From positions 5,831 through 69,830 of the forward strand of contig JAUIBW010000008.1 in the NCBI GenBank assembly GCA_030427585.1: a DNA stretch of 64,000 nt, read 5' to 3'. Every line of letters starts with the position of its first letter. The first letter of the stretch is position 1. The position numbers and the translations under genes are program-made. The DNA is from Bacteroidia bacterium (lineage in GTDB: Bacteria > Bacteroidota > Bacteroidia > Flavobacteriales > Flavobacteriaceae). Below the pieces are notes generated by a model that was not told where the DNA came from, searched no databases, and saw only the letters and a list, made by a program, of their open reading frames with translations. Positions 1-64,000 of the stretch are shown in pieces.

Positions 1-980
1 ATCGATCCAGTAATATCATTTATTTCTTGCTGTTTTTCTAACCCCGTAAGCAATAATTTTTCAGAATCTTCATTGTTTTTATCTTCTTGCCATTGTACAT
101 ATCCTAAATTGCCCAAGACTCTGGCATATTCTCTTTGATCTCGTTGTACTATAGAATCAGATGCCAATGTTTTTAACATCTTTATTGCTTCAAGATAGTT
201 TCCCTGATTTGCCAATATCAAGGCTTTGGTATTTTTAAAAATCAAAATATTTTTGACTCCTATAGTCTTTATAAACACGCTATCTTTACCAAGTGCTAAA
301 GCTTGAGTATTATACTTAAATGCCTCTTTATAATTTTTTTGTACTCTATTGGCTACAGAAATTATATGATATAGTCCAGCAAGGTTTCTAAGATCTGAGG
401 TCTGTTCCAAATAAGTTACTCCATCTACAGCTGTCGTTTTACTACCGGAATAATCCCCTAAAAATGTCTGAATATTTGCCATTTGGAGTAGACTTCTACC
501 AGCTCTTATGGTATCTTTAACAATTCTTGCTATTTTAAAGGCTTTATTATGATGATTAAAAGCTTTTACTAATTCATTATTTCTTCTATAATAAATTCCT
601 AGTTTAGTATAAGCTTTTACCATATATATAGTATCTCTATTTTGTTTTGCCAATTCATATAGCTGATTAGAATAAAAGATTGCACTATCATATTGCTTAA
701 TCTGACCTAATAATTTTGTTTTCCGCATCAATCCAATATAAATCAAAGAATCTTGCTTGGATAACCAGGCACCATCTAAAAAAGAAGTAACATGTAGTAA
801 TCTTTCGGGGATTGACAAAGAATCTACTTTACTCAAGTTATAATATTGAGTAAGGCTATCCAATTGAGATTGAGATAAAGAAGTTTTTACTTCTACCTGG
901 CTAAAAACAGGTATACTACTGCATAAAAGTAGTAGTATAATCGCTATAATATAGAAGGAATCGACACGCCAAAGTTTCAT
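1..980 (-). CDS. TPR-like repeat protein with N-terminal signal peptide (gene continues beyond window start)
   Basis: Absent from the ORF track because it is open at the window edge. The minus-strand ATG at 980 gives MKLWRVDSFYIIAIILLLLCSSIPVFSQ. The frame then runs uninterrupted to position 1 with helical A/Y/L-rich repeats (KAYTKLGIYYRRNNELVKAF, NLAGLYHIISVANRVQKNYKEAF). Confidence 0.55.
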   Translation of the reverse strand, partial: MKLWRVDSFYIIAIILLLLCSSIPVFSQVEVKTSLSQSQLDSLTQYYNLSKVDSLSIPERLLHVTSFLDGAWLSKQDSLIYIGLMRKTKLLGQIKQYDSAIFYSNQLYELAKQNRDTIYMVKAYTKLGIYYRRNNELVKAFNHHNKAFKIARIVKDTIRAGRSLLQMANIQTFLGDYSGSKTTAVDGVTYLEQTSDLRNLAGLYHIISVANRVQKNYKEAFKYNTQALALGKDSVFIKTIGVKNILIFKNTKALILANQGNYLEAIKMLKTLASDSIVQRDQREYARVLGNLGYVQWQEDKNNEDSEKLLLTGLEKQQEINDITGS

Positions 981-1004
981 CCCTCTAAAATACTAAATAA
1001 AATT

Positions 1005-1038
1005 CGGTGTATATAGTTGGTTTTAACTATATACACCG
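1005..1038 (-). terminator. hairpin downstream of the small lipoprotein gene
   Basis: Perfect 14-bp inverted repeat CGGTGTATATAGTT-GGTTTT-AACTATATACACCG, between the stop at 1072 and the next gene start at 980. Confidence 0.5.
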
Positions 1039-1071
1039 GATTTGATTATTTTTTATTTTTACAGGTAGTTT

Positions 1072-1221
1072 TTAACCTTCATCTTCAGCGTCAACGGTTC
1101 CATCTCCTGTAGCAACTGTTTCAATAGAAATATCTTCTGTATCATTAATATTATCTGCAGTACAAGATGCAAGGTTTGCCGTGATAAAAAGGGTCATAAG
1201 TAGGTATAAAAAAGTTCTCAT
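1072..1221 (-). CDS. 49-aa acidic lipoprotein (below the ORF-track size cutoff)
   Basis: My own translation: MRTFLYLLMTLFITANLASC TADNINDTEDISIETVATGDGTVDAEDEG. It has a signal peptide with an L-A-S-C lipobox and is followed by the hairpin at 1005-1038. Confidence 0.45.
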   Translation of the reverse strand: MRTFLYLLMTLFITANLASCTADNINDTEDISIETVATGDGTVDAEDEG

Positions 1222-1552
1222 AATATTTTATTTTTTTAAAGATTTAACATGGGGATTGCTGCCTGGTTCTACACCAGGGATTTGGGATAGCAATCAAATA
1301 GTGCGGGAATATTCCCTTGTTTTTTTCGGAAAGTCGAAATCCGGGGCGGTAGTGTTTAGCCACTTTCCTTTTGAGCTTTTACCATCGCGCTACGGATTTC
1401 CGTAACATCTAAATCCATACATTTACTATGTTAGCAAAATGAAAACTGGAACTAATTGTTGAAGCGAATGTATAAAGACCCCAAGTCTATATCGGTAAAC
1501 AATTCCAAGGATTCCAAAGATTCCATTGAAATCCTAAAGATTCCAATAACCT

Positions 1553-2107
1553 ATGCCTATGAGAACAAAAACAAGTGTGACGTACAAGAATGAGATTCTT
1601 GAAAAGTACAAAAGGGAAAAAGGAGGAGAAATGAACTGTTATCTCCAGGAACCAACCCGAAAACAAATTAAAGAAGCCTGCTTATGGCTTTTAAACCGTA
1701 GAAAAGAGAAGTATGACGAAAGTATTCTAAATCGCTTTTTTCAATTTGAAGAAGGAGAAAACAAAGCATACGCTATCGAACGTGTTCACGGTGACAAATT
1801 TAAACCTATTATCAATTTTTTGACAGGAGAAACAAAATCAACCACTCCTGCTAATCTAGAGTTAATTGCATGGCTTATCGATTTTAAGCCAAGACCCTTA
1901 TCTATTTACTTAAAATCAAATACTGAGAATGAAATAACATTACCTGAGTCGTTTCAGAAAAAAGAAAATGCCTACTATCTTAAAAATGAAAACCAAGTGG
2001 TAGACATTATTCCTGAAACCAAAGTGATCGAAAAAACAGATAAGAGTATTACCATTATCTCGCAGATCAATCCCACGCTTAGGATTACGACTATCGTATC
2101 TTTATGA
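1553..2107 (+). CDS. hypothetical protein, possibly a truncated gene
   Basis: 184-aa ORF with no motif I recognise. It ends in a double stop and is followed by about 500 nt of non-coding, repeat-containing DNA. Confidence 0.35.
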   Translation: MPMRTKTSVTYKNEILEKYKREKGGEMNCYLQEPTRKQIKEACLWLLNRRKEKYDESILNRFFQFEEGENKAYAIERVHGDKFKPIINFLTGETKSTTPANLELIAWLIDFKPRPLSIYLKSNTENEITLPESFQKKENAYYLKNENQVVDIIPETKVIEKTDKSITIISQINPTLRITTIVSL

Positions 2108-2609
2108 TGAGGGATTCTGTAAAAAAGACCTATTAACTTATATTAAATTAAGTTTAGTATAAGTCGAGCAAGTAACAAGTGTAGTCATAGGGTGTCTGTC
2201 AAAATGTAATTGGAAAAACATGATTTTATAATCATTGACAAGACCCAGACTAGCATTTTTAAACGAGTTTATTCAAGGAATAGGATGAACTCAACCCTAA
2301 GAATTCGATTAATATTTCAAGAGGCATAAAAACCGTCAATTCGAGTGATTTTTCGAAATAAAATGTAGAAAAATTGCACTTCGACAAGCTCTGTAGAACT
2401 ATCGAGAATAGGTTTTTAGCATTGAAATGCTTGTTTTCGATACAAAATTCTTAACAGAATTTCACTCAAACTGACGCATTTCAGATTAATCGAACTCAAC
2501 CCTAAGTGTAAGACCCTATAAGTATACTGAACATGATTCGGTATTCTTGTGGGGTCTTTTTAATGATGCATACTGGTTATCGACCATAGTACATTCATCC
2601 TACTTAATC

Positions 2610-2642
2610 AAACCTCACAGGTCTTAGAGACCTGTGAGGTTT
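2610..2642. repeat. palindromic hairpin repeat, CCTCACAGGT family, copy 1
   Basis: AAACCTCACAGGT-CTTAGAG-ACCTGTGAGGTTT. Nearly identical to the copies at 3939-3971 and 6345-6377. Confidence 0.85.
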
Positions 2643-2732
2643 AAACTCCTATCAGGTGGCCACAAAACTTTTCAGAATAAAGTTTTACGAATCAAATTTC
2701 GCTGTATCTTTGTATACACAACGAAATTACGT

Positions 2733-3908
2733 ATGATAGCTGTAGAAAAAGCCCTTGAACTCATCAATAATAGCATCAAAAAAACAGATGTTATCATTAC
2801 AATACCTATATCAAAAGCATTGGGATATGTACTGGCAAAAAATGTCCTGTCTCCCATTAATATGCCACCTTTCAGGCAATCTGCAATGGATGGATATGCT
2901 TTGGGATCTGTCGAAGAGAAAACATTTGACCTCATCGGCGAAGTAAAAGCCGGGGATAATACCGATCCCAATCTCGAACCAGGTAAAGCGATTAGAATTT
3001 TTACGGGTGCTCCTGTACCATCGGGAGCAAAGGCCGTTATCATGCAAGAAAAGGTAGAAATACAAAATAACCAGGTACTATTACAAGAAACTGTACTACC
3101 TAATGCCAATATTCGCCCTCTGGGAGAACAAATAAAAAAAGACGATGTCGCACTCCCCGAAGGGATTGCAATTACTGCTGCTGGTGTAGGATACCTTGCA
3201 TCTTTGGGAATCACCCATGTACAGGTTTATCAAAAACCTTCTATAGCAATCATCGCTACAGGAAATGAATTAGTACCACCAGGACAAACTCTTAAACATG
3301 GACAAATCTATGAGAGTAATTCGATCATGCTATCGACTGCTTTGACCCAAGTAGGATTTGCCGATATATCTTATTTTAAGGTAGAAGACGAATATGATAT
3401 CACGCTTGCCCTTTTAGAAAACGCAATAACGCATTATGATGCGGTTTTAATTTCTGGAGGAATATCAGTTGGGGATTATGATTTTGTAGGTAAAGCACTA
3501 AGCGCATTAGATGTCGATGAAATTTTTTATAAAGTAAAGCAAAAGCCAGGAAAGCCACTTTATTTTGCAAAAAAACAAGGTACAACCGTATTTGCATTAC
3601 CTGGTAACCCTGCTTCTTCACTAAGTTGTTTTTATATTTATGTACTCCCAGCATTACTCAAAATCTCTGGATATAAAGAATATCATTTAAAACAAACCAC
3701 TGCTAGTTCTAACCTCAAATATGCAAAAAAAGGCCAAAGAGCAGAGTTTTTAAAAGCATATACCGAAGAGGATAAAGTAACGATCCTTGACGGACAAGCA
3801 TCTTCTATGCTACGATCTTTTGCCCAGGCCAATGCCTTGGTTTATCTTCCCGAAGATGTAACCGAAGTTAATATTGGTGATACAGTACAGGTGATCAATT
3901 TGCCTTAA
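2733..3908 (+). CDS. moeA: molybdopterin molybdenumtransferase MoeA
   Basis: MIAVEKALELI..., PPFRQSAMDGYA, IFTGAPVP.GA..V, SGGISVGDYDF, LPGNPASS. Start moved to the ATG at 2733, because the track start at 2634 lies inside the hairpin repeat. A TATCTTTG -7 box lies at 2705-2712. Confidence 0.9.
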   Translation: MIAVEKALELINNSIKKTDVIITIPISKALGYVLAKNVLSPINMPPFRQSAMDGYALGSVEEKTFDLIGEVKAGDNTDPNLEPGKAIRIFTGAPVPSGAKAVIMQEKVEIQNNQVLLQETVLPNANIRPLGEQIKKDDVALPEGIAITAAGVGYLASLGITHVQVYQKPSIAIIATGNELVPPGQTLKHGQIYESNSIMLSTALTQVGFADISYFKVEDEYDITLALLENAITHYDAVLISGGISVGDYDFVGKALSALDVDEIFYKVKQKPGKPLYFAKKQGTTVFALPGNPASSLSCFYIYVLPALLKISGYKEYHLKQTTASSNLKYAKKGQRAEFLKAYTEEDKVTILDGQASSMLRSFAQANALVYLPEDVTEVNIGDTVQVINLP

Positions 3909-3938
3909 AACCCTCGAGTATATAAGGTAATGAGAATT

Positions 3939-3971
3939 AGACCTCACAGGTCTTAGAGACCTGTGAGGTCT
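3939..3971. repeat. palindromic hairpin repeat, CCTCACAGGT family, copy 2 (likely also the moeA terminator)
   Basis: AGACCTCACAGGTCTTAGAGACCTGTGAGGTCT, 31 nt after the moeA stop. Confidence 0.85.
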
Positions 3972-4085
3972 GGTTAGGATTGATCATTTTGTAATATTGA
4001 CTTTATCAGTTGATTAAAAATCTTTTAAAAGAAAAACATCTCTAAAAAAATCGTTGTATCTTTGAAAACCTAACGGTTTTATACT

Positions 4086-4421
4086 ATGGATTACGTAATA
4101 AAAAGTAGAATTTGGATAGAATCTGAACATGGTGTGTTTTTAGGCGAAGGAAGAGTAAAATTATTAAAAGCGATCGCTCAGACAGGTTCTTTAAGCAAGG
4201 CTGCCAGTGATTTAGGTATGTCCTATAAAAAAGCCTGGAACTTATTAGACAGTATGAACAAATCTACCAAAGAACCTTTGGTGATTACTTCTACAGGTGG
4301 TAAAGGCGGTGGCGGGGCTAATCTCACTCCGTATGGTGAGAAAGTCATTGAAACATTCGATACCATTAATCAAAAATGCTGGGAATTTCTGGATAAAGAG
4401 CTAAAGCAAATCTCGCTATAA
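4086..4421 (+). CDS. ModE N-terminal-like winged-helix regulator (no Mop/TOBE domain)
   Basis: GEGRVKLLKAIAQTGSLSKAASDLGMSYKKAWNLLDSMN...GGKGGGGANLTPYG is the typical ModE N-domain pattern. It sits inside the Moco cluster, with a TATCTTTG -7 box at 4057-4064. Confidence 0.75.
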   Translation: MDYVIKSRIWIESEHGVFLGEGRVKLLKAIAQTGSLSKAASDLGMSYKKAWNLLDSMNKSTKEPLVITSTGGKGGGGANLTPYGEKVIETFDTINQKCWEFLDKELKQISL

Positions 4422-4437
4422 CCATTGTAACATTTAT

Positions 4438-5022
4438 ATGATTGACCCCAAAAATATAACAGGAATTATCCTTGCCGGAGGTAAAAGTTCTAGAATGGGA
4501 CGAGAAAAAGGATTGATCTTACTCGATGGTAAACCTTTTATTCAACATAGTATTGATGCATTGCGCCCATTGGTTAATACCATACTCATTGTTAGCAGTA
4601 ATTCTGATTATGATGTTTTTGGAGTTAAAAGAGTTGAAGATATTATAATTGAATCCGGACCGTTAGCAGGATTACACTCTGGATTAATACACAGTAAGAC
4701 AGCACATAATTTAGTTATAAGCTGTGATGTTCCTTTAGTGACGACTAAATTCTTAAAAAAACTACTATCCTATGAAAAAGAAGATTATGATATCATTCAA
4801 TTTGAAGCTGATGGAAAAAGTATTCCGTTAATCGCATTATATAAAAAACAATGTGCAGACCGATGCCAGGAATTACTGGCAAATGGCGAGCGACGTTTAC
4901 GTAAACTTGTTTCGGCAGTAAAAACAAAAACCATTACCGTACTTGAAAAAGAACGTCTTTTAGTAACCAATATGAATACCGTTGAGGATTTAAAAACAAT
5001 TACAAATGCAATTGACCATTAA
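4438..5022 (+). CDS. mobA: molybdenum cofactor guanylyltransferase MobA
   Basis: GIILAGGKSSRMGREKGL N-terminal nucleotide-binding motif; about 194 aa; cluster context. Confidence 0.85.
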   Translation: MIDPKNITGIILAGGKSSRMGREKGLILLDGKPFIQHSIDALRPLVNTILIVSSNSDYDVFGVKRVEDIIIESGPLAGLHSGLIHSKTAHNLVISCDVPLVTTKFLKKLLSYEKEDYDIIQFEADGKSIPLIALYKKQCADRCQELLANGERRLRKLVSAVKTKTITVLEKERLLVTNMNTVEDLKTITNAIDH

Positions 5023-5242
5023 ATATTTTGGTATGCTGGCCGAGGCCACAACAATTAATGAAGAATACTTACAAACCGAGGTTTGTTCGGTTTCTCAATT
5101 AGTAAAAAAACTAAAAAATCAATACCCAAAATTAGATAATGCTGATTTTAAAGTCGCAATTGACCAACAATTAGTTGACCAAAGTCATATTATTAACTCA
5201 GAAGTAGAAGTAGCTTTGTTGCCGCCATTCGCTGGTGGATAA
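5006..5242 (+). CDS. moaD: molybdopterin synthase sulfur-carrier subunit MoaD
   Basis: 78 aa ending in ...LLPPFAGG (C-terminal GG). Overlaps the mobA end by 17 nt. Confidence 0.85.
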   Translation: MQLTIKYFGMLAEATTINEEYLQTEVCSVSQLVKKLKNQYPKLDNADFKVAIDQQLVDQSHIINSEVEVALLPPFAGG

Positions 5243-5265
5243 TTTAATTATTCAAAATATAGATT

Positions 5266-6372
5266 ATGAATTCTATTCATCCCAGATATCATAGACAAAT
5301 CATCTTACCCGAGATTGGTACTGCCGGTCAGGAAAAACTAGATACTGCTAAAGTATTAGTGATCGGGGCAGGCGGATTGGGATGCCCTGTACTACAATAC
5401 CTTACAGCAGCAGGAGTAGGCACAATTGGTATTGTTGATTTTGATACTGTAGATATCTCTAACTTACACCGCCAAATTTTATATGGCACCGATTCTTTGG
5501 GAATAAACAAGGCTGTAGCAGCAAAACAGCGCCTTACAGACCTCAATCCTACAGTAACTATTCATACATATACAGAAAAACTTACTCCAAAAAATACCAT
5601 ATCCCTTTTTTCTGACTATGATATTATTGTTGATGGAACCGATAATTTCTCTACCCGATATCTAGTTAGTGATGCCTGTATTATTACAGATAAACCACTG
5701 GTATATGGAGCTATTTTTAAATATGAAGGGCAAGTCTCTGTATTTAATTATCAAAATGGTCCTTCTTATCGATGTTTATTTCCCGAACCCCCAAAAGCAG
5801 GAAGCGTTCCTTCTTGCTCAGAGATTGGTGTTCTGGGAGTATTACCGGGTATTATTGGTAGTATGCAAGCCAACGAAGTTCTTAAAATTATTTTAGACCT
5901 GGGTGATGTGCTTAATGGAAAACTGCTAATGTACAATTGCTTAACTACGCAATTCTCATCTTTTACTATTAATAGAGTTACGTCAGAAATATCTAAAGTA
6001 CTTGATTCTGCAAATCAATTTGAAACTAATGATTATGACCTTTTTTGTGGGGTGAAGCAAATTTCAGAAATCACTGCCCAAGAAGCTTTTGTAATAAAAA
6101 ACGCTCAATTTATAGATGTTCGTGAAACTCATGAGCAACCAAAAATTGAATGTTTAAACCCTATTTATATTCCATTAGGAAGTCTCGAACAAGAACTAAA
6201 TACTATTTCTAAAGAAAAAGAAACGATAGTTTTTTGTCAATCCGGTATTCGAAGTAAAAAGGCTTTAGACATCTTACTTCAGAATGGATTCGAAAACATA
6301 TCTCATATAAAAGGAGGAGCTATTGCTTTACATGAAATCATACCAGACCTCACAGGTCTTAGAGACCTGTGA
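5266..6372 (+). CDS. moeB: MoaD adenylyltransferase/sulfurtransferase (ThiF/MoeB domain plus rhodanese domain, MoeZ type)
   Basis: RYHRQIILPEIG..GQEKL, VIGAGGLGCP, C-terminal rhodanese with FCQSGIRS. The last 9 codons and the stop (IPDLTGLRDL*) are encoded by palindromic repeat copy 3. Confidence 0.88.
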   Translation: MNSIHPRYHRQIILPEIGTAGQEKLDTAKVLVIGAGGLGCPVLQYLTAAGVGTIGIVDFDTVDISNLHRQILYGTDSLGINKAVAAKQRLTDLNPTVTIHTYTEKLTPKNTISLFSDYDIIVDGTDNFSTRYLVSDACIITDKPLVYGAIFKYEGQVSVFNYQNGPSYRCLFPEPPKAGSVPSCSEIGVLGVLPGIIGSMQANEVLKIILDLGDVLNGKLLMYNCLTTQFSSFTINRVTSEISKVLDSANQFETNDYDLFCGVKQISEITAQEAFVIKNAQFIDVRETHEQPKIECLNPIYIPLGSLEQELNTISKEKETIVFCQSGIRSKKALDILLQNGFENISHIKGGAIALHEIIPDLTGLRDL

Positions 6373-6377
6373 GGTTT
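6345..6377. repeat. palindromic hairpin repeat, CCTCACAGGT family, copy 3
   Basis: AGACCTCACAGGTCTTAGAGACCTGTGAGGTTT. Overlaps the 3' end of moeB/Z. Confidence 0.85.
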
Positions 6378-6380
6378 AAC

Positions 6381-6415
6381 TACACCTTGAAGGTTTTAAA
6401 AACCTTCAAGGTGTA
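6381..6415. repeat. second perfect palindrome immediately after repeat copy 3
   Basis: TACACCTTGAAGGTTTT/AAAACCTTCAAGGTGTA, a 17-bp perfect inverted repeat. Confidence 0.7.
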
Positions 6416-6433
6416 CAATCAAAACTATGAATT

Positions 6434-6871
6434 ATGAAAAAACCAAAAAATGTATTTGTGCAAGGCGCTATTTCGTCAGAATTTATAGGTACATCTATTG
6501 CAAAACATCAAACTAAAACCAGTATAGGAGCCCATAATATATTTTTGGGGCAGGTTCGAGCAGATGAAATTGATGGTAAGATCATTACAGCTATTGACTA
6601 TACTGCTTATGAAGAAATGGCAAATCAAAAGTTTCATGAAATACGAGAAGCCACTTTTGAAAAATTTGACCTTACCTGCATGCATATTTATCATAGCTTA
6701 GGAACAGTAAATGCCGGAGAGATTTGTCTTTTTGTGTTTGTGTCTTCCCCAAGAAGAAAAGTAGTTTTTAAAGCTTTAGAATATGTAGTTGAAGCTATTA
6801 AAGCAGATGTTCCCGTTTTTGGAAAAGAGATTTTTGAAGATCAAACACATCAATGGAAACAGAATACCTGA
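6434..6871 (+). CDS. moaE: molybdopterin synthase catalytic subunit MoaE
   Basis: 145 aa with FLGQVR.D......I..I.Y.AYE.MA and FGKEIFED motifs; cluster context. Confidence 0.85.
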   Translation: MKKPKNVFVQGAISSEFIGTSIAKHQTKTSIGAHNIFLGQVRADEIDGKIITAIDYTAYEEMANQKFHEIREATFEKFDLTCMHIYHSLGTVNAGEICLFVFVSSPRRKVVFKALEYVVEAIKADVPVFGKEIFEDQTHQWKQNT

Positions 6872-6942
6872 AATAACAAAACTTAAATCTCAAAATTCAA
6901 ATCACAAAGGCCAAAGACCAAATCACAAAACTCAAAAAACAA

Positions 6943-7299
6943 GTGACAAAACCAAAATATGATTTAGAAAATCGAGCTTTTATCTTTGCAGCTGATGTAA
7001 GGTTCTTCTGTAAAAAATTAACTAAATCAATAATTAACATTGATGATATTAAGCAAGTAATTCGATCTTCAGGTTCCATAGGAGCTAATTATATTGAAGC
7101 CAATGAGCCGTTAGGGGTAAAAGATTTTAAAATGCGGCTAAAGATTGCCAGAAAAGAAGCTAAAGAAACTAAATACTGGCTAAAATTAATTAAAACATCT
7201 TCAGAAATTGAAGATACAGAAACAATAGATAAACTTATACGAGAAGCAGACGAATTAAATAAAATTCTATCCAGTATTATTAACAAAGCAAAAGGTTAA
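6943..7299 (+). CDS. four-helix-bundle protein (23S rRNA intervening-sequence protein family)
   Basis: YDLENRAFIFAADVRFFCKKL...SSGSIGANYIEANEP...F..RLKIARKEAKETKYWLKLI is the family signature. GTG start. Embedded between moaE and moaC. Confidence 0.75.
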   Translation: MTKPKYDLENRAFIFAADVRFFCKKLTKSIINIDDIKQVIRSSGSIGANYIEANEPLGVKDFKMRLKIARKEAKETKYWLKLIKTSSEIEDTETIDKLIREADELNKILSSIINKAKG

Positions 7300-7358
7300 A
7301 CTTTAATTTCTGTTTTTTGAAATTTGGTATTTGAGATTTTAAATTTATTATAAAAAAT

Positions 7359-8270
7359 ATGGTAGACATCACTCATAAAACATCTACATTAAGAATTGCA
7401 ACAGCTCAAGCAATTGTAAAGGTTAGTAAACCCGAAACTATAGCAGCTATAGAACAAGGAACTGTCCCAAAAGGAGACGTATTTGCTATGAGTAAAGCTG
7501 CAGGGTTACTTGGTGTAAAAAAGACTCCGGATTTACTTCCGGATTGTCATCCATTACCTATTGAGTATACCGGAATTGAATATACCATTGAAGGATTAGA
7601 AATTACAGTTTTGGTTACTATAAAAACAATTTACAAAACTGGTGTAGAGGTAGAAGCTATGCATGGAGCAAGTGTTGTAGCTCTAAATATGTATGATATG
7701 CTAAAACCAATTGATAAAGGTGTCGAGATTCATCATATCAAATTGATCAATAAAAAAGGAGGGAAATCTGATTATAAAGATAAATTTAGAAGAGATCTTA
7801 AAGCTGCTGTTATTGTTTGTTCTGATACTATTTCTGAAGGAAAGAAAGAAGACAAAGCTGGTAAAGCGATCATCGCAAAATTAGAACAATGCGAAGTTGA
7901 CATCTTAGCATATGTAATCATCCCCGATGAAGCTAAAATTATACAGGAAAAAGCAAAAAAATATCAACAACAAGGAGCAGATCTTATTATTTATACCGGG
8001 GGTACAGGTCTCTCTAAACGAGATGTTACCCCAGATGCTTTACGACCGCTTTTAGATCGAACCATTCCCGGTATCGAAGAGGCTGTACGTAAATATGGGC
8101 AAGATCGCATGCCCTACTCTATGTTATCCAGAAGTGTAGCAGGAACGATTAAAAATACTCTGGTATTAGCATTACCAGGCTCTACTAATGGAGCAAGAGA
8201 GTCTATGGATGCTATTTTTCCTGAAGTATTGCATGTGTTTAAAATTTTAAAAGGAGCGAGACATGACTAA
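7359..8270 (+). CDS. moaC: bifunctional MoaC (cyclic pyranopterin monophosphate synthase) / MoaB-Mog-like protein
   Basis: N-terminal MVDITHK..T.R.A.A...V, PDCHPLP, EVEAMHGASVVALNMYDM (MoaC). C-terminal AAVIVCSDTIS.G...DKAG, TGGTGLSKRDVTPDA, LPGS (MoaB/Mog fold). Confidence 0.88.
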   Translation: MVDITHKTSTLRIATAQAIVKVSKPETIAAIEQGTVPKGDVFAMSKAAGLLGVKKTPDLLPDCHPLPIEYTGIEYTIEGLEITVLVTIKTIYKTGVEVEAMHGASVVALNMYDMLKPIDKGVEIHHIKLINKKGGKSDYKDKFRRDLKAAVIVCSDTISEGKKEDKAGKAIIAKLEQCEVDILAYVIIPDEAKIIQEKAKKYQQQGADLIIYTGGTGLSKRDVTPDALRPLLDRTIPGIEEAVRKYGQDRMPYSMLSRSVAGTIKNTLVLALPGSTNGARESMDAIFPEVLHVFKILKGARHD

Positions 8271-9267
8271 GTCAAACATACTTACAGATACCTTTGGCAG
8301 AAAGCACAATTACCTGCGTATTTCGCTTACAGAGCGGTGTAATCTTCGGTGTACCTATTGCATGCCTGCAGATGGGATTCAATTATCCCCAAAAGATCAT
8401 CTTATGACCTATGAGGAAATTTATACCATCGCCAAAGAATTTGTAAGTATGGGAGTTACCAAAATTCGATTAACAGGAGGAGAGCCTTTGATTCGCAAAG
8501 ATGCTGCTCTTATTATGGAAAAACTCTCCTCACTTCCTGTTCAATTAACGCTAACTACCAATGGCGTGATCGTAGATAAATTTATAGATCACTTCAAAAA
8601 ATGTGGTATTAAAACCCTTAATGTTAGCCTGGACTCTCTACATCTTCAAAAAAATAAAGAAATTACCCGTAGATCATATTTCGAAAAAGTATATCAGAAT
8701 ATCATTTTATTGGTTAAAGAAGGTTTTGTGGTAAAAGTGAATTGTGTTTTGATGAAAGGTTTTAATGATGATGAAGTTATTGATTTTATTAACTTGAGTA
8801 AAAACCTACCTGTGCATGTTCGATTTATCGAGTTTATGCCTTTTGATGGAAATCAATGGAATATGGAGAGACTGGTTTCTTTACAAGAGATTCTTTCTAA
8901 AGTACATTCTAATTTTGAAAAGAATGCTATTGTAAAACTTCAAGATGCCCCTAATGACACTACAAAAAGTTATCAAATAAAAGGGTATCAAGGTACTTTT
9001 GCTATTATAAGTTCTGTAACCAATCCATTTTGTGATGGTTGTAACAGAATACGTCTAACTGCAAACGGGCAGATAAAAAATTGTTTATTCTCTTCAAAAG
9101 AATCAGATCTTTTAACTACGCTAAGAGCAGGAAAATCAATAATCCCTATCATCCAAAAGGCAGTGCAAACCAAATTAAAAGTACGCAGTGGGATGAATAC
9201 ATTGGATAAATTTAGCCAATCAGATATACATTCTAATAATCGTAGTATGATTGCTATTGGTGGTTAA
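8263..9267 (+). CDS. moaA: GTP 3',8-cyclase MoaA (radical SAM)
   Basis: YLRISLTERCNLRCTYCMP (CxxxCxxC), TGGEPL, C-terminal CDGCNRIRLTANG; 8-nt overlap with moaC. Confidence 0.92.
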   Translation: MTKSNILTDTFGRKHNYLRISLTERCNLRCTYCMPADGIQLSPKDHLMTYEEIYTIAKEFVSMGVTKIRLTGGEPLIRKDAALIMEKLSSLPVQLTLTTNGVIVDKFIDHFKKCGIKTLNVSLDSLHLQKNKEITRRSYFEKVYQNIILLVKEGFVVKVNCVLMKGFNDDEVIDFINLSKNLPVHVRFIEFMPFDGNQWNMERLVSLQEILSKVHSNFEKNAIVKLQDAPNDTTKSYQIKGYQGTFAIISSVTNPFCDGCNRIRLTANGQIKNCLFSSKESDLLTTLRAGKSIIPIIQKAVQTKLKVRSGMNTLDKFSQSDIHSNNRSMIAIGG

Positions 9268-9300
9268 TCCATTCTGATTAAAGATAATAGACCAACATCA

Positions 9301-9312
9301 TGACGAATGTCA
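9301..9312 (+). promoter_or_regulatory. FixK/FNR-like box TGACGAATGTCA upstream of the usp-cls-patatin unit
   Basis: Palindrome of the TGAY-N4-RTCA class. TATTTTTA (9336-9343) follows exactly 23 nt downstream. Confidence 0.6.
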
Positions 9313-9363
9313 TAGTTCCTCTATGCTTTCTAATCTATTTTTAGAACTATAAACCTTTTACAC

Positions 9364-9506
9364 ATGAAACGAATATTAAGAAAATTAAAAATTTCTTCAC
9401 AAAAGAAGATATTTAAATTTTCTTAATGTGAGAACGGAGTGGTTGCATACGTTCTCAATTTTATAATTAATGTATTATCAAGTAATTACTAAAATTTAAA
9501 CGTATG
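9364..9506 (+). promoter_or_regulatory. conserved structured 5' leader, copy A (shared with trxA leader 54180-54295)
   Basis: About 88 percent identity over the last 87 nt up to and including the start codon. Conserved hairpin GAGAACG-loop-CGTTCTC, with substitutions only in the loop. Confidence 0.6.
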
Positions 9507-10343
9507 AAAAATATCCTTCTTCCTACCGACTTTTCAGACAATGCCAGAAACGCCATACACTATGCTTTAGAGTTTTTTAAAAATGAACTCTGTACTTTTC
9601 ACCTCTTTAATGTACAAAAAGCATCTAAGTATACCACAGATGATCTTATGGCTGCTCCTGCTAATACTACAATCCACCAATCGGTAATTAGCGACGCCAA
9701 AAAGAAACTTAATCAAATGGTCAAAGAATTAACCGACCAATATCCAGACGAAAACTATACATTTAATACCATTACTGATTATGATGTCTTTATAGATGCT
9801 ATACGACAAGCGGTTAAATCTAAAAATATCGATCTTATCATTATGGGAACAAATGGTGCTACAGGAGCATCAGAGGTTGTGTTTGGTAGTAATACACTTA
9901 ATGTTATTCGCAAAATAGATTGTCCTATAATTGCCATTCCCCAAGGATATAAATTTAAAGATCCAAAAATCATTTTGTATGCCATTGATTACTGGGATCA
10001 TTTTAATACAGAAGGTATCGAACCTTTAATGGATACTATCATAAAACATAAATCTTCTTTGCGGATCCTTAAAATCAAAGAAGATGATACTATCACTGTA
10101 GCCGATTTTGATGACAAAAAACATATGAAGGAGTTTTTTAAAGAAATAAATCATACCTTTCATTCTATTATCAATGTACCAACTGCTTTAGCTATAAATA
10201 GTTTTGTACAAATCATGGATATTGATATGACAGCTATGTTTATTAAAAGAGAAACATTTTTAGATCGATTTTTTAAGGGATCTGAAACTTCTAAAATAAG
10301 TTATGAAACAAGAGTGCCTCTTTTGATTATGCATAGCCAATAA
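9504..10343 (+). CDS. universal stress protein, tandem Usp domains
   Basis: ILLPTDFSDNARNAIHYAL, IIMGTNGATGASEVVFGSNT, second Usp half at the C-terminus. Confidence 0.85.
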   Translation: MKNILLPTDFSDNARNAIHYALEFFKNELCTFHLFNVQKASKYTTDDLMAAPANTTIHQSVISDAKKKLNQMVKELTDQYPDENYTFNTITDYDVFIDAIRQAVKSKNIDLIIMGTNGATGASEVVFGSNTLNVIRKIDCPIIAIPQGYKFKDPKIILYAIDYWDHFNTEGIEPLMDTIIKHKSSLRILKIKEDDTITVADFDDKKHMKEFFKEINHTFHSIINVPTALAINSFVQIMDIDMTAMFIKRETFLDRFFKGSETSKISYETRVPLLIMHSQ

Positions 10344-10366
10344 ACCTTAAAAACTGATACAATAAA

Positions 10367-11788
10367 ATGTTATTATATATTGCTACTGCGCTTTATATCC
10401 TACTGGGAATTTTTATTGTTATACGATTGCTCTTAAATGGAATGCGGCCTACAAAAACACTGGCTTGGCTTCTTACTATTTTTACGATTCCTGTTGGCGG
10501 CATCTTTTTGTATTTAATGCTTGGTAGAAATCGTAGAAAAAATAAATTATTCCGATTAAAACATACACCAAAAGTAACCTCATATATTACAAAAGCACTG
10601 GGTCAATATTCTCCAATAACAAAAGAAGAATATGCAGAACATCACAAAATCATTTCTCTAATTACCAAAAACTCCTACTTTGCCCCCTGCACTGGAAATG
10701 ACATAAAATTGCTTAAAAATGGTAAAGCCACTTTTCAAGCTATATTTGACGCTTTAGAGAGTGCAGAGCATTTTATTCATTTAGAATATTACATTTTTGA
10801 AGAAGGTAAATTAACATCTGATCTTTTCGATCTTTTTCAGAAAAAAGTAAAAAACGGAGTAACAGTACGTGTATTATATGATGGCATAGGTAGTATGTCT
10901 TTGAGTAAAAAGTATATCAAAAAACTACAATACATCGGAGTCGAAATCCATAAATTCTTACCTATAAAATTTGGTAAATTTTTATCATCGATAAACTATA
11001 GAAACCATCGTAAGATCATAGTAATAGATGATAAGATTGCATTTACAGGAGGTATCAACGTGTCTGATAAATATGTAAAAGGTGATGCCAACCTAGGAAT
11101 TTGGCATGATATGCATTTACAGCTCAATGGTCCCATTGTTCATAGCCTTCAGGCCATTTTTGCAATGGATTGGTACATGATAAGTGCTAATGATGAAGTC
11201 TTGGATACTTCATATTTTCATACCTATAAAAAAACAGAAGGTTCTACAGCTCAAATCGTACATAGTGGCCCAGATTCTGATTTTTCGGCAACCCAACAGA
11301 TGTATTTTTCTATTATTAATGAAGCCAAAGATTATATCTATATCACAAACCCCTATATTATCCCTGGTGAATCTATTCTCGACGCTTTAAAAGTAGCTTC
11401 AATGAGTGGAATTGATGTAAGAGTACTGCTTTCAGAAAAATCGGATAACGTTATCGTCAAATGGTGTATTCGTTCTTATTTTGAAGATCTGCTACAGGCC
11501 GGAGTAAAAATTTACCTATTCTCTGAAGGTTTTATACACAGTAAAACCATTGTAGCCGATGATACCATATCATCTGTAGGAACAACTAATCTAGATGTTA
11601 GAAGTTTTGAACAAAACTATGAAGTAAATGCAGTAATCTACGACGATAATTTTGCTATAGAATTAAGAGATGATTTTTTGAGAGATATTAAAAATAGTAA
11701 GCAATTAGATTTTAACACTTTTATACAACGCCCTTGGAGTGAAAAATTAAAAGAAGGTTTTGCTAAAATCTTTAGTCCGGTTTTGTAA
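10367..11788 (+). CDS. cls: cardiolipin synthase
   Basis: Two N-terminal TM helices and two HKD motifs (HRKIIVIDD, HSKTIVADD); 473 aa. Confidence 0.88.
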   Translation: MLLYIATALYILLGIFIVIRLLLNGMRPTKTLAWLLTIFTIPVGGIFLYLMLGRNRRKNKLFRLKHTPKVTSYITKALGQYSPITKEEYAEHHKIISLITKNSYFAPCTGNDIKLLKNGKATFQAIFDALESAEHFIHLEYYIFEEGKLTSDLFDLFQKKVKNGVTVRVLYDGIGSMSLSKKYIKKLQYIGVEIHKFLPIKFGKFLSSINYRNHRKIIVIDDKIAFTGGINVSDKYVKGDANLGIWHDMHLQLNGPIVHSLQAIFAMDWYMISANDEVLDTSYFHTYKKTEGSTAQIVHSGPDSDFSATQQMYFSIINEAKDYIYITNPYIIPGESILDALKVASMSGIDVRVLLSEKSDNVIVKWCIRSYFEDLLQAGVKIYLFSEGFIHSKTIVADDTISSVGTTNLDVRSFEQNYEVNAVIYDDNFAIELRDDFLRDIKNSKQLDFNTFIQRPWSEKLKEGFAKIFSPVL

Positions 11789-11793
11789 ATTTA

Positions 11794-12582
11794 TTGATGA
11801 AAATGAAAGCATTTAAAAACATAGGGATAGTACTTTCTGGCGGAGGGTTTAAAGGTGTTGCGCACATAGGAGTTATACACGCCCTTGAGGAAGCTGGAAT
11901 AACTGTTAATTTCATTTCGGGTGCTAGTGCAGGAGCCATAGTAGGGTCACTATATGCAGGTGGTTACTCTACAGAGGAAATAAAAAATTTCTTTGCCAAA
12001 ACCCCTTTGTTCAAATTAAATCGGTTCTCTCGAAAAAAAGCTGGTTTTTTAGATTCTGAAAAATTTTATAACGACCTGCTTACTTATTTTCCCGAAAACT
12101 CCTTTGAATCCTTACATAAACAATTATTTGTTACAGCAACCAATCTTATAGAGGGAACAACAAAAGTATTTAACACAGGAGAATTGATAAAACCTTTGTT
12201 GGCATCTGCTGCATTCCCTGGTGTTTTTACTCCGGTAACTATCAATAATGAATTATATGCAGATGGTGGAATTTTGGATAATTTCCCGGTATCACCGCTC
12301 AAAAAACATTGTGATCTAATTATTGGTGTAGATGTGTCCCCAATTAGGAAACCAAAAATTTCTGATTTTAAGCATTCATACAATGTTATGCAGCGGGCCT
12401 ACTATCTTAGAGCCATGCCAAATGCCGAAGTTAAGTTTAACCTCTGCGATATTATAATTCAACCAAAAAAATTGGTTAATCATGGTCTTTTTAGCAGTAG
12501 TAGCTTAGATAAAATATATAATCTTGGGTATCAGGAAGCAAAATTACAATTAGGATTATTCCTAAAAAATCAAGAAGGATGA
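11794..12582 (+). CDS. patatin-like phospholipase
   Basis: GIVLSGGGFKGVAHIGV (oxyanion hole), GASAGA (GxSxG), ADGG (catalytic Asp). Confidence 0.85.
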   Translation: MMKMKAFKNIGIVLSGGGFKGVAHIGVIHALEEAGITVNFISGASAGAIVGSLYAGGYSTEEIKNFFAKTPLFKLNRFSRKKAGFLDSEKFYNDLLTYFPENSFESLHKQLFVTATNLIEGTTKVFNTGELIKPLLASAAFPGVFTPVTINNELYADGGILDNFPVSPLKKHCDLIIGVDVSPIRKPKISDFKHSYNVMQRAYYLRAMPNAEVKFNLCDIIIQPKKLVNHGLFSSSSLDKIYNLGYQEAKLQLGLFLKNQEG

Positions 12583-13211
12583 TTAAAGAAATAAAAAATA
12601 AATACAGTCACCTTTTTGAAGACGAATTGCTCGAAGAAATTAATCAGGTAGGAACTTTTAAAGAAATCCCCGAAGGCTTTGAGCTTATCAAACCCGGAAG
12701 CTATATTAAGTTTATGCCTTTGATCATTAGCGGTGCTATTAAAGTGCTTAGAGGAGATCATGATGGTGACGAATTATTGCTATATTTTTTAGAACAAGGA
12801 GATACCTGTGCTATGACATTATCTTGTTGCCTGAGACATCATAAAAGTGAAATTAAAGCTATTGCTGAGACTGATACCAAATTAGTAATGATTCCTATCG
12901 AAAAAATGGAAGAATGGACATCAAAATACAAATCCTGGAGAAACTTTGTTTTTAGCAGCTATCATAAACGATTAGTAGAAACCATTGAAACCATCGACAG
13001 TATTGCTTTTCTAAATATGGATGATCGTTTATTAAAGTACCTTAAGGAAAAGACCAAAATCAGTCATACCAAAATTATCAATACTACACATCAGCAAATT
13101 GCATATGATCTTCATACGTCTAGAGTAGTAATCTCGAGATTGCTTAAAAAACTTGAAAAAAAAGGTATTGTTAAACTTAATAGAAACAATATTGAAGTAT
13201 TAGAAATGTAA
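12579..13211 (+). CDS. Crp/Fnr-family transcriptional regulator (no N-terminal Cys cluster)
   Basis: cNMP-binding-like barrel (G..I.F.PLIISGAIKV....DG.E..LYFLEQGD.CA) plus C-terminal HTH THQQIAYDLHTSRVVISRLLKKLEKKGIV. Confidence 0.85.
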   Translation: MIKEIKNKYSHLFEDELLEEINQVGTFKEIPEGFELIKPGSYIKFMPLIISGAIKVLRGDHDGDELLLYFLEQGDTCAMTLSCCLRHHKSEIKAIAETDTKLVMIPIEKMEEWTSKYKSWRNFVFSSYHKRLVETIETIDSIAFLNMDDRLLKYLKEKTKISHTKIINTTHQQIAYDLHTSRVVISRLLKKLEKKGIVKLNRNNIEVLEM

Positions 13212-13253
13212 ACTGTAGGTTTTCTTAGTAAAGAATACCTTTTAAACAAGCTT

Positions 13254-13269
13254 TGTAACAATTGTTACT
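13254..13269 (+). promoter_or_regulatory. palindrome TGTAACAATTGTTACT (GTAAC-N4-GTTAC class) upstream of the persulfide dioxygenase gene
   Basis: Perfect 14-bp inverted repeat. The 12-bp core ends 23 nt before TATTTTTG (13291-13298). Confidence 0.6.
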
Positions 13270-13273
13270 GTAT

Positions 13274-13289
13274 TGCAATAATAATTGCA
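13274..13289 (+). promoter_or_regulatory. second palindrome TGCAAT-AATA-ATTGCA between the activator-type site and the -7 box
   Basis: Perfect 6+4+6 inverted repeat ending directly next to the -7 box that starts at 13291. Confidence 0.4.
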
Positions 13290-13364
13290 TTATTTTTGAA
13301 AAATAAATAATAAATACATAGCTTCTCTTCCTAAAATCAAGAAAAGCTTAAAAAAATAGAATAC

Positions 13365-14777
13365 ATGAAGATAGAACAAATATATACAGGATGCCTCGCT
13401 CAGGGAGCTTATTATATAGAAAGTAAAGGTGAAGTAGCAATTATAGATCCTCTACGAGAAATAAAATCATATACAGAAAAAGCAGATGAAGATAACGCAA
13501 AAATCAAATATATTTTTGAAACTCATTTTCATGCAGATTTTGTAAGTGGTCATGTAACACTGGCTAAAGAAACCGGTGCTGATATCATTTTTGGCCCTAG
13601 TGCTAATCCTTCTTTTGAAGCAACGATTGCCAAAGATGGGCAAGAGTTTCAATTAGGAGAAATTACCATAATTGCACTACATACTCCAGGACATACTATG
13701 GAGAGTACCACTTATCTGCTTAAAGATGCTACAGGTAAAGATCATGCCATTTTTAGTGGTGACACCTTATTTTTGGGTGATGTTGGTCGCCCAGATCTTG
13801 CTCAAAAAGCTGCGCATATGACTCAGGAAGAATTGGCAGCAACGCTTTATGATAGTTTACGTACCAAAATCATGCCTCTGGCAGACGATGTTATCGTATA
13901 TCCCGCACACGGTGCTGGTTCTGCCTGTGGTAAAAACATGATGAAAGAGACAGTAGATACTCTGGGAAATCAAAAGAAAATGAATTATGCACTTAGAGCA
14001 GATATGACTAAGGAAGAATTTGTAAAAGAAGTCACCGATGGGTTACTGCCTCCTCCTTTGTATTTCCCGCTTAATGTAAAAATGAATAAAGAAGGTTATA
14101 CCGATATAGACGAGGTAATTCAAAAAGGAGCAACACCGTTTTCTCCAAACGATTTTGAAGCTCTTGCCAATGAAACTGGAGCTGTAGTTCTAGATGTAAG
14201 ACATCAGACTGAATATGTAAAAGGACATATCCCCCGATCAATATTTATCGGTATCGATGGTGGATTTGCACCCTGGGTTGGAGCTTTAATCGCAGATGTA
14301 CAACAACCTATTTTATTAGTAACACCAGAAGGAAGAGTAGAAGAAACAATTACCCGGTTATCACGAGTAGGGTTTGATAATACCCTGGGATACCTCGAAG
14401 GTGGTTTCGAAGCCTGGAAAAAAGCAAGTAAAGACTATGACACTTTAACTTCAATCTCTGCATTAGAATTTAAAAATACTATGGCAAATGAGGATATTCC
14501 TGTTTTTGATGTACGTAAAGAAAGTGAATTTATAGCAGAACATATCGATGATGCACATAATACACCATTGGATTTTATTAATGATTATTTAGCTGAATTC
14601 CCCGATGACAAAACTTTCTATGTACATTGCGCAGGAGGATATCGCTCGGTAATTGCAGCTTCTATACTAAAAAGTCGTGGTATTCATAACCTAATAGATA
14701 TAGCCGGAGGTTTTAAGGATATAAAAGAAGTAGGGATTAAAACTACAGATTATGTGTGCCCTTCTACAATAAAATAA
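13365..14777 (+). CDS. MBL-fold persulfide dioxygenase fused to rhodanese domains
   Basis: THFHADFVSGH (HxHxDH), HTPGHT, then two rhodanese-like regions, the last with active-site HCAGGYRS. Confidence 0.8.
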   Translation: MKIEQIYTGCLAQGAYYIESKGEVAIIDPLREIKSYTEKADEDNAKIKYIFETHFHADFVSGHVTLAKETGADIIFGPSANPSFEATIAKDGQEFQLGEITIIALHTPGHTMESTTYLLKDATGKDHAIFSGDTLFLGDVGRPDLAQKAAHMTQEELAATLYDSLRTKIMPLADDVIVYPAHGAGSACGKNMMKETVDTLGNQKKMNYALRADMTKEEFVKEVTDGLLPPPLYFPLNVKMNKEGYTDIDEVIQKGATPFSPNDFEALANETGAVVLDVRHQTEYVKGHIPRSIFIGIDGGFAPWVGALIADVQQPILLVTPEGRVEETITRLSRVGFDNTLGYLEGGFEAWKKASKDYDTLTSISALEFKNTMANEDIPVFDVRKESEFIAEHIDDAHNTPLDFINDYLAEFPDDKTFYVHCAGGYRSVIAASILKSRGIHNLIDIAGGFKDIKEVGIKTTDYVCPSTIK

Positions 14778-14790
14778 AATATAACAGTTT

Positions 14791-14806
14791 TGTAACCCAA
14801 GTTACA
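14791..14806 (+). promoter_or_regulatory. palindrome TGTAACCCAAGTTACA upstream of the YeeE/YedE genes
   Basis: Perfect TGTAAC-N4-GTTACA. The core ends 23 nt before TTACTTTG (14828-14835). Confidence 0.6.
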
Positions 14807-14853
14807 GACAACTCGTTTTCAATTTAATTACTTTGCCTAAAAAATTAATATAA

Positions 14854-15411
14854 ATGAATTGGATTTATAATCCCTGGCCGTGGTATGTATCGGGACCACT
14901 AATCGCATTAGTATTATTTTTATTACTAATGGTTGGAAAAAGATTTGGTATGTCATCTAATCTAAGAACAATATGTACTATTTGTGGAGCAGGAAAAACA
15001 TCAGATTTTTTTAGATTCGACTGGAAGGCTCAACAGTGGAACCTTATTGTGGTACTTGGTGTCATTATAGGAGGGTTCATTGCTAATACTTTTTTATCGG
15101 TAGACAATTCTGTATCTATTAATCCAAAGGTTGTTTCTGACCTTCAATCCAAGGGGTTTAATAGTACCGGGATGGAATACATGCCAGATAGATTATTTTC
15201 TAATGAAGCCCTAACAGATCCTAAAACACTCTTTTTACTCATAATCGGTGGACTATTTGTAGGGTTTGGAGCTAGATATGCCGGCGGGTGTACTTCGGGG
15301 CATGCTATCTCTGGATTAAGCAATCTGCAACTACCTTCTTTTATTGCTGTAATTGGATTTTTTATTGGCGGACTGACCATGATACACTTTATTTTTCCTT
15401 TAATTTTTTAA
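14854..15411 (+). CDS. YeeE/YedE family sulfur-compound transporter component
   Basis: Polytopic membrane protein with the GGCTSGH motif typical of YeeE/YedE. Confidence 0.75.
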   Translation: MNWIYNPWPWYVSGPLIALVLFLLLMVGKRFGMSSNLRTICTICGAGKTSDFFRFDWKAQQWNLIVVLGVIIGGFIANTFLSVDNSVSINPKVVSDLQSKGFNSTGMEYMPDRLFSNEALTDPKTLFLLIIGGLFVGFGARYAGGCTSGHAISGLSNLQLPSFIAVIGFFIGGLTMIHFIFPLIF

Positions 15412-15415
15412 ACAT

Positions 15416-15829
15416 ATGCGTTCAATTATATATTTAGGTATTGGTATTTTCTTCGGAATTATTTTATTCAAATCAGAAGCAGCATCGTGGTTTAGAATCT
15501 ATGAAATGTTTCAGTTCGGATCCTTTCATATGTACGGAATCATTGGTTCTGCAGTAGGGCTAGGCATTATTATTACTCAGGTTATAAAAAGATTTAAAAT
15601 AAAGTCGTTTTATGGTGATCCTATAATTTTTGCTCCTAAAGACAGAAGTTTCAAAAGATATATGTTTGGAGGTATCCTTTTTGGATTAGGATGGGCGCTT
15701 GCAGGTGCATGCCCCGGGCCTATGTTTGTTCTTTTGGGAGCTGGTTATGTACCAATTCTAATCGTACTTATCTCTTCTATACTGGGTACTTTATTATACG
15801 GAATAGTTAAAAACAAACTACCCCACTAA
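15416..15829 (+). CDS. YeeE/YedE family (DUF395-like) membrane protein
   Basis: 137-aa four-TM protein with LAGACPG; paired with the preceding gene. Confidence 0.7.
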   Translation: MRSIIYLGIGIFFGIILFKSEAASWFRIYEMFQFGSFHMYGIIGSAVGLGIIITQVIKRFKIKSFYGDPIIFAPKDRSFKRYMFGGILFGLGWALAGACPGPMFVLLGAGYVPILIVLISSILGTLLYGIVKNKLPH

Positions 15830-16837
15830 CTCTGGTGTCAATTCGTTTTTACCAGGCTCATTTTGTTGCCAGCAATTAATATTATAAATGGTTGTTTCTG
15901 CAATAGTTGTAAGTGCTTCTTTGGTAGCAAACGCCTGATGAGGCGTAAGAATTACATTAGGTAAATCAAGAAGTTGTTGTAATGTTTTATCCTTAGGTTT
16001 ATTTTCAGAATGATCATAAAAAAAGATTCCACTTTCATGTTCATATACATCTGTACCATATCCAGCTATACTTTTTGATGTTAAAGCTTGTACAACATCT
16101 TGCGTATGCACTAATGCACCTCTTGCAATATTGATAAGTATTGCTTCTTTTTTCATCTGCTCAATTCGATCCATATCTATAAGATGATGTGTCTGACTAT
16201 TGAGTGGTATACACAAAAAGATAATATCAGATTGTTTACATAAATTGTCGAGAGTCATATATGATATCTGGTACTTTTCTTCTAATTTTTTATCCTCATA
16301 AATATCATGGCCAATAATCTCACAATTAAACCCATGCATAATTCTGGCAATTGTTTTTCCTATTCTGCCGGTTCCAATAATACCAACAGTTCTTTTATTG
16401 ATATCAAAACCAACAAGGTGACTTAATGAAAAATTATATGCGCTCACTTGAGCATTAGAAGGTATGAGTTTACGACTAAGGGTTAACAATAATGCAACAG
16501 CATGTTCTGCTATGGTTTGCGGAGAATATCCAGCTACATTAGCCACTTTGATCCCTAACTTTTTAGCTGTATTAATATTTACATTGTCATATCCCGTAGA
16601 ACGAAGCGCTATATATTTGATTCCAAAATCTTTTAATCTTTCTAAAACCATAGAAGACCCATCATCTGCAGAGAAAATAGATATAGCATCAAAGCCTAAT
16701 GCCAGCCCAGCCGTTTTTGAGGTAAGTCGTTCTGGCACATATTTAATTTGATGCTTTTCGTTATTTGCTTTTTCAAGAAACGGGATTTCAAAGTCCTTGG
16801 CACTATATATCAATATCTTCATTAGTAAGTTCTTCAA
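15818..16837 (-). CDS. ldhA: D-lactate dehydrogenase / D-isomer 2-hydroxyacid dehydrogenase
   Basis: GIIGTGRIGKTIARIM NAD fold, RGALV, TPHQAFAT. The true start may be the MKILIY ATG at 16819. Confidence 0.8.
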   Translation of the reverse strand: MKNLLMKILIYSAKDFEIPFLEKANNEKHQIKYVPERLTSKTAGLALGFDAISIFSADDGSSMVLERLKDFGIKYIALRSTGYDNVNINTAKKLGIKVANVAGYSPQTIAEHAVALLLTLSRKLIPSNAQVSAYNFSLSHLVGFDINKRTVGIIGTGRIGKTIARIMHGFNCEIIGHDIYEDKKLEEKYQISYMTLDNLCKQSDIIFLCIPLNSQTHHLIDMDRIEQMKKEAILINIARGALVHTQDVVQALTSKSIAGYGTDVYEHESGIFFYDHSENKPKDKTLQQLLDLPNVILTPHQAFATKEALTTIAETTIYNINCWQQNEPGKNELTPELVG

Positions 16838-17468
16838 TAATTAATAATTGTTGCCCCTTTAGTGCCCAAACCAGTACTTTAACATAGTCGCTTACTGCTT
16901 TTTTAATATTTTCGGGCTCTGTGATATCTATTGATCCTTTCCATATTAATTCTCTCTCTTTATCTGGGCAAATGCAATAAAGTGAAGATTCTGCGTGAAA
17001 AATTTGATATTCTTCATAATAATCTTCATCATAATATATATCCTGATTTTCATAATAGTCATCTCTAAAACTGTCAAATGTTTTATCCAGATTTCTATAT
17101 GCTTTTACAACGGTTACTTTATCTTCGACTCCTAATACTTTAGAAAGTAAAATCGCGTCAAAGCCGTTTTCTATAAGCTTAGACTCGATAGCCATCATTT
17201 CTTTTTCGGTTTTTGGAGACGTTGTAAAAGAATTTTCAAAATAATCTAAACTCCTTACGGCATTAACACCACTTTTCTTTAGTTCTGTCGCTAATTTCTT
17301 TTCGAATACTTTTCGGGCACTTTCGTCTGGAGTGATTCCAATAACCAGAACTTTTTGAGCTTCAAACGTATCAATATCAGGATTTTTCCAGTTTTCGACT
17401 AATTCGCTAGATGAACAACTGTACAGTAATCCACTAATAACTAAAAGATATATATATAATTTGTTCAT
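16803..17468 (-). CDS. hypothetical lipoprotein
   Basis: MNKLYIYLLVISGLLYSCSS signal and lipobox; no other recognisable motif. Confidence 0.5.
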   Translation of the reverse strand: MNKLYIYLLVISGLLYSCSSSELVENWKNPDIDTFEAQKVLVIGITPDESARKVFEKKLATELKKSGVNAVRSLDYFENSFTTSPKTEKEMMAIESKLIENGFDAILLSKVLGVEDKVTVVKAYRNLDKTFDSFRDDYYENQDIYYDEDYYEEYQIFHAESSLYCICPDKERELIWKGSIDITEPENIKKAVSDYVKVLVWALKGQQLLIIEELTNEDIDI

Positions 17469-17487
17469 ATTTTCTTGGTATAGGTTA

Positions 17488-18009
17488 TTAAAATATATGT
17501 AAGCTTTTTGGCTTTATAATTTTATCTAATCGTTCTACTACTATATTGGTATATTCTGGTGTTTTTTCGATAATAGATTCGCCAGATATTACATCAACAC
17601 CTTCTAAAGCTATATTACTGCTTCCTACGGTTGACAGGATAATGAGCTTGTCTAATTGATTTGGATGGTTTTTAATAAACTTTTTTACATTTTTCGGTGG
17701 GCTCCCATACTCCCACGAATTAATAATAACCAAAGCATCCCACTTATCAATATTTACAGTAAACATCGTATACACATCTATTATCTTAAAATACACTGCA
17801 TCATTTTGATAATGCCTAATGATGCCTTGAACCAAAGAGTCTTTAAATCTGCTTCCTTGTGAGGCTATCAAAACTTTAGTTTTGAGATTAGCATCATTAA
17901 TTTCAAAAGGGATTACAGTATCCATAGAATAGGTATACTCGTACCACACCCATAATCCGGAAAAGAGTATCAAAACAAAAAATACCATGATTTTTAGTAT
18001 ACGTTTCAT
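17488..18009 (-). CDS. hypothetical membrane-anchored protein
   Basis: Single N-terminal TM helix (ILKIMVFFVLILFSGLWVW); the remainder is unrecognised. Confidence 0.45.
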   Translation of the reverse strand: MKRILKIMVFFVLILFSGLWVWYEYTYSMDTVIPFEINDANLKTKVLIASQGSRFKDSLVQGIIRHYQNDAVYFKIIDVYTMFTVNIDKWDALVIINSWEYGSPPKNVKKFIKNHPNQLDKLIILSTVGSSNIALEGVDVISGESIIEKTPEYTNIVVERLDKIIKPKSLHIF

Positions 18010-18013
18010 CTAC

Positions 18014-18457
18014 TTAACTCAATAGACGTTTTTGTTTACTCTCTTTCATTATCGTTTTTATTACATCAAAAATCTTTATTTTTGTTTCTTTATAACGGTT
18101 TAGGTATTTACTTACTGCCATCGTTAACTCCCAATGATCCTCTTTATATTGTTTTTCCTCTACAGGTTGATCAACTCCATCTAACAATATGGTAAGTTCA
18201 TTATGGTGATTAATTATTTTTTTTAGTAGTGGGTCGAGACCTTTCCTGCTAAGAGATAGTTCTTGTAGTATGCTCTTACTCTTTTCAAAAATCTTTTTTG
18301 AAATTAGTTGTATTGTATGGTTTTCTATAAGTTCATCTAAAAAATGCTGTTCATCTTTGATGAATTTAAGTTCTGACACCCAGTTTAGAGAAATCTCATG
18401 TAATTCTTCTGGGCTTCGCCATTCTACATATTTTATATTGGGTTGCTTTGCTTTCAT
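18014..18457 (-). CDS. hypothetical protein, paralog of 19090-19506
   Basis: Shares the W.S.L.FI..E.HF...L, H.(N/S)EL and Y..F...K..IF blocks with the 19090 gene. Confidence 0.5.
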   Translation of the reverse strand: MKAKQPNIKYVEWRSPEELHEISLNWVSELKFIKDEQHFLDELIENHTIQLISKKIFEKSKSILQELSLSRKGLDPLLKKIINHHNELTILLDGVDQPVEEKQYKEDHWELTMAVSKYLNRYKETKIKIFDVIKTIMKESKQKRLLS

Positions 18458-18494
18458 GGTTTCTATTTTAAGGTCATCATTTTAGATAAAAAGA

Positions 18495-18525
18495 CAGAGA
18501 ATAATGTCCCTAAATCTATTCTCTG
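18495..18525 (-). terminator. hsp20 terminator hairpin
   Basis: CAGAGAATA / TATTCTCTG stem, followed on the minus strand by a T-run (gtcttttt). Confidence 0.6.
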
Positions 18526-18540
18526 CCTTTCTTGTATAGA

Positions 18541-18984
18541 TTAATCTATTTCAATTACCTTTTTGGGTTGTTCTTTTGCTTCTTCTTTTTTTAGAAGATT
18601 GAGAGTAAGCACTCCATTTTTGTAGACAGCTTTAATCTTTTCATTCTGGTTTACGCTGGTAGGTAACTGTAATTTTCTATCGAACTCGTTATAACTAAAT
18701 TCTCTACGTGTGTACCCTTTATCCTCTTCTACCTCTTCTTTACTTTTTTGAGCACAAATGTGTAACACATCATCTTCCATAGTTACTTCAATATCTTTTT
18801 TTGAAAAACCAGGAACTGCGAGTTCAATTTCAAAATTATCCTTGTTTTCTTTGACATTCATTGCAGGAAGATTTCTGTCTTTTACAAAAAAATCGTCTGC
18901 AAAAAAATCATCTGTATCTAACCATGTAGAAACACGATCATTGATCCAGGGAAATCTGCTTTTGTTAAATTTAATTAATGACAT
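18541..18984 (-). CDS. Hsp20/alpha-crystallin small heat-shock protein
   Basis: PAMNVKENKDNFEIELAVPGFSKKDIEV......L.I, NGVLTLNL. Confidence 0.9.
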   Translation of the reverse strand: MSLIKFNKSRFPWINDRVSTWLDTDDFFADDFFVKDRNLPAMNVKENKDNFEIELAVPGFSKKDIEVTMEDDVLHICAQKSKEEVEEDKGYTRREFSYNEFDRKLQLPTSVNQNEKIKAVYKNGVLTLNLLKKEEAKEQPKKVIEID

Positions 18985-19047
18985 AACGTTAAGGTTTATT
19001 AGAGTTATTATTATGCTAAAATTAAGCTAGCAATGAGCATATTAAAA

Positions 19048-19059
19048 TGACAATTATCA
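19048..19059 (-). promoter_or_regulatory. FixK/FNR-like box TGACAATTATCA upstream of hsp20
   Basis: On the minus strand it is followed after 24 nt by TAATTTTA; 64 nt upstream of the ATG. Confidence 0.6.
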
Positions 19060-19089
19060 GTTTATTAGCATTTTAACCTCTATTTAACG

Positions 19090-19506
19090 TTACTTCTTGT
19101 TCTTTTTCAAAACTCCACCCGCATACAGAAAAATCTCAGATTTTAACCTGCTGAAATTTTTATAGAAGTCATCAAAAGTACATCTTACCAGAATATGATT
19201 TTTATAGTAAAAATTGTCACAAGAAATAGTATCGCATTCTAGCATACCGCCTAATTCACTTTCGTGTGTTCTTATACCTTGACTTATATTTTGTATTTCT
19301 TTCTCTATGTCTGTGATTTGTTGTTTAAACTCTTGTAACCGCTCAAAAAGATTTGGGGTGGTAGGTTCAAAAACGTAAGAATTTAATAATTGATTGATAA
19401 AATGTATTTCGCCTTCGATAAATCGAAGACTTGATTTCCATTTTAAGATATCAAAATGAATCTCTTTTAATTCTTTATCAGAGGTATTATCTGTTGTTGC
19501 CATCAT
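19090..19506 (-). CDS. hypothetical protein, paralog of 18014-18457
   Basis: The track start at 19533 would precede the predicted transcription start (TACCTTTT -7 box at about 19533-19540). The MMATTDN start at 19506 is preferred. Confidence 0.5.
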   Translation of the reverse strand: MMATTDNTSDKELKEIHFDILKWKSSLRFIEGEIHFINQLLNSYVFEPTTPNLFERLQEFKQQITDIEKEIQNISQGIRTHESELGGMLECDTISCDNFYYKNHILVRCTFDDFYKNFSRLKSEIFLYAGGVLKKNKK

Positions 19507-19563
19507 TTTTTTCAGGTTTTTAAAGCTTACCAAAAAGGTACTTAACCTCTATGAATTAAAAAG

Positions 19564-19575
19564 TGATAATTATCA
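19564..19575 (-). promoter_or_regulatory. FixK/FNR-like box TGATAATTATCA
   Basis: Perfect palindrome. On the minus strand, 23 nt later comes TACCTTTT. Confidence 0.6.
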
Positions 19576-19637
19576 GGTTTCATGGCTTTTAACAAAATAT
19601 TTCCTGCTTCTCTTTTTGTTTTTCCTGAAATAAAAAA

Positions 19638-21008
19638 TCAAACCATAATTTCTATGGTATCATGTAGTTTAGGAATCTGAACTTTCCATTGATATGTATC
19701 TTGTATTTTTACGCGCAATACATCTGCAGGAGTTGCTTCGCCATGAATCAAAAATACTTTTTCGGGAACATTCTTAATTTCACTCATCCAATCTAATAAT
19801 TCTTGCTGATCTGCATGGGCAGATAAACTTTCTATATTGTAAATCTTTGCTTTTACAGGATAATATTTACCAAATAGTTTGATCTCATGAGCTCCTTCTT
19901 GTAATTGTCTTCCACGAGTTCCTTCTGCCTGAAAACCCACAAGCACTACAGAGGTATTAACATTGTCTATAAGCTGTTGCAAATAAGTAAGTACTCTGCC
20001 TCCGGTAACCATTCCGCTACCCGCAATAACAATTTTGGGACGTGGATTATCGACCACTTCCCACGTTTCTTTATAAGACATCACAATATTAGTATGATTG
20101 CAAATAGCATGATATTCGTTCATAGGTAATTTATGCCAGTTAGGAAAGCTTTCAAAAACAGAAAGTACATTGTTTCCCATTGGGCTATCTACATAAACAG
20201 GTAGATTAGGAATGCGATTTTTTTGATACAGTTTCCAAAGTATATACATCAAAGTTTGTAATCGTTCTACTGCAAATGAAGGAATGATTAAAACCCCTTG
20301 GTTATATAATGTATCATTAATCAACGTGATAAGTTTTTCTTCGACATCTTCACCAGGGTGTAACTTATTGCCATAGGTACTTTCTATAAAAAGAAAATCG
20401 GCCCAATCTGGTTTTTCTGGAGCATAAAGTAATACATCATCTGTTCTTCCCAAGTCTCCAGAAAACACCAATATCTTTCCGTAAAGATGTAACTCTATAA
20501 AAGTAGATCCTATAATATGTCCGTTATATCTAAATCTAAATTGTATATCTTGAGATAACGAAACCCATGTATCTTTCTCTTCTCTTTTAAAATATTTAAT
20601 TGTTTTCTCTACATCGGTCTTGGTATAAAAAGGTAATGCGGGATCATGTTTAGAATAACCTTCTTTATTAGCTTTTTCGGCTTCTTCTTCGTGTATCTTT
20701 GCACTATCTCTTAAAATAATTTCAGTAATTGCCAATGTAGGTGCAGTAGCTACAATATCGCCTGTAAATCCTTGTTTAATTAACCTTGGTAAATAACCTG
20801 TATGATCCAAATGCCCATGTGTAAGCAGTACAATATCAATCGCAGAAGCATCGATAGGCAAATCTTGCCAATTTAATTCTCTTAATTCTTTAACTCCTTG
20901 AAACATCCCACAATCAATTAATATATTTTTTTGAGGAGTTTCGAGATAAAACTTAGATCCGGTAACCGTTCCTGCAGCTCCCAAAAAGTGAATTTTAATT
21001 GATGGCAT
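19638..21008 (-). CDS. MBL-fold beta-CASP family hydrolase (RNA-metabolising type)
   Basis: LLTHGHLDHTGYLP (HxHxDH); about 456 aa; C-terminal SAHADQQELLDW and HGE motifs typical of beta-CASP. Confidence 0.75.
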   Translation of the reverse strand: MPSIKIHFLGAAGTVTGSKFYLETPQKNILIDCGMFQGVKELRELNWQDLPIDASAIDIVLLTHGHLDHTGYLPRLIKQGFTGDIVATAPTLAITEIILRDSAKIHEEEAEKANKEGYSKHDPALPFYTKTDVEKTIKYFKREEKDTWVSLSQDIQFRFRYNGHIIGSTFIELHLYGKILVFSGDLGRTDDVLLYAPEKPDWADFLFIESTYGNKLHPGEDVEEKLITLINDTLYNQGVLIIPSFAVERLQTLMYILWKLYQKNRIPNLPVYVDSPMGNNVLSVFESFPNWHKLPMNEYHAICNHTNIVMSYKETWEVVDNPRPKIVIAGSGMVTGGRVLTYLQQLIDNVNTSVVLVGFQAEGTRGRQLQEGAHEIKLFGKYYPVKAKIYNIESLSAHADQQELLDWMSEIKNVPEKVFLIHGEATPADVLRVKIQDTYQWKVQIPKLHDTIEIMV

Positions 21009-21019
21009 AAGACTTTATT

Positions 21020-21856
21020 TTATACTGTACATAGCATTTTTATTTCATTCACAATTTTTTGTTTTCGCTGTTCAGAAATGCCTAAATGATCCAGAAAAAA
21101 AATCTGTTCTATCAATTGTTTTGCTAAAACAATGTTTCGGCTTAATAAAAATTGTTTTTCACGATTTGTTAAAAGCGTAGAAACCGTTATTGGATATAAC
21201 CCTAAACGATCAATTCTATCTTTAAGGTTATTTTCTATAGGATAATCCCAACTTAATAAATACAAACCTACACACTCGCCATATTGAATTGCGTCCTTTG
21301 TAAAACGTGTATTGGTCACAACCCAACCATGATTAGGCACTATTTCTCCATTATTTTTATGGTGCGTTTCAATATCCTTAAATCGAGAATGGATATACAA
21401 AGGGACTTTTACATTACAATTGCGTCCTTCTTCGCTATGAAACTTACATTCTATAACCAGATAGTCCCTATTTTTCCTGGCTACTACATCTACTTCATGA
21501 GAGACACACATACCCTGAATGATTTGCCCAACTTCTACCTGATAACCAGAATACTGTAATATAGATGCAATAAAACGCTCGAAAGGAAAACCTGTTGGTC
21601 CCAATTCATAAATTGCTTTTTTTAGTTTGTATTTTGAAGCAAAAACCGATTTCTTCTTTTTTAGTAATGCAAAAGCTCGATTATAAATTTCTCTGGTAGA
21701 AATTCCTTGATATAATTCATCTCTAACGACTCCCAGAATATGTTCTATTGCTTTATCATCTGCACCACTTCGCTTTAAGGAATTGCGAAGTTTTCGGAGT
21801 GAAAATTTAACTTTTTCTCCAGAAGATTTTATAACATCAAAATTCTGATTTTGCAT
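21020..21856 (-). CDS. ATP-cone domain fused to a Mrr/restriction-endonuclease-like domain
   Basis: N-terminal VIKSSGEKVKFSLRKLRNSLKRSG...REIYNRAF (ATP-cone-like). C-terminal HEVDVVARKNRDYLVIECKFH (D...E.K nuclease core). Confidence 0.6.
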   Translation of the reverse strand: MQNQNFDVIKSSGEKVKFSLRKLRNSLKRSGADDKAIEHILGVVRDELYQGISTREIYNRAFALLKKKKSVFASKYKLKKAIYELGPTGFPFERFIASILQYSGYQVEVGQIIQGMCVSHEVDVVARKNRDYLVIECKFHSEEGRNCNVKVPLYIHSRFKDIETHHKNNGEIVPNHGWVVTNTRFTKDAIQYGECVGLYLLSWDYPIENNLKDRIDRLGLYPITVSTLLTNREKQFLLSRNIVLAKQLIEQIFFLDHLGISEQRKQKIVNEIKMLCTV

Positions 21857-21910
21857 TAAAACTATTTAAATATTAAATACAACTAACTAAATATCTTAAT
21901 GAATACGCTG

Positions 21911-22318
21911 TTAATCTTTTTTGAAATATGATCTTATCAAAGCTTTAGTTTGATTATCGGTCATACTATCTGCTTTAAGCACATCTTTTACCTTTTTACC
22001 GATATCTCTATAGTTTGTTGTTAATTCTTTATTAAATTTTTCTCCCGTCTCTGCAGGCCCATAAATCACAATCCTATCTGCATCTTTTATAAGAGGAATA
22101 ATCTTTTTAAAATAGGCTTTAAATTGATGTTTCTCTCGTTCTAGATATTTACTATCCTGAACCACATCCTGCGGCCCGCCTTTAAGTCGTGTTCCAGAAC
22201 CGCCGTGAATACGAAAGTTTTCAATTTCTGATGGTATGGTAGTCATATCCTCGCTATCTTCTTTAACAGAAATGATATGAGCTTTTTCTTTATCTATCCA
22301 AATTCCTACAGGTTTCAT
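21911..22318 (-). CDS. host-attachment / bacterial eRF1-like (baeRF) family protein, tentative
   Basis: 135 aa with GIWIDKEKAHII... start, a Gly-rich loop HGGSGTRLKGGPQD, then RIVIYGPAETGEKF...KADSMTDNQ, which resembles the eRF1/Pelota C-terminal-like fold families. This comparison is from memory only. Confidence 0.35.
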   Translation of the reverse strand: MKPVGIWIDKEKAHIISVKEDSEDMTTIPSEIENFRIHGGSGTRLKGGPQDVVQDSKYLEREKHQFKAYFKKIIPLIKDADRIVIYGPAETGEKFNKELTTNYRDIGKKVKDVLKADSMTDNQTKALIRSYFKKD

Positions 22319-22391
22319 CTGTTTATTTTTTATGGTTAAAGAGTATTAACAGCAGTTATAAGTGTAGACTGCCTAATTGTAGTATATCTGC

Positions 22392-23246
22392 TTAATTTGC
22401 TAAATCATGTAAGGCCAATACCGGTACTTGAGAATGATGTCCTAAATTTTTTACCATTGGCCTTGAAAATATACTTCCAAAAAAACTGTGTTTTCTATTA
22501 ATAAAAGTAATCATATCACTCCCCCGGCTTTCTACAAAACTGCTAAGCCCTCCTTTTATATCTATATTATGCAGTGTATGAAAAGTGTATTTTATACCAT
22601 CCAAGTATTCTACAAGTAATCCCTTGTTGTTTTCTTGTTCTTCATCCAGATCATCATCATTTGTAACATGAAGAATTCTTATTTCAGCATTTGTGATTCG
22701 TGCTATTTCAATTAGATATTGAAGCTCTCTGCGCTTAATTTGAGTTCTATAATCTGTTGGAAATACAATTTCTTTTGGTTCTTTATAGTTAGTGTTTTCT
22801 GGTATTGCCATAACAGGGCAATTTCTTACTTTTTCCATCACCAAAACTGTATTACTACCGTAAATGAGATCTCCAGCATTAGTCGTTCCTTTGGTTCCCA
22901 TAACGATCATTTCGATATCTTTTTTCTCTACGGTATCTTTGATCGCACTCAATACATTATTGAATTGAGATATCATAAAAAATTTATGATTAGGGTTATC
23001 ATCTCTAAAACTTAACCTTTCTTCGATTTTACTTAAGCCCTTTTCTGATTTCTCTTTGGCCTCTTCATAAAGTCGTTCTCCTGGTTCGGGAATCATCATG
23101 CTTTCTAATGCATAACCTGTTGCATTAAACACATTAAGTACGTAAAAATCACATGTTTCATTTTTATATAACTCTATAGCATATAGTATAGCATTCCACG
23201 CGTTTTTTGAAAAATCCGTGGGCAACAAAATCTTTTTTTTCATCAT
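22392..23246 (-). CDS. universal stress protein, tandem Usp domains
   Basis: ILLPTDFSKNAWNAILYAIELY, VMGTKGTTNAGDLIYGSNT. Confidence 0.85.
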   Translation of the reverse strand: MMKKKILLPTDFSKNAWNAILYAIELYKNETCDFYVLNVFNATGYALESMMIPEPGERLYEEAKEKSEKGLSKIEERLSFRDDNPNHKFFMISQFNNVLSAIKDTVEKKDIEMIVMGTKGTTNAGDLIYGSNTVLVMEKVRNCPVMAIPENTNYKEPKEIVFPTDYRTQIKRRELQYLIEIARITNAEIRILHVTNDDDLDEEQENNKGLLVEYLDGIKYTFHTLHNIDIKGGLSSFVESRGSDMITFINRKHSFFGSIFSRPMVKNLGHHSQVPVLALHDLAN

Positions 23247-23300
23247 TTAGGTCTTTAAGATTAGTCTTATAAATGTATGGATCTAGCCTTGTAAAAACTA

Positions 23301-23312
23301 TGATAATTATCA
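23301..23312 (-). promoter_or_regulatory. FixK/FNR-like box TGATAATTATCA
   Basis: Perfect palindrome overlapping the stop codon of the upstream usp. On the minus strand, 23 nt later comes TACATTTA. Confidence 0.6.
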
Positions 23313-24158
23313 GCTTAACTCAGGAATGACCAAGAAAGGAATGGTTGTGCGAAATCCTATTTTTTTAATAGTAGGTTCATGTGTGATACTTTCTATAAGA
23401 CTATGTTTATATTGTGACATACATAGTATATCAATATCCATATTATCAATAAACTCATTGATAAGTTTAGCTTTTTGAGTAAATCGAGGAATCCAATGGA
23501 TACAGTAATTAAAGTCTTTGAAATTTTCTTTAAGATGCTTAAGATTATGTTCTTGTATTTCGTCTAATTTCTCTTCTTCATGAATATGCATCACCCTAAT
23601 GTTTGAAGAAAATAGAGTAACAATTTCTAGAAGAGGTTTTAAAGACTCTATATTATAAAGACATTTAAAATCTGTTGCAAAAGCAATTTCTGTAGGTTTT
23701 TTAAAATCAAATTCATCTGGTACTGCCAGTATCGTGCAATCCTTAATATTATTAATGACTTTAACCGTATTACTTCCTATAAGAACTTCTTTGGCACCAC
23801 TGGCTCCCTTAGTTCCCATAACAACAAGATCGATATTTTTACTTTTTATGGTTTTGTTAATGGTATCGGTAAGTTTTTTGGAAACAGAAATAGTTTCAAA
23901 CGTATGCTTATAATCCTCTGTATCTCTAACTATAGAATGGAGCGTTTCGGTAAGCTTTTCCTGCGACTCATTACTTAATTCCTGATATAATAAATCTCCT
24001 TTGGCAATATTAATTCTACTTGTTAAAACCGGAGTATCTACATTAAAAGTATTTAGAATATAAAATTGACACTCCTGATCTTGAAATAATCTGGTCGCAT
24101 AAAAAAGTGCGCCATAAGCGTTATTAGAAAAATCTGTGGGAACAAGTATCCTTTTCAT
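23310..24158 (-). CDS. universal stress protein, tandem Usp domains
   Basis: ILVPTDFSNNAYGALFYATRLF, VMGTKGASGAKEVLIGSNT. Confidence 0.85.
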   Translation of the reverse strand: MKRILVPTDFSNNAYGALFYATRLFQDQECQFYILNTFNVDTPVLTSRINIAKGDLLYQELSNESQEKLTETLHSIVRDTEDYKHTFETISVSKKLTDTINKTIKSKNIDLVVMGTKGASGAKEVLIGSNTVKVINNIKDCTILAVPDEFDFKKPTEIAFATDFKCLYNIESLKPLLEIVTLFSSNIRVMHIHEEEKLDEIQEHNLKHLKENFKDFNYCIHWIPRFTQKAKLINEFIDNMDIDILCMSQYKHSLIESITHEPTIKKIGFRTTIPFLVIPELS

Positions 24159-24216
24159 CTCTTTTCAGTTTTACAAATTATATCATAAAATTAGCTTTAT
24201 AATAACAGGAATACTA

Positions 24217-24228
24217 TGACAAATCTCA
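24217..24228 (-). promoter_or_regulatory. FixK/FNR-like box TGACAAATCTCA (one half degenerate)
   Basis: On the minus strand, 23 nt later comes TAATTTTA. Confidence 0.5.
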
Positions 24229-24243
24229 TGTCTACAAAAACTC

Positions 24244-25098
24244 TCAAATACCAATATCGGCAGGGATTATCAAAAAAGGAATTATAGTATTAAATGTCAT
24301 TTTTTTGATGATGGGTTCTTTTATTATTCTTTCTACAAAACTATGCTCATAATTAATCATTACCAGAATATCGATTTCTAGTTCTTCTATAAATTCCTGA
24401 ATAGCATGTTCTACTGTAGAGAAATCAGACATGACATGAAAATCATATTTTACATGTTTAAAATAATATTCTAATGAGCTAGAATTATAATGTTGTAAAG
24501 GATTTAATTTGGGTTTATCATATATATGAATCATCCTAACCGTAGCATTCTGACTTTTAGCCAATTCTAGTATAGGAGCGATCTCTGCCTTATGATACAT
24601 TCGCTCAAAATCTGTTGCAAAAGCTATTGCCGAAATTTCTTTAAAATATGAATCATCAGGAATAATAAGGATAGGACAATGTGATACATTATTGACTACT
24701 TTTTGTGTAGTACTTCCTAAAAAAAGATTTTTACTTCCAGTTGTTCCTTTGGTACCAATGATAATCATATCAAAAGAGTTATGTTCTGAAAGCTTGTCTA
24801 TATTTTGAACCAAGGATCCCTTTTTACTTATTGTTTTAAAGATATGATGCAGTCCTGGTGTAGAATTATGGATATCTTCTAAAATCATTTTCAGTCCTTG
24901 CTCAGATTCCATTTTAATCGCTTCATAAAGATGACCTATACGCTGTGAACTCACCACACTTATAAGTTGTACTGGTTCAAGGTCATACGTGTTTAACAAA
25001 TAAAACTCACAAGGAACATTTCTATATAATTCTATAGCATACAATATAGTATTCCAAGCATTATCAGAAAAATCTGTAGGGATTAGAATTTGTTTCAT
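24244..25098 (-). CDS. universal stress protein, tandem Usp domains
   Basis: ILIPTDFSDNAWNTILYAIELY, IIGTKGTTGSKNLFLGSTT. Confidence 0.85.
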   Translation of the reverse strand: MKQILIPTDFSDNAWNTILYAIELYRNVPCEFYLLNTYDLEPVQLISVVSSQRIGHLYEAIKMESEQGLKMILEDIHNSTPGLHHIFKTISKKGSLVQNIDKLSEHNSFDMIIIGTKGTTGSKNLFLGSTTQKVVNNVSHCPILIIPDDSYFKEISAIAFATDFERMYHKAEIAPILELAKSQNATVRMIHIYDKPKLNPLQHYNSSSLEYYFKHVKYDFHVMSDFSTVEHAIQEFIEELEIDILVMINYEHSFVERIIKEPIIKKMTFNTIIPFLIIPADIGI

Positions 25099-25138
25099 TT
25101 GTCTATATTTATCAGACTAGCGAGGTCTAGGATTAATA

Positions 25139-25990
25139 TCAAGCGATCCTCTCTATAGAAGGGATTACCAAAAAAGGAATATTGGTATGATAGGCTACCT
25201 GGTTAATTACTGGTTTGAATAAAAGATTTTCGAAGAAAGAATGTTTATTGTGAATCATAACCAATAAATCGATTTTGTGCTTTTTCTGAAAATCTTCTAC
25301 AGCCTCTAGTACATCCATTCCTTCGGCAATGTGAAAAATATGAGCATTATTTTTAAAATACTTATCCAATTCCTCCTTAATCTTTTGCTGTTCAGCATCT
25401 AAAGCAACTCCATAATAAGCATTTAAGATATTAAGTCTACAAATATATTTATCACAAATTTCTTTTATTAAAGGTAAATATCTATTATCCATACTAAGGT
25501 TATAATCTGTTGGAAATAAAACATCTTTAGGTTTTTCAAATTCAAAACCAGAAGGAACTGCAATAACAGGACAGTTTACTTTTTTTATCGTATACATCGT
25601 ATGTGTCCCGATAAAGACTTCTTTGGCGCCTGTAGCTCCTTTGGTACCCATTATTATTAAATCAATATTGTATTTTTCGACAACTGACTTAATTTCTCCT
25701 ATTAGAGTATTAAAAACTGATAATCTAACAAAACTATGTTTCGGGTTATTAAACTCTTCTTTGATTTTTTCTTCTGTTCGTTCGACATCACGTTTAGAAT
25801 TTATCATTGCAATATCTTCCATGCCATACGGTGCAGGGTTCTCGATAAGATACCCTGTGTGATATGATACTGGCGTAAATGTATTGAGCAAATAAAAAGT
25901 AGTCTCTTCCTCTCTAAACAAATTTAAAGCATATCTAATCGCATTAAATGCATTATCAGAGAAATCGGTAGGTAATAAAATTCGTTTCAT
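25139..25990 (-). CDS. universal stress protein, tandem Usp domains
   Basis: ILLPTDFSDNAFNAIRYALNLF, IMGTKGATGAKEVFIGTHT. Confidence 0.85.
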   Translation of the reverse strand: MKRILLPTDFSDNAFNAIRYALNLFREEETTFYLLNTFTPVSYHTGYLIENPAPYGMEDIAMINSKRDVERTEEKIKEEFNNPKHSFVRLSVFNTLIGEIKSVVEKYNIDLIIMGTKGATGAKEVFIGTHTMYTIKKVNCPVIAVPSGFEFEKPKDVLFPTDYNLSMDNRYLPLIKEICDKYICRLNILNAYYGVALDAEQQKIKEELDKYFKNNAHIFHIAEGMDVLEAVEDFQKKHKIDLLVMIHNKHSFFENLLFKPVINQVAYHTNIPFLVIPSIERIA

Positions 25991-26002
25991 CTCTATATAA
26001 TT

Positions 26003-26851
26003 TTAATATCGTTGTAAGTTTTGCATCACTAAAAAAGGAATCTTAATATGTAGTCCTATTTTATCAATTGTAGATCGATCTAAAACATTTTCTAAATAAG
26101 AACGCCTCGAATTTACCATTACCAAAAAATCTATTTCATTACGCTCTGTAAACTGGTTTATAGCATAGGTAAGGTCTTCTGCTGTCTCTTGATGAAATAT
26201 TAATTTAGCATTAGGTAATGATTTTTTTAAAAAATGCTTATTATCTTCTTGCCGGATAGAAAGCTTGTCAAAGTTCGAGATATATAAAAAATTAATAGTA
26301 GACCTAAAGCTTTTAGTTAATGTACTAAACAATTTTAGTTCTCTTCGCTTAAATGGTAATTGATAATTTGTAGGAAATAGAATATTTTTTGGCGAATTGT
26401 AACTACAATTACTTGGAATTACTAATACAGGGCATTTTACATACTTAAGAACCTGTAAAGTATTGCTCCCAAAAGTAAGCTTTTGGTCATTAGTTTCTCC
26501 TTTTGTTCCCATAATCAGAATATCTATATTTTCCTTATCTACCAGATCATTAGCCTCATCGGTTAGACTCCCAAACATGGATAGTAATTTATACTCATGT
26601 CGAGGATTAGGTGAAATATTCTTTATTTCTAAAAGTACTTTCTCTAATGCCATATTAGAGTTTTTATATACTCTTTCTTTTAGTGTATCAAAAATTTCGC
26701 GAGAAACTACGGTGCTATGATCGTATACCTCATCGGCATAAGCATGTAATATAAAAAAATCACACCGTTCATATTTAAAAAGTTCAACAGCATATCGTAA
26801 AGCATTCATCGCATTTTCTGAAAAATCTGTGGGAATCAATATTTTTCTCAT
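26003..26851 (-). CDS. universal stress protein, tandem Usp domains
   Basis: ILIPTDFSENAMNALRYAVELF, IMGTKGETNDQKLTFGSNT. Confidence 0.85.
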   Translation of the reverse strand: MRKILIPTDFSENAMNALRYAVELFKYERCDFFILHAYADEVYDHSTVVSREIFDTLKERVYKNSNMALEKVLLEIKNISPNPRHEYKLLSMFGSLTDEANDLVDKENIDILIMGTKGETNDQKLTFGSNTLQVLKYVKCPVLVIPSNCSYNSPKNILFPTNYQLPFKRRELKLFSTLTKSFRSTINFLYISNFDKLSIRQEDNKHFLKKSLPNAKLIFHQETAEDLTYAINQFTERNEIDFLVMVNSRRSYLENVLDRSTIDKIGLHIKIPFLVMQNLQRY

Positions 26852-26910
26852 TCGGTTGCTTTTTTTGATATGTTATACTCAAAAGTAGGTAATCACAGAT
26901 GCAAAAACTA

Positions 26911-26922
26911 TGATTTTTGTCA
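26911..26922 (-). promoter_or_regulatory. FixK/FNR-like box TGATTTTTGTCA serving the usp 26003 operon
   Basis: On the minus strand, 23 nt later comes TACTTTTG, a perfect TAnnTTTG. Confidence 0.65.
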
Positions 26923-26934
26923 GTTGAGGAATCA

Positions 26935-26946
26935 TGACATTTGTCA
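26935..26946 (+). promoter_or_regulatory. FixK/FNR-like box TGACATTTGTCA serving ccoI
   Basis: Perfect palindrome; 23 nt later comes CATATTTG; 47 nt upstream of the ccoI ATG. Confidence 0.6.
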
Positions 26947-26992
26947 TATTATATAAATGCATACTTTTTCATATTTGTAACAAACAAATTCT

Positions 26993-29389
26993 ATGTCAGA
27001 GCATACTTGCTTTCACTGTGGAGATGATTGCGGTAAAACGGTAATCAAATTTGATCAAAAAACATTCTGCTGTAATGGGTGCAAAACTGTATTTGAAATT
27101 TTTTCGACTCATGATTTATCCTGTTATTATGACTTACAGTCTGCTCCTGGTGCCATTCCTGAAGAAATTCAAGGAAAATACGATTATCTCGACACTCCTG
27201 CTATTGCTGAAAAATTAATAGAATTTAAGGACGGTAATACCCAAATCATCACACTATATATTCCACATATGCATTGTAGTTCCTGCATTTGGATATTAGA
27301 AAACCTCCATAAGCTTCAACCAGCGGTTACTGCATCCCAGGTTAATTTCCCTAAAAAAACAGTTCGTATTACTTTTAATAGTGATCGTGTTTCCCTCAAA
27401 GCCTTGGTCATTTTACTTAATTCTATAGGTTATGAACCCTATATTAGTCTGAATGACTATACCACAGGGGAAACACAAATAAATCGAAGTTTGATTTATA
27501 AACTTGGTATTGCCGGTTTTGCTTTCGGAAATGTAATGTTCTTATCTTTTCCAGAGTATTTTGAAGTATCTGAATACTGGTTAGAACAATACAAACACGT
27601 TTTTCGTTGGTTAATGTTTACTTTTTCATTGCCCGTTGTATTTTATGCTGCACAAGATTATTTTATTTCTGCTTATAAAGGATTACGGTCTAAAATATTA
27701 AATATCGATATCCCCATTGCTTTAGGGATTCTCGTCCTTTTCTTAAGAAGTACTACAGAAATAATTTTTGATTGGGGCACTGGTTTCTTTGATAGCCTTA
27801 CCGGACTGGTATTTTTTCTATTACTAGGAAAATTTTTCCAGCAAAAAACCTATTCCTTTTTATCTTTCGAAAGAGATTATAAATCTTATTTCCCTATTGC
27901 AGTAACAAGAATTGCCTTTACAAAACATAAAAAAGAAAGAAAAGAAGAAAATATACAAGTTTATGATATTAAAAAAGGGGATCGACTATTGATCAGAAAT
28001 GGAGAGTTAATTCCTGTAGATGCAATTCTTATCGAAGGTGATGCCCAAATTGACTACAGTTTTGTAACTGGCGAAAGTGAATCGGTCACCAAACAATCGG
28101 GCGATACTCTTTTTGCCGGGGGCAGACAACTTTATGGAGCGATAGAAATCGAAGTTTTAAAATCGGTAGAACAAAGCTATCTTACTCAATTATGGAGCAA
28201 CGATGTATTTAATAAAGATAAAACAGCTTCATTTACCAATCTTACCGATACGATAAGCAAATATTTTACGATTACAATCTTATGTATTGCTGTACTTGCT
28301 ACTTCTTTTTGGTTATTTGTTGATCCTTCAAAAGCCGCACAGGTATTCACCGCTGTACTTATTATCGCCTGTCCATGTGCATTGGCATTGGCAAGACCGT
28401 TTGCCTTGGGCAATATCCTTCGCATCTTCGGAAAAACCAAATTCTATCTCAAAAATGCAGATGTTATAGAACGATTATCCAAGATAGATACCATGATTTT
28501 TGACAAAACAGGTACCATAACCACTACAATTACAAGTGAAGTTACCTATGAAGGAATGAAACTAACCCCCGAAGAAGAATCCTTGCTTAAAAACACCTTA
28601 CGAGCATCAAATCACCCACTTAGCAGAACACTTTATGATATATTGGCAGAACAAGATATCCTAACTCTAGACGAATATCACGAATATATCGGGAAAGGGA
28701 TTGAAGGTAAACTTGAAGAAGACACTATCAAAATAGGATCAGCAAATTTTGTAGGACAGGACATTAATGCTGAAATCACAGACACTACAGTTCATATTAG
28801 TACTAATGAACATTATAAAGGCCATTACGTTTTTCATAATCAATATAGAAAAGGAGTTAAAAAAGTATTTGATCAACTATCTGAAGATTACAAACTCGCT
28901 ATTTTATCAGGCGATAATGAAGGCGAAAAAGAATATTTAAAAAAACTACTCCCCAAAAACACCTCTTTACTTTTTGATCAAAAACCAGACGATAAACTAA
29001 ACTATATCAAATCATTACAACAACATAATCAAAATGTCATCATGGTTGGTGATGGGTTAAATGATGCCGGTGCCTTAGCCCAAAGTGATGTAGGTATAGC
29101 CGTTTCAGAAAATGTAAATGTATTTTCTCCTGCATGTGATGCTATTCTTGATGCTTCAAAATTTGATACCATATCAGTTTATCTTAACCTATCCAAAAAA
29201 GCGATTGCAATTATTAAATCAAGTTTTGTTCTATCGTTTTTATATAATAGTATAGGTCTATACTTTGCTGTTACCGGACAACTCTCTCCTGTGATAGCTG
29301 CAATACTAATGCCATTAAGTTCGATATCTATTGTTGCATATGTCACCGTGCTTACAAACTGGTCCGGAAAAAAATTAATATCAAAATAA
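26993..29389 (+). CDS. ccoI: copper-translocating P-type ATPase, CcoI/FixI type
   Basis: N-terminal Cys-rich CFHCGDDC...CCNGCKTVFE, HMHCSSC metal site, TM CPC (IIACPCALALA), DKTGT, GDGLNDAGAL. Confidence 0.88.
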   Translation: MSEHTCFHCGDDCGKTVIKFDQKTFCCNGCKTVFEIFSTHDLSCYYDLQSAPGAIPEEIQGKYDYLDTPAIAEKLIEFKDGNTQIITLYIPHMHCSSCIWILENLHKLQPAVTASQVNFPKKTVRITFNSDRVSLKALVILLNSIGYEPYISLNDYTTGETQINRSLIYKLGIAGFAFGNVMFLSFPEYFEVSEYWLEQYKHVFRWLMFTFSLPVVFYAAQDYFISAYKGLRSKILNIDIPIALGILVLFLRSTTEIIFDWGTGFFDSLTGLVFFLLLGKFFQQKTYSFLSFERDYKSYFPIAVTRIAFTKHKKERKEENIQVYDIKKGDRLLIRNGELIPVDAILIEGDAQIDYSFVTGESESVTKQSGDTLFAGGRQLYGAIEIEVLKSVEQSYLTQLWSNDVFNKDKTASFTNLTDTISKYFTITILCIAVLATSFWLFVDPSKAAQVFTAVLIIACPCALALARPFALGNILRIFGKTKFYLKNADVIERLSKIDTMIFDKTGTITTTITSEVTYEGMKLTPEEESLLKNTLRASNHPLSRTLYDILAEQDILTLDEYHEYIGKGIEGKLEEDTIKIGSANFVGQDINAEITDTTVHISTNEHYKGHYVFHNQYRKGVKKVFDQLSEDYKLAILSGDNEGEKEYLKKLLPKNTSLLFDQKPDDKLNYIKSLQQHNQNVIMVGDGLNDAGALAQSDVGIAVSENVNVFSPACDAILDASKFDTISVYLNLSKKAIAIIKSSFVLSFLYNSIGLYFAVTGQLSPVIAAILMPLSSISIVAYVTVLTNWSGKKLISK

Positions 29390-29997
29390 TGATCAATACT
29401 TCTAATGACCATAACCCAATTCAACATTTTCAGCAATGGTTTTATGAGGTAGATAAAGCTTATCCCGAGGATGAAACTAATGCAATGTTACTCTCCACCA
29501 TTGGGGTAGATGGCTTTCCCAAAAGTAGAATTGTATTATTAAAACGCTTCACCTGGGAGGGTTTCATCTTTTTTACCAACTATAACAGTGAGAAAGGAAA
29601 GGCTATCGCGCAAAACAATAAAGTTTCTATTGCCTTTAATTGGACCACAGCAAAAAAGAACATCTTAATTGAAGGAGAAGCAGAAAAAATTGCCGGCAAC
29701 TTATCAGAAGGATATTTCGAATCACGACCCGAAGGTAGTAAATTAGGAGCCTGGGCTTCTGATCAAAGTAAAGTAGTTTCTTCACGCAAAGTTCTAGAAG
29801 ACCAACTAAAACACTACGAAACCAAATTCAAAAACCAAGTTATTCCAAGACCAGAGCATTGGGGAGGATACATCATTAGACCTAATAGATTTGAGTTTAC
29901 AGAATACAATCAAATAGAAGGGTTTACACACACCATAACATATAAACTTCTACCAGATTATAGGTGGCTTAAGGATATAGAATATGAACATAAATAG
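29389..29997 (+). CDS. pdxH: pyridoxamine 5'-phosphate oxidase family protein (PdxH-like)
   Basis: MLLSTIG.DGFPKSRIVLLK, FFTNYNSEKGK, SRPEGSKLGAWAS.QS, RPEHWGGY. The canonical C-terminal EFWQ is replaced by EFTEY. TAATG overlap with ccoI. Confidence 0.6.
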   Translation: MINTSNDHNPIQHFQQWFYEVDKAYPEDETNAMLLSTIGVDGFPKSRIVLLKRFTWEGFIFFTNYNSEKGKAIAQNNKVSIAFNWTTAKKNILIEGEAEKIAGNLSEGYFESRPEGSKLGAWASDQSKVVSSRKVLEDQLKHYETKFKNQVIPRPEHWGGYIIRPNRFEFTEYNQIEGFTHTITYKLLPDYRWLKDIEYEHK

Positions 29998-30266
29998 ATA
30001 ATAATATCGGTCTATTATAATATAAACTTCTGAATGTTTTATTCTAGTTTTTAAAATTTCGATGATATAATAACTATTTCGGTAAATACCTAATGCCAAA
30101 ATTGATTTTTTTAACAAAAGATCTGTCGTATATACAACCATACATAATTAAACCTTTTTTTAGCTATAAAATTAGTTATCCGAAAGTTACACCTGCCTTT
30201 AAAAAAGAAAAAGATCTGTTTTTAAAGAATTATTATTATTTAGATTGAATTAATATATCTGCTTTA

Positions 30267-30278
30267 TGACAATTATCA
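30267..30278 (+). promoter_or_regulatory. FixK/FNR-like box TGACAATTATCA (distal, nap region)
   Basis: 23 nt later comes TAGTTTTA (30302-30309); about 260 nt upstream of the porin ATG. Confidence 0.55.
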
Positions 30279-30466
30279 TGCTTTATGACTCTATTTGAGA
30301 ATAGTTTTATCAGTATATTATCGAGGTGAAAAAAGACATCTAACTATTTGTTTATTCTCTAATCTAAGAAAAACAAATAGTATATTCTGAGTATGGTTTA
30401 AGAATGGGAATGATGGTTGATTTGCACCTTGTATTTAGTCAATTTTTATGGTAAAAAAACTAAACC

Positions 30467-30478
30467 TGACTGATATCA
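30467..30478 (+). promoter_or_regulatory. FixK/FNR-like box TGACTGATATCA (proximal, nap region)
   Basis: 61 nt upstream of the porin ATG; a weak AATATTTA lies 23 nt downstream. Confidence 0.5.
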
Positions 30479-30538
30479 TTGTATGCAATAATAAATGAAC
30501 CAATATTTACCGTAGTTAATTTATAATCAAATCTTACT

Positions 30539-31801
30539 ATGAAACTCATTAAACTTAATACCCTCATTTTTTTCATATTACTTATTACAACTACTAATGC
30601 TCAATTAAAAATCGACGCCGAAGTACGACCGCGATTCGAATACAGGCATGGATTTAAAACACTTTTCCCAGATGATGCAGATCCCGCAGCATTTGTATCT
30701 CAGCGCACACGATTAAATGCTGGATATAAAACGGAGAAATTAAATTTTTACGTAAGTCTGCAAGATGTAAGGGTATGGGGAGACGTACCTCAACTTAATA
30801 CAGCAGATAAAAATGGTTTTAGTGTTCAACAGGCCTGGGGAGAAATTCTTTTTAACCCAAATATCTCATTAAAATTAGGTCGCCAGGAAATTTCATACGA
30901 CGATCAGCGTATTTTTGGAAACGTAGGTTGGGCACAGCAAGCAAGAAGCCACGATGCTGCTCTTATAAGATACGACAAAAATAGTTTTAAGTTTGATCTG
31001 GGTTTTGCATTTAACCAAGGAGAAGAATCCTTAACAGAAACTACACTTACGACACCAAATACATATAAAAGTATCCAATACGCTTGGCTACACAAAGATT
31101 GGGAAAGTTTTTCAGGAAGTTTCCTTTTTCTTAATAATGGATTACAGTATACAGATGCTACCAATTCTGAAAATAATGAAACCAGATATAGCCAAACTGT
31201 AGGGACCCATTTAAAATATAAAACAGGAAAACTTGGTTTTACATCTAATCTTTATTATCAATTTGGAAATGATTTAGCCGATAATGACCTAAGTGCATAT
31301 TTATTAGGCCTAGAGGCAGGTTATAAAGTATCAGAACAATGGAAAATAGTACTTGGTGGAGAATTACAAAGTGGTAATGATAACGGAGCACCTGCTAATG
31401 GAGATAACGAAGCTTTTACTCCTTTTTATGGCACCAATCACAAGTTTAATGGATTAATGGATTATTTCTATGTAGGAAACCATATCGGAAATGTAGGGCT
31501 AATCGACTTGTATCTAAAAGCTAATGCGAAAATTACTCCAAAATCTACATTAAATGTAGCCGCTCACAATTTTATGGCTGCCGCAGATTTACCAGGAGAT
31601 GAATCTAAACAACTGGGTACAGAAATAGATTTGGTCTATTCTTATAATTTACAAAAGAATGTAAATATCAAAGCTGGATATTCTCACCTCTTTGCTTCAG
31701 ATGGAATGGAAGTGCTGAAAAATAATTTTGATGGGAATACCAATAATTGGGGATGGATCATGGTGACAATTAAACCAACGCTATTTACAACCAACAAATA
31801 A
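30539..31801 (+). CDS. outer-membrane porin (alginate-export-like beta-barrel)
   Basis: Signal peptide, alternating beta-strand pattern, and C-terminal aromatic-rich region. First gene of the nap cluster. Confidence 0.5.
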   Translation: MKLIKLNTLIFFILLITTTNAQLKIDAEVRPRFEYRHGFKTLFPDDADPAAFVSQRTRLNAGYKTEKLNFYVSLQDVRVWGDVPQLNTADKNGFSVQQAWGEILFNPNISLKLGRQEISYDDQRIFGNVGWAQQARSHDAALIRYDKNSFKFDLGFAFNQGEESLTETTLTTPNTYKSIQYAWLHKDWESFSGSFLFLNNGLQYTDATNSENNETRYSQTVGTHLKYKTGKLGFTSNLYYQFGNDLADNDLSAYLLGLEAGYKVSEQWKIVLGGELQSGNDNGAPANGDNEAFTPFYGTNHKFNGLMDYFYVGNHIGNVGLIDLYLKANAKITPKSTLNVAAHNFMAAADLPGDESKQLGTEIDLVYSYNLQKNVNIKAGYSHLFASDGMEVLKNNFDGNTNNWGWIMVTIKPTLFTTNK

Positions 31802-31808
31802 TAAAACT

Positions 31809-32048
31809 ATGCCAATTAAGAGTTATTTAGCCCATCCACAAAAAGGAGAAAAAAATGAGCTTATCAATGCGCTATCTTCAATAGAGCAATGTGAAGTCAT
31901 GCCAGCCAATAATAAGGATGTACTCATCTTAATTACAGAGACTGAAAATGAAACTGAAGAAGCAATTCTAAAAGAAAAACTGGATACTATAGAAAGTCTA
32001 AAATTATTAGCTATGGTCTCTGGATTTAATACACCACAAAACAATTAG
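31809..32048 (+). CDS. napD: NapD-like chaperone
   Basis: 79 aa starting [10 protein letters not shown], located directly upstream of napA. Confidence 0.6.
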
Positions 32049-32052
32049 TATT

Positions 32053-34377
32053 ATGTATACCTCTCTCACAAATAGAAGAAAGTTCATAAAAAAGATGGCT
32101 ATGTTGTCTGCTATGACCGCTGCAGCAACTATGTTTCCGGGAATCTTATTTGCAGACGAACAGGAAAAAGGATTGCCAAGCGGTGATATCGATTGGACAA
32201 AAGCTCCATGTAGATTTTGTGGTGTAGGATGCGGAGTGCTTATAGGAACCCAAAACGGAAAAGCTGTTGCCGTAAAAGGAGATCCTAAGAGTAGTGTTAA
32301 TAAAGGGTTACTTTGTGTAAAGGGATACCATCAAATCATGTGTATTCAATCAAAAGATAGATTAACCCATGCATTGGTAAAGAAAAATGGTCAATATGTT
32401 AAAACTCCAATCAATGAAGCTTTAGACATTGTTGCCAACAAAATGAAGGAGACTATTCAAAAACATGGCAAAGATAGTGTAGCGATGTATACTTCCGGTC
32501 AATCTACCATTCCCGAAGGATATGTTGCTTCAAAATTAATGAAAGGTGCGATTGGCACAAATAATCTAGATTGTAATGCCCGTTTATGTATGGCGAGTGC
32601 AGTAGCTGGTTTTTTAACCACTTTTGGTGCTGATGAACCTATGGGTTGTTATGATGATATCGACCATGCCGACTATTTTATTACATGGGGTAATAATATG
32701 GCAGAAATGCATCCGGTGTTATTCTCCCGAATGCTCGAACAAAAAAATAGAAGAGGTGCTAAGATTATTGATTTTGCAACACGTACAACACGTTCTAGTA
32801 CTGCATCTGATAAATCTATATTATTTGAACCTCAAACAGATTTGGCCGTTGCCAATGCAATTTGTTATGAAATTATCAAAAATGGATGGGTAAATAGGTC
32901 TTTTGTAGAAAAACATTGCAATTTTAGCAAAGGACTAACCAATATGGGATATGGCCTCGAAGACAAATACAAATTTAAAGACAAGCCACAAAAAATAGAT
33001 TTTGAAGCTTATAAAAAATTCTTAAACGATTATACTCCAGAAAAAGTAGCCAAGTACTCAAAAGTATCTGCAAAAGATATTAAGTATTTAGCCTCTATAT
33101 ACGGAGATCCAAATAAAAAAGTGGTTTCTTATTGGTGTATGGGAATGAACCAACACACCAGAGGAACGTGGATGAACAACTTAGTCTATAACATCCATTT
33201 ACTTACCGGAAAAATTTCACAACCGGGAAATGGACCATTTTCACTAACCGGGCAACCATCTGCTTGTGGTACGGCAAGAGAAGTAGGTACTTTTACGCAC
33301 AAGTTACCTAAAGGAGTCGTGACTAATGAAAAACATAGACGTCTGGCTGCAAAAATATGGAAAGTACCTTATGAACGTATCCCTGCTAAACCAACGTATC
33401 ATGCCACAGAAATGTTTAGAGCAATTGATCGTGGAGATATTAAATTTATTTGGACACAAGTAACTAACCCGTTGGTTTCGATGCCAAAAACAAGCAGGTA
33501 TAGACCGGGTATGGAGCAAGACTCCTGTTTTGTTGTAGTTTCTGATGTTTTTCCTACCCCAACATCTGATGTTGCAGATGTCATTTTACCAGCATCATGG
33601 CATATAGAAAAAAGCGGATTGTACGGAAACTCTGAACGAAGAACACAACATTGGGATAAAATGGTAGATGGCCCAGGAGAAACCACTCCTGATGCATGGA
33701 TGACCATTGAAGTTGCAAAACGAATGGGGTATGAAGATTTATTTCCATATAGTGAAGAAAACCATGTTGAAGAAATTTATAATGAATACCGACAGTTTCA
33801 TGAAGGAGCAAAACATGGGATGGCTCCTTTAGAAGTTCTGAAAAAAGAATCTGGTGTAATATGGCCATATGTAAACGGAAAATCTACACAATGGCGTTTC
33901 AATGCAAAATATGATCCGGCTTGTTCTAATGGTGAAGATTTTCATTTTTATGGAAAACCAGACGGAAAAGCAGTCATATGGCAACGTCCTTATGAACCAG
34001 CTCCAGAAATACCTGATAATGAATATCCGTTTTGGTTAAACACCGGAAGAGTTGTTGAGCATTGGCACACAGGCTCTATGACCCGTAGAATCCCTGTTTT
34101 ACATAAAGCGATGCCAAATGCCTATGTAGAATTTCATCCAGAAGATGCAAAAGCATTAGGAATTAGAGATGGTGAAAATATAAAAGTAACATCACGTAGA
34201 GGTTCGTGTATATTACCTGCATCGATAAACAAAAGAGGATTGCCTACCAAAGGCCAGGTCTTTGTTCCCTTCTTCGACGAAAACATGCTAATTAACGACG
34301 TTACTTTAGATGCTTTTTGCCCAATTTCTAAAGAACCTGACTATAAAAAATGTGCTGTTAAAGTTGAAAAAGTATAG
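32053..34377 (+). CDS. napA: periplasmic nitrate reductase catalytic subunit NapA
   Basis: Tat signal [19 protein letters not shown], FeS motif [10 protein letters not shown]....G, molybdopterin oxidoreductase length (774 aa), C-terminal CAVKVEK. Confidence 0.9.
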
Positions 34378-34380
34378 GTT

Positions 34381-35079
34381 ATGAAAAAAAGACTCGGAAT
34401 CATATCACTTTTTTTAGTATTGTTCATAGCCTTTATCACTATTTGGAATTATAGTTACCAGGAAGGTTTGGAAGAAAGTTATATTCCTATTCAGGAAAAC
34501 TCAACCGAAACATTTATTCCGTTAGAAAGTGGTGTATTCAAACGTTCTGGGTTGGCATTAGAGTATGCAAATATGCCTGTTGATGAAGAACATCAAAGAT
34601 CACTAGATACTTACTATGATAACAGGGCATATCCTGGAGCACCACCCAGTATCCCACATCCTGTTAAGGAAGAAATGAGCTTAGGAGCAAATACCTGTTT
34701 GCAATGTCATGAAAACGGAGGTTTTGTTACCAAATTTAATGCATATGCACCAGTTACACCTCATCCAGAAATGGTTAATTGCCGGCAATGCCATGTAGTA
34801 CAAAACACCCAAACTCTCTTTACCGAAAATGGTTTTGCAAAGGCTCATGCTCCAAAAGTAGGAGTAAATAATGCTTTACCCGGGAGTCCACCAATGATCC
34901 CACATCAAATACAAATGAGAGAAAATTGTTTGTCTTGCCATGCCGGACCCGCAGCTCCAAAAGAGATTAAAGTATCTCATCCAGAGCGTACAAATTGTAG
35001 GCAATGTCATGTTCCTAAAGACAAAACAGTAACTGATATTGAAGTTTTCACAAGAGCTAATAGTATTGAAAATGAATAG
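34381..35079 (+). CDS. napB: tetraheme NapB-like cytochrome c (internally duplicated NapB)
   Basis: Two copies of the NapB pattern PP.IPH...C..CH...C.QCHV: PPSIPHP...CLQCH...CRQCHV and PPMIPHQ...CLSCH...CRQCHV. Confidence 0.75.
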   Translation: MKKRLGIISLFLVLFIAFITIWNYSYQEGLEESYIPIQENSTETFIPLESGVFKRSGLALEYANMPVDEEHQRSLDTYYDNRAYPGAPPSIPHPVKEEMSLGANTCLQCHENGGFVTKFNAYAPVTPHPEMVNCRQCHVVQNTQTLFTENGFAKAHAPKVGVNNALPGSPPMIPHQIQMRENCLSCHAGPAAPKEIKVSHPERTNCRQCHVPKDKTVTDIEVFTRANSIENE

Positions 35080-35698
35080 ATATAATAACATACATATTCT
35101 AATGTATACTTTCCTTACCGTTATATTATTTTCTTGTAAACACGGAGAAGATGAATATCATAATATTACGGATAAAATAGAAGCCAAAAGTAAAAATTAT
35201 CATGGCACCTCTATTTCTTCAGAACAGTATTTAGAAGGTATAAAAACAATAGAAATTACAGAAGGAGAACACACATTCTTGATTCCTGAACGTAAAAGTG
35301 AAATCAAATCATACGCCTGTACCGAATGTCATACCAAACCATTAGAAGAATTAAAAAGTGAAAATCCTTCAAAAAAAGCACACTGGGATATTAAGCTGGC
35401 TCATGCAAACCTGAATACTATGAATTGTATTACTTGTCATAATGGTAATGATATGGATAACTTAACCAGTTTAACAGGTACAGACATTGATTTTAATAGA
35501 AGCTATACACTATGTAGTCAATGCCATAACAAACAGTTTAAAGATTGGAAAGGCGGTGCACATGGCAAAAAACTAGGAGGATGGGCTCCTCCCAGAGCAT
35601 CAATGACCTGTGTAAATTGCCATAACCCACACAAGCCAGGTTTTGAAACCAGATGGCCTGCCGGGTATAATACTCAAAAAGTAAAAGAACGAGAATAG
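35072..35698 (+). CDS. tetraheme cytochrome c lipoprotein
   Basis: Four CxxCH motifs (CTECH, CITCH, CSQCH, CVNCH). Start set at MNRYNNIHILMYTFLTVILFSC (lipobox), overlapping the napB end by 8 nt. Confidence 0.75.
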   Translation: MNRYNNIHILMYTFLTVILFSCKHGEDEYHNITDKIEAKSKNYHGTSISSEQYLEGIKTIEITEGEHTFLIPERKSEIKSYACTECHTKPLEELKSENPSKKAHWDIKLAHANLNTMNCITCHNGNDMDNLTSLTGTDIDFNRSYTLCSQCHNKQFKDWKGGAHGKKLGGWAPPRASMTCVNCHNPHKPGFETRWPAGYNTQKVKERE

Positions 35699-35742
35699 TT
35701 TAGCTATTACACTTTCATGTAATATCTCTTAATAATTTAACA

Positions 35743-36864
35743 ATGAGCGACAATACTAAAAAATGGTTTTCTCTAAACCTAAATAGCAAAAAGAAACAAA
35801 ATACAGGTTCTTGCGGTTGTGGAAAAACATCTGGTGGATGCGGCTCTCATACTAAAGATCAAATTAGTGATAAAGAATTTGATGCTGCGGTAGATGCAGC
35901 TATTGGCGACGAACGCAAAAAAGATGGTTTTGACCAAGTTTTTGATGTACAAATGGATCGCCGAACTGCTTTTAGGAAATTAACCGCTAGTCTGGTTATC
36001 GGAGCCGGAGCAATAAGCACATCTTGTAATCTGACTTCTGGAGAAGAAACCAAAGAAAAAGCACAAATCGATTGGGAAGAACAATTTAAAGGCAACTACA
36101 AATTAATGACCGATGAGGAGAAAAAAGCCACTGTAGATCGATTAGTACGTTCCTACCAGTTACGAAAAGGGAAAAATATAAATATGTCTTCTAAAAATGC
36201 CGAAAAAGATGTGCTTTTTGGATATGCATTTAATATCTCTAAGTGTCAAGGGTATATGGATTGTGTAAGTGCTTGCGTTGAAGAAAATAATCAGGATCGA
36301 AATTCGCAGATGGAGTATATTCGAATTCATGAAATGAAAGATGGGAAAGGCCTTAAGTTTGATGAAGCCGATGACAATTATTACCATGAAGTCCCGGCAG
36401 AAGGTCATTTTTATATGGGAACACAATGTTTTCATTGCGACAATCCTCCATGTGTAGAAGTTTGCCCTGTGCAAGCTACATGGCGTGAAGAAGATGGATT
36501 AGTAGTTGTAGATTATGACTGGTGCGTTGGCTGTAGGTATTGTATGGCTGCTTGCCCATATGACGGCCGACGATTTAATTGGAGTACTCCAGAAGTTCCT
36601 GAAAATGAAATTAACAAAAACCAACATTACTTAGGCAATCGTATGCGTAAAAAAGGAGTAATGGAAAAATGTACTTTCTGTGTACAGCGTTCACGAGCTG
36701 GTAAAAATCCTGCTTGTGTAGAAGCTTGCCCAACAGGAGCACGAATTTTTGGAAATTTATTAGACCCCGACAGCACAATACGATGGGTTCTCAATAATAA
36801 AAAAGTATTTAGACTAAAAGAAGATCTTGGAACAGAACCTAAGTTCTGGTATTTTATGGATTAA
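35743..36864 (+). CDS. 4Fe-4S ferredoxin-type subunit (NrfC/PsrB/ActB-like) with an internal Tat motif
   Basis: CxxCxxCxxxCP clusters (CFHCDNPPCVEVCP, CVGCRYCMAACP, CTFCVQR...CVEACP). A DRRTAFRKL Tat-like motif follows a 70-aa Cys/Gly-rich N-terminal extension. Confidence 0.8.
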   Translation: MSDNTKKWFSLNLNSKKKQNTGSCGCGKTSGGCGSHTKDQISDKEFDAAVDAAIGDERKKDGFDQVFDVQMDRRTAFRKLTASLVIGAGAISTSCNLTSGEETKEKAQIDWEEQFKGNYKLMTDEEKKATVDRLVRSYQLRKGKNINMSSKNAEKDVLFGYAFNISKCQGYMDCVSACVEENNQDRNSQMEYIRIHEMKDGKGLKFDEADDNYYHEVPAEGHFYMGTQCFHCDNPPCVEVCPVQATWREEDGLVVVDYDWCVGCRYCMAACPYDGRRFNWSTPEVPENEINKNQHYLGNRMRKKGVMEKCTFCVQRSRAGKNPACVEACPTGARIFGNLLDPDSTIRWVLNNKKVFRLKEDLGTEPKFWYFMD

Positions 36865-36894
36865 TAAAATTGCGTGAGGGATTGAAACGGCATC

Positions 36895-36942
36895 CTTTTC
36901 TGTTACTCTGATTTTGTCGAAGAATAAGAAGTAACAGAAAAG
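36895..36942 (+). other. 12-bp stem hairpin inside the FeS-nrfD intergenic spacer
   Basis: CTTTTCTGTTAC-24 nt-GTAACAGAAAAG. Confidence 0.5.
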
Positions 36943-36988
36943 ATATAGTGGAAAGCCCGACCCCGTGGGCACGCCAAAAAAACAACAC

Positions 36989-38206
36989 ATGAAACGACTT
37001 AAAGTTTTTGGAAGCTTAGTTAAAGATAGCTTAGATACTACCACTCAAGGCTCAAAAAAATACCACATCTGGATGGCATTTTTGACCTTTATTATGCTCA
37101 TTGGCATGTATTGTTATTCTTTACAAATTGAGCATGGTCTAAGTGTTACAGGAATGACCGACAGAGTAAGCTGGGGACTGTATATTTCTAATTTTACATT
37201 TCTGGTTGGTGTTGCTGCAGCTGCAGTAATGCTCGTTATGCCAACGTATGTACTAAAAGATATTGATTTTAAACAAGCTGTACTTATTGGTGAAGGACTG
37301 GCCGTTGCAGCATTGATTATGTGCTTAGCCTTTGTTGTAGCCGATATGGGTGGGCCATCTGTATTGTGGCATATGATACCGGGAATCGGAGTCTTTAATT
37401 TTCCGGCTTCAATGTTAACCTGGGATGTTATTGTACTTAACGGATATTTATTTTTAAATATCTCTATTCCGTTTTATATTTTATTCAGACGCTATCAGGG
37501 AAAAGTACCAAATCCAAAAATTTATGTCCCGGGAGCGATATTATCTGTATTTTGGGCAGTAGGTATTCATTTGGTAACTGCTTTTTTATATCAGGGATTA
37601 CAAGCTCGTCCTTTTTGGAATAATGCATTATTAGGTCCTCGATTTCTGGCATCTGCCTTTGCTGCCGGACCTGCCTTGATTATCCTTGTTTTGGCAATCA
37701 TTAGAACATTTACAGAATTTAAAATAGAAGATAAAACCATCAAAAAAATTGGTATGATCGTTACTGTTGCAGCCCAAATCAACCTGATCATGTTAGTATC
37801 TGAGTTGTTTAAAGAATTTTATGCCCCAACACATCATAGTGAAAGTGCATACTATCTATTTTTTGGGTTGCATGGTAAAACTGCATTATTACCTTGGATA
37901 TGGACAGCCATTCCTCTAAATGTTTTAGCAACTGTGCTGCTAACTTTTGGTAAGCTGCGTAACAATTTAAAGGTGTTATATTTCTGCTGTTTTATTCTTT
38001 TTATAGCCATCTGGATAGAAAAAGGATTCGGCTTGATCGTTCCCGGTTTTATTCCCGGGCCTTATGGAAAAATTTCGGAATATACGCCTACGGGAATAGA
38101 AATTGGAGTAACTCTTGGTATTTGGGCCTTAGGAGCTTTCATTTTTACTATACTTGCGAAAACTGCTATCAAGATAGAAACAGGGAAATTACAATTTAGA
38201 AAATAA
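36989..38206 (+). CDS. NrfD/PsrC-family polytopic membrane quinol-interacting subunit
   Basis: About 10 predicted TM helices. It follows the FeS subunit. ATG at 36989 is preferred over the GTG at 36965. Confidence 0.75.
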   Translation: MKRLKVFGSLVKDSLDTTTQGSKKYHIWMAFLTFIMLIGMYCYSLQIEHGLSVTGMTDRVSWGLYISNFTFLVGVAAAAVMLVMPTYVLKDIDFKQAVLIGEGLAVAALIMCLAFVVADMGGPSVLWHMIPGIGVFNFPASMLTWDVIVLNGYLFLNISIPFYILFRRYQGKVPNPKIYVPGAILSVFWAVGIHLVTAFLYQGLQARPFWNNALLGPRFLASAFAAGPALIILVLAIIRTFTEFKIEDKTIKKIGMIVTVAAQINLIMLVSELFKEFYAPTHHSESAYYLFFGLHGKTALLPWIWTAIPLNVLATVLLTFGKLRNNLKVLYFCCFILFIAIWIEKGFGLIVPGFIPGPYGKISEYTPTGIEIGVTLGIWALGAFIFTILAKTAIKIETGKLQFRK

Positions 38207-38211
38207 TAAAT

Positions 38212-38243
38212 AAGGCCGAATTTTTAATAAAATTCGGCCTTTT
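38212..38243. terminator. bidirectional terminator hairpin
   Basis: AAGGCCGAATT-TTTAATAA-AATTCGGCCTT flanked by A/T runs. It lies between the nap operon end and the end of the convergent mini-ORF array. Confidence 0.75.
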
Positions 38244-38263
38244 AGCATCTAATAACTCGTAGT

Positions 38264-38398
38264 TTAATGCGCGTATCGCCTAACTCTGGTGAACAAAGTA
38301 TCTTCATAATTATAAAGCTTTGGTACACAATCCAAAAACATATTTTGTTTTTGCGTTGCTGTTCTTAGTTGTTTTCTAATATTTCGTAAAGTTCTCAT
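38264..38398 (-). CDS. mini-ORF D, 44 aa, basic (divergent member of the tandem family)
   Basis: My own translation: MRTLRNIRKQLRTATQKQNMFLDCVPKLYNYEDTLFTRVRRYAH. Shares the MRTL start, the ATGAGAAC start context and the C-terminal RRY with ORFs A-C. Confidence 0.4.
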   Translation of the reverse strand: MRTLRNIRKQLRTATQKQNMFLDCVPKLYNYEDTLFTRVRRYAH

Positions 38399-38451
38399 GA
38401 TGGTTAGTTTTTAATCCCAAGTATTATTTGGGATAGATTGATAAATATTTG

Positions 38452-38538
38452 TTATCTATATCGCCTTTTCGAATTCCAGGTATACCCGATAGGTGCGTTT
38501 AATTTTCTTGTAATTCTATTGCTGTCTATAGTTCTCAT
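38452..38538 (-). CDS. mini-ORF C, 28 aa basic peptide
   Basis: MRTIDSNRITRKLNAPIGYTWNSKRRYR. Identical peptide to ORF B despite 10 nucleotide differences, all at synonymous third positions. Confidence 0.65.
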   Translation of the reverse strand: MRTIDSNRITRKLNAPIGYTWNSKRRYR

Positions 38539-38595
38539 AATTTCCGGTTTTTTGATTGATTTATGAATTATTATATTTTCTAATAAATATTAAAA

Positions 38596-38682
38596 TTATC
38601 TGTATCGTCTTTTCGAATTCCAGGTGTATCCAATTGGTGCATTTAATTTTCTTGTGATTCTGTTACTGTCTATAGTTCTCAT
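38596..38682 (-). CDS. mini-ORF B, 28 aa basic peptide
   Basis: MRTIDSNRITRKLNAPIGYTWNSKRRYR. See ORF C. Confidence 0.65.
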   Translation of the reverse strand: MRTIDSNRITRKLNAPIGYTWNSKRRYR

Positions 38683-38741
38683 AATTTCCGTTTTTTGATT
38701 GATGTATAAATTGTTGATTTTTTTAATAGTTGTACTTAAAA

Positions 38742-38828
38742 CTATCTATAACGTCTTTTTGAATTCCAAACATAACCTTTGGTTGCCATTAATTTTTTAG
38801 TGATTTGATTGTTGTCTAAAGTTCTCAT
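38742..38828 (-). CDS. mini-ORF A, 28 aa basic peptide
   Basis: MRTLDNNQITKKLMATKGYVWNSKRRYR. Same length and frame, with conserved MRT.D.N.IT.KL.A..GY.WNSKRRYR. Confidence 0.55.
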   Translation of the reverse strand: MRTLDNNQITKKLMATKGYVWNSKRRYR

Positions 38829-38996
38829 AATTTCTGTTTTTATAATTGATATATACCTACTAGACGTCGATAAATCATTTTTGTTACAGTACTATGTATA
38901 AAAAGGTACTATTTTAACAATTATTAACACTTCACATGTAAAAAAGGTATATAAAACAGGATATCCTTATTAAGAACAGTCTTAAATAATAAAACC

Positions 38997-39008
38997 TGAT
39001 AAATGTCA
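38997..39008 (+). promoter_or_regulatory. FixK/FNR-like box TGATAAATGTCA upstream of the cco operon
   Basis: 23 nt later comes TACTTTTG (39032-39039), a perfect TAnnTTTG; 52 nt upstream of the ccoS ATG. Confidence 0.7.
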
Positions 39009-39059
39009 TTTTTTTAGAAAATGTTCGCACATACTTTTGACTCATAATCAAAAGTAAGT

Positions 39060-39254
39060 ATGGGTGTAATCTATATACTCTTAACGATTAGTATTATCGT
39101 TGCTATCGTCTTTTTTATTAGCTTCATTATATCAGTCAGAAATGGTCAGTATGATGATGTCTATACTCCTTCTGTTAGGATGCTTTTTGATGATGAACTT
39201 ATAAAGGAAAGTAAAGAAAAATCTTCGGAATCCACTAAAACTAAACAATCTTAA
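39060..39254 (+). CDS. ccoS: cbb3 oxidase maturation protein CcoS
   Basis: 64 aa, single TM, then GQYDD......R.L.DDE. Confidence 0.8.
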   Translation: MGVIYILLTISIIVAIVFFISFIISVRNGQYDDVYTPSVRMLFDDELIKESKEKSSESTKTKQS

Positions 39255-39255
39255 T

Positions 39256-41457
39256 ATGGAAATGGAACAATTCTATTACGATAATAAAATCGTAAAAAAA
39301 TTCTTATATGCCACTCTATTCTGGGGTATTGTTGGGATGTCTGTAGGCTTACTACTGGCGTTTCTATTTTTATTCCCTAATCTCACAGACGGAATCTCAT
39401 GGTTAAGCTTTGGAAGATTAAGACCATTGCATACCAATGCTGTTATTTTTGCATTTGTTGGTAATGCTATTTTTGCAGGAGTATACTACTCTACTCAACG
39501 TTTGCTAAAGACACGTATGTTTAATGATACGCTTAGTAATGTTAACTTCTGGGCATGGCAATTGATTATTGTTGGTGCGGCTATTACACTTCCGTTAGGG
39601 TATACCACTTCAAAAGAATATGCCGAGTTAGAATGGCCTTTTGATATTGCCATAGCTATTGTTTGGGTAGCCTTTGGATGGAATCTTATTGGAACCATTT
39701 TAAAAAGAAGACAACGCCATATGTATGTTGCTATATGGTTTTACCTGGCCACTTTTGTTACGGTTGCTGTGCTTCATATTTTTAATAGTCTTGAGTTACC
39801 TGTTAGTGCTTTAAAAAGTTATTCGGTATATGCAGGTGTTCAGGATGCTCTGGTACAATGGTGGTATGGCCATAATGCAGTTGCATTCTTTCTTACTACT
39901 CCTTTCTTAGGTTTGATGTATTATTTTATTCCAAAAGCAGCTAATAGACCAGTATATTCCTATCGATTATCTATTGTTCACTTTTGGTCTTTAATATTTA
40001 TCTATATCTGGGCGGGACCTCATCACCTTTTATATTCGTCTTTACCCGATTGGGCACAGAATCTTGGTGTAGCATTTTCTGTCATGCTAATTGCTCCGTC
40101 GTGGGGAGGTATGATTAATGGATTACTAACATTAAGAGGTGCCTGGGATAAGGTGCGTACCGATCCTGTATTAAAATTTATGGTAGTTGCCATTACTGGT
40201 TATGGTATGGCTACTTTTGAAGGACCAATGTTATCTCTAAAAAACGTAAACGCCATTGCGCATTTTAGTGATTGGATTATTGCACACGTGCATGTTGGTG
40301 CTTTAGCCTGGAATGGATTTTTAACCTTTGGGATGGCGTATTGGTTAATCCCAAGATTATTCAAAACCAAATTATGGTCAACAGGGTTGGCTAATGCACA
40401 TTTCTGGATTGGTACTCTGGGGATCATCATGTATGCATTACCAATGTATGTTGCCGGATTTGTACAAGCTTCTATGTGGAAACAATTTAATCCAGACGGA
40501 ACGCTTACTTATGGTAATTTCCTAGAAACTGTAAATGAAATTATCCCAATGTATTGGATGCGTGCCATAGGTGGAAGTTTATTTATCTTCGGAATGTTTA
40601 TCATGTTATACAACGTTATTAAAACTATAAAAAGTGGTAGTACTGTGACAGATGAGCTTGCAGAAGCCGCTCCACTTACCAAAGTAACTAAGCACAGAAC
40701 CGCTAAAGAAGGATATCACACCTGGCTAGAGAGAAGACCTGTAAAACTAACCATTTTTGCTACTATAGCCATCTTAATTGGAGGTATCGTACAAATAGTT
40801 CCTACTTTAATGGTAGAATCTAATATCCCTACGATTACTAGTGTAAAACCATACACCCCTCTTGAGTTAGAAGGAAGAGATATTTACATTAGAGAAAGTT
40901 GTGTATCCTGTCATTCACAGATGATCAGACCTTTCCGTAGTGAAGTAGAACGATATGGTGAATACTCTAAAGCTGGTGAATATGTCTATGACCATCCTTT
41001 CTTATGGGGAAGTAAACGTACTGGACCTGATTTAATGAGGGTTGGAGGGAAATATTCTGATAACTGGCACTTAAATCATTTTTATGATCCACAAACAACC
41101 TCATCGGGATCTATTATGCCAAGCTATAAATGGCTGATCAAAAACAAACTTGATCGTTCTCAAACCGAAGATAAAATGAATGCTATGGTCACTTTGGGTG
41201 TTCCTTATACTCCAGAAGAAATAGCCAGAGCACAACAATGGATGGACGAACAAGCAACTACAATAGAGAAAAATTTGTATACCGATCCTGATTTTGTAAA
41301 AACCTATGAAGCTGATAAAAAATATGCACAGGAAAATGGGTTAGATTTTATCGAAATGCGAGATAGAGAAGTTGTAGCCTTAATTGCCTATATCCAAAGG
41401 TTAGGAACCGATATAAAAGTTAAAAATAAAGAAACCGTAGTTCAAACTAAAGAATAA
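39256..41457 (+). CDS. ccoN: cbb3-type cytochrome c oxidase, fused subunits I and II (CcoN-CcoO)
   Basis: 12-TM heme-copper oxidase core (HFWSLIFIYIWAGPHH, AHVHVGALAWNG). C-terminal CcoO part with CVSCHSQMIRP and GPDL.RVG.KY...WH..H. Confidence 0.9.
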   Translation: MEMEQFYYDNKIVKKFLYATLFWGIVGMSVGLLLAFLFLFPNLTDGISWLSFGRLRPLHTNAVIFAFVGNAIFAGVYYSTQRLLKTRMFNDTLSNVNFWAWQLIIVGAAITLPLGYTTSKEYAELEWPFDIAIAIVWVAFGWNLIGTILKRRQRHMYVAIWFYLATFVTVAVLHIFNSLELPVSALKSYSVYAGVQDALVQWWYGHNAVAFFLTTPFLGLMYYFIPKAANRPVYSYRLSIVHFWSLIFIYIWAGPHHLLYSSLPDWAQNLGVAFSVMLIAPSWGGMINGLLTLRGAWDKVRTDPVLKFMVVAITGYGMATFEGPMLSLKNVNAIAHFSDWIIAHVHVGALAWNGFLTFGMAYWLIPRLFKTKLWSTGLANAHFWIGTLGIIMYALPMYVAGFVQASMWKQFNPDGTLTYGNFLETVNEIIPMYWMRAIGGSLFIFGMFIMLYNVIKTIKSGSTVTDELAEAAPLTKVTKHRTAKEGYHTWLERRPVKLTIFATIAILIGGIVQIVPTLMVESNIPTITSVKPYTPLELEGRDIYIRESCVSCHSQMIRPFRSEVERYGEYSKAGEYVYDHPFLWGSKRTGPDLMRVGGKYSDNWHLNHFYDPQTTSSGSIMPSYKWLIKNKLDRSQTEDKMNAMVTLGVPYTPEEIARAQQWMDEQATTIEKNLYTDPDFVKTYEADKKYAQENGLDFIEMRDREVVALIAYIQRLGTDIKVKNKETVVQTKE

Positions 41458-41462
41458 ACGCC

Positions 41463-41648
41463 ATGCTAAAATTTATAAAAGGCCACATGGAAAGTATTGA
41501 AGGTATTGAAATCTACCCAATGATTTCGCTGCTTATCTTTTTCATCTTCTTTGCCGCATTATTCTGGTGGGTTTTCACCGCAAAAAAAGAACATATAAAA
41601 GAAGTAAGCCAAATTCCATTAGAAACTGAAAACGAAAACGTGTTATGA
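41463..41648 (+). CDS. ccoQ: CcoQ/FixQ-like small membrane subunit
   Basis: 61 aa with a single TM, located between ccoNO and ccoP. Confidence 0.6.
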   Translation: MLKFIKGHMESIEGIEIYPMISLLIFFIFFAALFWWVFTAKKEHIKEVSQIPLETENENVL

Positions 41649-42535
41649 GAAGTACTGCATCCTATATAAGAATTATTGCTTTTCTATTCTTAGCATACCT
41701 ATTAATAGAAATAACAGTAGAATCAGGAGAACAATCTGCATTTATAGCACAACCTCTCACCTGGTTAGTATTAGGTATGGTTTTATTGTTTATTATAGCA
41801 ATAGAAATTAGTTTAGAAGCATTAAGAAGTATCCTCTTTCATTCTTTAAAACCTGATGCGCAAGAACGCTATATTCTTGCCGAAAAAGCTAAAAAAGAAA
41901 AACAATTTAAATGGATTAAAAGTATCTATTTAAAACTCCTGGATAGTAAACCTGTAGAAAGTGAAGAAGAAATCATTTTGGATCACAACTATGATGGGAT
42001 TAAAGAACTCGATAATAATTTACCACCATGGTGGGTCTATATGTTTTATGCTACAATTATATTTGGTATAGTCTATTTGGTACGCTTTCATGTATATAAT
42101 GATTATACTCAGGCAGAAGAATATGAAACCGAAGTAGCCGAAGCTAAAATTGCTATTGAAAAATACAAAAAAACGGCTAAAGATTTGGTAGACGTAAATA
42201 CGGTTACATTACTAACAGATGCTTCTGATATTAGTGCAGGAAAAGCAGTGTATACTACGAATTGTGTTGCTTGTCATAAGGCAGATGGTGGCGGAGGTAT
42301 CGGACCTAATCTTACCGATGAGTATTGGATTCTGGGAGGTGGAATTAAAAATGTATTCAGAACAATTTCTGAAGGAGGAAGAGATGGAAAAGGAATGGTT
42401 GCCTGGAAACAAACTCTAAAACCTGTTGAAATGGCGCAAGTAGCGAGTTATATCATTACATTAGAAGGTACAACTCCTGCCGAACCAAAAGAACCTCAGG
42501 GAGAAATTTGGACTGATCCCGATGCCCAGAAATAA
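41645..42535 (+). CDS. ccoP: cbb3-type oxidase subunit III (CcoP), monoheme form
   Basis: N-terminal TM region, DGIKELDNNLPPWW, single CVACH heme c motif, MVAW. Confidence 0.8.
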   Translation: MRSTASYIRIIAFLFLAYLLIEITVESGEQSAFIAQPLTWLVLGMVLLFIIAIEISLEALRSILFHSLKPDAQERYILAEKAKKEKQFKWIKSIYLKLLDSKPVESEEEIILDHNYDGIKELDNNLPPWWVYMFYATIIFGIVYLVRFHVYNDYTQAEEYETEVAEAKIAIEKYKKTAKDLVDVNTVTLLTDASDISAGKAVYTTNCVACHKADGGGGIGPNLTDEYWILGGGIKNVFRTISEGGRDGKGMVAWKQTLKPVEMAQVASYIITLEGTTPAEPKEPQGEIWTDPDAQK

Positions 42536-42610
42536 AAAATAGAAGGAGAAATTCCTGAAACCGTTTTGGATGCTATAAACATAGCGATCAATACATAAAA
42601 TTAAAACCCA

Positions 42611-44032
42611 TTGGAAACACCCGAAAACGAAAAATTTAGAGATTCTATCGGTACCATAAACGAAGAAGGTAAACGTGCGTGGGTGTATCCTAAAAAGCCC
42701 AGTGGAAAGTATTACAATTATCGTAAGTGGGTAAGTTATGGCTTATTAATATTTCTATTTGCCGCTCCTTTTATAAAAATTAACGGTAATCAGTTTTTAT
42801 TATTTAATGTCCTAGAGCGTCGTTTTAATATTTTTGGAGCCCCATTTTGGCCACAGGATTTTCATTTATTTGTTATCTCTATGCTAATAGGAGTCATATT
42901 TATTACCCTATTTACAGTAGCTTTTGGTAGATTATTTTGCGGTTGGGTTTGCCCGCAAACTATCTTTATGGAAATGGTTTTTCGTAGGATAGAATACTGG
43001 ATCGAAGGTGATCGCGGAAAACAAATTCGCTTGAACAAACAACCCTGGAATGCAGAAAAGATTCGAAAACGTACTCTTAAATGGATTATATTTTTTATCA
43101 TTTCGTTCTTAATTGCTAATATATTTTTAGCCTATTTGATCGGAAGCGATGTATTATTACGATATATCATTGATGGACCATTACAACACATAAGTACCTT
43201 AATCTCCTTACTTATATTTACTGCCGTTTTCTATTTTGTATTCGCATGGTTTAGAGAACAGGTTTGTATTATCGCATGTCCCTATGGGCGATTACAGGGA
43301 GTACTACTTGATTCTAAATCAATTGTAGTTGCCTACGACTATAAACGTGGAGAAAAAGAAGCAGGGAGAGCCAAGTTTAAGAAAAATGAAGATCGTATTT
43401 CTACCGGAAAAGGAGATTGTATTGATTGTTTTCAGTGTGTACATGTTTGTCCAACAGGAATCGATATTCGTAACGGTACACAACTGGAATGTGTAAACTG
43501 TACTGCTTGTATTGATGCCTGTGATCATATGATGGAAAGTGTAAACCTTCCGAAAGGATTAATACGATATGCCAGTGAAGATAACATTGCTAAAAAAGCA
43601 AAATTTAAATTCACCCCAAGATTAAAAGGATATAGTGCCGTTCTAATAATTCTAACTGGTGTTTTACTAGGAATGTCATTTCTAAGAAACGATGTAGAAG
43701 CAAACATCTTACGACTACCAGGACAATTATACGAGAGAAAAGAGAATAATATCATTAGTAACGTATACACCTATAAATTGGTTAACAAAACTACAGCAGA
43801 AATTGAAGATGTTCGTTTTGAATTGATGTCTCATAAAGGAAAAATAGAACTGGTTACTCATAAAAATTTTAATGTTCCTAAGCAAGGAATTGCTGAAGGC
43901 ACTCTATTTATTGAAATCAATATTGCAGCACTAAAAGGTGATAGTGATCGATTAAAAATCGGAATATATAGTAACGACAAACTAATTGAAACTACAACTA
44001 CAGCATTTTTAGGACCTAGAAGTTATAGATAA
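42611..44032 (+). CDS. ccoG: cbb3 oxidase accessory protein CcoG (polyferredoxin)
   Basis: FCGWVCPQ, CIDCFQCVHVCPTGIDIR, CVNCTACIDAC. Apparent TTG start. Confidence 0.85.
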   Translation: METPENEKFRDSIGTINEEGKRAWVYPKKPSGKYYNYRKWVSYGLLIFLFAAPFIKINGNQFLLFNVLERRFNIFGAPFWPQDFHLFVISMLIGVIFITLFTVAFGRLFCGWVCPQTIFMEMVFRRIEYWIEGDRGKQIRLNKQPWNAEKIRKRTLKWIIFFIISFLIANIFLAYLIGSDVLLRYIIDGPLQHISTLISLLIFTAVFYFVFAWFREQVCIIACPYGRLQGVLLDSKSIVVAYDYKRGEKEAGRAKFKKNEDRISTGKGDCIDCFQCVHVCPTGIDIRNGTQLECVNCTACIDACDHMMESVNLPKGLIRYASEDNIAKKAKFKFTPRLKGYSAVLIILTGVLLGMSFLRNDVEANILRLPGQLYERKENNIISNVYTYKLVNKTTAEIEDVRFELMSHKGKIELVTHKNFNVPKQGIAEGTLFIEINIAALKGDSDRLKIGIYSNDKLIETTTTAFLGPRSYR

Positions 44033-44154
44033 TAAAAAGTATAAATTACACTGGATTGTAGCCTTTGCCAGAATGACAAGTATATTTTGATGTTTTGTTC
44101 CTTTTCATCATTCTGGCATAGGCCCAACCCATAACCGAACTAAAGAAAAATAGT

Positions 44155-44601
44155 ATGAAAATAAACTGGGGAACCGCCATTGTATTAGTATTTATAGGGT
44201 TTATCTCTTTTATCCTATATTTTGTTGTGAAAATGAATACCAACAAAAATTATGAACATGATTTGGTAACAGAAGATTATTACAAACAAGAACTTGCTTT
44301 TCAGAATGAAATCAATGCCGAAAAAAACTCAAAAGCCCTACTAAAAGACATTATAGTAAAAAAAACAGCCAAAGGTCTGGTAATTTCATTTCCCGAAGAC
44401 AAAAACTATAGTGATATTTCTGGAACCATATCCTTATACAGACCATCGAATAAGAAGCTGGATTTCGAAATTCCTATTTCGCTTTCTGCTTCAGAATTTA
44501 TAATTGAAGATAAGAATCTATTAGAAGGACGTTGGAATATCACCATCGATTGGAAATACGAAAACATTTCATATTTGTTTAAAAAATCACTTACATATTA
44601 A
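44155..44601 (+). CDS. FixH family protein
   Basis: 148 aa starting MKINWGTAIVLVFIGFISFILYFV (TM). Its position after ccoG matches fixGH order. Confidence 0.6.
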   Translation: MKINWGTAIVLVFIGFISFILYFVVKMNTNKNYEHDLVTEDYYKQELAFQNEINAEKNSKALLKDIIVKKTAKGLVISFPEDKNYSDISGTISLYRPSNKKLDFEIPISLSASEFIIEDKNLLEGRWNITIDWKYENISYLFKKSLTY

Positions 44602-44603
44602 AA

Positions 44604-45305
44604 ATGCTTATCTCTGCATTCATACTAGGTCTATTGGGTAGTTTTCACTGTGTGGGAATGTGTGGCCCTATTGCCTTTATGTTGCCGGTAAATAAGTCTA
44701 ATACTACTCAAAAATTCTTTCAGGTATTTCTATATCATTTTGGGCGATTATTGTCATATAGTATCATTGGATTATTCTTCGGAATCATAGGAAAGAGTTT
44801 AAATATTTTTGGGTTACAGCAAAAATTATCTATTGCAGTTGGAGTTTTGATGATCATAATTGTAATGATCCCTTATCAAACTTTTTCTAAATACAATTTC
44901 TCGAAACCGATCTATAAAATTATCTCTAAAGTCAAAAAAGCTCTTGGCTTAGCCTTAAAAAAGAAAACACCAGACACTTTTCTTTCTATCGGCTTTTTAA
45001 ATGGTTTCTTGCCTTGCGGCTTAGTTTATATGGCTGTTTTTGGAGCTATTGCTTCTGGTCATATCCTTAAAGGTAGTTTATATATGACTTTTTTTGGATT
45101 AGGAACCTTACCTTTAATGACAATGGCTGTATATGCTGGGAATTTTTTAAGCCGAAAAGCCCGACAACATGTTCAAAAAGTTATTCCGGTGTTTGTAGTC
45201 ATAATTGGATTATTATTTGTCATACGAGGCCTTGGGTTAGGGATTCCATACCTTTCTCCCAAGCCTGTAACAGAAATAGTTTCTGCAAATTTTGAGTGCC
45301 ATTAA
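44604..45305 (+). CDS. TauE/SafE-like (DsbD_2-like) membrane protein of cco clusters
   Basis: GSFHCVGMCGPIAF motif; 6-7 TM helices. Confidence 0.6.
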   Translation: MLISAFILGLLGSFHCVGMCGPIAFMLPVNKSNTTQKFFQVFLYHFGRLLSYSIIGLFFGIIGKSLNIFGLQQKLSIAVGVLMIIIVMIPYQTFSKYNFSKPIYKIISKVKKALGLALKKKTPDTFLSIGFLNGFLPCGLVYMAVFGAIASGHILKGSLYMTFFGLGTLPLMTMAVYAGNFLSRKARQHVQKVIPVFVVIIGLLFVIRGLGLGIPYLSPKPVTEIVSANFECH

Positions 45306-45414
45306 CCACCTATTTTTATAGGTTATTTTTTAATTATAATAGAACATTAAAATTTATGTTTTATAGTACAATGACCTTAATAAAATACTCTTTTCTATTT
45401 ACCCCGGTATATAT

Positions 45415-45430
45415 TGTAACCTTTGTTACC
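45415..45430 (+). promoter_or_regulatory. palindrome TGTAACCTTTGTTACC (GTAAC-N4-GTTAC class)
   Basis: The core ends 23 nt before TAATTTTA (45452-45459); about 240 nt upstream of the 45669 gene. Confidence 0.45.
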
Positions 45431-45599
45431 AAAACAAAGAATGAAAAACGTTAATTTTATACCTTAAAATAACACGTATTTACCTAATGAAAAGATGAAA
45501 TTTCATTAAAAAGGTGGTATTAAATTTATGATAACAATTAGTAGGAATACGACATTGCTTTTGATGCTTAAATACACCGGTATTAAAACTATTGTATCA

Positions 45600-45611
45600 T
45601 GATCTGTGTCA
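45600..45611 (+). promoter_or_regulatory. FixK/FNR-like box TGATCTGTGTCA
   Basis: 58 nt upstream of the 45669 ATG. TACTTTTT follows 19 nt downstream, so the spacing is off by 4 relative to the others. Confidence 0.45.
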
Positions 45612-45668
45612 TCAAGTTATTGTAATGGCTTACTTTTTTGAACTAGATGAGAGATAAAAAAAACAATT

Positions 45669-46568
45669 ATGGAAAAACATATAAATGCATTCATCGATTC
45701 ATTTGTAGGTAATGTACAATGGACCTGGAGATCAATACTATTTGAGGTTCCTTGGTACACGAATTATTTCTGGGGTCTTATTATAATATCATTAGTAGTA
45801 TGGGGATTAGAAATTGTTTTTCCGTGGAGAAAAAATCAATCCATTTTTAGAAAAGACTTTTGGCTGGATGGTTTTTATATGTTTTTTAATTTTTTCTTTT
45901 TTGCCATTGCCATAAGTGGTTTTTATAAGCTACTTGAAGTGATTTTTGCAGACATTGGGATTTCTACAAAAACATTAACTTTAATTGATATTTCCGGCCT
46001 TTCTACAGGCATTCAACTTTTATTATTTTTTATTGTACTCGACTTTGTACAATGGTTTACTCATATTTTACTTCATAAGTATCCTTTTCTATGGAAATTT
46101 CATAAAATACATCACTCTGTTAAAGAAATGGGGTTTGCAGCCCATCTAAGATATCACTGGATGGAAAACATCTTTTATAAACCTCTTAAAACTATTGGTG
46201 TAATGATTTTAGGCGGCTTTGAACCAGAGCAGGCCTACATCGTACATTTTCTAGCCATTACAATCGGTCATTTTAATCATTCGAATATAAAAATCACCTG
46301 GGGACCGTTTAAATACATTCTCAATAATCCGGTCATGCATTTATATCATCATTCTTATATATTACCTAAAGACTCTTATGGGGTTAATTTTGGGATTAGT
46401 CTAAGTCTTTGGGATTACATCTTTAAGACCAATTATATACCTGAAGATAATGGGACAATAACATTAGGGTTTCCTGGGGATGAAAAAATCCCAAAAAGTT
46501 TCATTGGTCAAATCATTTATGGCTTTAGAGTATCAAAACAGAAAAAAAATGGTTTATCACGTTTTTAA
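45669..46568 (+). CDS. fatty acid hydroxylase / sterol desaturase family membrane di-iron protein
   Basis: His boxes HILLHK, HKIHHS, HLYHHS. Confidence 0.75.
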   Translation: MEKHINAFIDSFVGNVQWTWRSILFEVPWYTNYFWGLIIISLVVWGLEIVFPWRKNQSIFRKDFWLDGFYMFFNFFFFAIAISGFYKLLEVIFADIGISTKTLTLIDISGLSTGIQLLLFFIVLDFVQWFTHILLHKYPFLWKFHKIHHSVKEMGFAAHLRYHWMENIFYKPLKTIGVMILGGFEPEQAYIVHFLAITIGHFNHSNIKITWGPFKYILNNPVMHLYHHSYILPKDSYGVNFGISLSLWDYIFKTNYIPEDNGTITLGFPGDEKIPKSFIGQIIYGFRVSKQKKNGLSRF

Positions 46569-46627
46569 GATAGATCCGCTACCTCAAGGCAAGGCATTCC
46601 TTGTAAAATTAAACTCTACAATGTGGA

Positions 46628-47992
46628 TTAAACGGTCATCGAGAACAACATAGTCTCTGGTATTTTACGTTGTAATCTAAGGTCAAAAGCCATACAAATA
46701 TTACGAACAAAAGGTCTGCCTTTTTCTGTAACACTTATATGTGAATCATTAATTGTCAATAATTGATCTGCTTCTAATTCTTTTAAGTTCTGTAAGACCT
46801 CTGGTAGTTCTTTAAAATACATATGATCATCTTCCCATTTGGTATAAAAATGACACATCAAATTAAGAATATGTTTGCGTATAATTTGATCTTCTATGGT
46901 TAAAATATGTCCTCGATAAACGGGAATAATACTTTCTCTTACCAAATGTTGATATTCTTCTACTCCTTTTACATTTTGGGCAAAACCATACCAACTATCA
47001 CTAATTGCAGATACTCCCAAACCAATCATTGCATGTGTTTTGGAGGCTGTATATCCCATAAAATTGCGATGCAAGGTTTGATTTTCCATAGATTGGTATA
47101 ACGAATCATTTTTTAATGCAAAATGATCCATTCCAATTTCTACATAACCTACTTCTGAGAGTAACTTTTTTCCTACTTCATATTGTTTTCGTTTTTGCTC
47201 TCCTGATGGGAGATCTGATTCGTTAAAACCACGTTGCCCGTTACCTTTCTGCCATGGTACATGTGCATAACTGTAAAATGCCAGCCGATCGGGTAGTAAT
47301 TCTTTTGTTTTTAGGATTGTATGAACAACTGCTTCCTGAGTTTGAAAAGGTAACCCAAAAATGATATCATGTCCTACCGAAGTAAAGCCAATTTCTCTGG
47401 CAGTCTCTGTCACATATTTTACATTCTCAAAAGGTTGAATTCTATGAATTGCTCTCTGTACCGTTTCATTATAATCCTGAACTCCAAAACTTACTCTTCT
47501 AAAACCAACATCATACAATGCCTGCAAATGTTCTCGAGTAGTATTATTAGGGTGTCCTTCAAAACTTAATTCACAATCTTTTGCTCGTTCTACTCCCGAG
47601 AAGATACCATTAATTAAGTACTGCAAATTATCTGGTGAAAAAAACGTAGGTGTACCTCCTCCCAAATGTAACTCTTTGATTTTGGGTTTAGTCTCAAAAA
47701 TATTAAGGTACAATTGCCATTCTTTTAAGACCGTATTTATATAGGGTTCTTCTACATCATGTCGTTTTGTAATACGTTTATTACAACCACAAAAAGTACA
47801 CATACTTTCACAAAATGGCAGGTGAATATATAAACTTATCCCTTCTTCTTCATTACTTTCTACAAATGACCGTTGTATAGATGTTGTCCATTTTTTTAAT
47901 GAAAAAGTATTGATATCCCAATAAGGAACAGTAGGGTAACTTGTGTATCGAGGTCCCGGAATATTATATTTATGAATTAAATTTGTGCACAT
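46628..47992 (-). CDS. hemN: oxygen-independent coproporphyrinogen III oxidase (radical SAM)
   Basis: YIHLPFCESMCTFCGC, HLGGGTP, GF.R.S.GVQD; 454 aa. Confidence 0.9.
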   Translation of the reverse strand: MCTNLIHKYNIPGPRYTSYPTVPYWDINTFSLKKWTTSIQRSFVESNEEEGISLYIHLPFCESMCTFCGCNKRITKRHDVEEPYINTVLKEWQLYLNIFETKPKIKELHLGGGTPTFFSPDNLQYLINGIFSGVERAKDCELSFEGHPNNTTREHLQALYDVGFRRVSFGVQDYNETVQRAIHRIQPFENVKYVTETAREIGFTSVGHDIIFGLPFQTQEAVVHTILKTKELLPDRLAFYSYAHVPWQKGNGQRGFNESDLPSGEQKRKQYEVGKKLLSEVGYVEIGMDHFALKNDSLYQSMENQTLHRNFMGYTASKTHAMIGLGVSAISDSWYGFAQNVKGVEEYQHLVRESIIPVYRGHILTIEDQIIRKHILNLMCHFYTKWEDDHMYFKELPEVLQNLKELEADQLLTINDSHISVTEKGRPFVRNICMAFDLRLQRKIPETMLFSMTV

Positions 47993-48092
47993 TTTTCTGT
48001 TTTTTTAAACTATTCTTCTTAGCTGTCAACGTGTTTATTTTCAACCTAATTGATTATATAACCCGACTATTTCTTCTCTCATTATTTATAAA

Positions 48093-48929
48093 TCACTCAT
48101 GCAACACCAAAAAGGGAATAGTAATGTGATAACTTATTTTTTCGACTGTAGGATGAAATAAAATACGCTGGAAGAAATTAAGGTTTTTGGCAACCATAGT
48201 AATCATATCAATATCCCTGCTTTCAACAAAACATTGTATAGCTTCTTCGATATTGGGATTAGAAAGGAAGTGAAAACTATGCTCTATTGTGTCAATAGAA
48301 TCATCTAAAAAATCTTTATTTTTTCTTTGTCTATCGCTTAATTCTTGTTCTTTTTTAGCAACATGCAAAACCCGTAAAGCAGCTTCATTTAAAGTAAGAG
48401 TATCCATGATTGTATTCAATACTCTGCTTTTATATAACATATTATAATCTGTGGGAAATGCAATTTCTTTAGGTTTGGTATAGATGGCTTTTTCGGGTAT
48501 TACCAAAACAGGGCACTTAACTTTTGTGATCACATCTCCTGTATTGCTACCTATGGTTTTTTCCTTAATCCCCGAAGCTCCTTTGGTTCCCATAACAATA
48601 AAATCAATATTCTTTTCCTTAACCTGTTTTCTAATCGCATCTACAAAAAAGATATATTCATTAATTTTGAAGAAGCTATGTTTTGTATTTAAAGGTAGCT
48701 TCTCTATTCTTTTAAGCAATAATTGCATTTGCTCTGTATCGCTTTGGGTACTTTTTTCTAAGACTGTTTCTTTTGAACCATAAAATGAATCTCTTCCTAT
48801 CATTTCTTCAAAGGGAGAGACATGTAACAAATAAAAGTTACATTTCACCCTTTTAAAAAATGACAATGCATATGCAACAGCATTCCACGAATTTTCAGAA
48901 AAATCTGTAGGGATCAGGATGTTTTTCAT
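48093..48929 (-). CDS. universal stress protein, tandem Usp domains
   Basis: ILIPTDFSENSWNAVAYALSFF, VMGTKGASGIKEKTIGSNT. Confidence 0.85.
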   Translation of the reverse strand: MKNILIPTDFSENSWNAVAYALSFFKRVKCNFYLLHVSPFEEMIGRDSFYGSKETVLEKSTQSDTEQMQLLLKRIEKLPLNTKHSFFKINEYIFFVDAIRKQVKEKNIDFIVMGTKGASGIKEKTIGSNTGDVITKVKCPVLVIPEKAIYTKPKEIAFPTDYNMLYKSRVLNTIMDTLTLNEAALRVLHVAKKEQELSDRQRKNKDFLDDSIDTIEHSFHFLSNPNIEEAIQCFVESRDIDMITMVAKNLNFFQRILFHPTVEKISYHITIPFLVLHE

Positions 48930-48981
48930 TTTAAATACTTTCTAATACAACAAATGTATTAGGATGTACTCATGAAAAATA

Positions 48982-48993
48982 TGACAAAAATCA
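48982..48993 (-). promoter_or_regulatory. FixK/FNR-like box TGACAAAAATCA
   Basis: On the minus strand, 23 nt later comes TACATTTG, a perfect TAnnTTTG. Confidence 0.65.
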
Positions 48994-49013
48994 GTTTGGG
49001 TCTTTTTGTATTT

Positions 49014-50078
49014 TTATTCTACCAACTGAAGACCAGGCAAATCCAAAATTTTTATATTACGGCCTTCGATTTCAATCAGTCCATCTTTTTTAAAACTAGA
49101 TAGTGTACGTATCAGGCTTTCTGTTGCGATCCCAGCGACACTTGCCAAATCATTTCTGGATATTTTTATGCTATCCATAGGTTTTTTGTCTAATATGTTA
49201 GCAAATTGAAGTATGGTTTGAGCTGTTTTTTTACGTACCGAACTATAGGCCATTTGTAATAATTGCTCTTTAATTTCAGAAAGGTTACCAGCAAGCAGTT
49301 CCATTAATTCGAGGGAAATATTCTTACTTTTTTCTAGAATCTCTTTCAAATTATTTTTTGATATTCCTGCTAATTCTAAGTCTTCAACTGCTGTTGCCGA
49401 TTCTAGATATGGTGTATTATCTATAAACGAAGTAAACCCCAGGAAATCATCGGTTTTGTATAAATTGGTAATCAGTTCTTTACCATTCTCATCCATTTTA
49501 TGACTTTTCACAACTCCTTTTAGGATAAGATATATGTTATTAGAATGCTCTCCTTCTTCATAGATTACTTCTCCCTTTTTAAATTTGGAAATCACACCAT
49601 GATCATCAAAAAAATTCTTAAGCTCATGTAAATTCCTAAGTCCACTATCTTCAGAAGTGTTTATTGCTGAAGCAGAAAATTCTTGATCTTTAACAACTTT
49701 AGAGAGTAAGGCTGCTTTTGCAAGACGACTTTCGATTGCACTCAATAATTCATCTTCTTCAAAAGGTTTGGTTAGATAATCATCAGCTCCCAAGTCCATT
49801 CCTTTTCGAATCTCTTTATGTTCCGTTTTTGCAGATAAAAATATAAAAGGGATATGGTTGGTCGCCGTATCGCAGGATAGTGCTTCCAGTACTCCATATC
49901 CATCAACCTCGGGCATCATAATATCACAAACAATAATATCTGGTTTTTCTTCTTTGGCTTTAACGATGCCTACTTTTCCGTTTGGAGATGTGATTACTTT
50001 ATAATCTGAAAGCTCTAATAGTTCTGCAGTATTTTCTCTAAGTGCTGTGTCATCTTCAATTAAAAGAATAGTTTTCAT
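49014..50078 (-). CDS. hybrid response regulator: REC domain fused to Crp/Fnr-type cNMP-binding-like and HTH domains
   Basis: REC: ILLIEDD, IIVCDIMMPEVDG, FLSAKT. C-terminal: effector barrel (GEVIYEEGEHSNNIYLILKGVVK) and HTH ISRNDLASVAGIATESLIRTLSSFKKDGLI. Confidence 0.85.
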   Translation of the reverse strand: MKTILLIEDDTALRENTAELLELSDYKVITSPNGKVGIVKAKEEKPDIIVCDIMMPEVDGYGVLEALSCDTATNHIPFIFLSAKTEHKEIRKGMDLGADDYLTKPFEEDELLSAIESRLAKAALLSKVVKDQEFSASAINTSEDSGLRNLHELKNFFDDHGVISKFKKGEVIYEEGEHSNNIYLILKGVVKSHKMDENGKELITNLYKTDDFLGFTSFIDNTPYLESATAVEDLELAGISKNNLKEILEKSKNISLELMELLAGNLSEIKEQLLQMAYSSVRKKTAQTILQFANILDKKPMDSIKISRNDLASVAGIATESLIRTLSSFKKDGLIEIEGRNIKILDLPGLQLVE

Positions 50079-51310
50079 GATTCGTGGGTATTGGTTGTAG
50101 GTATAGTAACTGTAAATGTAGATCCTTGATTTTCCTTACTTGTAAAAGTAATACTCCCACCTAGGTTTTCCAAATGGGTTTTCACAATATTCAACCCAAT
50201 ACCTGTTCCTTGATCTAATAAGGCATTTTCTGCCCTAAAATATCGTTTAAAAATAAAATCTTGTTCTTTTTTAGGAATACCAATACCTTGATCAATAATC
50301 TTAAATGTAAGGATATTATCTTCGAAACATACCTGCAAATCAATTACTGTATGTTCTCCAGAATATTTGATGGCATTATTAATTAAATTTGTAAGTACGA
50401 GTTCTAAAATCTTTTCATCAAATTCTATAACATAATCATCGATATCTTTGGGGTAATTTATTCTTTGCCCGTCTTTTAGTAACATATTAGCATCATACAC
50501 CACTTCATTAACAACCTTACTAAGTGGAAACTGGCTATATTTATAAGTTACTTTTCCTGTTTCGAGACGTTCGATAGATAAAAAATCATTTAAGATATTA
50601 TCCAGATATTTCACTTTGTTTTTTATAGTATCGAGATGTTTTTCTCTTTTTCCTTGTTGTTCTGTTTTGGTATATTTTCCTGCAAGAGTGGCTGAAGTAA
50701 GAATACCACTTAATGGTGTTTTAAACTCATGAGAGACAAGTGAAAGGAATTTTGTTTTTAGCTCACTTAAATCTCTTTCTTTTTTTAAAGATTCTTTAGT
50801 TTGAGCTTCGGCTTCCATACGAAGTTTTACTTCTTCTTTTAATTCTTGTATGGTATGATGCAGTTCTTCTGTACGTTCTTCTATTTTTTGCTCTAGTTTA
50901 GCATTTAAATCTTGTATTTGCTGTTCTTGTTGTTTTCGAAGTGTAATATCGATAATAAGGGCCATTACATAATTACTACCATAAATTGTAAATGGGTTTA
51001 AGCCTGCTTCTACCGGAAACACAGAGCCGTCTTTTCGTATCCCAAAAAGATCTCGTCCTGCTCCCATATGTCGTTTTTCACTATACGCTACAAAACCATC
51101 AAAATGCTTTTTGTGACCATGATGGTATTTTTTTGGTATCAACGTATTAAGATGTTTTCCTACTAACTCATTTGTATCATAGCCAAAAATAGTATTAGCA
51201 GATCCATTAGTTGCTACTATTGTTTGTTTTTCGTTCACTACAATGATACCTTCTGAAATGGCCTCAGAAAGTAATTTGAAAATGTTATTGTCTTTTTCGA
51301 AAACTTTCAT
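50075..51310 (-). CDS. PAS-domain sensor histidine kinase (FixL-like PAS, tentative)
   Basis: PAS, coiled coil, HisKA (LVSHEFKTPLS) and HATPase (NLINNAIKY, DQGIGI, GTGIGL). ATGA overlap with the regulator gene. Confidence 0.85.
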   Translation of the reverse strand: MKVFEKDNNIFKLLSEAISEGIIVVNEKQTIVATNGSANTIFGYDTNELVGKHLNTLIPKKYHHGHKKHFDGFVAYSEKRHMGAGRDLFGIRKDGSVFPVEAGLNPFTIYGSNYVMALIIDITLRKQQEQQIQDLNAKLEQKIEERTEELHHTIQELKEEVKLRMEAEAQTKESLKKERDLSELKTKFLSLVSHEFKTPLSGILTSATLAGKYTKTEQQGKREKHLDTIKNKVKYLDNILNDFLSIERLETGKVTYKYSQFPLSKVVNEVVYDANMLLKDGQRINYPKDIDDYVIEFDEKILELVLTNLINNAIKYSGEHTVIDLQVCFEDNILTFKIIDQGIGIPKKEQDFIFKRYFRAENALLDQGTGIGLNIVKTHLENLGGSITFTSKENQGSTFTVTIPTTNTHES

Positions 51311-51346
51311 GTTTCAAAAGTAATCATTTTGATTTGTTACCAGAAC

Positions 51347-51358
51347 TGATTTATATCA
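51347..51358. promoter_or_regulatory. FixK/FNR-like box TGATTTATATCA in the divergent region between the kinase operon and the TerB-like/cbpA operon
   Basis: On the minus strand, TACTTTTG (51315-51322) follows after 24 nt. On the plus strand, TAAATTTA follows after 23 nt. Confidence 0.55.
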
Positions 51359-51417
51359 TAAAAAATATGAGTCAATCTAATTAAATTTATATTCATTAAC
51401 CGATAATTTTTTATGAT

Positions 51418-51825
51418 ATGAATACGACTCAAAACATAGGGATTATATTTTATCAAAATCTAGGCAAGCTATTCTATGCAATTGCTGCGTCGGATAAGAT
51501 AGTTCGTAAATCAGAATATGATTCATTACGAAAAATCGTGAAAAAAGAATGGGCAAAAGTAGATGAAATTGAAGATGAGTTTGGAGCCGATGCTTCTTTT
51601 CAAATTGAGATTGTTTTTGACTGGCTTGATTATGAAGAGTTGAGCGCAGAAGAATGTTTTATTCAATTCGAAACCTTTTATAAAGAACATAAATCTCATT
51701 TTACAGAACGATTAAAGCAGTTGATCTGGATCACAGCCAATACTATTGCAGGTGCATTTTCTGGTAAAAACAAATCCGAATTAATGATGCTCGGGCGATT
51801 GAAATTAATTTTTAAAAAACAGTAA
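51418..51825 (+). CDS. TerB/DjlA-N-like domain protein (tentative)
   Basis: 135 aa helical protein with LFYAIAASDK.V...E; precedes cbpA. Confidence 0.35.
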   Translation: MNTTQNIGIIFYQNLGKLFYAIAASDKIVRKSEYDSLRKIVKKEWAKVDEIEDEFGADASFQIEIVFDWLDYEELSAEECFIQFETFYKEHKSHFTERLKQLIWITANTIAGAFSGKNKSELMMLGRLKLIFKKQ

Positions 51826-51842
51826 CTAATTTTGGTTAGCAT

Positions 51843-52727
51843 ATGGAGTTTATTGATTACTATAAAATATTAGGGGTTTCAAAAACTGCTTCAGATAGTG
51901 ATATAAAAAAGTCATATAGAAAATTGGCTAGAAAATATCATCCCGATTTAAATCCTAATGATAAAGAGGCAGAAAGAAAATTCAAAGAAATTAATGAGGC
52001 CAATGAAGTACTAAGTAATCCCGAAAACCGAAAAAAATACGATCAATATGGTAAAGACTGGAAACATGCTGAAGAGTTTGAAAAAGCTAAACAATCACAA
52101 CATCAATACAAAAATACAGGGCAACAGCATTACAGAAATTATTCTGAAAGTGATTTCTCAGATTTTTTTGAATCAATGTTTGGAGGTTCCGGAAGAAGTA
52201 CAGCATATGGTAGAACCCGATACAGAGGGGAAGACTACAATGCCGAACTACATCTTAATTTAATGGATGTCTATAAAGCCCACAAAAGAACACTAACAAT
52301 TAATAAAAAAAATATTCGGATCACAATCCCTGCTGGGGTTGAGAACGGACAAACCATAAAAATCAAAAACCATGGAGGCTCAGGAACTCAAGGTGGACCT
52401 AATGGCGACTTATATATCACTTTTGTTATCGAAAACAAAACCCCTTTTAGACGTAATAAAAGTGACCTTTATCTACATGTTGATATTGATCTATATACAG
52501 CAGTGTTAGGAGGTGAAATTATGATTGAAACTTTAGACGGAAAGGTAAAAATAAATGTAAAACCTGAAACTCAGAATGGTACCAAAATAAAACTAAAAGG
52601 GAAAGGGTTTCCTGTATATAAAAAAGAAGGTCAATTTGGAGATCTTTTTGTTACATATACTATCAAGATTCCAAAAAACCTGTCTGAACAACAAAAAGAA
52701 CTATTTAGAACATTATCCAAGCTTTAA
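51843..52727 (+). CDS. cbpA: J-domain co-chaperone, CbpA type (no zinc-finger region)
   Basis: [34 protein letters not shown]. The C-terminal DnaJ_C repeats are present and the CxxCxGxG region is absent. Confidence 0.85.
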
Positions 52728-52737
52728 ATGTATTATA

Positions 52738-53031
52738 ATGACTAAAGGACATCTTATACCAGTATTAGAATTTTGTAAACGCCATGAGATAGAATTCTCT
52801 TTCATAAACTCATTACATGAGTTTGGATTAATTGAAATTATTACGATCCGGAAAACTGCATTTTTAAACTCTGATGAATTGCCCAGGCTCGAACAAATTA
52901 TAGTATTCAATAAAGAATTAGAAATTAATCTTGAAGGTGTTGAAGTCATCATGCGTTTGCTAGAACGAGTTCATCAAATTCAAAATGAAATGAATATGCT
53001 TAAAAATAAATTAGGGCTATACGAAAATTAG
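52738..53031 (+). CDS. CbpM-like chaperone modulator (MerR-like fold)
   Basis: 97 aa immediately after cbpA. Start moved from the track start 52636 (which overlaps cbpA) to the ATG at 52738. Confidence 0.55.
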   Translation: MTKGHLIPVLEFCKRHEIEFSFINSLHEFGLIEIITIRKTAFLNSDELPRLEQIIVFNKELEINLEGVEVIMRLLERVHQIQNEMNMLKNKLGLYEN

Positions 53032-53122
53032 TTTTCATCATAGTTCAAAAACTTAATCTGTATAGATCAACTTTTTTAAAAGGTAGCTTAATTACAGGTT
53101 TTTTAATTACACTACATAACAA

Positions 53123-53154
53123 AAGGTGAGTTTCATTCGAGACTCGCCTTTTTA
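53123..53154 (+). terminator. rho-independent terminator after the cbpA/cbpM operon
   Basis: AAGGTGAGT-TTCATTCGAG-ACTCGCCTT followed by TTTT. Confidence 0.7.
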
Positions 53155-53168
53155 TTCGTCGACCAAAC

Positions 53169-53180
53169 TGATCAATATCA
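53169..53180 (+). promoter_or_regulatory. FixK/FNR-like box TGATCAATATCA
   Basis: 23 nt later comes TATTTTTA; 52 nt upstream of the 53232 ATG. Confidence 0.6.
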
Positions 53181-53231
53181 TATTTTTTGATGGTTTGCTA
53201 TTTTATTTTTATATGAATTAAAAACTTTCGT

Positions 53232-54119
53232 ATGAAAACTCTTATCACTTGTATCGTTTTTTTAAGTTTCATCGCTTGTAAAAAACAAAAGCCTATTCAA
53301 AAATCATCAGAGCAAAAAGAAACCGAACAACAACATATAGAACAAAAAGCAGAAGATACTGTATCTGTTTTCTCTGAAGAAGGCCTAGAGCTAAATCAGG
53401 AAAAAACAAAAGCCATAAAAAGAGAACGATTAATCACTGCCAAAGATGATAAAACCCAATTACAAGAGCTGGTAGTTTCTAAAAGCTTCTTAAAAGAAGA
53501 AGATCTTTATGTTTTAGATTATCAATACCCGTACTTAAATGAGAAAATTGATCCTTTATACTCGGTATTTAATGATTTTATTTCAGAAAACTATCTGAAC
53601 ATTGAAAAAACCGAAAATCAAATTCTTGAAGACAAAGAGTTACTTTGTGATACCTTAAAAATTAATAGGTTTAGAGATAAAAGAATTATTGATTATAAAA
53701 TCTATAGTGTGAAAAGTGATCGTATAAGTGTTGTACTTTACAAAGAGAATTATTATTCTGGAATGCTATATTCTACATATCTCTTTGATTGTATAAACTT
53801 TGATCTTAAGAAACATAATTTCATTTATTTTGATGATTTCTTTGAAACTGGAACAGAAGAAGAAGTGTTTACTACTATAAATACAATTATAAAAAATGGT
53901 ATTAGTTCTGGAGAATTGTATCATGACTGTTGGGAGCTTTCAAAAGGAGATTTTAAAGCTTACAAAAATAATTTTGTGGTAAATGATGATACAGTAGAAT
54001 TTTATTTTGATGATTGTGTTATTTGTCCTTCGTATACAGGAACATATTCTATAGAAATCCCCATTAGAGACATAATGCATCTTATCAAAAAATATAATGA
54101 CCGCCCGATAGTAAGTTAA
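53232..54119 (+). CDS. hypothetical lipoprotein (possibly DUF3298/DUF4163-like)
   Basis: FLSFIAC lipobox. The domain guess rests only on the YQYPYL... pattern. Confidence 0.4.
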   Translation: MKTLITCIVFLSFIACKKQKPIQKSSEQKETEQQHIEQKAEDTVSVFSEEGLELNQEKTKAIKRERLITAKDDKTQLQELVVSKSFLKEEDLYVLDYQYPYLNEKIDPLYSVFNDFISENYLNIEKTENQILEDKELLCDTLKINRFRDKRIIDYKIYSVKSDRISVVLYKENYYSGMLYSTYLFDCINFDLKKHNFIYFDDFFETGTEEEVFTTINTIIKNGISSGELYHDCWELSKGDFKAYKNNFVVNDDTVEFYFDDCVICPSYTGTYSIEIPIRDIMHLIKKYNDRPIVS

Positions 54120-54179
54120 TTTCTTTAATTAAAAAATTTCTCGGCTCATTATTATAACTTAGCAATTAAAAGATAATAG

Positions 54180-54295
54180 ATGAAACGAACATTAAGAAAT
54201 GTAAATATTTCTTAATGTGAGAACGGAGTGGTTACACACGTTCTCAATTTTATAATTAATTTATTTTTAGATAATTACTAAAATTTAAACGTGTG
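54180..54295 (+). promoter_or_regulatory. conserved structured 5' leader, copy B (shared with usp leader 9364-9506)
   Basis: Two hairpins (ATTAAGAAAT-GTAAAT-ATTTCTTAAT and GAGAACG-13 nt-CGTTCTC), then AT-rich sequence identical to copy A up to the start codon. Confidence 0.6.
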
Positions 54296-54592
54296 AAAAG
54301 TAGTTTTAACAATATCATAGAATCAAAAACACCTGTATTAGTAGATTTTTTTGCAGATTGGTGTGGCCCTTGTAAAATGCTTGCTCTTATTCTTAAAGAG
54401 GTTAAAAATGAGCTAGGAGATACGATCAAGATTGTAAAGATAGATGTAGATAAAAATCAACCTTTGGCATCAAAATACCAGGTTCGTGGTGTTCCTACAA
54501 TGATTTTATTTAAAGATGGCAAACAACTTTGGAGACAATCTGGAGTATTGCAAAAAAATGATTTGCTTGGCGTAATAAAATCACACCAATAA
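54293..54592 (+). CDS. trxA: thioredoxin
   Basis: VLVDFFADWCGPCKML, VRGVPT; GTG start. Confidence 0.9.
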   Translation: MKSSFNNIIESKTPVLVDFFADWCGPCKMLALILKEVKNELGDTIKIVKIDVDKNQPLASKYQVRGVPTMILFKDGKQLWRQSGVLQKNDLLGVIKSHQ

Positions 54593-54594
54593 CC

Positions 54595-55239
54595 ATGGCA
54601 CTCAATACATATATAGATCATACACTATTAAAGGCAAACACCACTGTCGATGATATTAAAAAACTCTGTGCAGAAGCAAAAGAGCACCATTTTTATGCGG
54701 TTTGTGTAAACAGTTATTATGTTGCTTTAGCAGAGAGTGAATTAATGCATACAGACGTTAATATAGCCGCTGTAATAGGTTTTCCTTTGGGAGCTACAAT
54801 CACTAAAGTAAAAGTGTATGAAGCCCAACAATGTATTGATGATGGAGCAAATGAAATTGATATGGTACTTAATATTGGACTATTAAAATCTGGATATTAT
54901 AAAATCATAGAAGAAGAGATAAAAGCAATTAAAAAAGCAATTGGAAAGCATGTGTTGAAGGTAATTTTTGAAAACTGCTATCTCACAGACGAAGAAAAGA
55001 AAATCGCCTGCCAATTATCCCTCAATGCCGGGGCAGATTTTATAAAAACATCAACAGGTTTTGGTACTGGTGGTGCCACTATAAAGGATGTACAACTTAT
55101 GAAAAATGAAGTAAAAAATGCAATTCAAATAAAAGCCTCTGGAGGAATCAGGGATGCAAAAACAGCAAAACAATATATTGATTTAGGTGTATCCAGAATA
55201 GGCACCTCATCTGGGATCACTATAGTAACTTCAAAATAA
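54595..55239 (+). CDS. deoC: deoxyribose-phosphate aldolase
   Basis: IDHTLLK, VCVN, KTSTGF (Schiff-base Lys). Confidence 0.88.
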   Translation: MALNTYIDHTLLKANTTVDDIKKLCAEAKEHHFYAVCVNSYYVALAESELMHTDVNIAAVIGFPLGATITKVKVYEAQQCIDDGANEIDMVLNIGLLKSGYYKIIEEEIKAIKKAIGKHVLKVIFENCYLTDEEKKIACQLSLNAGADFIKTSTGFGTGGATIKDVQLMKNEVKNAIQIKASGGIRDAKTAKQYIDLGVSRIGTSSGITIVTSK

Positions 55240-55245
55240 AATAAG

Positions 55246-55944
55246 ATGAGTTTACATATCGAAGCGCAACCTGGAAAGATAGCAGAAACCGTCTTATTAC
55301 CGGGAGATCCTATACGTGCAAAATGGATTGCACAAACCTTTCTCGACAATCCGATCTGTTATAATGAAGTTAGAGGAATGCTAGGGTATACCGGAAGTTA
55401 CAAAGGTAAACCTGTCTCTGTACAAGGAACCGGAATGGGAATTCCTTCTGCCCTAATCTATAGCCATGAGCTTATTAATGACTATGGGGTCAAGAATTTA
55501 ATTCGGGTAGGCTCGGCTGGTTCTTATCAAAAAGATATTAAGCTTAAAGATATTGTTATCGCCATGGCTGCTTCCTCTACTTCGAATATCAATACTGCCA
55601 GATTTACAAATTCTGACTATTCTCCTACTGCTGATTTTGAATTGTTTATAAAAGCAATACAATATGCAAAAGATAATAACATCCCTATTAAAGCCGGAAA
55701 TGTATTATCCTCTGATGAATTCTACGAAGATGATCCTGATTCATATAAGCGCTGGGCAGAATTTGGAGTGCTTTGTGTTGAAATGGAAACAGCCGGATTA
55801 TATACTATTGCGGCAAAACATAATGTTAAAGCCTTAGCCATTTTAACAATATCTGATTCATTAGTCACAGGAGAAAAAACTTCTTCAGAAGAAAGAGCAA
55901 CTACTTTTAATAAAATGGTAGAAATTGCTCTAGGAACTCTTTAA
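55246..55944 (+). CDS. deoD: purine nucleoside phosphorylase, DeoD type
   Basis: HI.A..G.IA..VLLPGDP.RA, VQGTGMGIPS, VEMETAGLY. Confidence 0.9.
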   Translation: MSLHIEAQPGKIAETVLLPGDPIRAKWIAQTFLDNPICYNEVRGMLGYTGSYKGKPVSVQGTGMGIPSALIYSHELINDYGVKNLIRVGSAGSYQKDIKLKDIVIAMAASSTSNINTARFTNSDYSPTADFELFIKAIQYAKDNNIPIKAGNVLSSDEFYEDDPDSYKRWAEFGVLCVEMETAGLYTIAAKHNVKALAILTISDSLVTGEKTSSEERATTFNKMVEIALGTL

Positions 55945-55962
55945 AATAATTTATGACATAGA

Positions 55963-56004
55963 AACAATAACCTCACAGGTTTTGAAACCTGTGAGGTTAT
56001 TGTT
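55963..56004. terminator. bidirectional terminator hairpin with a CCTCACAGGT core (repeat family copy 4)
   Basis: AACAATAACCTCACAGGTTT / AAACCTGTGAGGTTATTGTT, between the convergent deoD and usp genes. Confidence 0.75.
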
Positions 56005-56844
56005 TTAAATTTTAAATGTAATCACAGGCTTGTTTGCATGATTTGCAATATCCTCGCCTATACTTCCATTAAAGAAATGTGCCAAACCACGACGACCATG
56101 GGTCGGAATCGCAATGATATCTGCATTAATCTTTTTACTATAATTAAAAACCCCACTTTCTACACTATAGTCATTAAAGTAAGTTACCTTATCATACGTA
56201 TCTAGATTGCCAGAGTCTGCTTTAAAAAGAAATTCTCTTACTCGTTCTTCTATTTGATCCGAACTTCTAAATTGTTCTCCTGGTAAATTAACATATAACA
56301 AATGTATATTTGCATCTAGATCGTTAAATAATTTCATTGCATTATGATATGCTTTAATATTTTCTATCTTAAAATCACAAGCAAATACAACTTCTTTTAA
56401 AGCAAAGTTATCTACAGGGTTCTTTATAACCAACACGGGGATATCTGATGTGCGTACTACTTTTTCTGTGTTTGACCCTATAAATACTTCTTCTCGCAAA
56501 CCACTAATACCATGGGATCCCATAACGATAAGGTCTGCATCATTTTCGTGAGCAACTTCATTAATTTCACTAAAAATCTTATAGTTTTGTACCGTCTCTG
56601 TAATTTTAATACCTTTTAGGTATTCTTTATCAAGAAAAGTACTAAACCTTTTTTCGGCAAGTTTCATATAATACATTGCTTCATTCGCCTCCTGAGTTTC
56701 ATTTTTAATTAATACGGCTTCAGACAATCCCAGCATATGCAATACTATGATTTCAGCATTTTGTTGTTTAGCTAATAGTGCTGCAACCTGTAATGCGTAT
56801 TCTGAATATTCTGAAAAGTCTACGGGTACAAGAATTTTTTTCAT
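56005..56844 (-). CDS. universal stress protein, tandem Usp domains
   Basis: ILVPVDFSEYSEYALQVAALLA, VMGSHGISGLREEVFIGSNT, second half PTHGRRGLAHFFNGSI. Confidence 0.85.
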   Translation of the reverse strand: MKKILVPVDFSEYSEYALQVAALLAKQQNAEIIVLHMLGLSEAVLIKNETQEANEAMYYMKLAEKRFSTFLDKEYLKGIKITETVQNYKIFSEINEVAHENDADLIVMGSHGISGLREEVFIGSNTEKVVRTSDIPVLVIKNPVDNFALKEVVFACDFKIENIKAYHNAMKLFNDLDANIHLLYVNLPGEQFRSSDQIEERVREFLFKADSGNLDTYDKVTYFNDYSVESGVFNYSKKINADIIAIPTHGRRGLAHFFNGSIGEDIANHANKPVITFKI

Positions 56845-56896
56845 GATTATCTGTTTTTATAATATCAAAATTAGAAGATGTTATTACCAATTAATA

Positions 56897-56908
56897 TGAT
56901 AATTATCA
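56897..56908 (-). promoter_or_regulatory. FixK/FNR-like box TGATAATTATCA
   Basis: On the minus strand, 23 nt later comes TAATTTTG, a perfect TAnnTTTG. Confidence 0.65.
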
Positions 56909-56978
56909 TATCAATATAATACATAGTATGTGTAAAAAATAATTTTTTTTATAGTATATTTCTATACTACTAAAAACA

Positions 56979-57251
56979 ATGCAAAAACATTATAACATCA
57001 CAGTAAAAGGAAAAGTCCAAGGAGTATGGTATAGAAAAAATACCCAGGAAAAAGCTATAGTGCTTCAAATTACAGGAAACGTAAGAAACCTACCTAACGG
57101 AGATGTTTATATAGAAGCCGAAGGAGATAAAAACCAATTAAACCTCTTATTAGAATGGTGTGCTATAGGCCCGGAATTTGCAAAAGTAGATACTGTTTCT
57201 TTTGAAGAAGGTGACTTGCAACTTTTTAAAAGCTTTGATGTTTTGCATTAG
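56979..57251 (+). CDS. acylphosphatase
   Basis: V.GKVQGVWYRKNT; 90 aa. Confidence 0.8.
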   Translation: MQKHYNITVKGKVQGVWYRKNTQEKAIVLQITGNVRNLPNGDVYIEAEGDKNQLNLLLEWCAIGPEFAKVDTVSFEEGDLQLFKSFDVLH

Positions 57252-57311
57252 CCCCTTTTTTAAACCTTATTGCTAATTAAATCACAAATTAATTTAACTT
57301 CTTGTTAAGTA

Positions 57312-57323
57312 TGACATTTCTCA
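57312..57323 (+). promoter_or_regulatory. FixK/FNR-like box TGACATTTCTCA upstream of the peroxiredoxin gene
   Basis: 23 nt later comes TATTTTTA. It is 152 nt upstream of the ATG, which implies a long leader. Confidence 0.45.
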
Positions 57324-57474
57324 TTTTAACCTGCTTAAAAAGATAGTATTTTTAAGCTATAACTTTAAATGAGTTAGTAGTAAAAAATACACTTATTTAT
57401 ATATTTAATAGTCTTTCTTTTGTGAAGATTATATCATAAGTCTTTCTCTTAATTCAATTAACAACATTAAAATT

Positions 57475-58140
57475 ATGGAATCAACAGAAATAAAAACAAA
57501 TAGCATGCCGAGAATAGGCGATGATGCACCAGATTTTGAAGCATTAACCACCCACGGTAATTTAAAATTTTCTGAGTTTGCAGATGGAAAATGGGTAGTT
57601 TTGTTTTCGCACCCAGCTGATTTTACACCAGTCTGCACAACAGAATTAAGTGGTTTCGCAGAAAGAAAACAAGAGTTTGAAGCTCTAAACACTAAACTTA
57701 TGGGTCTAAGCATTGATAGTATTCATTCTCATCTGGCTTGGGTGAATAATGTAAAAGAAAAAACTGGAGTATATCTTGACTTTCCTATAATTGCAGATCT
57801 GGATATGAAAGTTGCCAAACTATATGGTATGTTACAGCCTAATGAAAGTATAACAGCAGCTGTGCGAGCCGTATTTTTTATAGACCCGTATCAAAAAATA
57901 AGACTTATTATGTATTATCCTCTTAATATAGGGCGTAATATGGATGAGATCCTTAGAGTATTACAAGGCCTACAAGTATCTGATGAACATAAAGTAGCTT
58001 TACCGCTAAATTGGAAAAAAGGAGATAAAGTAATTGTTCCTCCTCCTAAAACCCTAGAACAAATGGAAGAAAGAATACAAGATGCTTCTTATGAAAAAGT
58101 AGATTTTTATCTAGCTAAAAAAGAATTACATCTTAACTAA
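57475..58140 (+). CDS. peroxiredoxin (1-Cys/Prx6-like)
   Basis: IGDDAPDFEA.T..G, VLFSHPADFTPVCTTE, W. Confidence 0.88.
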   Translation: MESTEIKTNSMPRIGDDAPDFEALTTHGNLKFSEFADGKWVVLFSHPADFTPVCTTELSGFAERKQEFEALNTKLMGLSIDSIHSHLAWVNNVKEKTGVYLDFPIIADLDMKVAKLYGMLQPNESITAAVRAVFFIDPYQKIRLIMYYPLNIGRNMDEILRVLQGLQVSDEHKVALPLNWKKGDKVIVPPPKTLEQMEERIQDASYEKVDFYLAKKELHLN

Positions 58141-58166
58141 AATAATAAATATTGAGAATACAACCC

Positions 58167-58204
58167 AAGCCTCTCATGTTTCGATAATCCGGGGAGGCTT
58201 TTTA
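58167..58204 (+). terminator. terminator after the peroxiredoxin gene
   Basis: AAGCCTC...GAGGCTT followed by TTTT. Confidence 0.6.
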
Positions 58205-58333
58205 CTATCAATAATAGATTATCTATTTTACAAAAACAGCAAAGCCTACCAGGTCTCCTCCTAGCAGGCTTTGTCTACTAACCAATCAATTATTGAAAAA
58301 ACTTAGCATTACATGCAGCTCAATAGGACTGCA

Positions 58334-58783
58334 TTACTTTTTTATTTTAATTTTTTGCCAATTCGTATCTGCTTTCTTTTGCAACTTTAGAGCATCTTCT
58401 TTTATCCATTTATCTAATGTGTTAATTCCCCATGCATTATAAAATAGATACAACTTACCATCTCTTACTTCAAAAGTTTTGGGGTTTATATCCACTTTTT
58501 CGCTATTCACTGCCACCGCATAGGCACAATACCCTCCATATTGCGGAACATATTTATTAGGATTATTTTTAAACTTCTCTAAGTTTTCCTGATTTACAAA
58601 TTTGTAGTTTACTTTATCATGAGTTGCTATAAATTTACTGTTCCCTTTAACTGCTTTGTTATTAAAGTATTCTGTTACATCGTATCCCTCTGCTACAAAA
58701 TCTTTATTCGTATTATAATCTATTTGTTGAGCACTTGCAGTTGCTATCAAAACAAAGAGTAGTATGGTTATATATGGTTTCAT
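58334..58783 (-). CDS. YHS-domain-like secreted protein
   Basis: Signal peptide. The GYDVTEYF...AVKG...Y.F....L.KF..NP..Y.PQYGGYCA pattern is typical of YHS-type proteins. Confidence 0.5.
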   Translation of the reverse strand: MKPYITILLFVLIATASAQQIDYNTNKDFVAEGYDVTEYFNNKAVKGNSKFIATHDKVNYKFVNQENLEKFKNNPNKYVPQYGGYCAYAVAVNSEKVDINPKTFEVRDGKLYLFYNAWGINTLDKWIKEDALKLQKKADTNWQKIKIKK

Positions 58784-58871
58784 GTATTTGTTTTTATTAC
58801 GATCTCACACGTTAAGTCGTAAAAAAACTCAATCATTACACTTTTAACATAATTATAAGATAATTAAGCTA

Positions 58872-59390
58872 TTACATCAGAAAATTAGTAGTTTCTGGAT
58901 ACGGTATAAGAGCACTAATCAATAGACTAATGCTATCTTTTGCAATTAAGGTAATAGATAACAATGTAGCAGTGACTACTACAGCAGAAGCTACATTATT
59001 TTGTTGAATATCTTTAAACTCATTTACACCCTTGGTAAAAGCAGAAAAAAGTAAAAAAACCGAAGTATTAATAAGCAAGGCAAATATAAATCCAATACCT
59101 AGATATAAGCCAGAATATTGAATAATTTCTCCAAGCATAATTTCATTCTCTCCAGACATCGATAGTCGTATCATATTGGTTATCGACGGGATAATCTCTC
59201 CTAGAATCATACCAATCGATAAAATAATTCCGGCTGCAAAAACAGAAAAAGCCATGTTATCTTCTCTAAAGGAAATATTCTTAAAAAATACGCTTTGCAG
59301 AATTTTAAAAGAAATAAACAATATAAGTACAGAAACGACAATAGCAAGTACTATTTCTATAAAAGCAAGGGTTAATAGTTTCGTTTGCAT
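58872..59390 (-). CDS. DUF350-like membrane protein
   Basis: Four TM helices with NMAFSVFAAGIILSIGMIL and NVASAVVVTATLLSITLI repeats. Confidence 0.45.
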   Translation of the reverse strand: MQTKLLTLAFIEIVLAIVVSVLILFISFKILQSVFFKNISFREDNMAFSVFAAGIILSIGMILGEIIPSITNMIRLSMSGENEIMLGEIIQYSGLYLGIGFIFALLINTSVFLLFSAFTKGVNEFKDIQQNNVASAVVVTATLLSITLIAKDSISLLISALIPYPETTNFLM

Positions 59391-59395
59391 GAGTT

Positions 59396-60415
59396 TTAGG
59401 TGTTAGTTAGTACGATATACCAATGATTTATGTTATCAAAATTTTTGGGTAATGTGCCAATGGTAAAATGTTTATTTGTGGTCTCCCATAAGTAATATCG
59501 TTTTCCATTCTGCACTTTATATATTCCTTTTGCCGGGATATGTACCCCAAGAACAGAGTGCTTATAATAATCGCTATTAAGAATAGCTACATCATATCCA
59601 AAATGACTAAGAATAGCATAAATAATAACAGTTCTGGTATCACAATCTCCTTTTAAATTTCCCATAAAACCTACTGGGTTTTGAATTCCAAAAGGAATAT
59701 TACCAATACAACAATCAGAGCATTCTTCTAATATCATTCGAATAGATTCTTCATATTTTTCTGGAGATTCACAATCATTTTCGAAAACAAAAGAATACGG
59801 AATATCTTGTATAAAAGTCACTACCATTTCTGTAAACTCAAATTGATTTAGTTTGTTCGAGTTTTTAATCGCAGTAAGTTCATTAAGAATTAAATCTAGT
59901 CTCGGTGTATCAGAAGTTGCAAGATATTGATACAACTTACCCCAGGACTGCTGTTTATGTTTTTGTACAGTATTAAAATATTCTTTTCTAGAAGAAAAAT
60001 AGTCCTTTTCACGAATCGAAAATTTTCCTTTAAAAGTGTTACCATAATTATCTGTCCATTGTCGATTCTGCCGTAATAGTACTATAGAGTCTCCTTCTTT
60101 CAGAATTTTCTCTCTATAAATATATTCTGAAATATCAGATTTTTGGCTTTCTATAGTTATCGGAATAGTACCCAGCATATGCCGTAGTCCTAGTATAGAC
60201 CCCAAAACAAAAGTACTATACAATACATAACGCCATTGAAATCTTTTTTGATTACTATCTAATTTCTCTAATAACCAAGAAAGTAATAATAGTACTAATG
60301 CAAAGGCCCAGAATAAAGAAATAGAGAAAAAAGCTTGTACAACACTACTACTTACCAAAGAGATTAATATAATCGCCGGAAACGAAAAACAACCTAATTT
60401 CTTTTTAATTGCCAT
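59396..60415 (-). CDS. membrane protein with a possible transglutaminase-like cysteine peptidase core
   Basis: N-terminal TM helices. KGDCDTRTVIIYAILSHFGYDVAIL...HSVLGV...YLWETT resembles a Cys-His-Asp/Glu transglutaminase-like core. Confidence 0.35.
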   Translation of the reverse strand: MAIKKKLGCFSFPAIILISLVSSSVVQAFFSISLFWAFALVLLLLSWLLEKLDSNQKRFQWRYVLYSTFVLGSILGLRHMLGTIPITIESQKSDISEYIYREKILKEGDSIVLLRQNRQWTDNYGNTFKGKFSIREKDYFSSRKEYFNTVQKHKQQSWGKLYQYLATSDTPRLDLILNELTAIKNSNKLNQFEFTEMVVTFIQDIPYSFVFENDCESPEKYEESIRMILEECSDCCIGNIPFGIQNPVGFMGNLKGDCDTRTVIIYAILSHFGYDVAILNSDYYKHSVLGVHIPAKGIYKVQNGKRYYLWETTNKHFTIGTLPKNFDNINHWYIVLTNT

Positions 60416-60417
60416 AT

Positions 60418-61398
60418 TTATAGCACCATTAAATTACAGCCTCTGATATCACTATGATCAAATCTACCAATAATTTCGAAACCCCCATCGCTATACGTTT
60501 TACCCAAATCCTGAGTAGCGATAAAAGAACATGAATTTATATTTGCCAGATCTATAACATTTATACCTCCTGTTTTATTAACTTCTAATTGAGTTAAAGC
60601 ATCTTCGGGATTTCTGATCGAAACTTTCATCCAGGGAGGACAGTAAAAAAGTCCATCTTTTTTAGAATAGGCTTGCGATAACAATTCTGTCATCCCATAT
60701 TCGCTATGAATTTGAGAAACTCCAAAACCATTTTTAAGAATCTTATGTAATTCTTCACGAATCATTTCTTTTCTACGGCCTTTCATACCCCCAGTTTCCA
60801 TAATTACCGATCTCTCATTTAATCGTACATCATAATTTTCAACAAGATCTAATAAAGCAAACGAAACTCCCAGAAGTAGTATTTTTTTATCTTCTGAAAT
60901 AAGTTGCCGAAGGGTTGCTATCAATTTTTTAGTATCGTGTAAATAAAATCCACTTTGGGGATGATTACTATCATTAATTAATTTTTCGGTCATATATACC
61001 AAAGAAGAGCCATCTCTTTCTAAATAAGAAGGTAGTAATGCCAAAACTATATAATCTGTTATGTCACCATAGAAATGTTGAAATCCTTTTCTAAAACTTC
61101 TTTCATACACTGTAAGGTCACTAACATGATGTTGACTAGTCACATTACCCGTCGTACCGCTGCTGGTAAAAACTTTATGTATTGAAGCTCTAGTGCTTAC
61201 AATTTTTTCTTGTTTAAAGAATTGGATTGGCAAATATGGAATCTCATCAATACATTTTACCGAAGTTTTTGCTATTCCTAAAAGATTACAAAACCTCTGG
61301 TATGTTAAATTGTTGCTGTATTGATGTTTAAAAACATGTAGGGCCGATCTCTCAAAATCTGTGTTGTTTTGAATAGAAAAAATAGTATCAGCCTGCAT
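60418..61398 (-). CDS. LuxE/PaaK-like acyl-protein synthetase family protein
   Basis: N-terminal FE..AL.VF..QY..N..Y..F pattern, SSGTTG adenylate-forming motif, METGGMKGRR. Confidence 0.55.
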   Translation of the reverse strand: MQADTIFSIQNNTDFERSALHVFKHQYSNNLTYQRFCNLLGIAKTSVKCIDEIPYLPIQFFKQEKIVSTRASIHKVFTSSGTTGNVTSQHHVSDLTVYERSFRKGFQHFYGDITDYIVLALLPSYLERDGSSLVYMTEKLINDSNHPQSGFYLHDTKKLIATLRQLISEDKKILLLGVSFALLDLVENYDVRLNERSVIMETGGMKGRRKEMIREELHKILKNGFGVSQIHSEYGMTELLSQAYSKKDGLFYCPPWMKVSIRNPEDALTQLEVNKTGGINVIDLANINSCSFIATQDLGKTYSDGGFEIIGRFDHSDIRGCNLMVL

Positions 61399-61511
61399 AA
61401 GATTTGTTCAACAGATTTTGTAGAACAAAGGTATAAAAAAGGGTGTCTTTTTAGTCCTGTTTTTTTAGATTATAAAAAACAGGGGCAAAAGAAAGTATTT
61501 TAAATCAAAAA

Positions 61512-61859
61512 TTATTTAATAATAAGTTTCTTGGTAGCTTTTAAATCACCTTCGGTAACTTTAATTACATACACGCCGGGATTTAAATGAGTAATATCTA
61601 ATTCTCTACCAATTAAAACTTTAAAAAGCACTTTCTCTCCTAAAACTGTAAAAATTGAAACTGTTTTAGTAAGGTTTTTAGTAGAGGTAATATATAATAC
61701 ACTTCCAGCAGGTGCTGGGTTAGGGAACAAACGCAATCCTTCGATTTTTATACTATTCGAATCTTGTGTTTCGGCTATATCAGACTGTGCTTGGATTCCT
61801 GGAGCAAAGGAAAAGCAGATAAAACTAATACATGTAAGCAGTAAGTAGATTTTTTTCAT
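61512..61859 (-). CDS. small secreted protein with a T9SS C-terminal sorting domain
   Basis: Signal peptide MKKIYLLLTCISFICFSFAPGIQAQ (start moved to 61859). C-terminal LFPNPA...V.IF...G..V.......LNPGVYVIKV....KKLIIK. Confidence 0.75.
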   Translation of the reverse strand: MKKIYLLLTCISFICFSFAPGIQAQSDIAETQDSNSIKIEGLRLFPNPAPAGSVLYITSTKNLTKTVSIFTVLGEKVLFKVLIGRELDITHLNPGVYVIKVTEGDLKATKKLIIK

Positions 61860-62299
61860 ACAAAAATTTATTTTGGGGCAATAAATATACAACATAAAAA
61901 TTAAAAACATTACAAATTATTAGCATACTTATGTATAAAACCCAGACTTAATGGTAGTTCTGTAAACAAATTACGGTTTTCACTTATTAAATATTCTGAT
62001 TTTATTCTCGCCTGCAAATTTATCATTTTCGCCCTTAATTTTATCTTTTTTATAGTATCCTTTTCTAATAAAGATATCATCACAGATTTAAGAATTCAAA
62101 ATTCTTACTAACAAAAAAATCAAAATGAATTCAAATTTAAATTTTGTAAATCAAAAATAATGCCTGATATTTGTTTCATTATGAAGTTATAAAAGAATTA
62201 TATACATAATTGTGCGCATAGAGACCTCTCGATTTAGAAGCTAAGAATTCCTTCTTTAGTGTTTCTCATTTATATTTTCAATTCGTAATTCTTATTATA

Positions 62300-63706
62300 A
62301 TGACTCAAAAAAAACTTACACTTACCCGTATATTTTCATATTTCAAAATTGCACTAACTGGTAAAGAACAAGAATTCACTTCAGGGAGTATTCGCAGAGC
62401 AGTTTTCATGCTTTCTGTACCTATGGTTCTAGAAATGATGATGGAATCTATCTTTTTTCTTGTAGATGCTTACTATGTTTCTAGTCTTGGGGCCAATGCT
62501 ATAGCCACAGTAGGGTTAACAGAATCTGTACTTACTCTGGTATATGCTATTGCTATTGGACTTAGTATGGGAGTTACTGCAATTGTTGCTCGCAGAGTGG
62601 GTGAAAAAGATATTAGTGGTGCCTCTCAAACAGCAATACAATCTATTCTTTTAGGAATAGTAATTGCTGCAATAATTAGCTGTATCGGTATTCTTTTTCC
62701 GAAAGAAATACTTGGACTCATGGGAGCCGAACCCGATCTCATCGCAGATGGATATGGTTACACTCAAGTATTATTAGGTGGAAACGTGACCATCATGCTT
62801 CTGTTTTTAATCAATGCTGTATTTAGAGGAGCAGGTGATGCTTCTGTAGCGATGCGAGTATTAATCTTTTCTAATCTATTAAATATCATTCTGGATCCGA
62901 TTTTTATTTTCGGGTTTGGCCCTGTTCCTGCTTTTGGTGTACAAGGAGCTGCAATCGCTACAACTATAGGTAGAGGTAGTGCTGTACTATTTCAGTTACT
63001 CATTCTTTTTTATGGCTGGAGTAAGATCAAGGTTACTTTTAAAGATATTGTTTTTAGAGCAGGAATTATGCTTAATCTAGTTAAAGTCTCTTTGGGAGGG
63101 ATCGGACAATTTATTATCGGAACATCTAGCTGGGTATTCTTGATGCGAATTATGGCCGAATTTGGTAGTGAAGTACTGGCAGGGTATACAATTGCTATTA
63201 GAGTATTAATGTTTACGCTAATGCCTTCCTGGGGAATGAGTAATGCTGCAGCTACATTAGTAGGTCAAAACTTAGGTGCTGCCAAGCCAGAACGTGCCGA
63301 GCAATCGGTTTGGAAAACAGGAAAATACAATGCCTATTTTATGGCTATTGTATCTATATTTTATCTTGTATTTGCAGAAGTAATTATAAGAATCTTTAGT
63401 GATGAAGCATTAATCATAGAATATGGAGCCTTAAGTTTACGTGTAATTGCTGCAGGTTACGTATTCTATGCCTATGGTATGGTGATCATACAATCTTTTA
63501 ACGGGGCAGGTGATACCAAGACCCCTACGGTCATTAATTTCTTTTGCTTCTGGGTATTTCAGCTTCCATTTGCATACCTGGCAGCTTTAATCCTCAATTG
63601 GGGCGCAATGGGTGTATTTCTTGCGATTACCTTTGCCGAAGTTTTAATCGCAGTGATTGGGATTATCTGGTTTAAAAAAGGAAAATGGAAAGAAGTAAAG
63701 GTATAG
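62300..63706 (+). CDS. MATE family efflux transporter
   Basis: 12 TM helices, with P.VLE....S.F.LVDAYYVS and GAGDTKTP motifs. Confidence 0.85.
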   Translation: MTQKKLTLTRIFSYFKIALTGKEQEFTSGSIRRAVFMLSVPMVLEMMMESIFFLVDAYYVSSLGANAIATVGLTESVLTLVYAIAIGLSMGVTAIVARRVGEKDISGASQTAIQSILLGIVIAAIISCIGILFPKEILGLMGAEPDLIADGYGYTQVLLGGNVTIMLLFLINAVFRGAGDASVAMRVLIFSNLLNIILDPIFIFGFGPVPAFGVQGAAIATTIGRGSAVLFQLLILFYGWSKIKVTFKDIVFRAGIMLNLVKVSLGGIGQFIIGTSSWVFLMRIMAEFGSEVLAGYTIAIRVLMFTLMPSWGMSNAAATLVGQNLGAAKPERAEQSVWKTGKYNAYFMAIVSIFYLVFAEVIIRIFSDEALIIEYGALSLRVIAAGYVFYAYGMVIIQSFNGAGDTKTPTVINFFCFWVFQLPFAYLAALILNWGAMGVFLAITFAEVLIAVIGIIWFKKGKWKEVKV

Positions 63707-63737
63707 TATCATTTCTGATGTATGATGAAATTGAAAA

Positions 63738-63777
63738 TTAGTTCTCACAGGTTGTCATGAAGATTTGTGAGAACTAA
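63738..63777. terminator. bidirectional terminator hairpin
   Basis: TTAGTTCTCACA-16 nt-TGTGAGAACTAA between convergent genes. Confidence 0.7.
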
Positions 63778-63779
63778 TG

Positions 63780-64000
63780 TTATTTTACCTTAATCGTATT
63801 CATTCGTTTTCTGTACAGAAATACTCCCAAAACTAGAATCACACAACATGTTAATATCCCAAAAATCCAATATAATGTATTATTTGTACTCAAAGTAATA
63901 GGGTCAGAATTACCAACAAGATAAAACCCGCTCCAATAAAACGGATGCATATAATTTATATGAGCAGTATTTAGATATTTTAATTTAGCCTGTTGTAAAG
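63780..64000 (-). CDS. C-terminal end of a CHAT-domain-like protein with a C-terminal TM anchor (5' part beyond the window)
   Basis: My own translation of the open frame: ...LQQAKLKYLNTAHINYMHPFYWSGFYLVGNSDPITLSTNNTLYWIFGILTCCVILVLGVFLYRKRMNTIKVK*. HPFYWSGF.LVGN is the typical CHAT C-terminal signature. Confidence 0.5.
   Translation of the reverse strand, partial: LQQAKLKYLNTAHINYMHPFYWSGFYLVGNSDPITLSTNNTLYWIFGILTCCVILVLGVFLYRKRMNTIKVK

Follow-up and report, generated by a model that had tools for sequence, protein, structure and literature searches.

On balance, we think that two adjacent genes of this 64,000-nucleotide stretch (the window) form a two-component hypoxia switch, in which a heme-sensor kinase would signal in one step to a Crp-type activator. 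The host is a marine Aquimarina of the family Flavobacteriaceae, and not a Flavobacterium as a sequence-only reading of the same DNA had supposed. That reading knew of no characterisation of this architecture in Bacteroidota, and our literature search likewise found no published experimental characterisation of the kinase/REC-Crp pair. The architecture is nevertheless not rare, and the two genes form a conserved operon: of 80 loci examined, which come from many genera of Flavobacteriaceae, 78 have the kinase immediately upstream of the regulator (in A. agarivorans the regulator stands without a kinase alongside), regulator orthologs of 67–95% identity were found in no fewer than 544 species genomes, and clustering at 50% identity divides the family into about 1,400 clusters. 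The stop of the kinase overlaps the start of the regulator by an ATGA (50075..50078, minus strand; ...cgaatcATGAaaact...), as was noticed from the sequence, which is consistent with one operon and makes translational coupling likely. In most related loci, the end of the kinase gene falls somewhere between 4 nt inside the regulator gene and a few nt short of its start.

The sensor histidine kinase (50075..51310, minus strand, 411 aa) contains, as initially read and now confirmed with Pfam, a single PAS domain (aa 14-122, 5.5e-14) followed by HisKA (aa 185-252, 1.2e-12) and HATPase_c (aa 298-406, 3.3e-24). The PAS domain begins at about residue 14 and a hydrophobic N-terminal segment is absent, so by reading the protein appears to be soluble. 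The putative phospho-acceptor of the transmitter (50093..50758, minus strand) is His194 (codon 50729-50731), which is invariant in 78 orthologs together with its SHEFKTPL box. The best PDB matches of the transmitter are 7z8n, 4u7n, HK853, and VicK, and the FixL core (chain 4gcz) is not among the matches at E<=1e-8. Judged by these matches, the kinase core is of the generic HK853/WalK type, and the likeness to FixL is confined to the sensor domain.

In that domain (50945..51271, minus strand), the likeness is considerable. The gapless alignment to FixL that was initially proposed is reproduced by HMMER with the single sequence (6e-15 for R. meliloti FixL 1d06, 1e-11 for B. japonicum FixL). With a profile built from 28 sequences, the top 14 PDB matches are exclusively heme-binding PAS domains, from 2.6e-21 to 5e-15 (RmFixL 2.6e-21, DosP 8e-21, EcDOS 7e-18, BjFixL 8e-17, heme-PAS 10jx 5e-15), and LOV domains come next, from 1.3e-10. 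The HMMER alignment also agrees with the assignment of a His to the proximal heme-ligand position (His66, codon 51113-51115, minus strand) and of an Arg to the GxGR position (Arg86, aligned to the distal R220 of FixL and R97 of DosP). H66, R80, and M82 are conserved in 100% of 78 orthologs and R86 in 94%. E. coli DosP (EcDOS) shares both residues, as His77 and Arg97, and its distal ligand Met95 aligns with the variable position 84 of the PAS domain here; its output, unlike here, is a c-di-GMP phosphodiesterase. A Foldseek search with the AF2 model gave FixL 8js5 as top match (TM 0.80), although heme-PAS and LOV domains are barely told apart by Foldseek on its own. These results support placing the sensor in the FixL/DosP heme-PAS group.

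The regulator (49014..50078, minus strand, 354 aa) is, as had been proposed, not of the FixJ/NarL type. Pfam recognizes Response_reg (aa 4-116, 1.8e-27), cNMP_binding (aa 165-250, 9e-20), and HTH_Crp_2 (aa 286-351, 4.2e-13), that is, a REC domain and a complete Crp/Fnr module joined by a flexible linker. No PDB chain spanning the REC and Crp halves together was found. The phospho-acceptor pocket of the REC domain (49731..50069, minus strand) is intact, with Asp9, Asp10, Asp52 (codon 49923-49925), Ser82, and Lys104 all invariant across orthologs. Its NCBIfam scores (PhoB 1.3e-25, FixJ 5e-17) place it nearer to PhoB/OmpR-type receivers than to FixJ. The linker (aa ~122-149; 49632..49715) is poorly conserved and predicted to be disordered, and the AF2 model falls from a pLDDT of 85-96 at residues 1-80 to <50 at residues 131-149 (pTM 0.54). 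The Crp/Fnr effector module (49026..49586) is composed of a beta-barrel (aa 165-250), a long C-helix (aa 266-295), and a winged HTH (aa 286-351). By its PDB matches (GlxR 5.6e-18, CAP ~1e-15, FNR 1e-11, FixK2 6e-11), it appears nearer to GlxR/CRP than to FNR or FixK2, so that it is not specifically FixK-like. The cAMP-phosphate Arg is absent from the barrel, where the alignment has YLES in place of the RTSS of GlxR, and the FNR Cys cluster is absent from the sequence. Since the REC domain is PhoB-like and the Crp module is nearest to GlxR/CRP, the earlier proposal that the last two steps of FixL-FixJ-FixK are fused in one polypeptide does not hold literally; the resemblance is best taken as an analogy, a functional convergence with no common origin.

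A palindrome of the Crp/Fnr type supports the existence of a low-oxygen and stress regulon around the pair. The window has 18 copies of the motif TGAY-N4-RTCA where 4.9 would be expected, and none of 100 shuffles reaches 18. Of these copies, 15 fall in intergenic DNA, usually 30-85 nt ahead of a gene start. The claim of 16 FixK-type boxes thus stands as regards an enriched palindrome and not as regards its type: the strict FNR/FixK box TTGAT-N4-ATCAA, with one mismatch allowed, is not enriched in the window (13 vs 8.4 expected). Statistics taken over 1.54 Mb of related loci give a box density of 2.65 per kb in intergenic against 0.084 per kb in coding DNA (32-fold), and N4 is the one spacing that is enriched, with 459 intergenic copies where the other spacings from N1 to N8 have 4-18. 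The flanks are C/A...T/G in 419 of the 459, giving the consensus (C/A)TGAY-N4-RTCA(T/G), and boxes with outer T...A are essentially absent, with three intergenic copies in the 1.5 Mb; the enriched boxes are not true FixK/FNR boxes. The promoter geometry is equally regular. Of 239 cases, 172 have TAnnTTTG starting precisely 23 nt past the box, 401 unique promoters have a -7 element (>=5/6 specified bases) at this gap, and the spacing is common to unrelated target families. The Flavobacterium sigma-A -7 box spans -12 to -5 (PMC9723704), and the 23-nt gap therefore puts the box centre near -41.5. This is the position of a class II activator, at which the box takes the place of the -33 element.

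About 15 low-oxygen and stress promoters of the window are predicted targets of the pair, and Pfam and ORF reading of the downstream genes bear out that boxes precede cbb3 oxidase, ccoI, nap, usp, and hsp20 genes. The respiratory part of the predicted regulon comprises the cbb3 oxidase with its maturation genes (ccoS-ccoNO, ccoI), the periplasmic nitrate reductase, and moeB. The box at 38997..39008, followed after 23 nt by TACTTTTG, lies upstream of the cbb3 operon with ccoS (39060-39254) and ccoNO (39256-41457), whose ccoNO orthologs have a box with the 23-nt geometry in 16/16 loci. Two boxes (26911-26922 and 26935-26946), one placed for each direction, separate a usp gene (26003-26851, minus strand) from the gene of a ccoI/fixI-type P-type ATPase (26993-29389, plus strand), and two more (30267-30278 and 30467-30478) are found upstream of a porin gene (30539-31801) and the nap-type nitrate reductase cluster (32053-38206). 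A box at 5176..5187, with TAGCTTTG after 23 nt, precedes moeB/thiF-rhodanese (5266-6372); moeB/thiF serves molybdopterin synthesis, which Nap requires. The gene hemN (46628-47992) adjoins the module; it lacks a box in the window, and only 1 of the 80 related loci has one in front of it.

The stress part of the predicted regulon comprises many tandem-domain Usp proteins, Hsp20, and a chaperone-like 135-aa/DnaJ/MerR_2 operon, and six usp promoters of the window carry a box. Next to the pair, the box TGACAAAAATCA (48982..48993) stands 53 nt upstream of a tandem-domain usp gene (48093-48929, minus strand), with TACATTTG (48951-48958) 23 nt after it; the orthologs keep box and -7 element at 23 nt in 82/82 instances from 75 loci. 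Another tandem-domain usp gene (56005-56844, minus strand) has its box at 56897..56908, with TAATTTTG after 23 nt, and box-fronted orthologs in 23 loci. Further boxes are placed upstream of usp 9504-10343 (9301..9312), of usp 22392-23246 on the minus strand within a tandem usp array (23301..23312), of hsp20 18541-18984 on the minus strand (19048-19059), and of a 147-aa ORF, 19090-19533, minus strand (19564-19575). The remaining ones precede a DUF3298-like lipoprotein gene (53232-54119, plus strand; box 53169..53180), whose orthologs are preceded by a box in 16 loci, and, by 58 nt, a fatty-acid hydroxylase gene (45669-46568, plus strand; box 45600..45611, with a weak -7 match both ways).

The operon itself is flanked by the box TGATTTATATCA (51347..51358), which lies in the 107 nt that separate the kinase gene from a divergently oriented 135-aa gene (51418-51825, plus strand). 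The -7-like TAAATTTA (51382-51389) begins exactly 23 nt after the box on the plus side, whereas on the minus side TACTTTTG (51315-51322) comes after 24 nt, leaving 4 nt to the kinase ATG. The box is found upstream of the kinase in 59/77 loci, with the 23-nt geometry toward the 135-aa gene in 56/59 and toward the kinase in 1/60; on the kinase side the gap is of 24-25 nt or, in some genera (Arenibacter/Maribacter-type loci), of 12 nt. The box from which autoregulation had been proposed is thus present, but its canonical geometry faces the divergent gene, so that autoregulation of the kinase operon is possible, with either sign.

We think it unlikely that the same wiring serves a signal other than O2, with the PAS heme or another cofactor reporting NO, CO, redox state, or heme/iron availability, or that the PAS domain is cofactor-free and the kinase is controlled in a different way. 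The propionate-binding Arg206 of BjFixL is, as had been pointed out, not kept, the matching position 72 being variable in the 78 orthologs, one related locus (L081) has a kinase with Met in place of the distal Arg, and the AF2 model of the PAS domain (pLDDT 75.8) has low confidence precisely in the Fα/FG region that would cradle the heme (residues 61-85). FixL/DosP-type hemes bind NO and CO besides O2. In F. psychrophilum, the cbb3 operon and hemN are induced by hypoxia (cluster C52), in independent support of the hypoxia switch, and one C52 promoter with a mapped TSS has an exact TGATAATTATCA spanning -45 to -34; this cluster is induced by iron chelation too. Against a different signal, the proximal His is present in every ortholog and the distal Arg in nearly all, the closest solved domains are O2 sensors, and the regulon is typical of hypoxia, with the high-affinity cbb3 oxidase and its maturation genes, Nap, and O2-independent HemN next to the pair. 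Moreover, NO-detoxification genes of the nor, hmp, or hcp type are absent among the annotated ORFs of the window.

We infer that the REC-Crp regulator is the reader of the boxes. As this link is indirect, another Crp/Fnr regulator elsewhere in the genome (e.g., an Fe-S FNR) might own them, the REC-Crp protein being one regulon member among others with targets of its own, for which the operon-side box, canonical for the divergent gene as at a mere target, and the presence of a second Crp-family gene in the window would speak. We consider this quite improbable. The boxes gather around the pair in every genus of the 80 loci, flanking the pair itself, and no other Crp-family gene recurs in these neighbourhoods. 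The sole other one in the window (12579-13211) has Val at the position of the base-contacting Glu and lies among sulfur genes. The fusion, in contrast, keeps the Glu and Arg that read the TGA core (Glu320 and Arg324), in a recognition helix, GIATESLIRTL, that is invariant in 81 sequences, as the motif is. Helix and motif also covary: in L081, a 45%-identical ortholog has retained the TESLIR helix and the boxes are present as well, whereas a 37%-identical orphan (L082) has PESVSR and the boxes are absent. In FNR, Ser212 contacts the box; here its equivalent is Ile323, which fits flanks that avoid T...A. The expectation that the helix would read TTGAT half-sites is therefore borne out for the Glu/Arg pair and not for the outer T, which is not used. 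It is very improbable that the regulator is mainly a repressor, or is inactivated by phosphorylation with a kinase active in air and a regulon otherwise de-repressed, since, even if the sequence data do not fix the sign of signalling and the 12-nt kinase-side gap of the Arenibacter/Maribacter-type loci is a repressor-like position, the fixed 23-nt gap is the class II activator geometry of FNR/CRP, the -7 elements after the boxes often deviate from the ideal sequence, a usual trait of activator-dependent promoters, and the homologous F. psychrophilum genes are induced by hypoxia.

Among known systems, the switch would resemble rhizobial FixL-FixJ-FixK (B. japonicum FixLJ-FixK2, S. meliloti FixLJ-FixK) in the heme-PAS sequence family with its proximal His and distal Arg, in the relay from kinase to response regulator, in a final Crp/Fnr activator on a palindrome with a TGA-N6-TCA core, and in a regulon with cbb3 (fixNOQP/cco), ccoI/fixI, usp, and hsp20-type genes. 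It differs in having one step where the rhizobia have two, with the Crp-type factor itself as the predicted phospho-acceptor, in its HK853/WalK-like kinase core and PhoB-like REC domain, in a Crp module no nearer to FixK2 than to CRP, and in box flanks of C/A...T/G instead of T...A at promoters of the Bacteroidota -7/-33 type. M. tuberculosis DosS/DosT-DosR (DevSR) also passes a hypoxia signal directly from a heme kinase to one activating response regulator, with a regulon dominated by universal stress proteins and alpha-crystallin/Hsp20, plus nitrate-respiration functions; unlike here, its heme is in a GAF domain and the DosR output is of the NarL/LuxR type, motif and phylum being unrelated. 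FNR (E. coli, A. fischeri) shares the DNA-binding fold with the Glu and Arg of its recognition helix, the half-site spacing and centre of its class II promoters, a sensory element N-terminal to the barrel, and, presumably, an activity gated by dimerisation; instead of its [4Fe-4S] cluster, the protein here has an N-terminal REC domain fed by a separate, putative heme kinase.

In the mechanism that we propose, the soluble kinase would carry heme in its PAS domain, with His66 as proximal ligand and Arg86 as distal O2 contact, and bound O2 would keep it off, as in FixL. We take this sign (O2-off/deoxy-on) from the regulon content alone, because neither the kinase core nor the REC domain is like its FixL/FixJ counterpart. 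Falling O2 would lead to autophosphorylation at His194, from which the phosphate would pass to Asp52 of the co-transcribed regulator, whose tethered REC domain would be the input of a Crp/Fnr-family factor in place of cAMP (CRP) or an Fe-S cluster (FNR). Phosphorylation would probably drive or stabilise dimerisation through the REC domain and the Crp C-helix, and the dimer, bound to its box about 41.5 bp upstream of transcription starts, would activate sigma-A promoters by a class II mechanism. Its physiological role would then probably be, like that of FNR, the switch from aerobic to microaerobic life.

The two open reading frames that a sequence-only reading had delimited, a sensor kinase of 411 aa (50075-51310(-)) and a regulator of 354 aa (49014-50078(-)), were both recovered from the window, and so was the claimed coupling, in which the kinase TGA overlaps the regulator ATG in an ATGA. 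The kinase carries PAS, HisKA and HATPase_c domains, and the regulator, described beforehand as a REC domain joined to a full Crp/Fnr module, does contain Response_reg, cNMP_binding and HTH_Crp_2, all of them Pfam matches well over the curated cutoffs. The kinase should be soluble, because its N-terminus has no hydrophobic stretch and the PAS domain begins at about residue 14. The host is an Aquimarina. Its regulator shares 95% identity with the A. megaterium protein, and orthologs with 67-95% identity are present in at least 544 GTDB species genomes, in genera that include Aquimarina, Altibacter, Dokdonia, Arenibacter, Maribacter, Aequorivita, Nonlabens, Zunongwangia, Salegentibacter and Mesonia. 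Their source names are only "response regulator" or "CheY-like/CRP-like", and those of the kinases "PAS domain-containing sensor histidine kinase". An exhaustive search at E<=1e-30 returned 1,449 clusters (50% identity), the best 150 of which are mostly about 350 aa long and aligned end to end. The architecture is therefore not rare. The earlier remark that it was not known to have been characterised in Bacteroidota agrees with full-text literature searches, in which neither REC-Crp regulators nor FixL-like kinases of Flavobacteriia were the subject of any paper found. RgzAB of F. johnsoniae (bioRxiv 10.64898/2026.07.01.735801) is an unrelated GAF hybrid kinase, and REC fusions are not a topic of the CRP/FNR meta-regulon paper (PMC8510549). 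No PDB chain covering both halves of the regulator was found.

The kinase lies immediately upstream of the regulator in 78 of 80 related loci, one of the others (L055) being too short to judge. In Aquimarina agarivorans HQM9 no kinase adjoins the regulator, which is preceded by the box TGATATTTATCA and a divergent hemN (locus L045, 9860-10001); here either the kinase has been relocated elsewhere or the regulator is an orphan. Many genera have kinases of about 500 aa with an extra N-terminal segment of some 90-110 aa and additional PAS Pfam matches, a layout that resembles the two PAS domains of Bradyrhizobium japonicum FixL (BjFixL). These occur at L010, L012, L013, L020, L024, L027-L029, L041, L043 and L044, among other loci (sequences P0165, P0175 and P0177), with a box directly upstream of the extended frame.

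The sequence-only reading had aligned the sensor domain with the heme-PAS of FixL, and a phmmer search of kinase residues 1-145 against all PDB sequences upholds this, with R. meliloti FixL (RmFixL) on top (6e-15), followed by BjFixL and by E. coli DosP/EcDOS. When a profile of 28 orthologous PAS domains was searched against the PDB, the leading matches were FixL (2.6e-21), DosP (8e-21), EcDOS (7e-18), BjFixL (8e-17) and 10jx (5e-15), and the next class, the LOV photoreceptors, started only at 1.3e-10, a gap of five orders below the heme-PAS domains. All 14 best profile matches are heme-PAS domains, since chain 10jx also bears the title "heme binding PAS domain" in the Foldseek listing. Structure comparison, which had been proposed together with the profile search, likewise gave FixL as the best match (TM 0.80). 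The AlphaFold model of the PAS domain (pLDDT 75.8) is confident in the β-sheet and poor at residues 61-85, the heme-cradling Fα/FG region; Foldseek ranked FixL and DosP first with it, but at E-values that LOV domains nearly equal, so that it adds little as a cofactor discriminator and the sequence profile is the discriminating evidence. On that evidence the kinase sensor domain is assigned to the FixL/DosP-type heme-PAS class.

The proximal heme ligand of these proteins is a His on the Fα helix (H200 in BjFixL, H194 in RmFixL, H77 in DosP). His66 of the kinase falls on this position in each of the three alignments and does not vary among 78 orthologs drawn from many genera. Met82, at the position of FixL Ile and DosP Glu93, is likewise invariant in them; Arg86, at the position of the O2-contacting distal Arg (BjFixL R220, DosP R97), is kept in 94%. 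The heme-propionate contacts in BjFixL are R206 and H214. The first falls on Gly72, a variable position, and has no counterpart across the 78 orthologs, just as had been stated for the FixL propionate Arg; the second falls on Arg80, which is invariant in the same set and is an Arg in RmFixL too. Met82 was considered as a distal heme ligand of the DosP kind and rejected: the distal ligand of DosP, Met95, aligns with variable position 84 and not with 82, so the predicted pocket looks FixL-like rather than DosP-like. The distant ortholog of the kinase at locus L081 (4361-5983, 540 aa) has a second PAS domain between sensor and DHp and keeps His66, Arg80 and Met82, with Met in place of the distal Arg86 (MGIGMDL), which may mean a different ligand chemistry.

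The description of the protein as a FixL-like kinase holds for its sensor module and fails for its transmitter half, whose best PDB matches are of the generic HK853/WalK/VicK type; the FixL kinase core (PDB chain 4gcz) is absent among the transmitter matches at E<=1e-8. The cognate partner of FixL, moreover, joins REC to a NarL/LuxR-type HTH, whereas the Aquimarina partner has a Crp output. On both the transmitter core and the partner, the kinase is rejected as a FixL ortholog.

In the regulator the REC pocket (D9, D10, D52, S82, K104) is invariant, the Response_reg match reaches 1.8e-27 and the REC model is confident. This receiver is closest to the PhoB/OmpR type (PhoB 1.3e-25 versus FixJ 5e-17, far short of the FixJ cutoff). 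An extended α5 is followed by a poorly conserved linker, predicted to be disordered (about aa 122-149), and by a Crp module modelled as a β-barrel, a long C-helix (aa 266-295) and a winged HTH with aa 308-331 as its predicted part; the pTM of the full model is low (0.54) and its inter-domain packing is undefined. Besides the matches to cNMP_binding (9e-20) and HTH_Crp_2 (4.2e-13), the module aligns end to end with GlxR, CRP, FNR and FixK2. Judged from these domains and residues, the protein is a genuine response regulator whose output is an entire Crp/Fnr module. Against the PDB the module scores about 1e-18 to 1e-15 with GlxR/CRP, 1e-11 with FNR, 6e-11 with FixK2 and 1e-9 with DNR, which places it nearer GlxR/CRP than the other three. 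Membership of the cAMP-dependent CRP subfamily was nevertheless rejected. The residues of E. coli CRP that bind the cAMP phosphate are Glu72 and Arg82-Ser83, and the GlxR segment GELS…PRTSSA aligns with GFTS…PYLESA in the regulator, with both Glu and Arg replaced. An Fe-S regulator of the FNR subfamily does not fit either, there being no N-terminal Cys cluster, the N-terminal extension being the REC domain, and the only Cys residues, C51 and C69, both lying within REC. FNR and CRP read the TGA core with a Glu and an Arg of the recognition helix; this pair, already pointed out in the sequence-only reading, is kept in the regulator helix GIATESLIRTL, invariant in 81 sequences, where the position of FNR Ser212 is Ile.

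The window contains 18 copies of the palindrome TGAY-N4-RTCA, where 4.9 would be expected, and 15 of them are intergenic. The 80 related loci (1.54 Mb) hold 459 copies in intergenic and 115 in coding DNA, or 2.65 versus 0.084 per kb. Enrichment is seen only at N4, the intergenic counts for spacings N1 to N8 being 18, 4, 9, 459, 13, 8, 13 and 11, and control palindromes are flat in these loci. The boxes had been called FixK-type, a label that does not survive: the strict FNR/FixK box TTGAT-N4-ATCAA is unenriched in the window and almost absent from the intergenic DNA of the related loci, where the relaxed form with outer T…A, TTGAY-N4-RTCAA, has 3 intergenic copies compared with 459 of the core motif. 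What is common to both is the TGA-N6-TCA core spacing; the outer T…A is not part of the box, and 419 of the 459 copies carry [AC]…[TG] flanks instead. Read in the direction of the downstream gene, the consensus is aaCTGAYwwwTRTCAT, with C (66%) or A (28%) at the distal flank and T (97%) at the proximal one in the position weight matrix; aaCTGATAATTATCAT is the box-motif sequence named as a binding probe for the regulator.

Of 239 cases with a Bacteroidota -7 element, TAnnTTTG, 172 have it starting exactly 23 nt past the box, and 401 unique promoters have at this gap a -7 element matching at least five of the six specified bases. Unrelated target families share this spacing: the element is found at 23 nt in front of every usp gene downstream of the regulator (82/82), every usp of the 26003 type (31/31), every ccoNO (16/16) and every hsp20 (11/11). 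The genome-wide map of transcription start sites of F. psychrophilum puts the σA -7 box at -12 to -5 (PMC9723704), so that with a 23-nt gap the box spans -47 to -36, centred at -41.5. In this predicted position it would replace the -33 element, with the geometry of a class II Crp/Fnr-type promoter. In the same study of F. psychrophilum, oxygen limitation induces the cbb3 operon and hemN, which make part of co-expression cluster C52, and no regulator is named (PMC9723704). THC0290_0456, a 207-aa PAS-domain protein of C52, has a mapped promoter that reads aacaaTGATAATTATCAtg… (start site THC0290_T_0388 in Table S2 of PMC9723704), and the exact box TGATAATTATCA lies at -45 to -34 of that start site, in this one C52 promoter.

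We infer that the fusion regulator, and not another Crp/Fnr factor, binds the boxes. Five points speak for this: boxes and regulator occur together in 80 genomes, the TGA-N6-TCA core is shared, the recognition helix has its Glu and Arg, the only other Crp paralog of the window is unsuitable, and two divergent groups of loci differ. At L081 the regulator is 45% identical and still has the TESLIR helix, the boxes and the gene order usp-kinase-regulator, whereas at L082/L083 it is 37% identical, an orphan beside secG/lptE with helix PESVSR and no boxes. The stand-alone Crp/Fnr gene of the window (12579-13211(+), 210 aa) is another possible owner of the boxes, which we judge unlikely. Its helix, TSRVVISRLL, has Val at the base-contacting position of the Glu, and it sits among sulfur genes (rhodanese, persulfide-dioxygenase-like, YeeE-type), outside the conserved neighbourhood. 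Directly downstream of it, at 13365-15829, are a metallo-β-lactamase plus double-rhodanese protein (persulfide-dioxygenase-like) and two YeeE/YedE-type sulfur-transport proteins; this regulator may respond to sulfur and recognise another DNA motif.

Boxes in the window precede the respiratory genes ccoI and ccoS-ccoNO, the porin-nap cluster and moeB/thiF; usp genes, at six promoters; hsp20 and the 147-aa gene next to it; the divergent 135-aa/DnaJ/MerR_2 operon; and genes for a fatty-acid hydroxylase and a DUF3298-like protein. If the fusion regulator owns the boxes, these make up its putative regulon there. The hemN beside the module lacks such a box in the window. The most constant unit across genera is the 135-aa gene, a box, the kinase-regulator pair, a second box and usp. 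The first of these boxes (51347-51358 in the window) had been read as allowing autoregulation. A box does adjoin the kinase, being upstream of it in 59 of 77 loci, but its canonical 23-nt geometry faces the divergent 135-aa gene in 56 of 59 loci. Towards the kinase there is a conserved TAnnTTTG, 4-5 nt ahead of the ATG, which is separated from the box by 24-25 nt in most genera and by 12 nt in loci of the Arenibacter/Maribacter type. With such non-canonical gaps, the kinase operon may be weakly activated, or in some lineages repressed. So short a distance between -7 element and ATG implies that in most genera the kinase mRNA would be leaderless or near-leaderless, a class that accounts for only about 5% of F. 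psychrophilum transcripts (PMC9723704).

Several neighbours deserve mention in their own right. The 135-aa protein, the most canonical box target, has no Pfam match and is found beside the kinase in 65 of 80 loci; in the window (51418-53031(+)) its gene is followed by those for a DnaJ/CbpA-like J-protein and a MerR_2 (CbpM-like) protein, and the three may form a hypoxia-induced co-chaperone module. Five consecutive paralogous tandem-domain usp genes (284, 282, 284, 283 and 282 aa) occupy 22392-26851(-), with boxes at 23301 and 26911, and further usp genes start at 9504, 48093 and 56005, an unusually large Usp expansion within one putative regulon. A protein with an ATP-cone and an Mrr_cat/Hjc-like restriction-endonuclease fold (21020-21856(-)) is encoded within the usp/stress cluster; 27 of 80 loci have it conserved near the module. 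Around hsp20, at 17488-19533(-), there are three frames without Pfam match (173, 147 and 147 aa), one of them box-fronted (19090-19533), with orthologs that recur across related loci.

Observed architecture, family assignment, residue conservation, motif statistics, promoter geometry and synteny suggest the following scheme. The PAS domain of the kinase would bind heme, and O2 as its ligand would inhibit the kinase, as in FixL; upon relief, the kinase would phosphorylate Asp52 of the regulator, the REC-tethered Crp module would dimerise, and the dimer would bind the boxes at -41.5 and activate the hypoxia/stress regulon. FixLJ-FixK and DosST-DosR are functional parallels of the pair. The system is not categorically new, because each module is known and the fused form is abundant in databases; it would be a variant of two-component O2 sensing by heme, one in which response regulator and Crp/Fnr-type activator are the same protein. 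We lean slightly towards regarding it as the founding example of a phosphorylation-gated Crp/Fnr activator, in which REC replaces cAMP or Fe-S. It would receive its signal from an O2-sensing kinase with heme-PAS, act in marine Flavobacteriaceae as the master regulator of hypoxia and use a class II site at -41.5 that substitutes for the -33 element at Bacteroidota sigma-A promoters. As a bolder extension, the conserved β-barrel might bind a small molecule as a second signal, so that the regulator would integrate two inputs.

Marine particles and algal blooms have steep O2 gradients, and Flavobacteriaceae are among their main degraders. Induction of cbb3 oxidase and hemN under hypoxia has been measured in a Flavobacterium with no regulator named (PMC9723704), and the locus offers a testable candidate, with sensor, regulator, a precise motif and a predicted regulon kept over hundreds of species. 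Inputs known for the Crp/Fnr family are cAMP, Fe-S, heme and 2-oxoglutarate; if the scheme is true, phosphorylation through a tethered REC domain would be a new one. The -7/-33 promoters of Bacteroidota are unusual and little is known of activator-dependent transcription there, for which the system would then provide a clean model. In addition, a function could be assigned to thousands of database entries that now go only by "response regulator" or "PAS domain-containing sensor histidine kinase".
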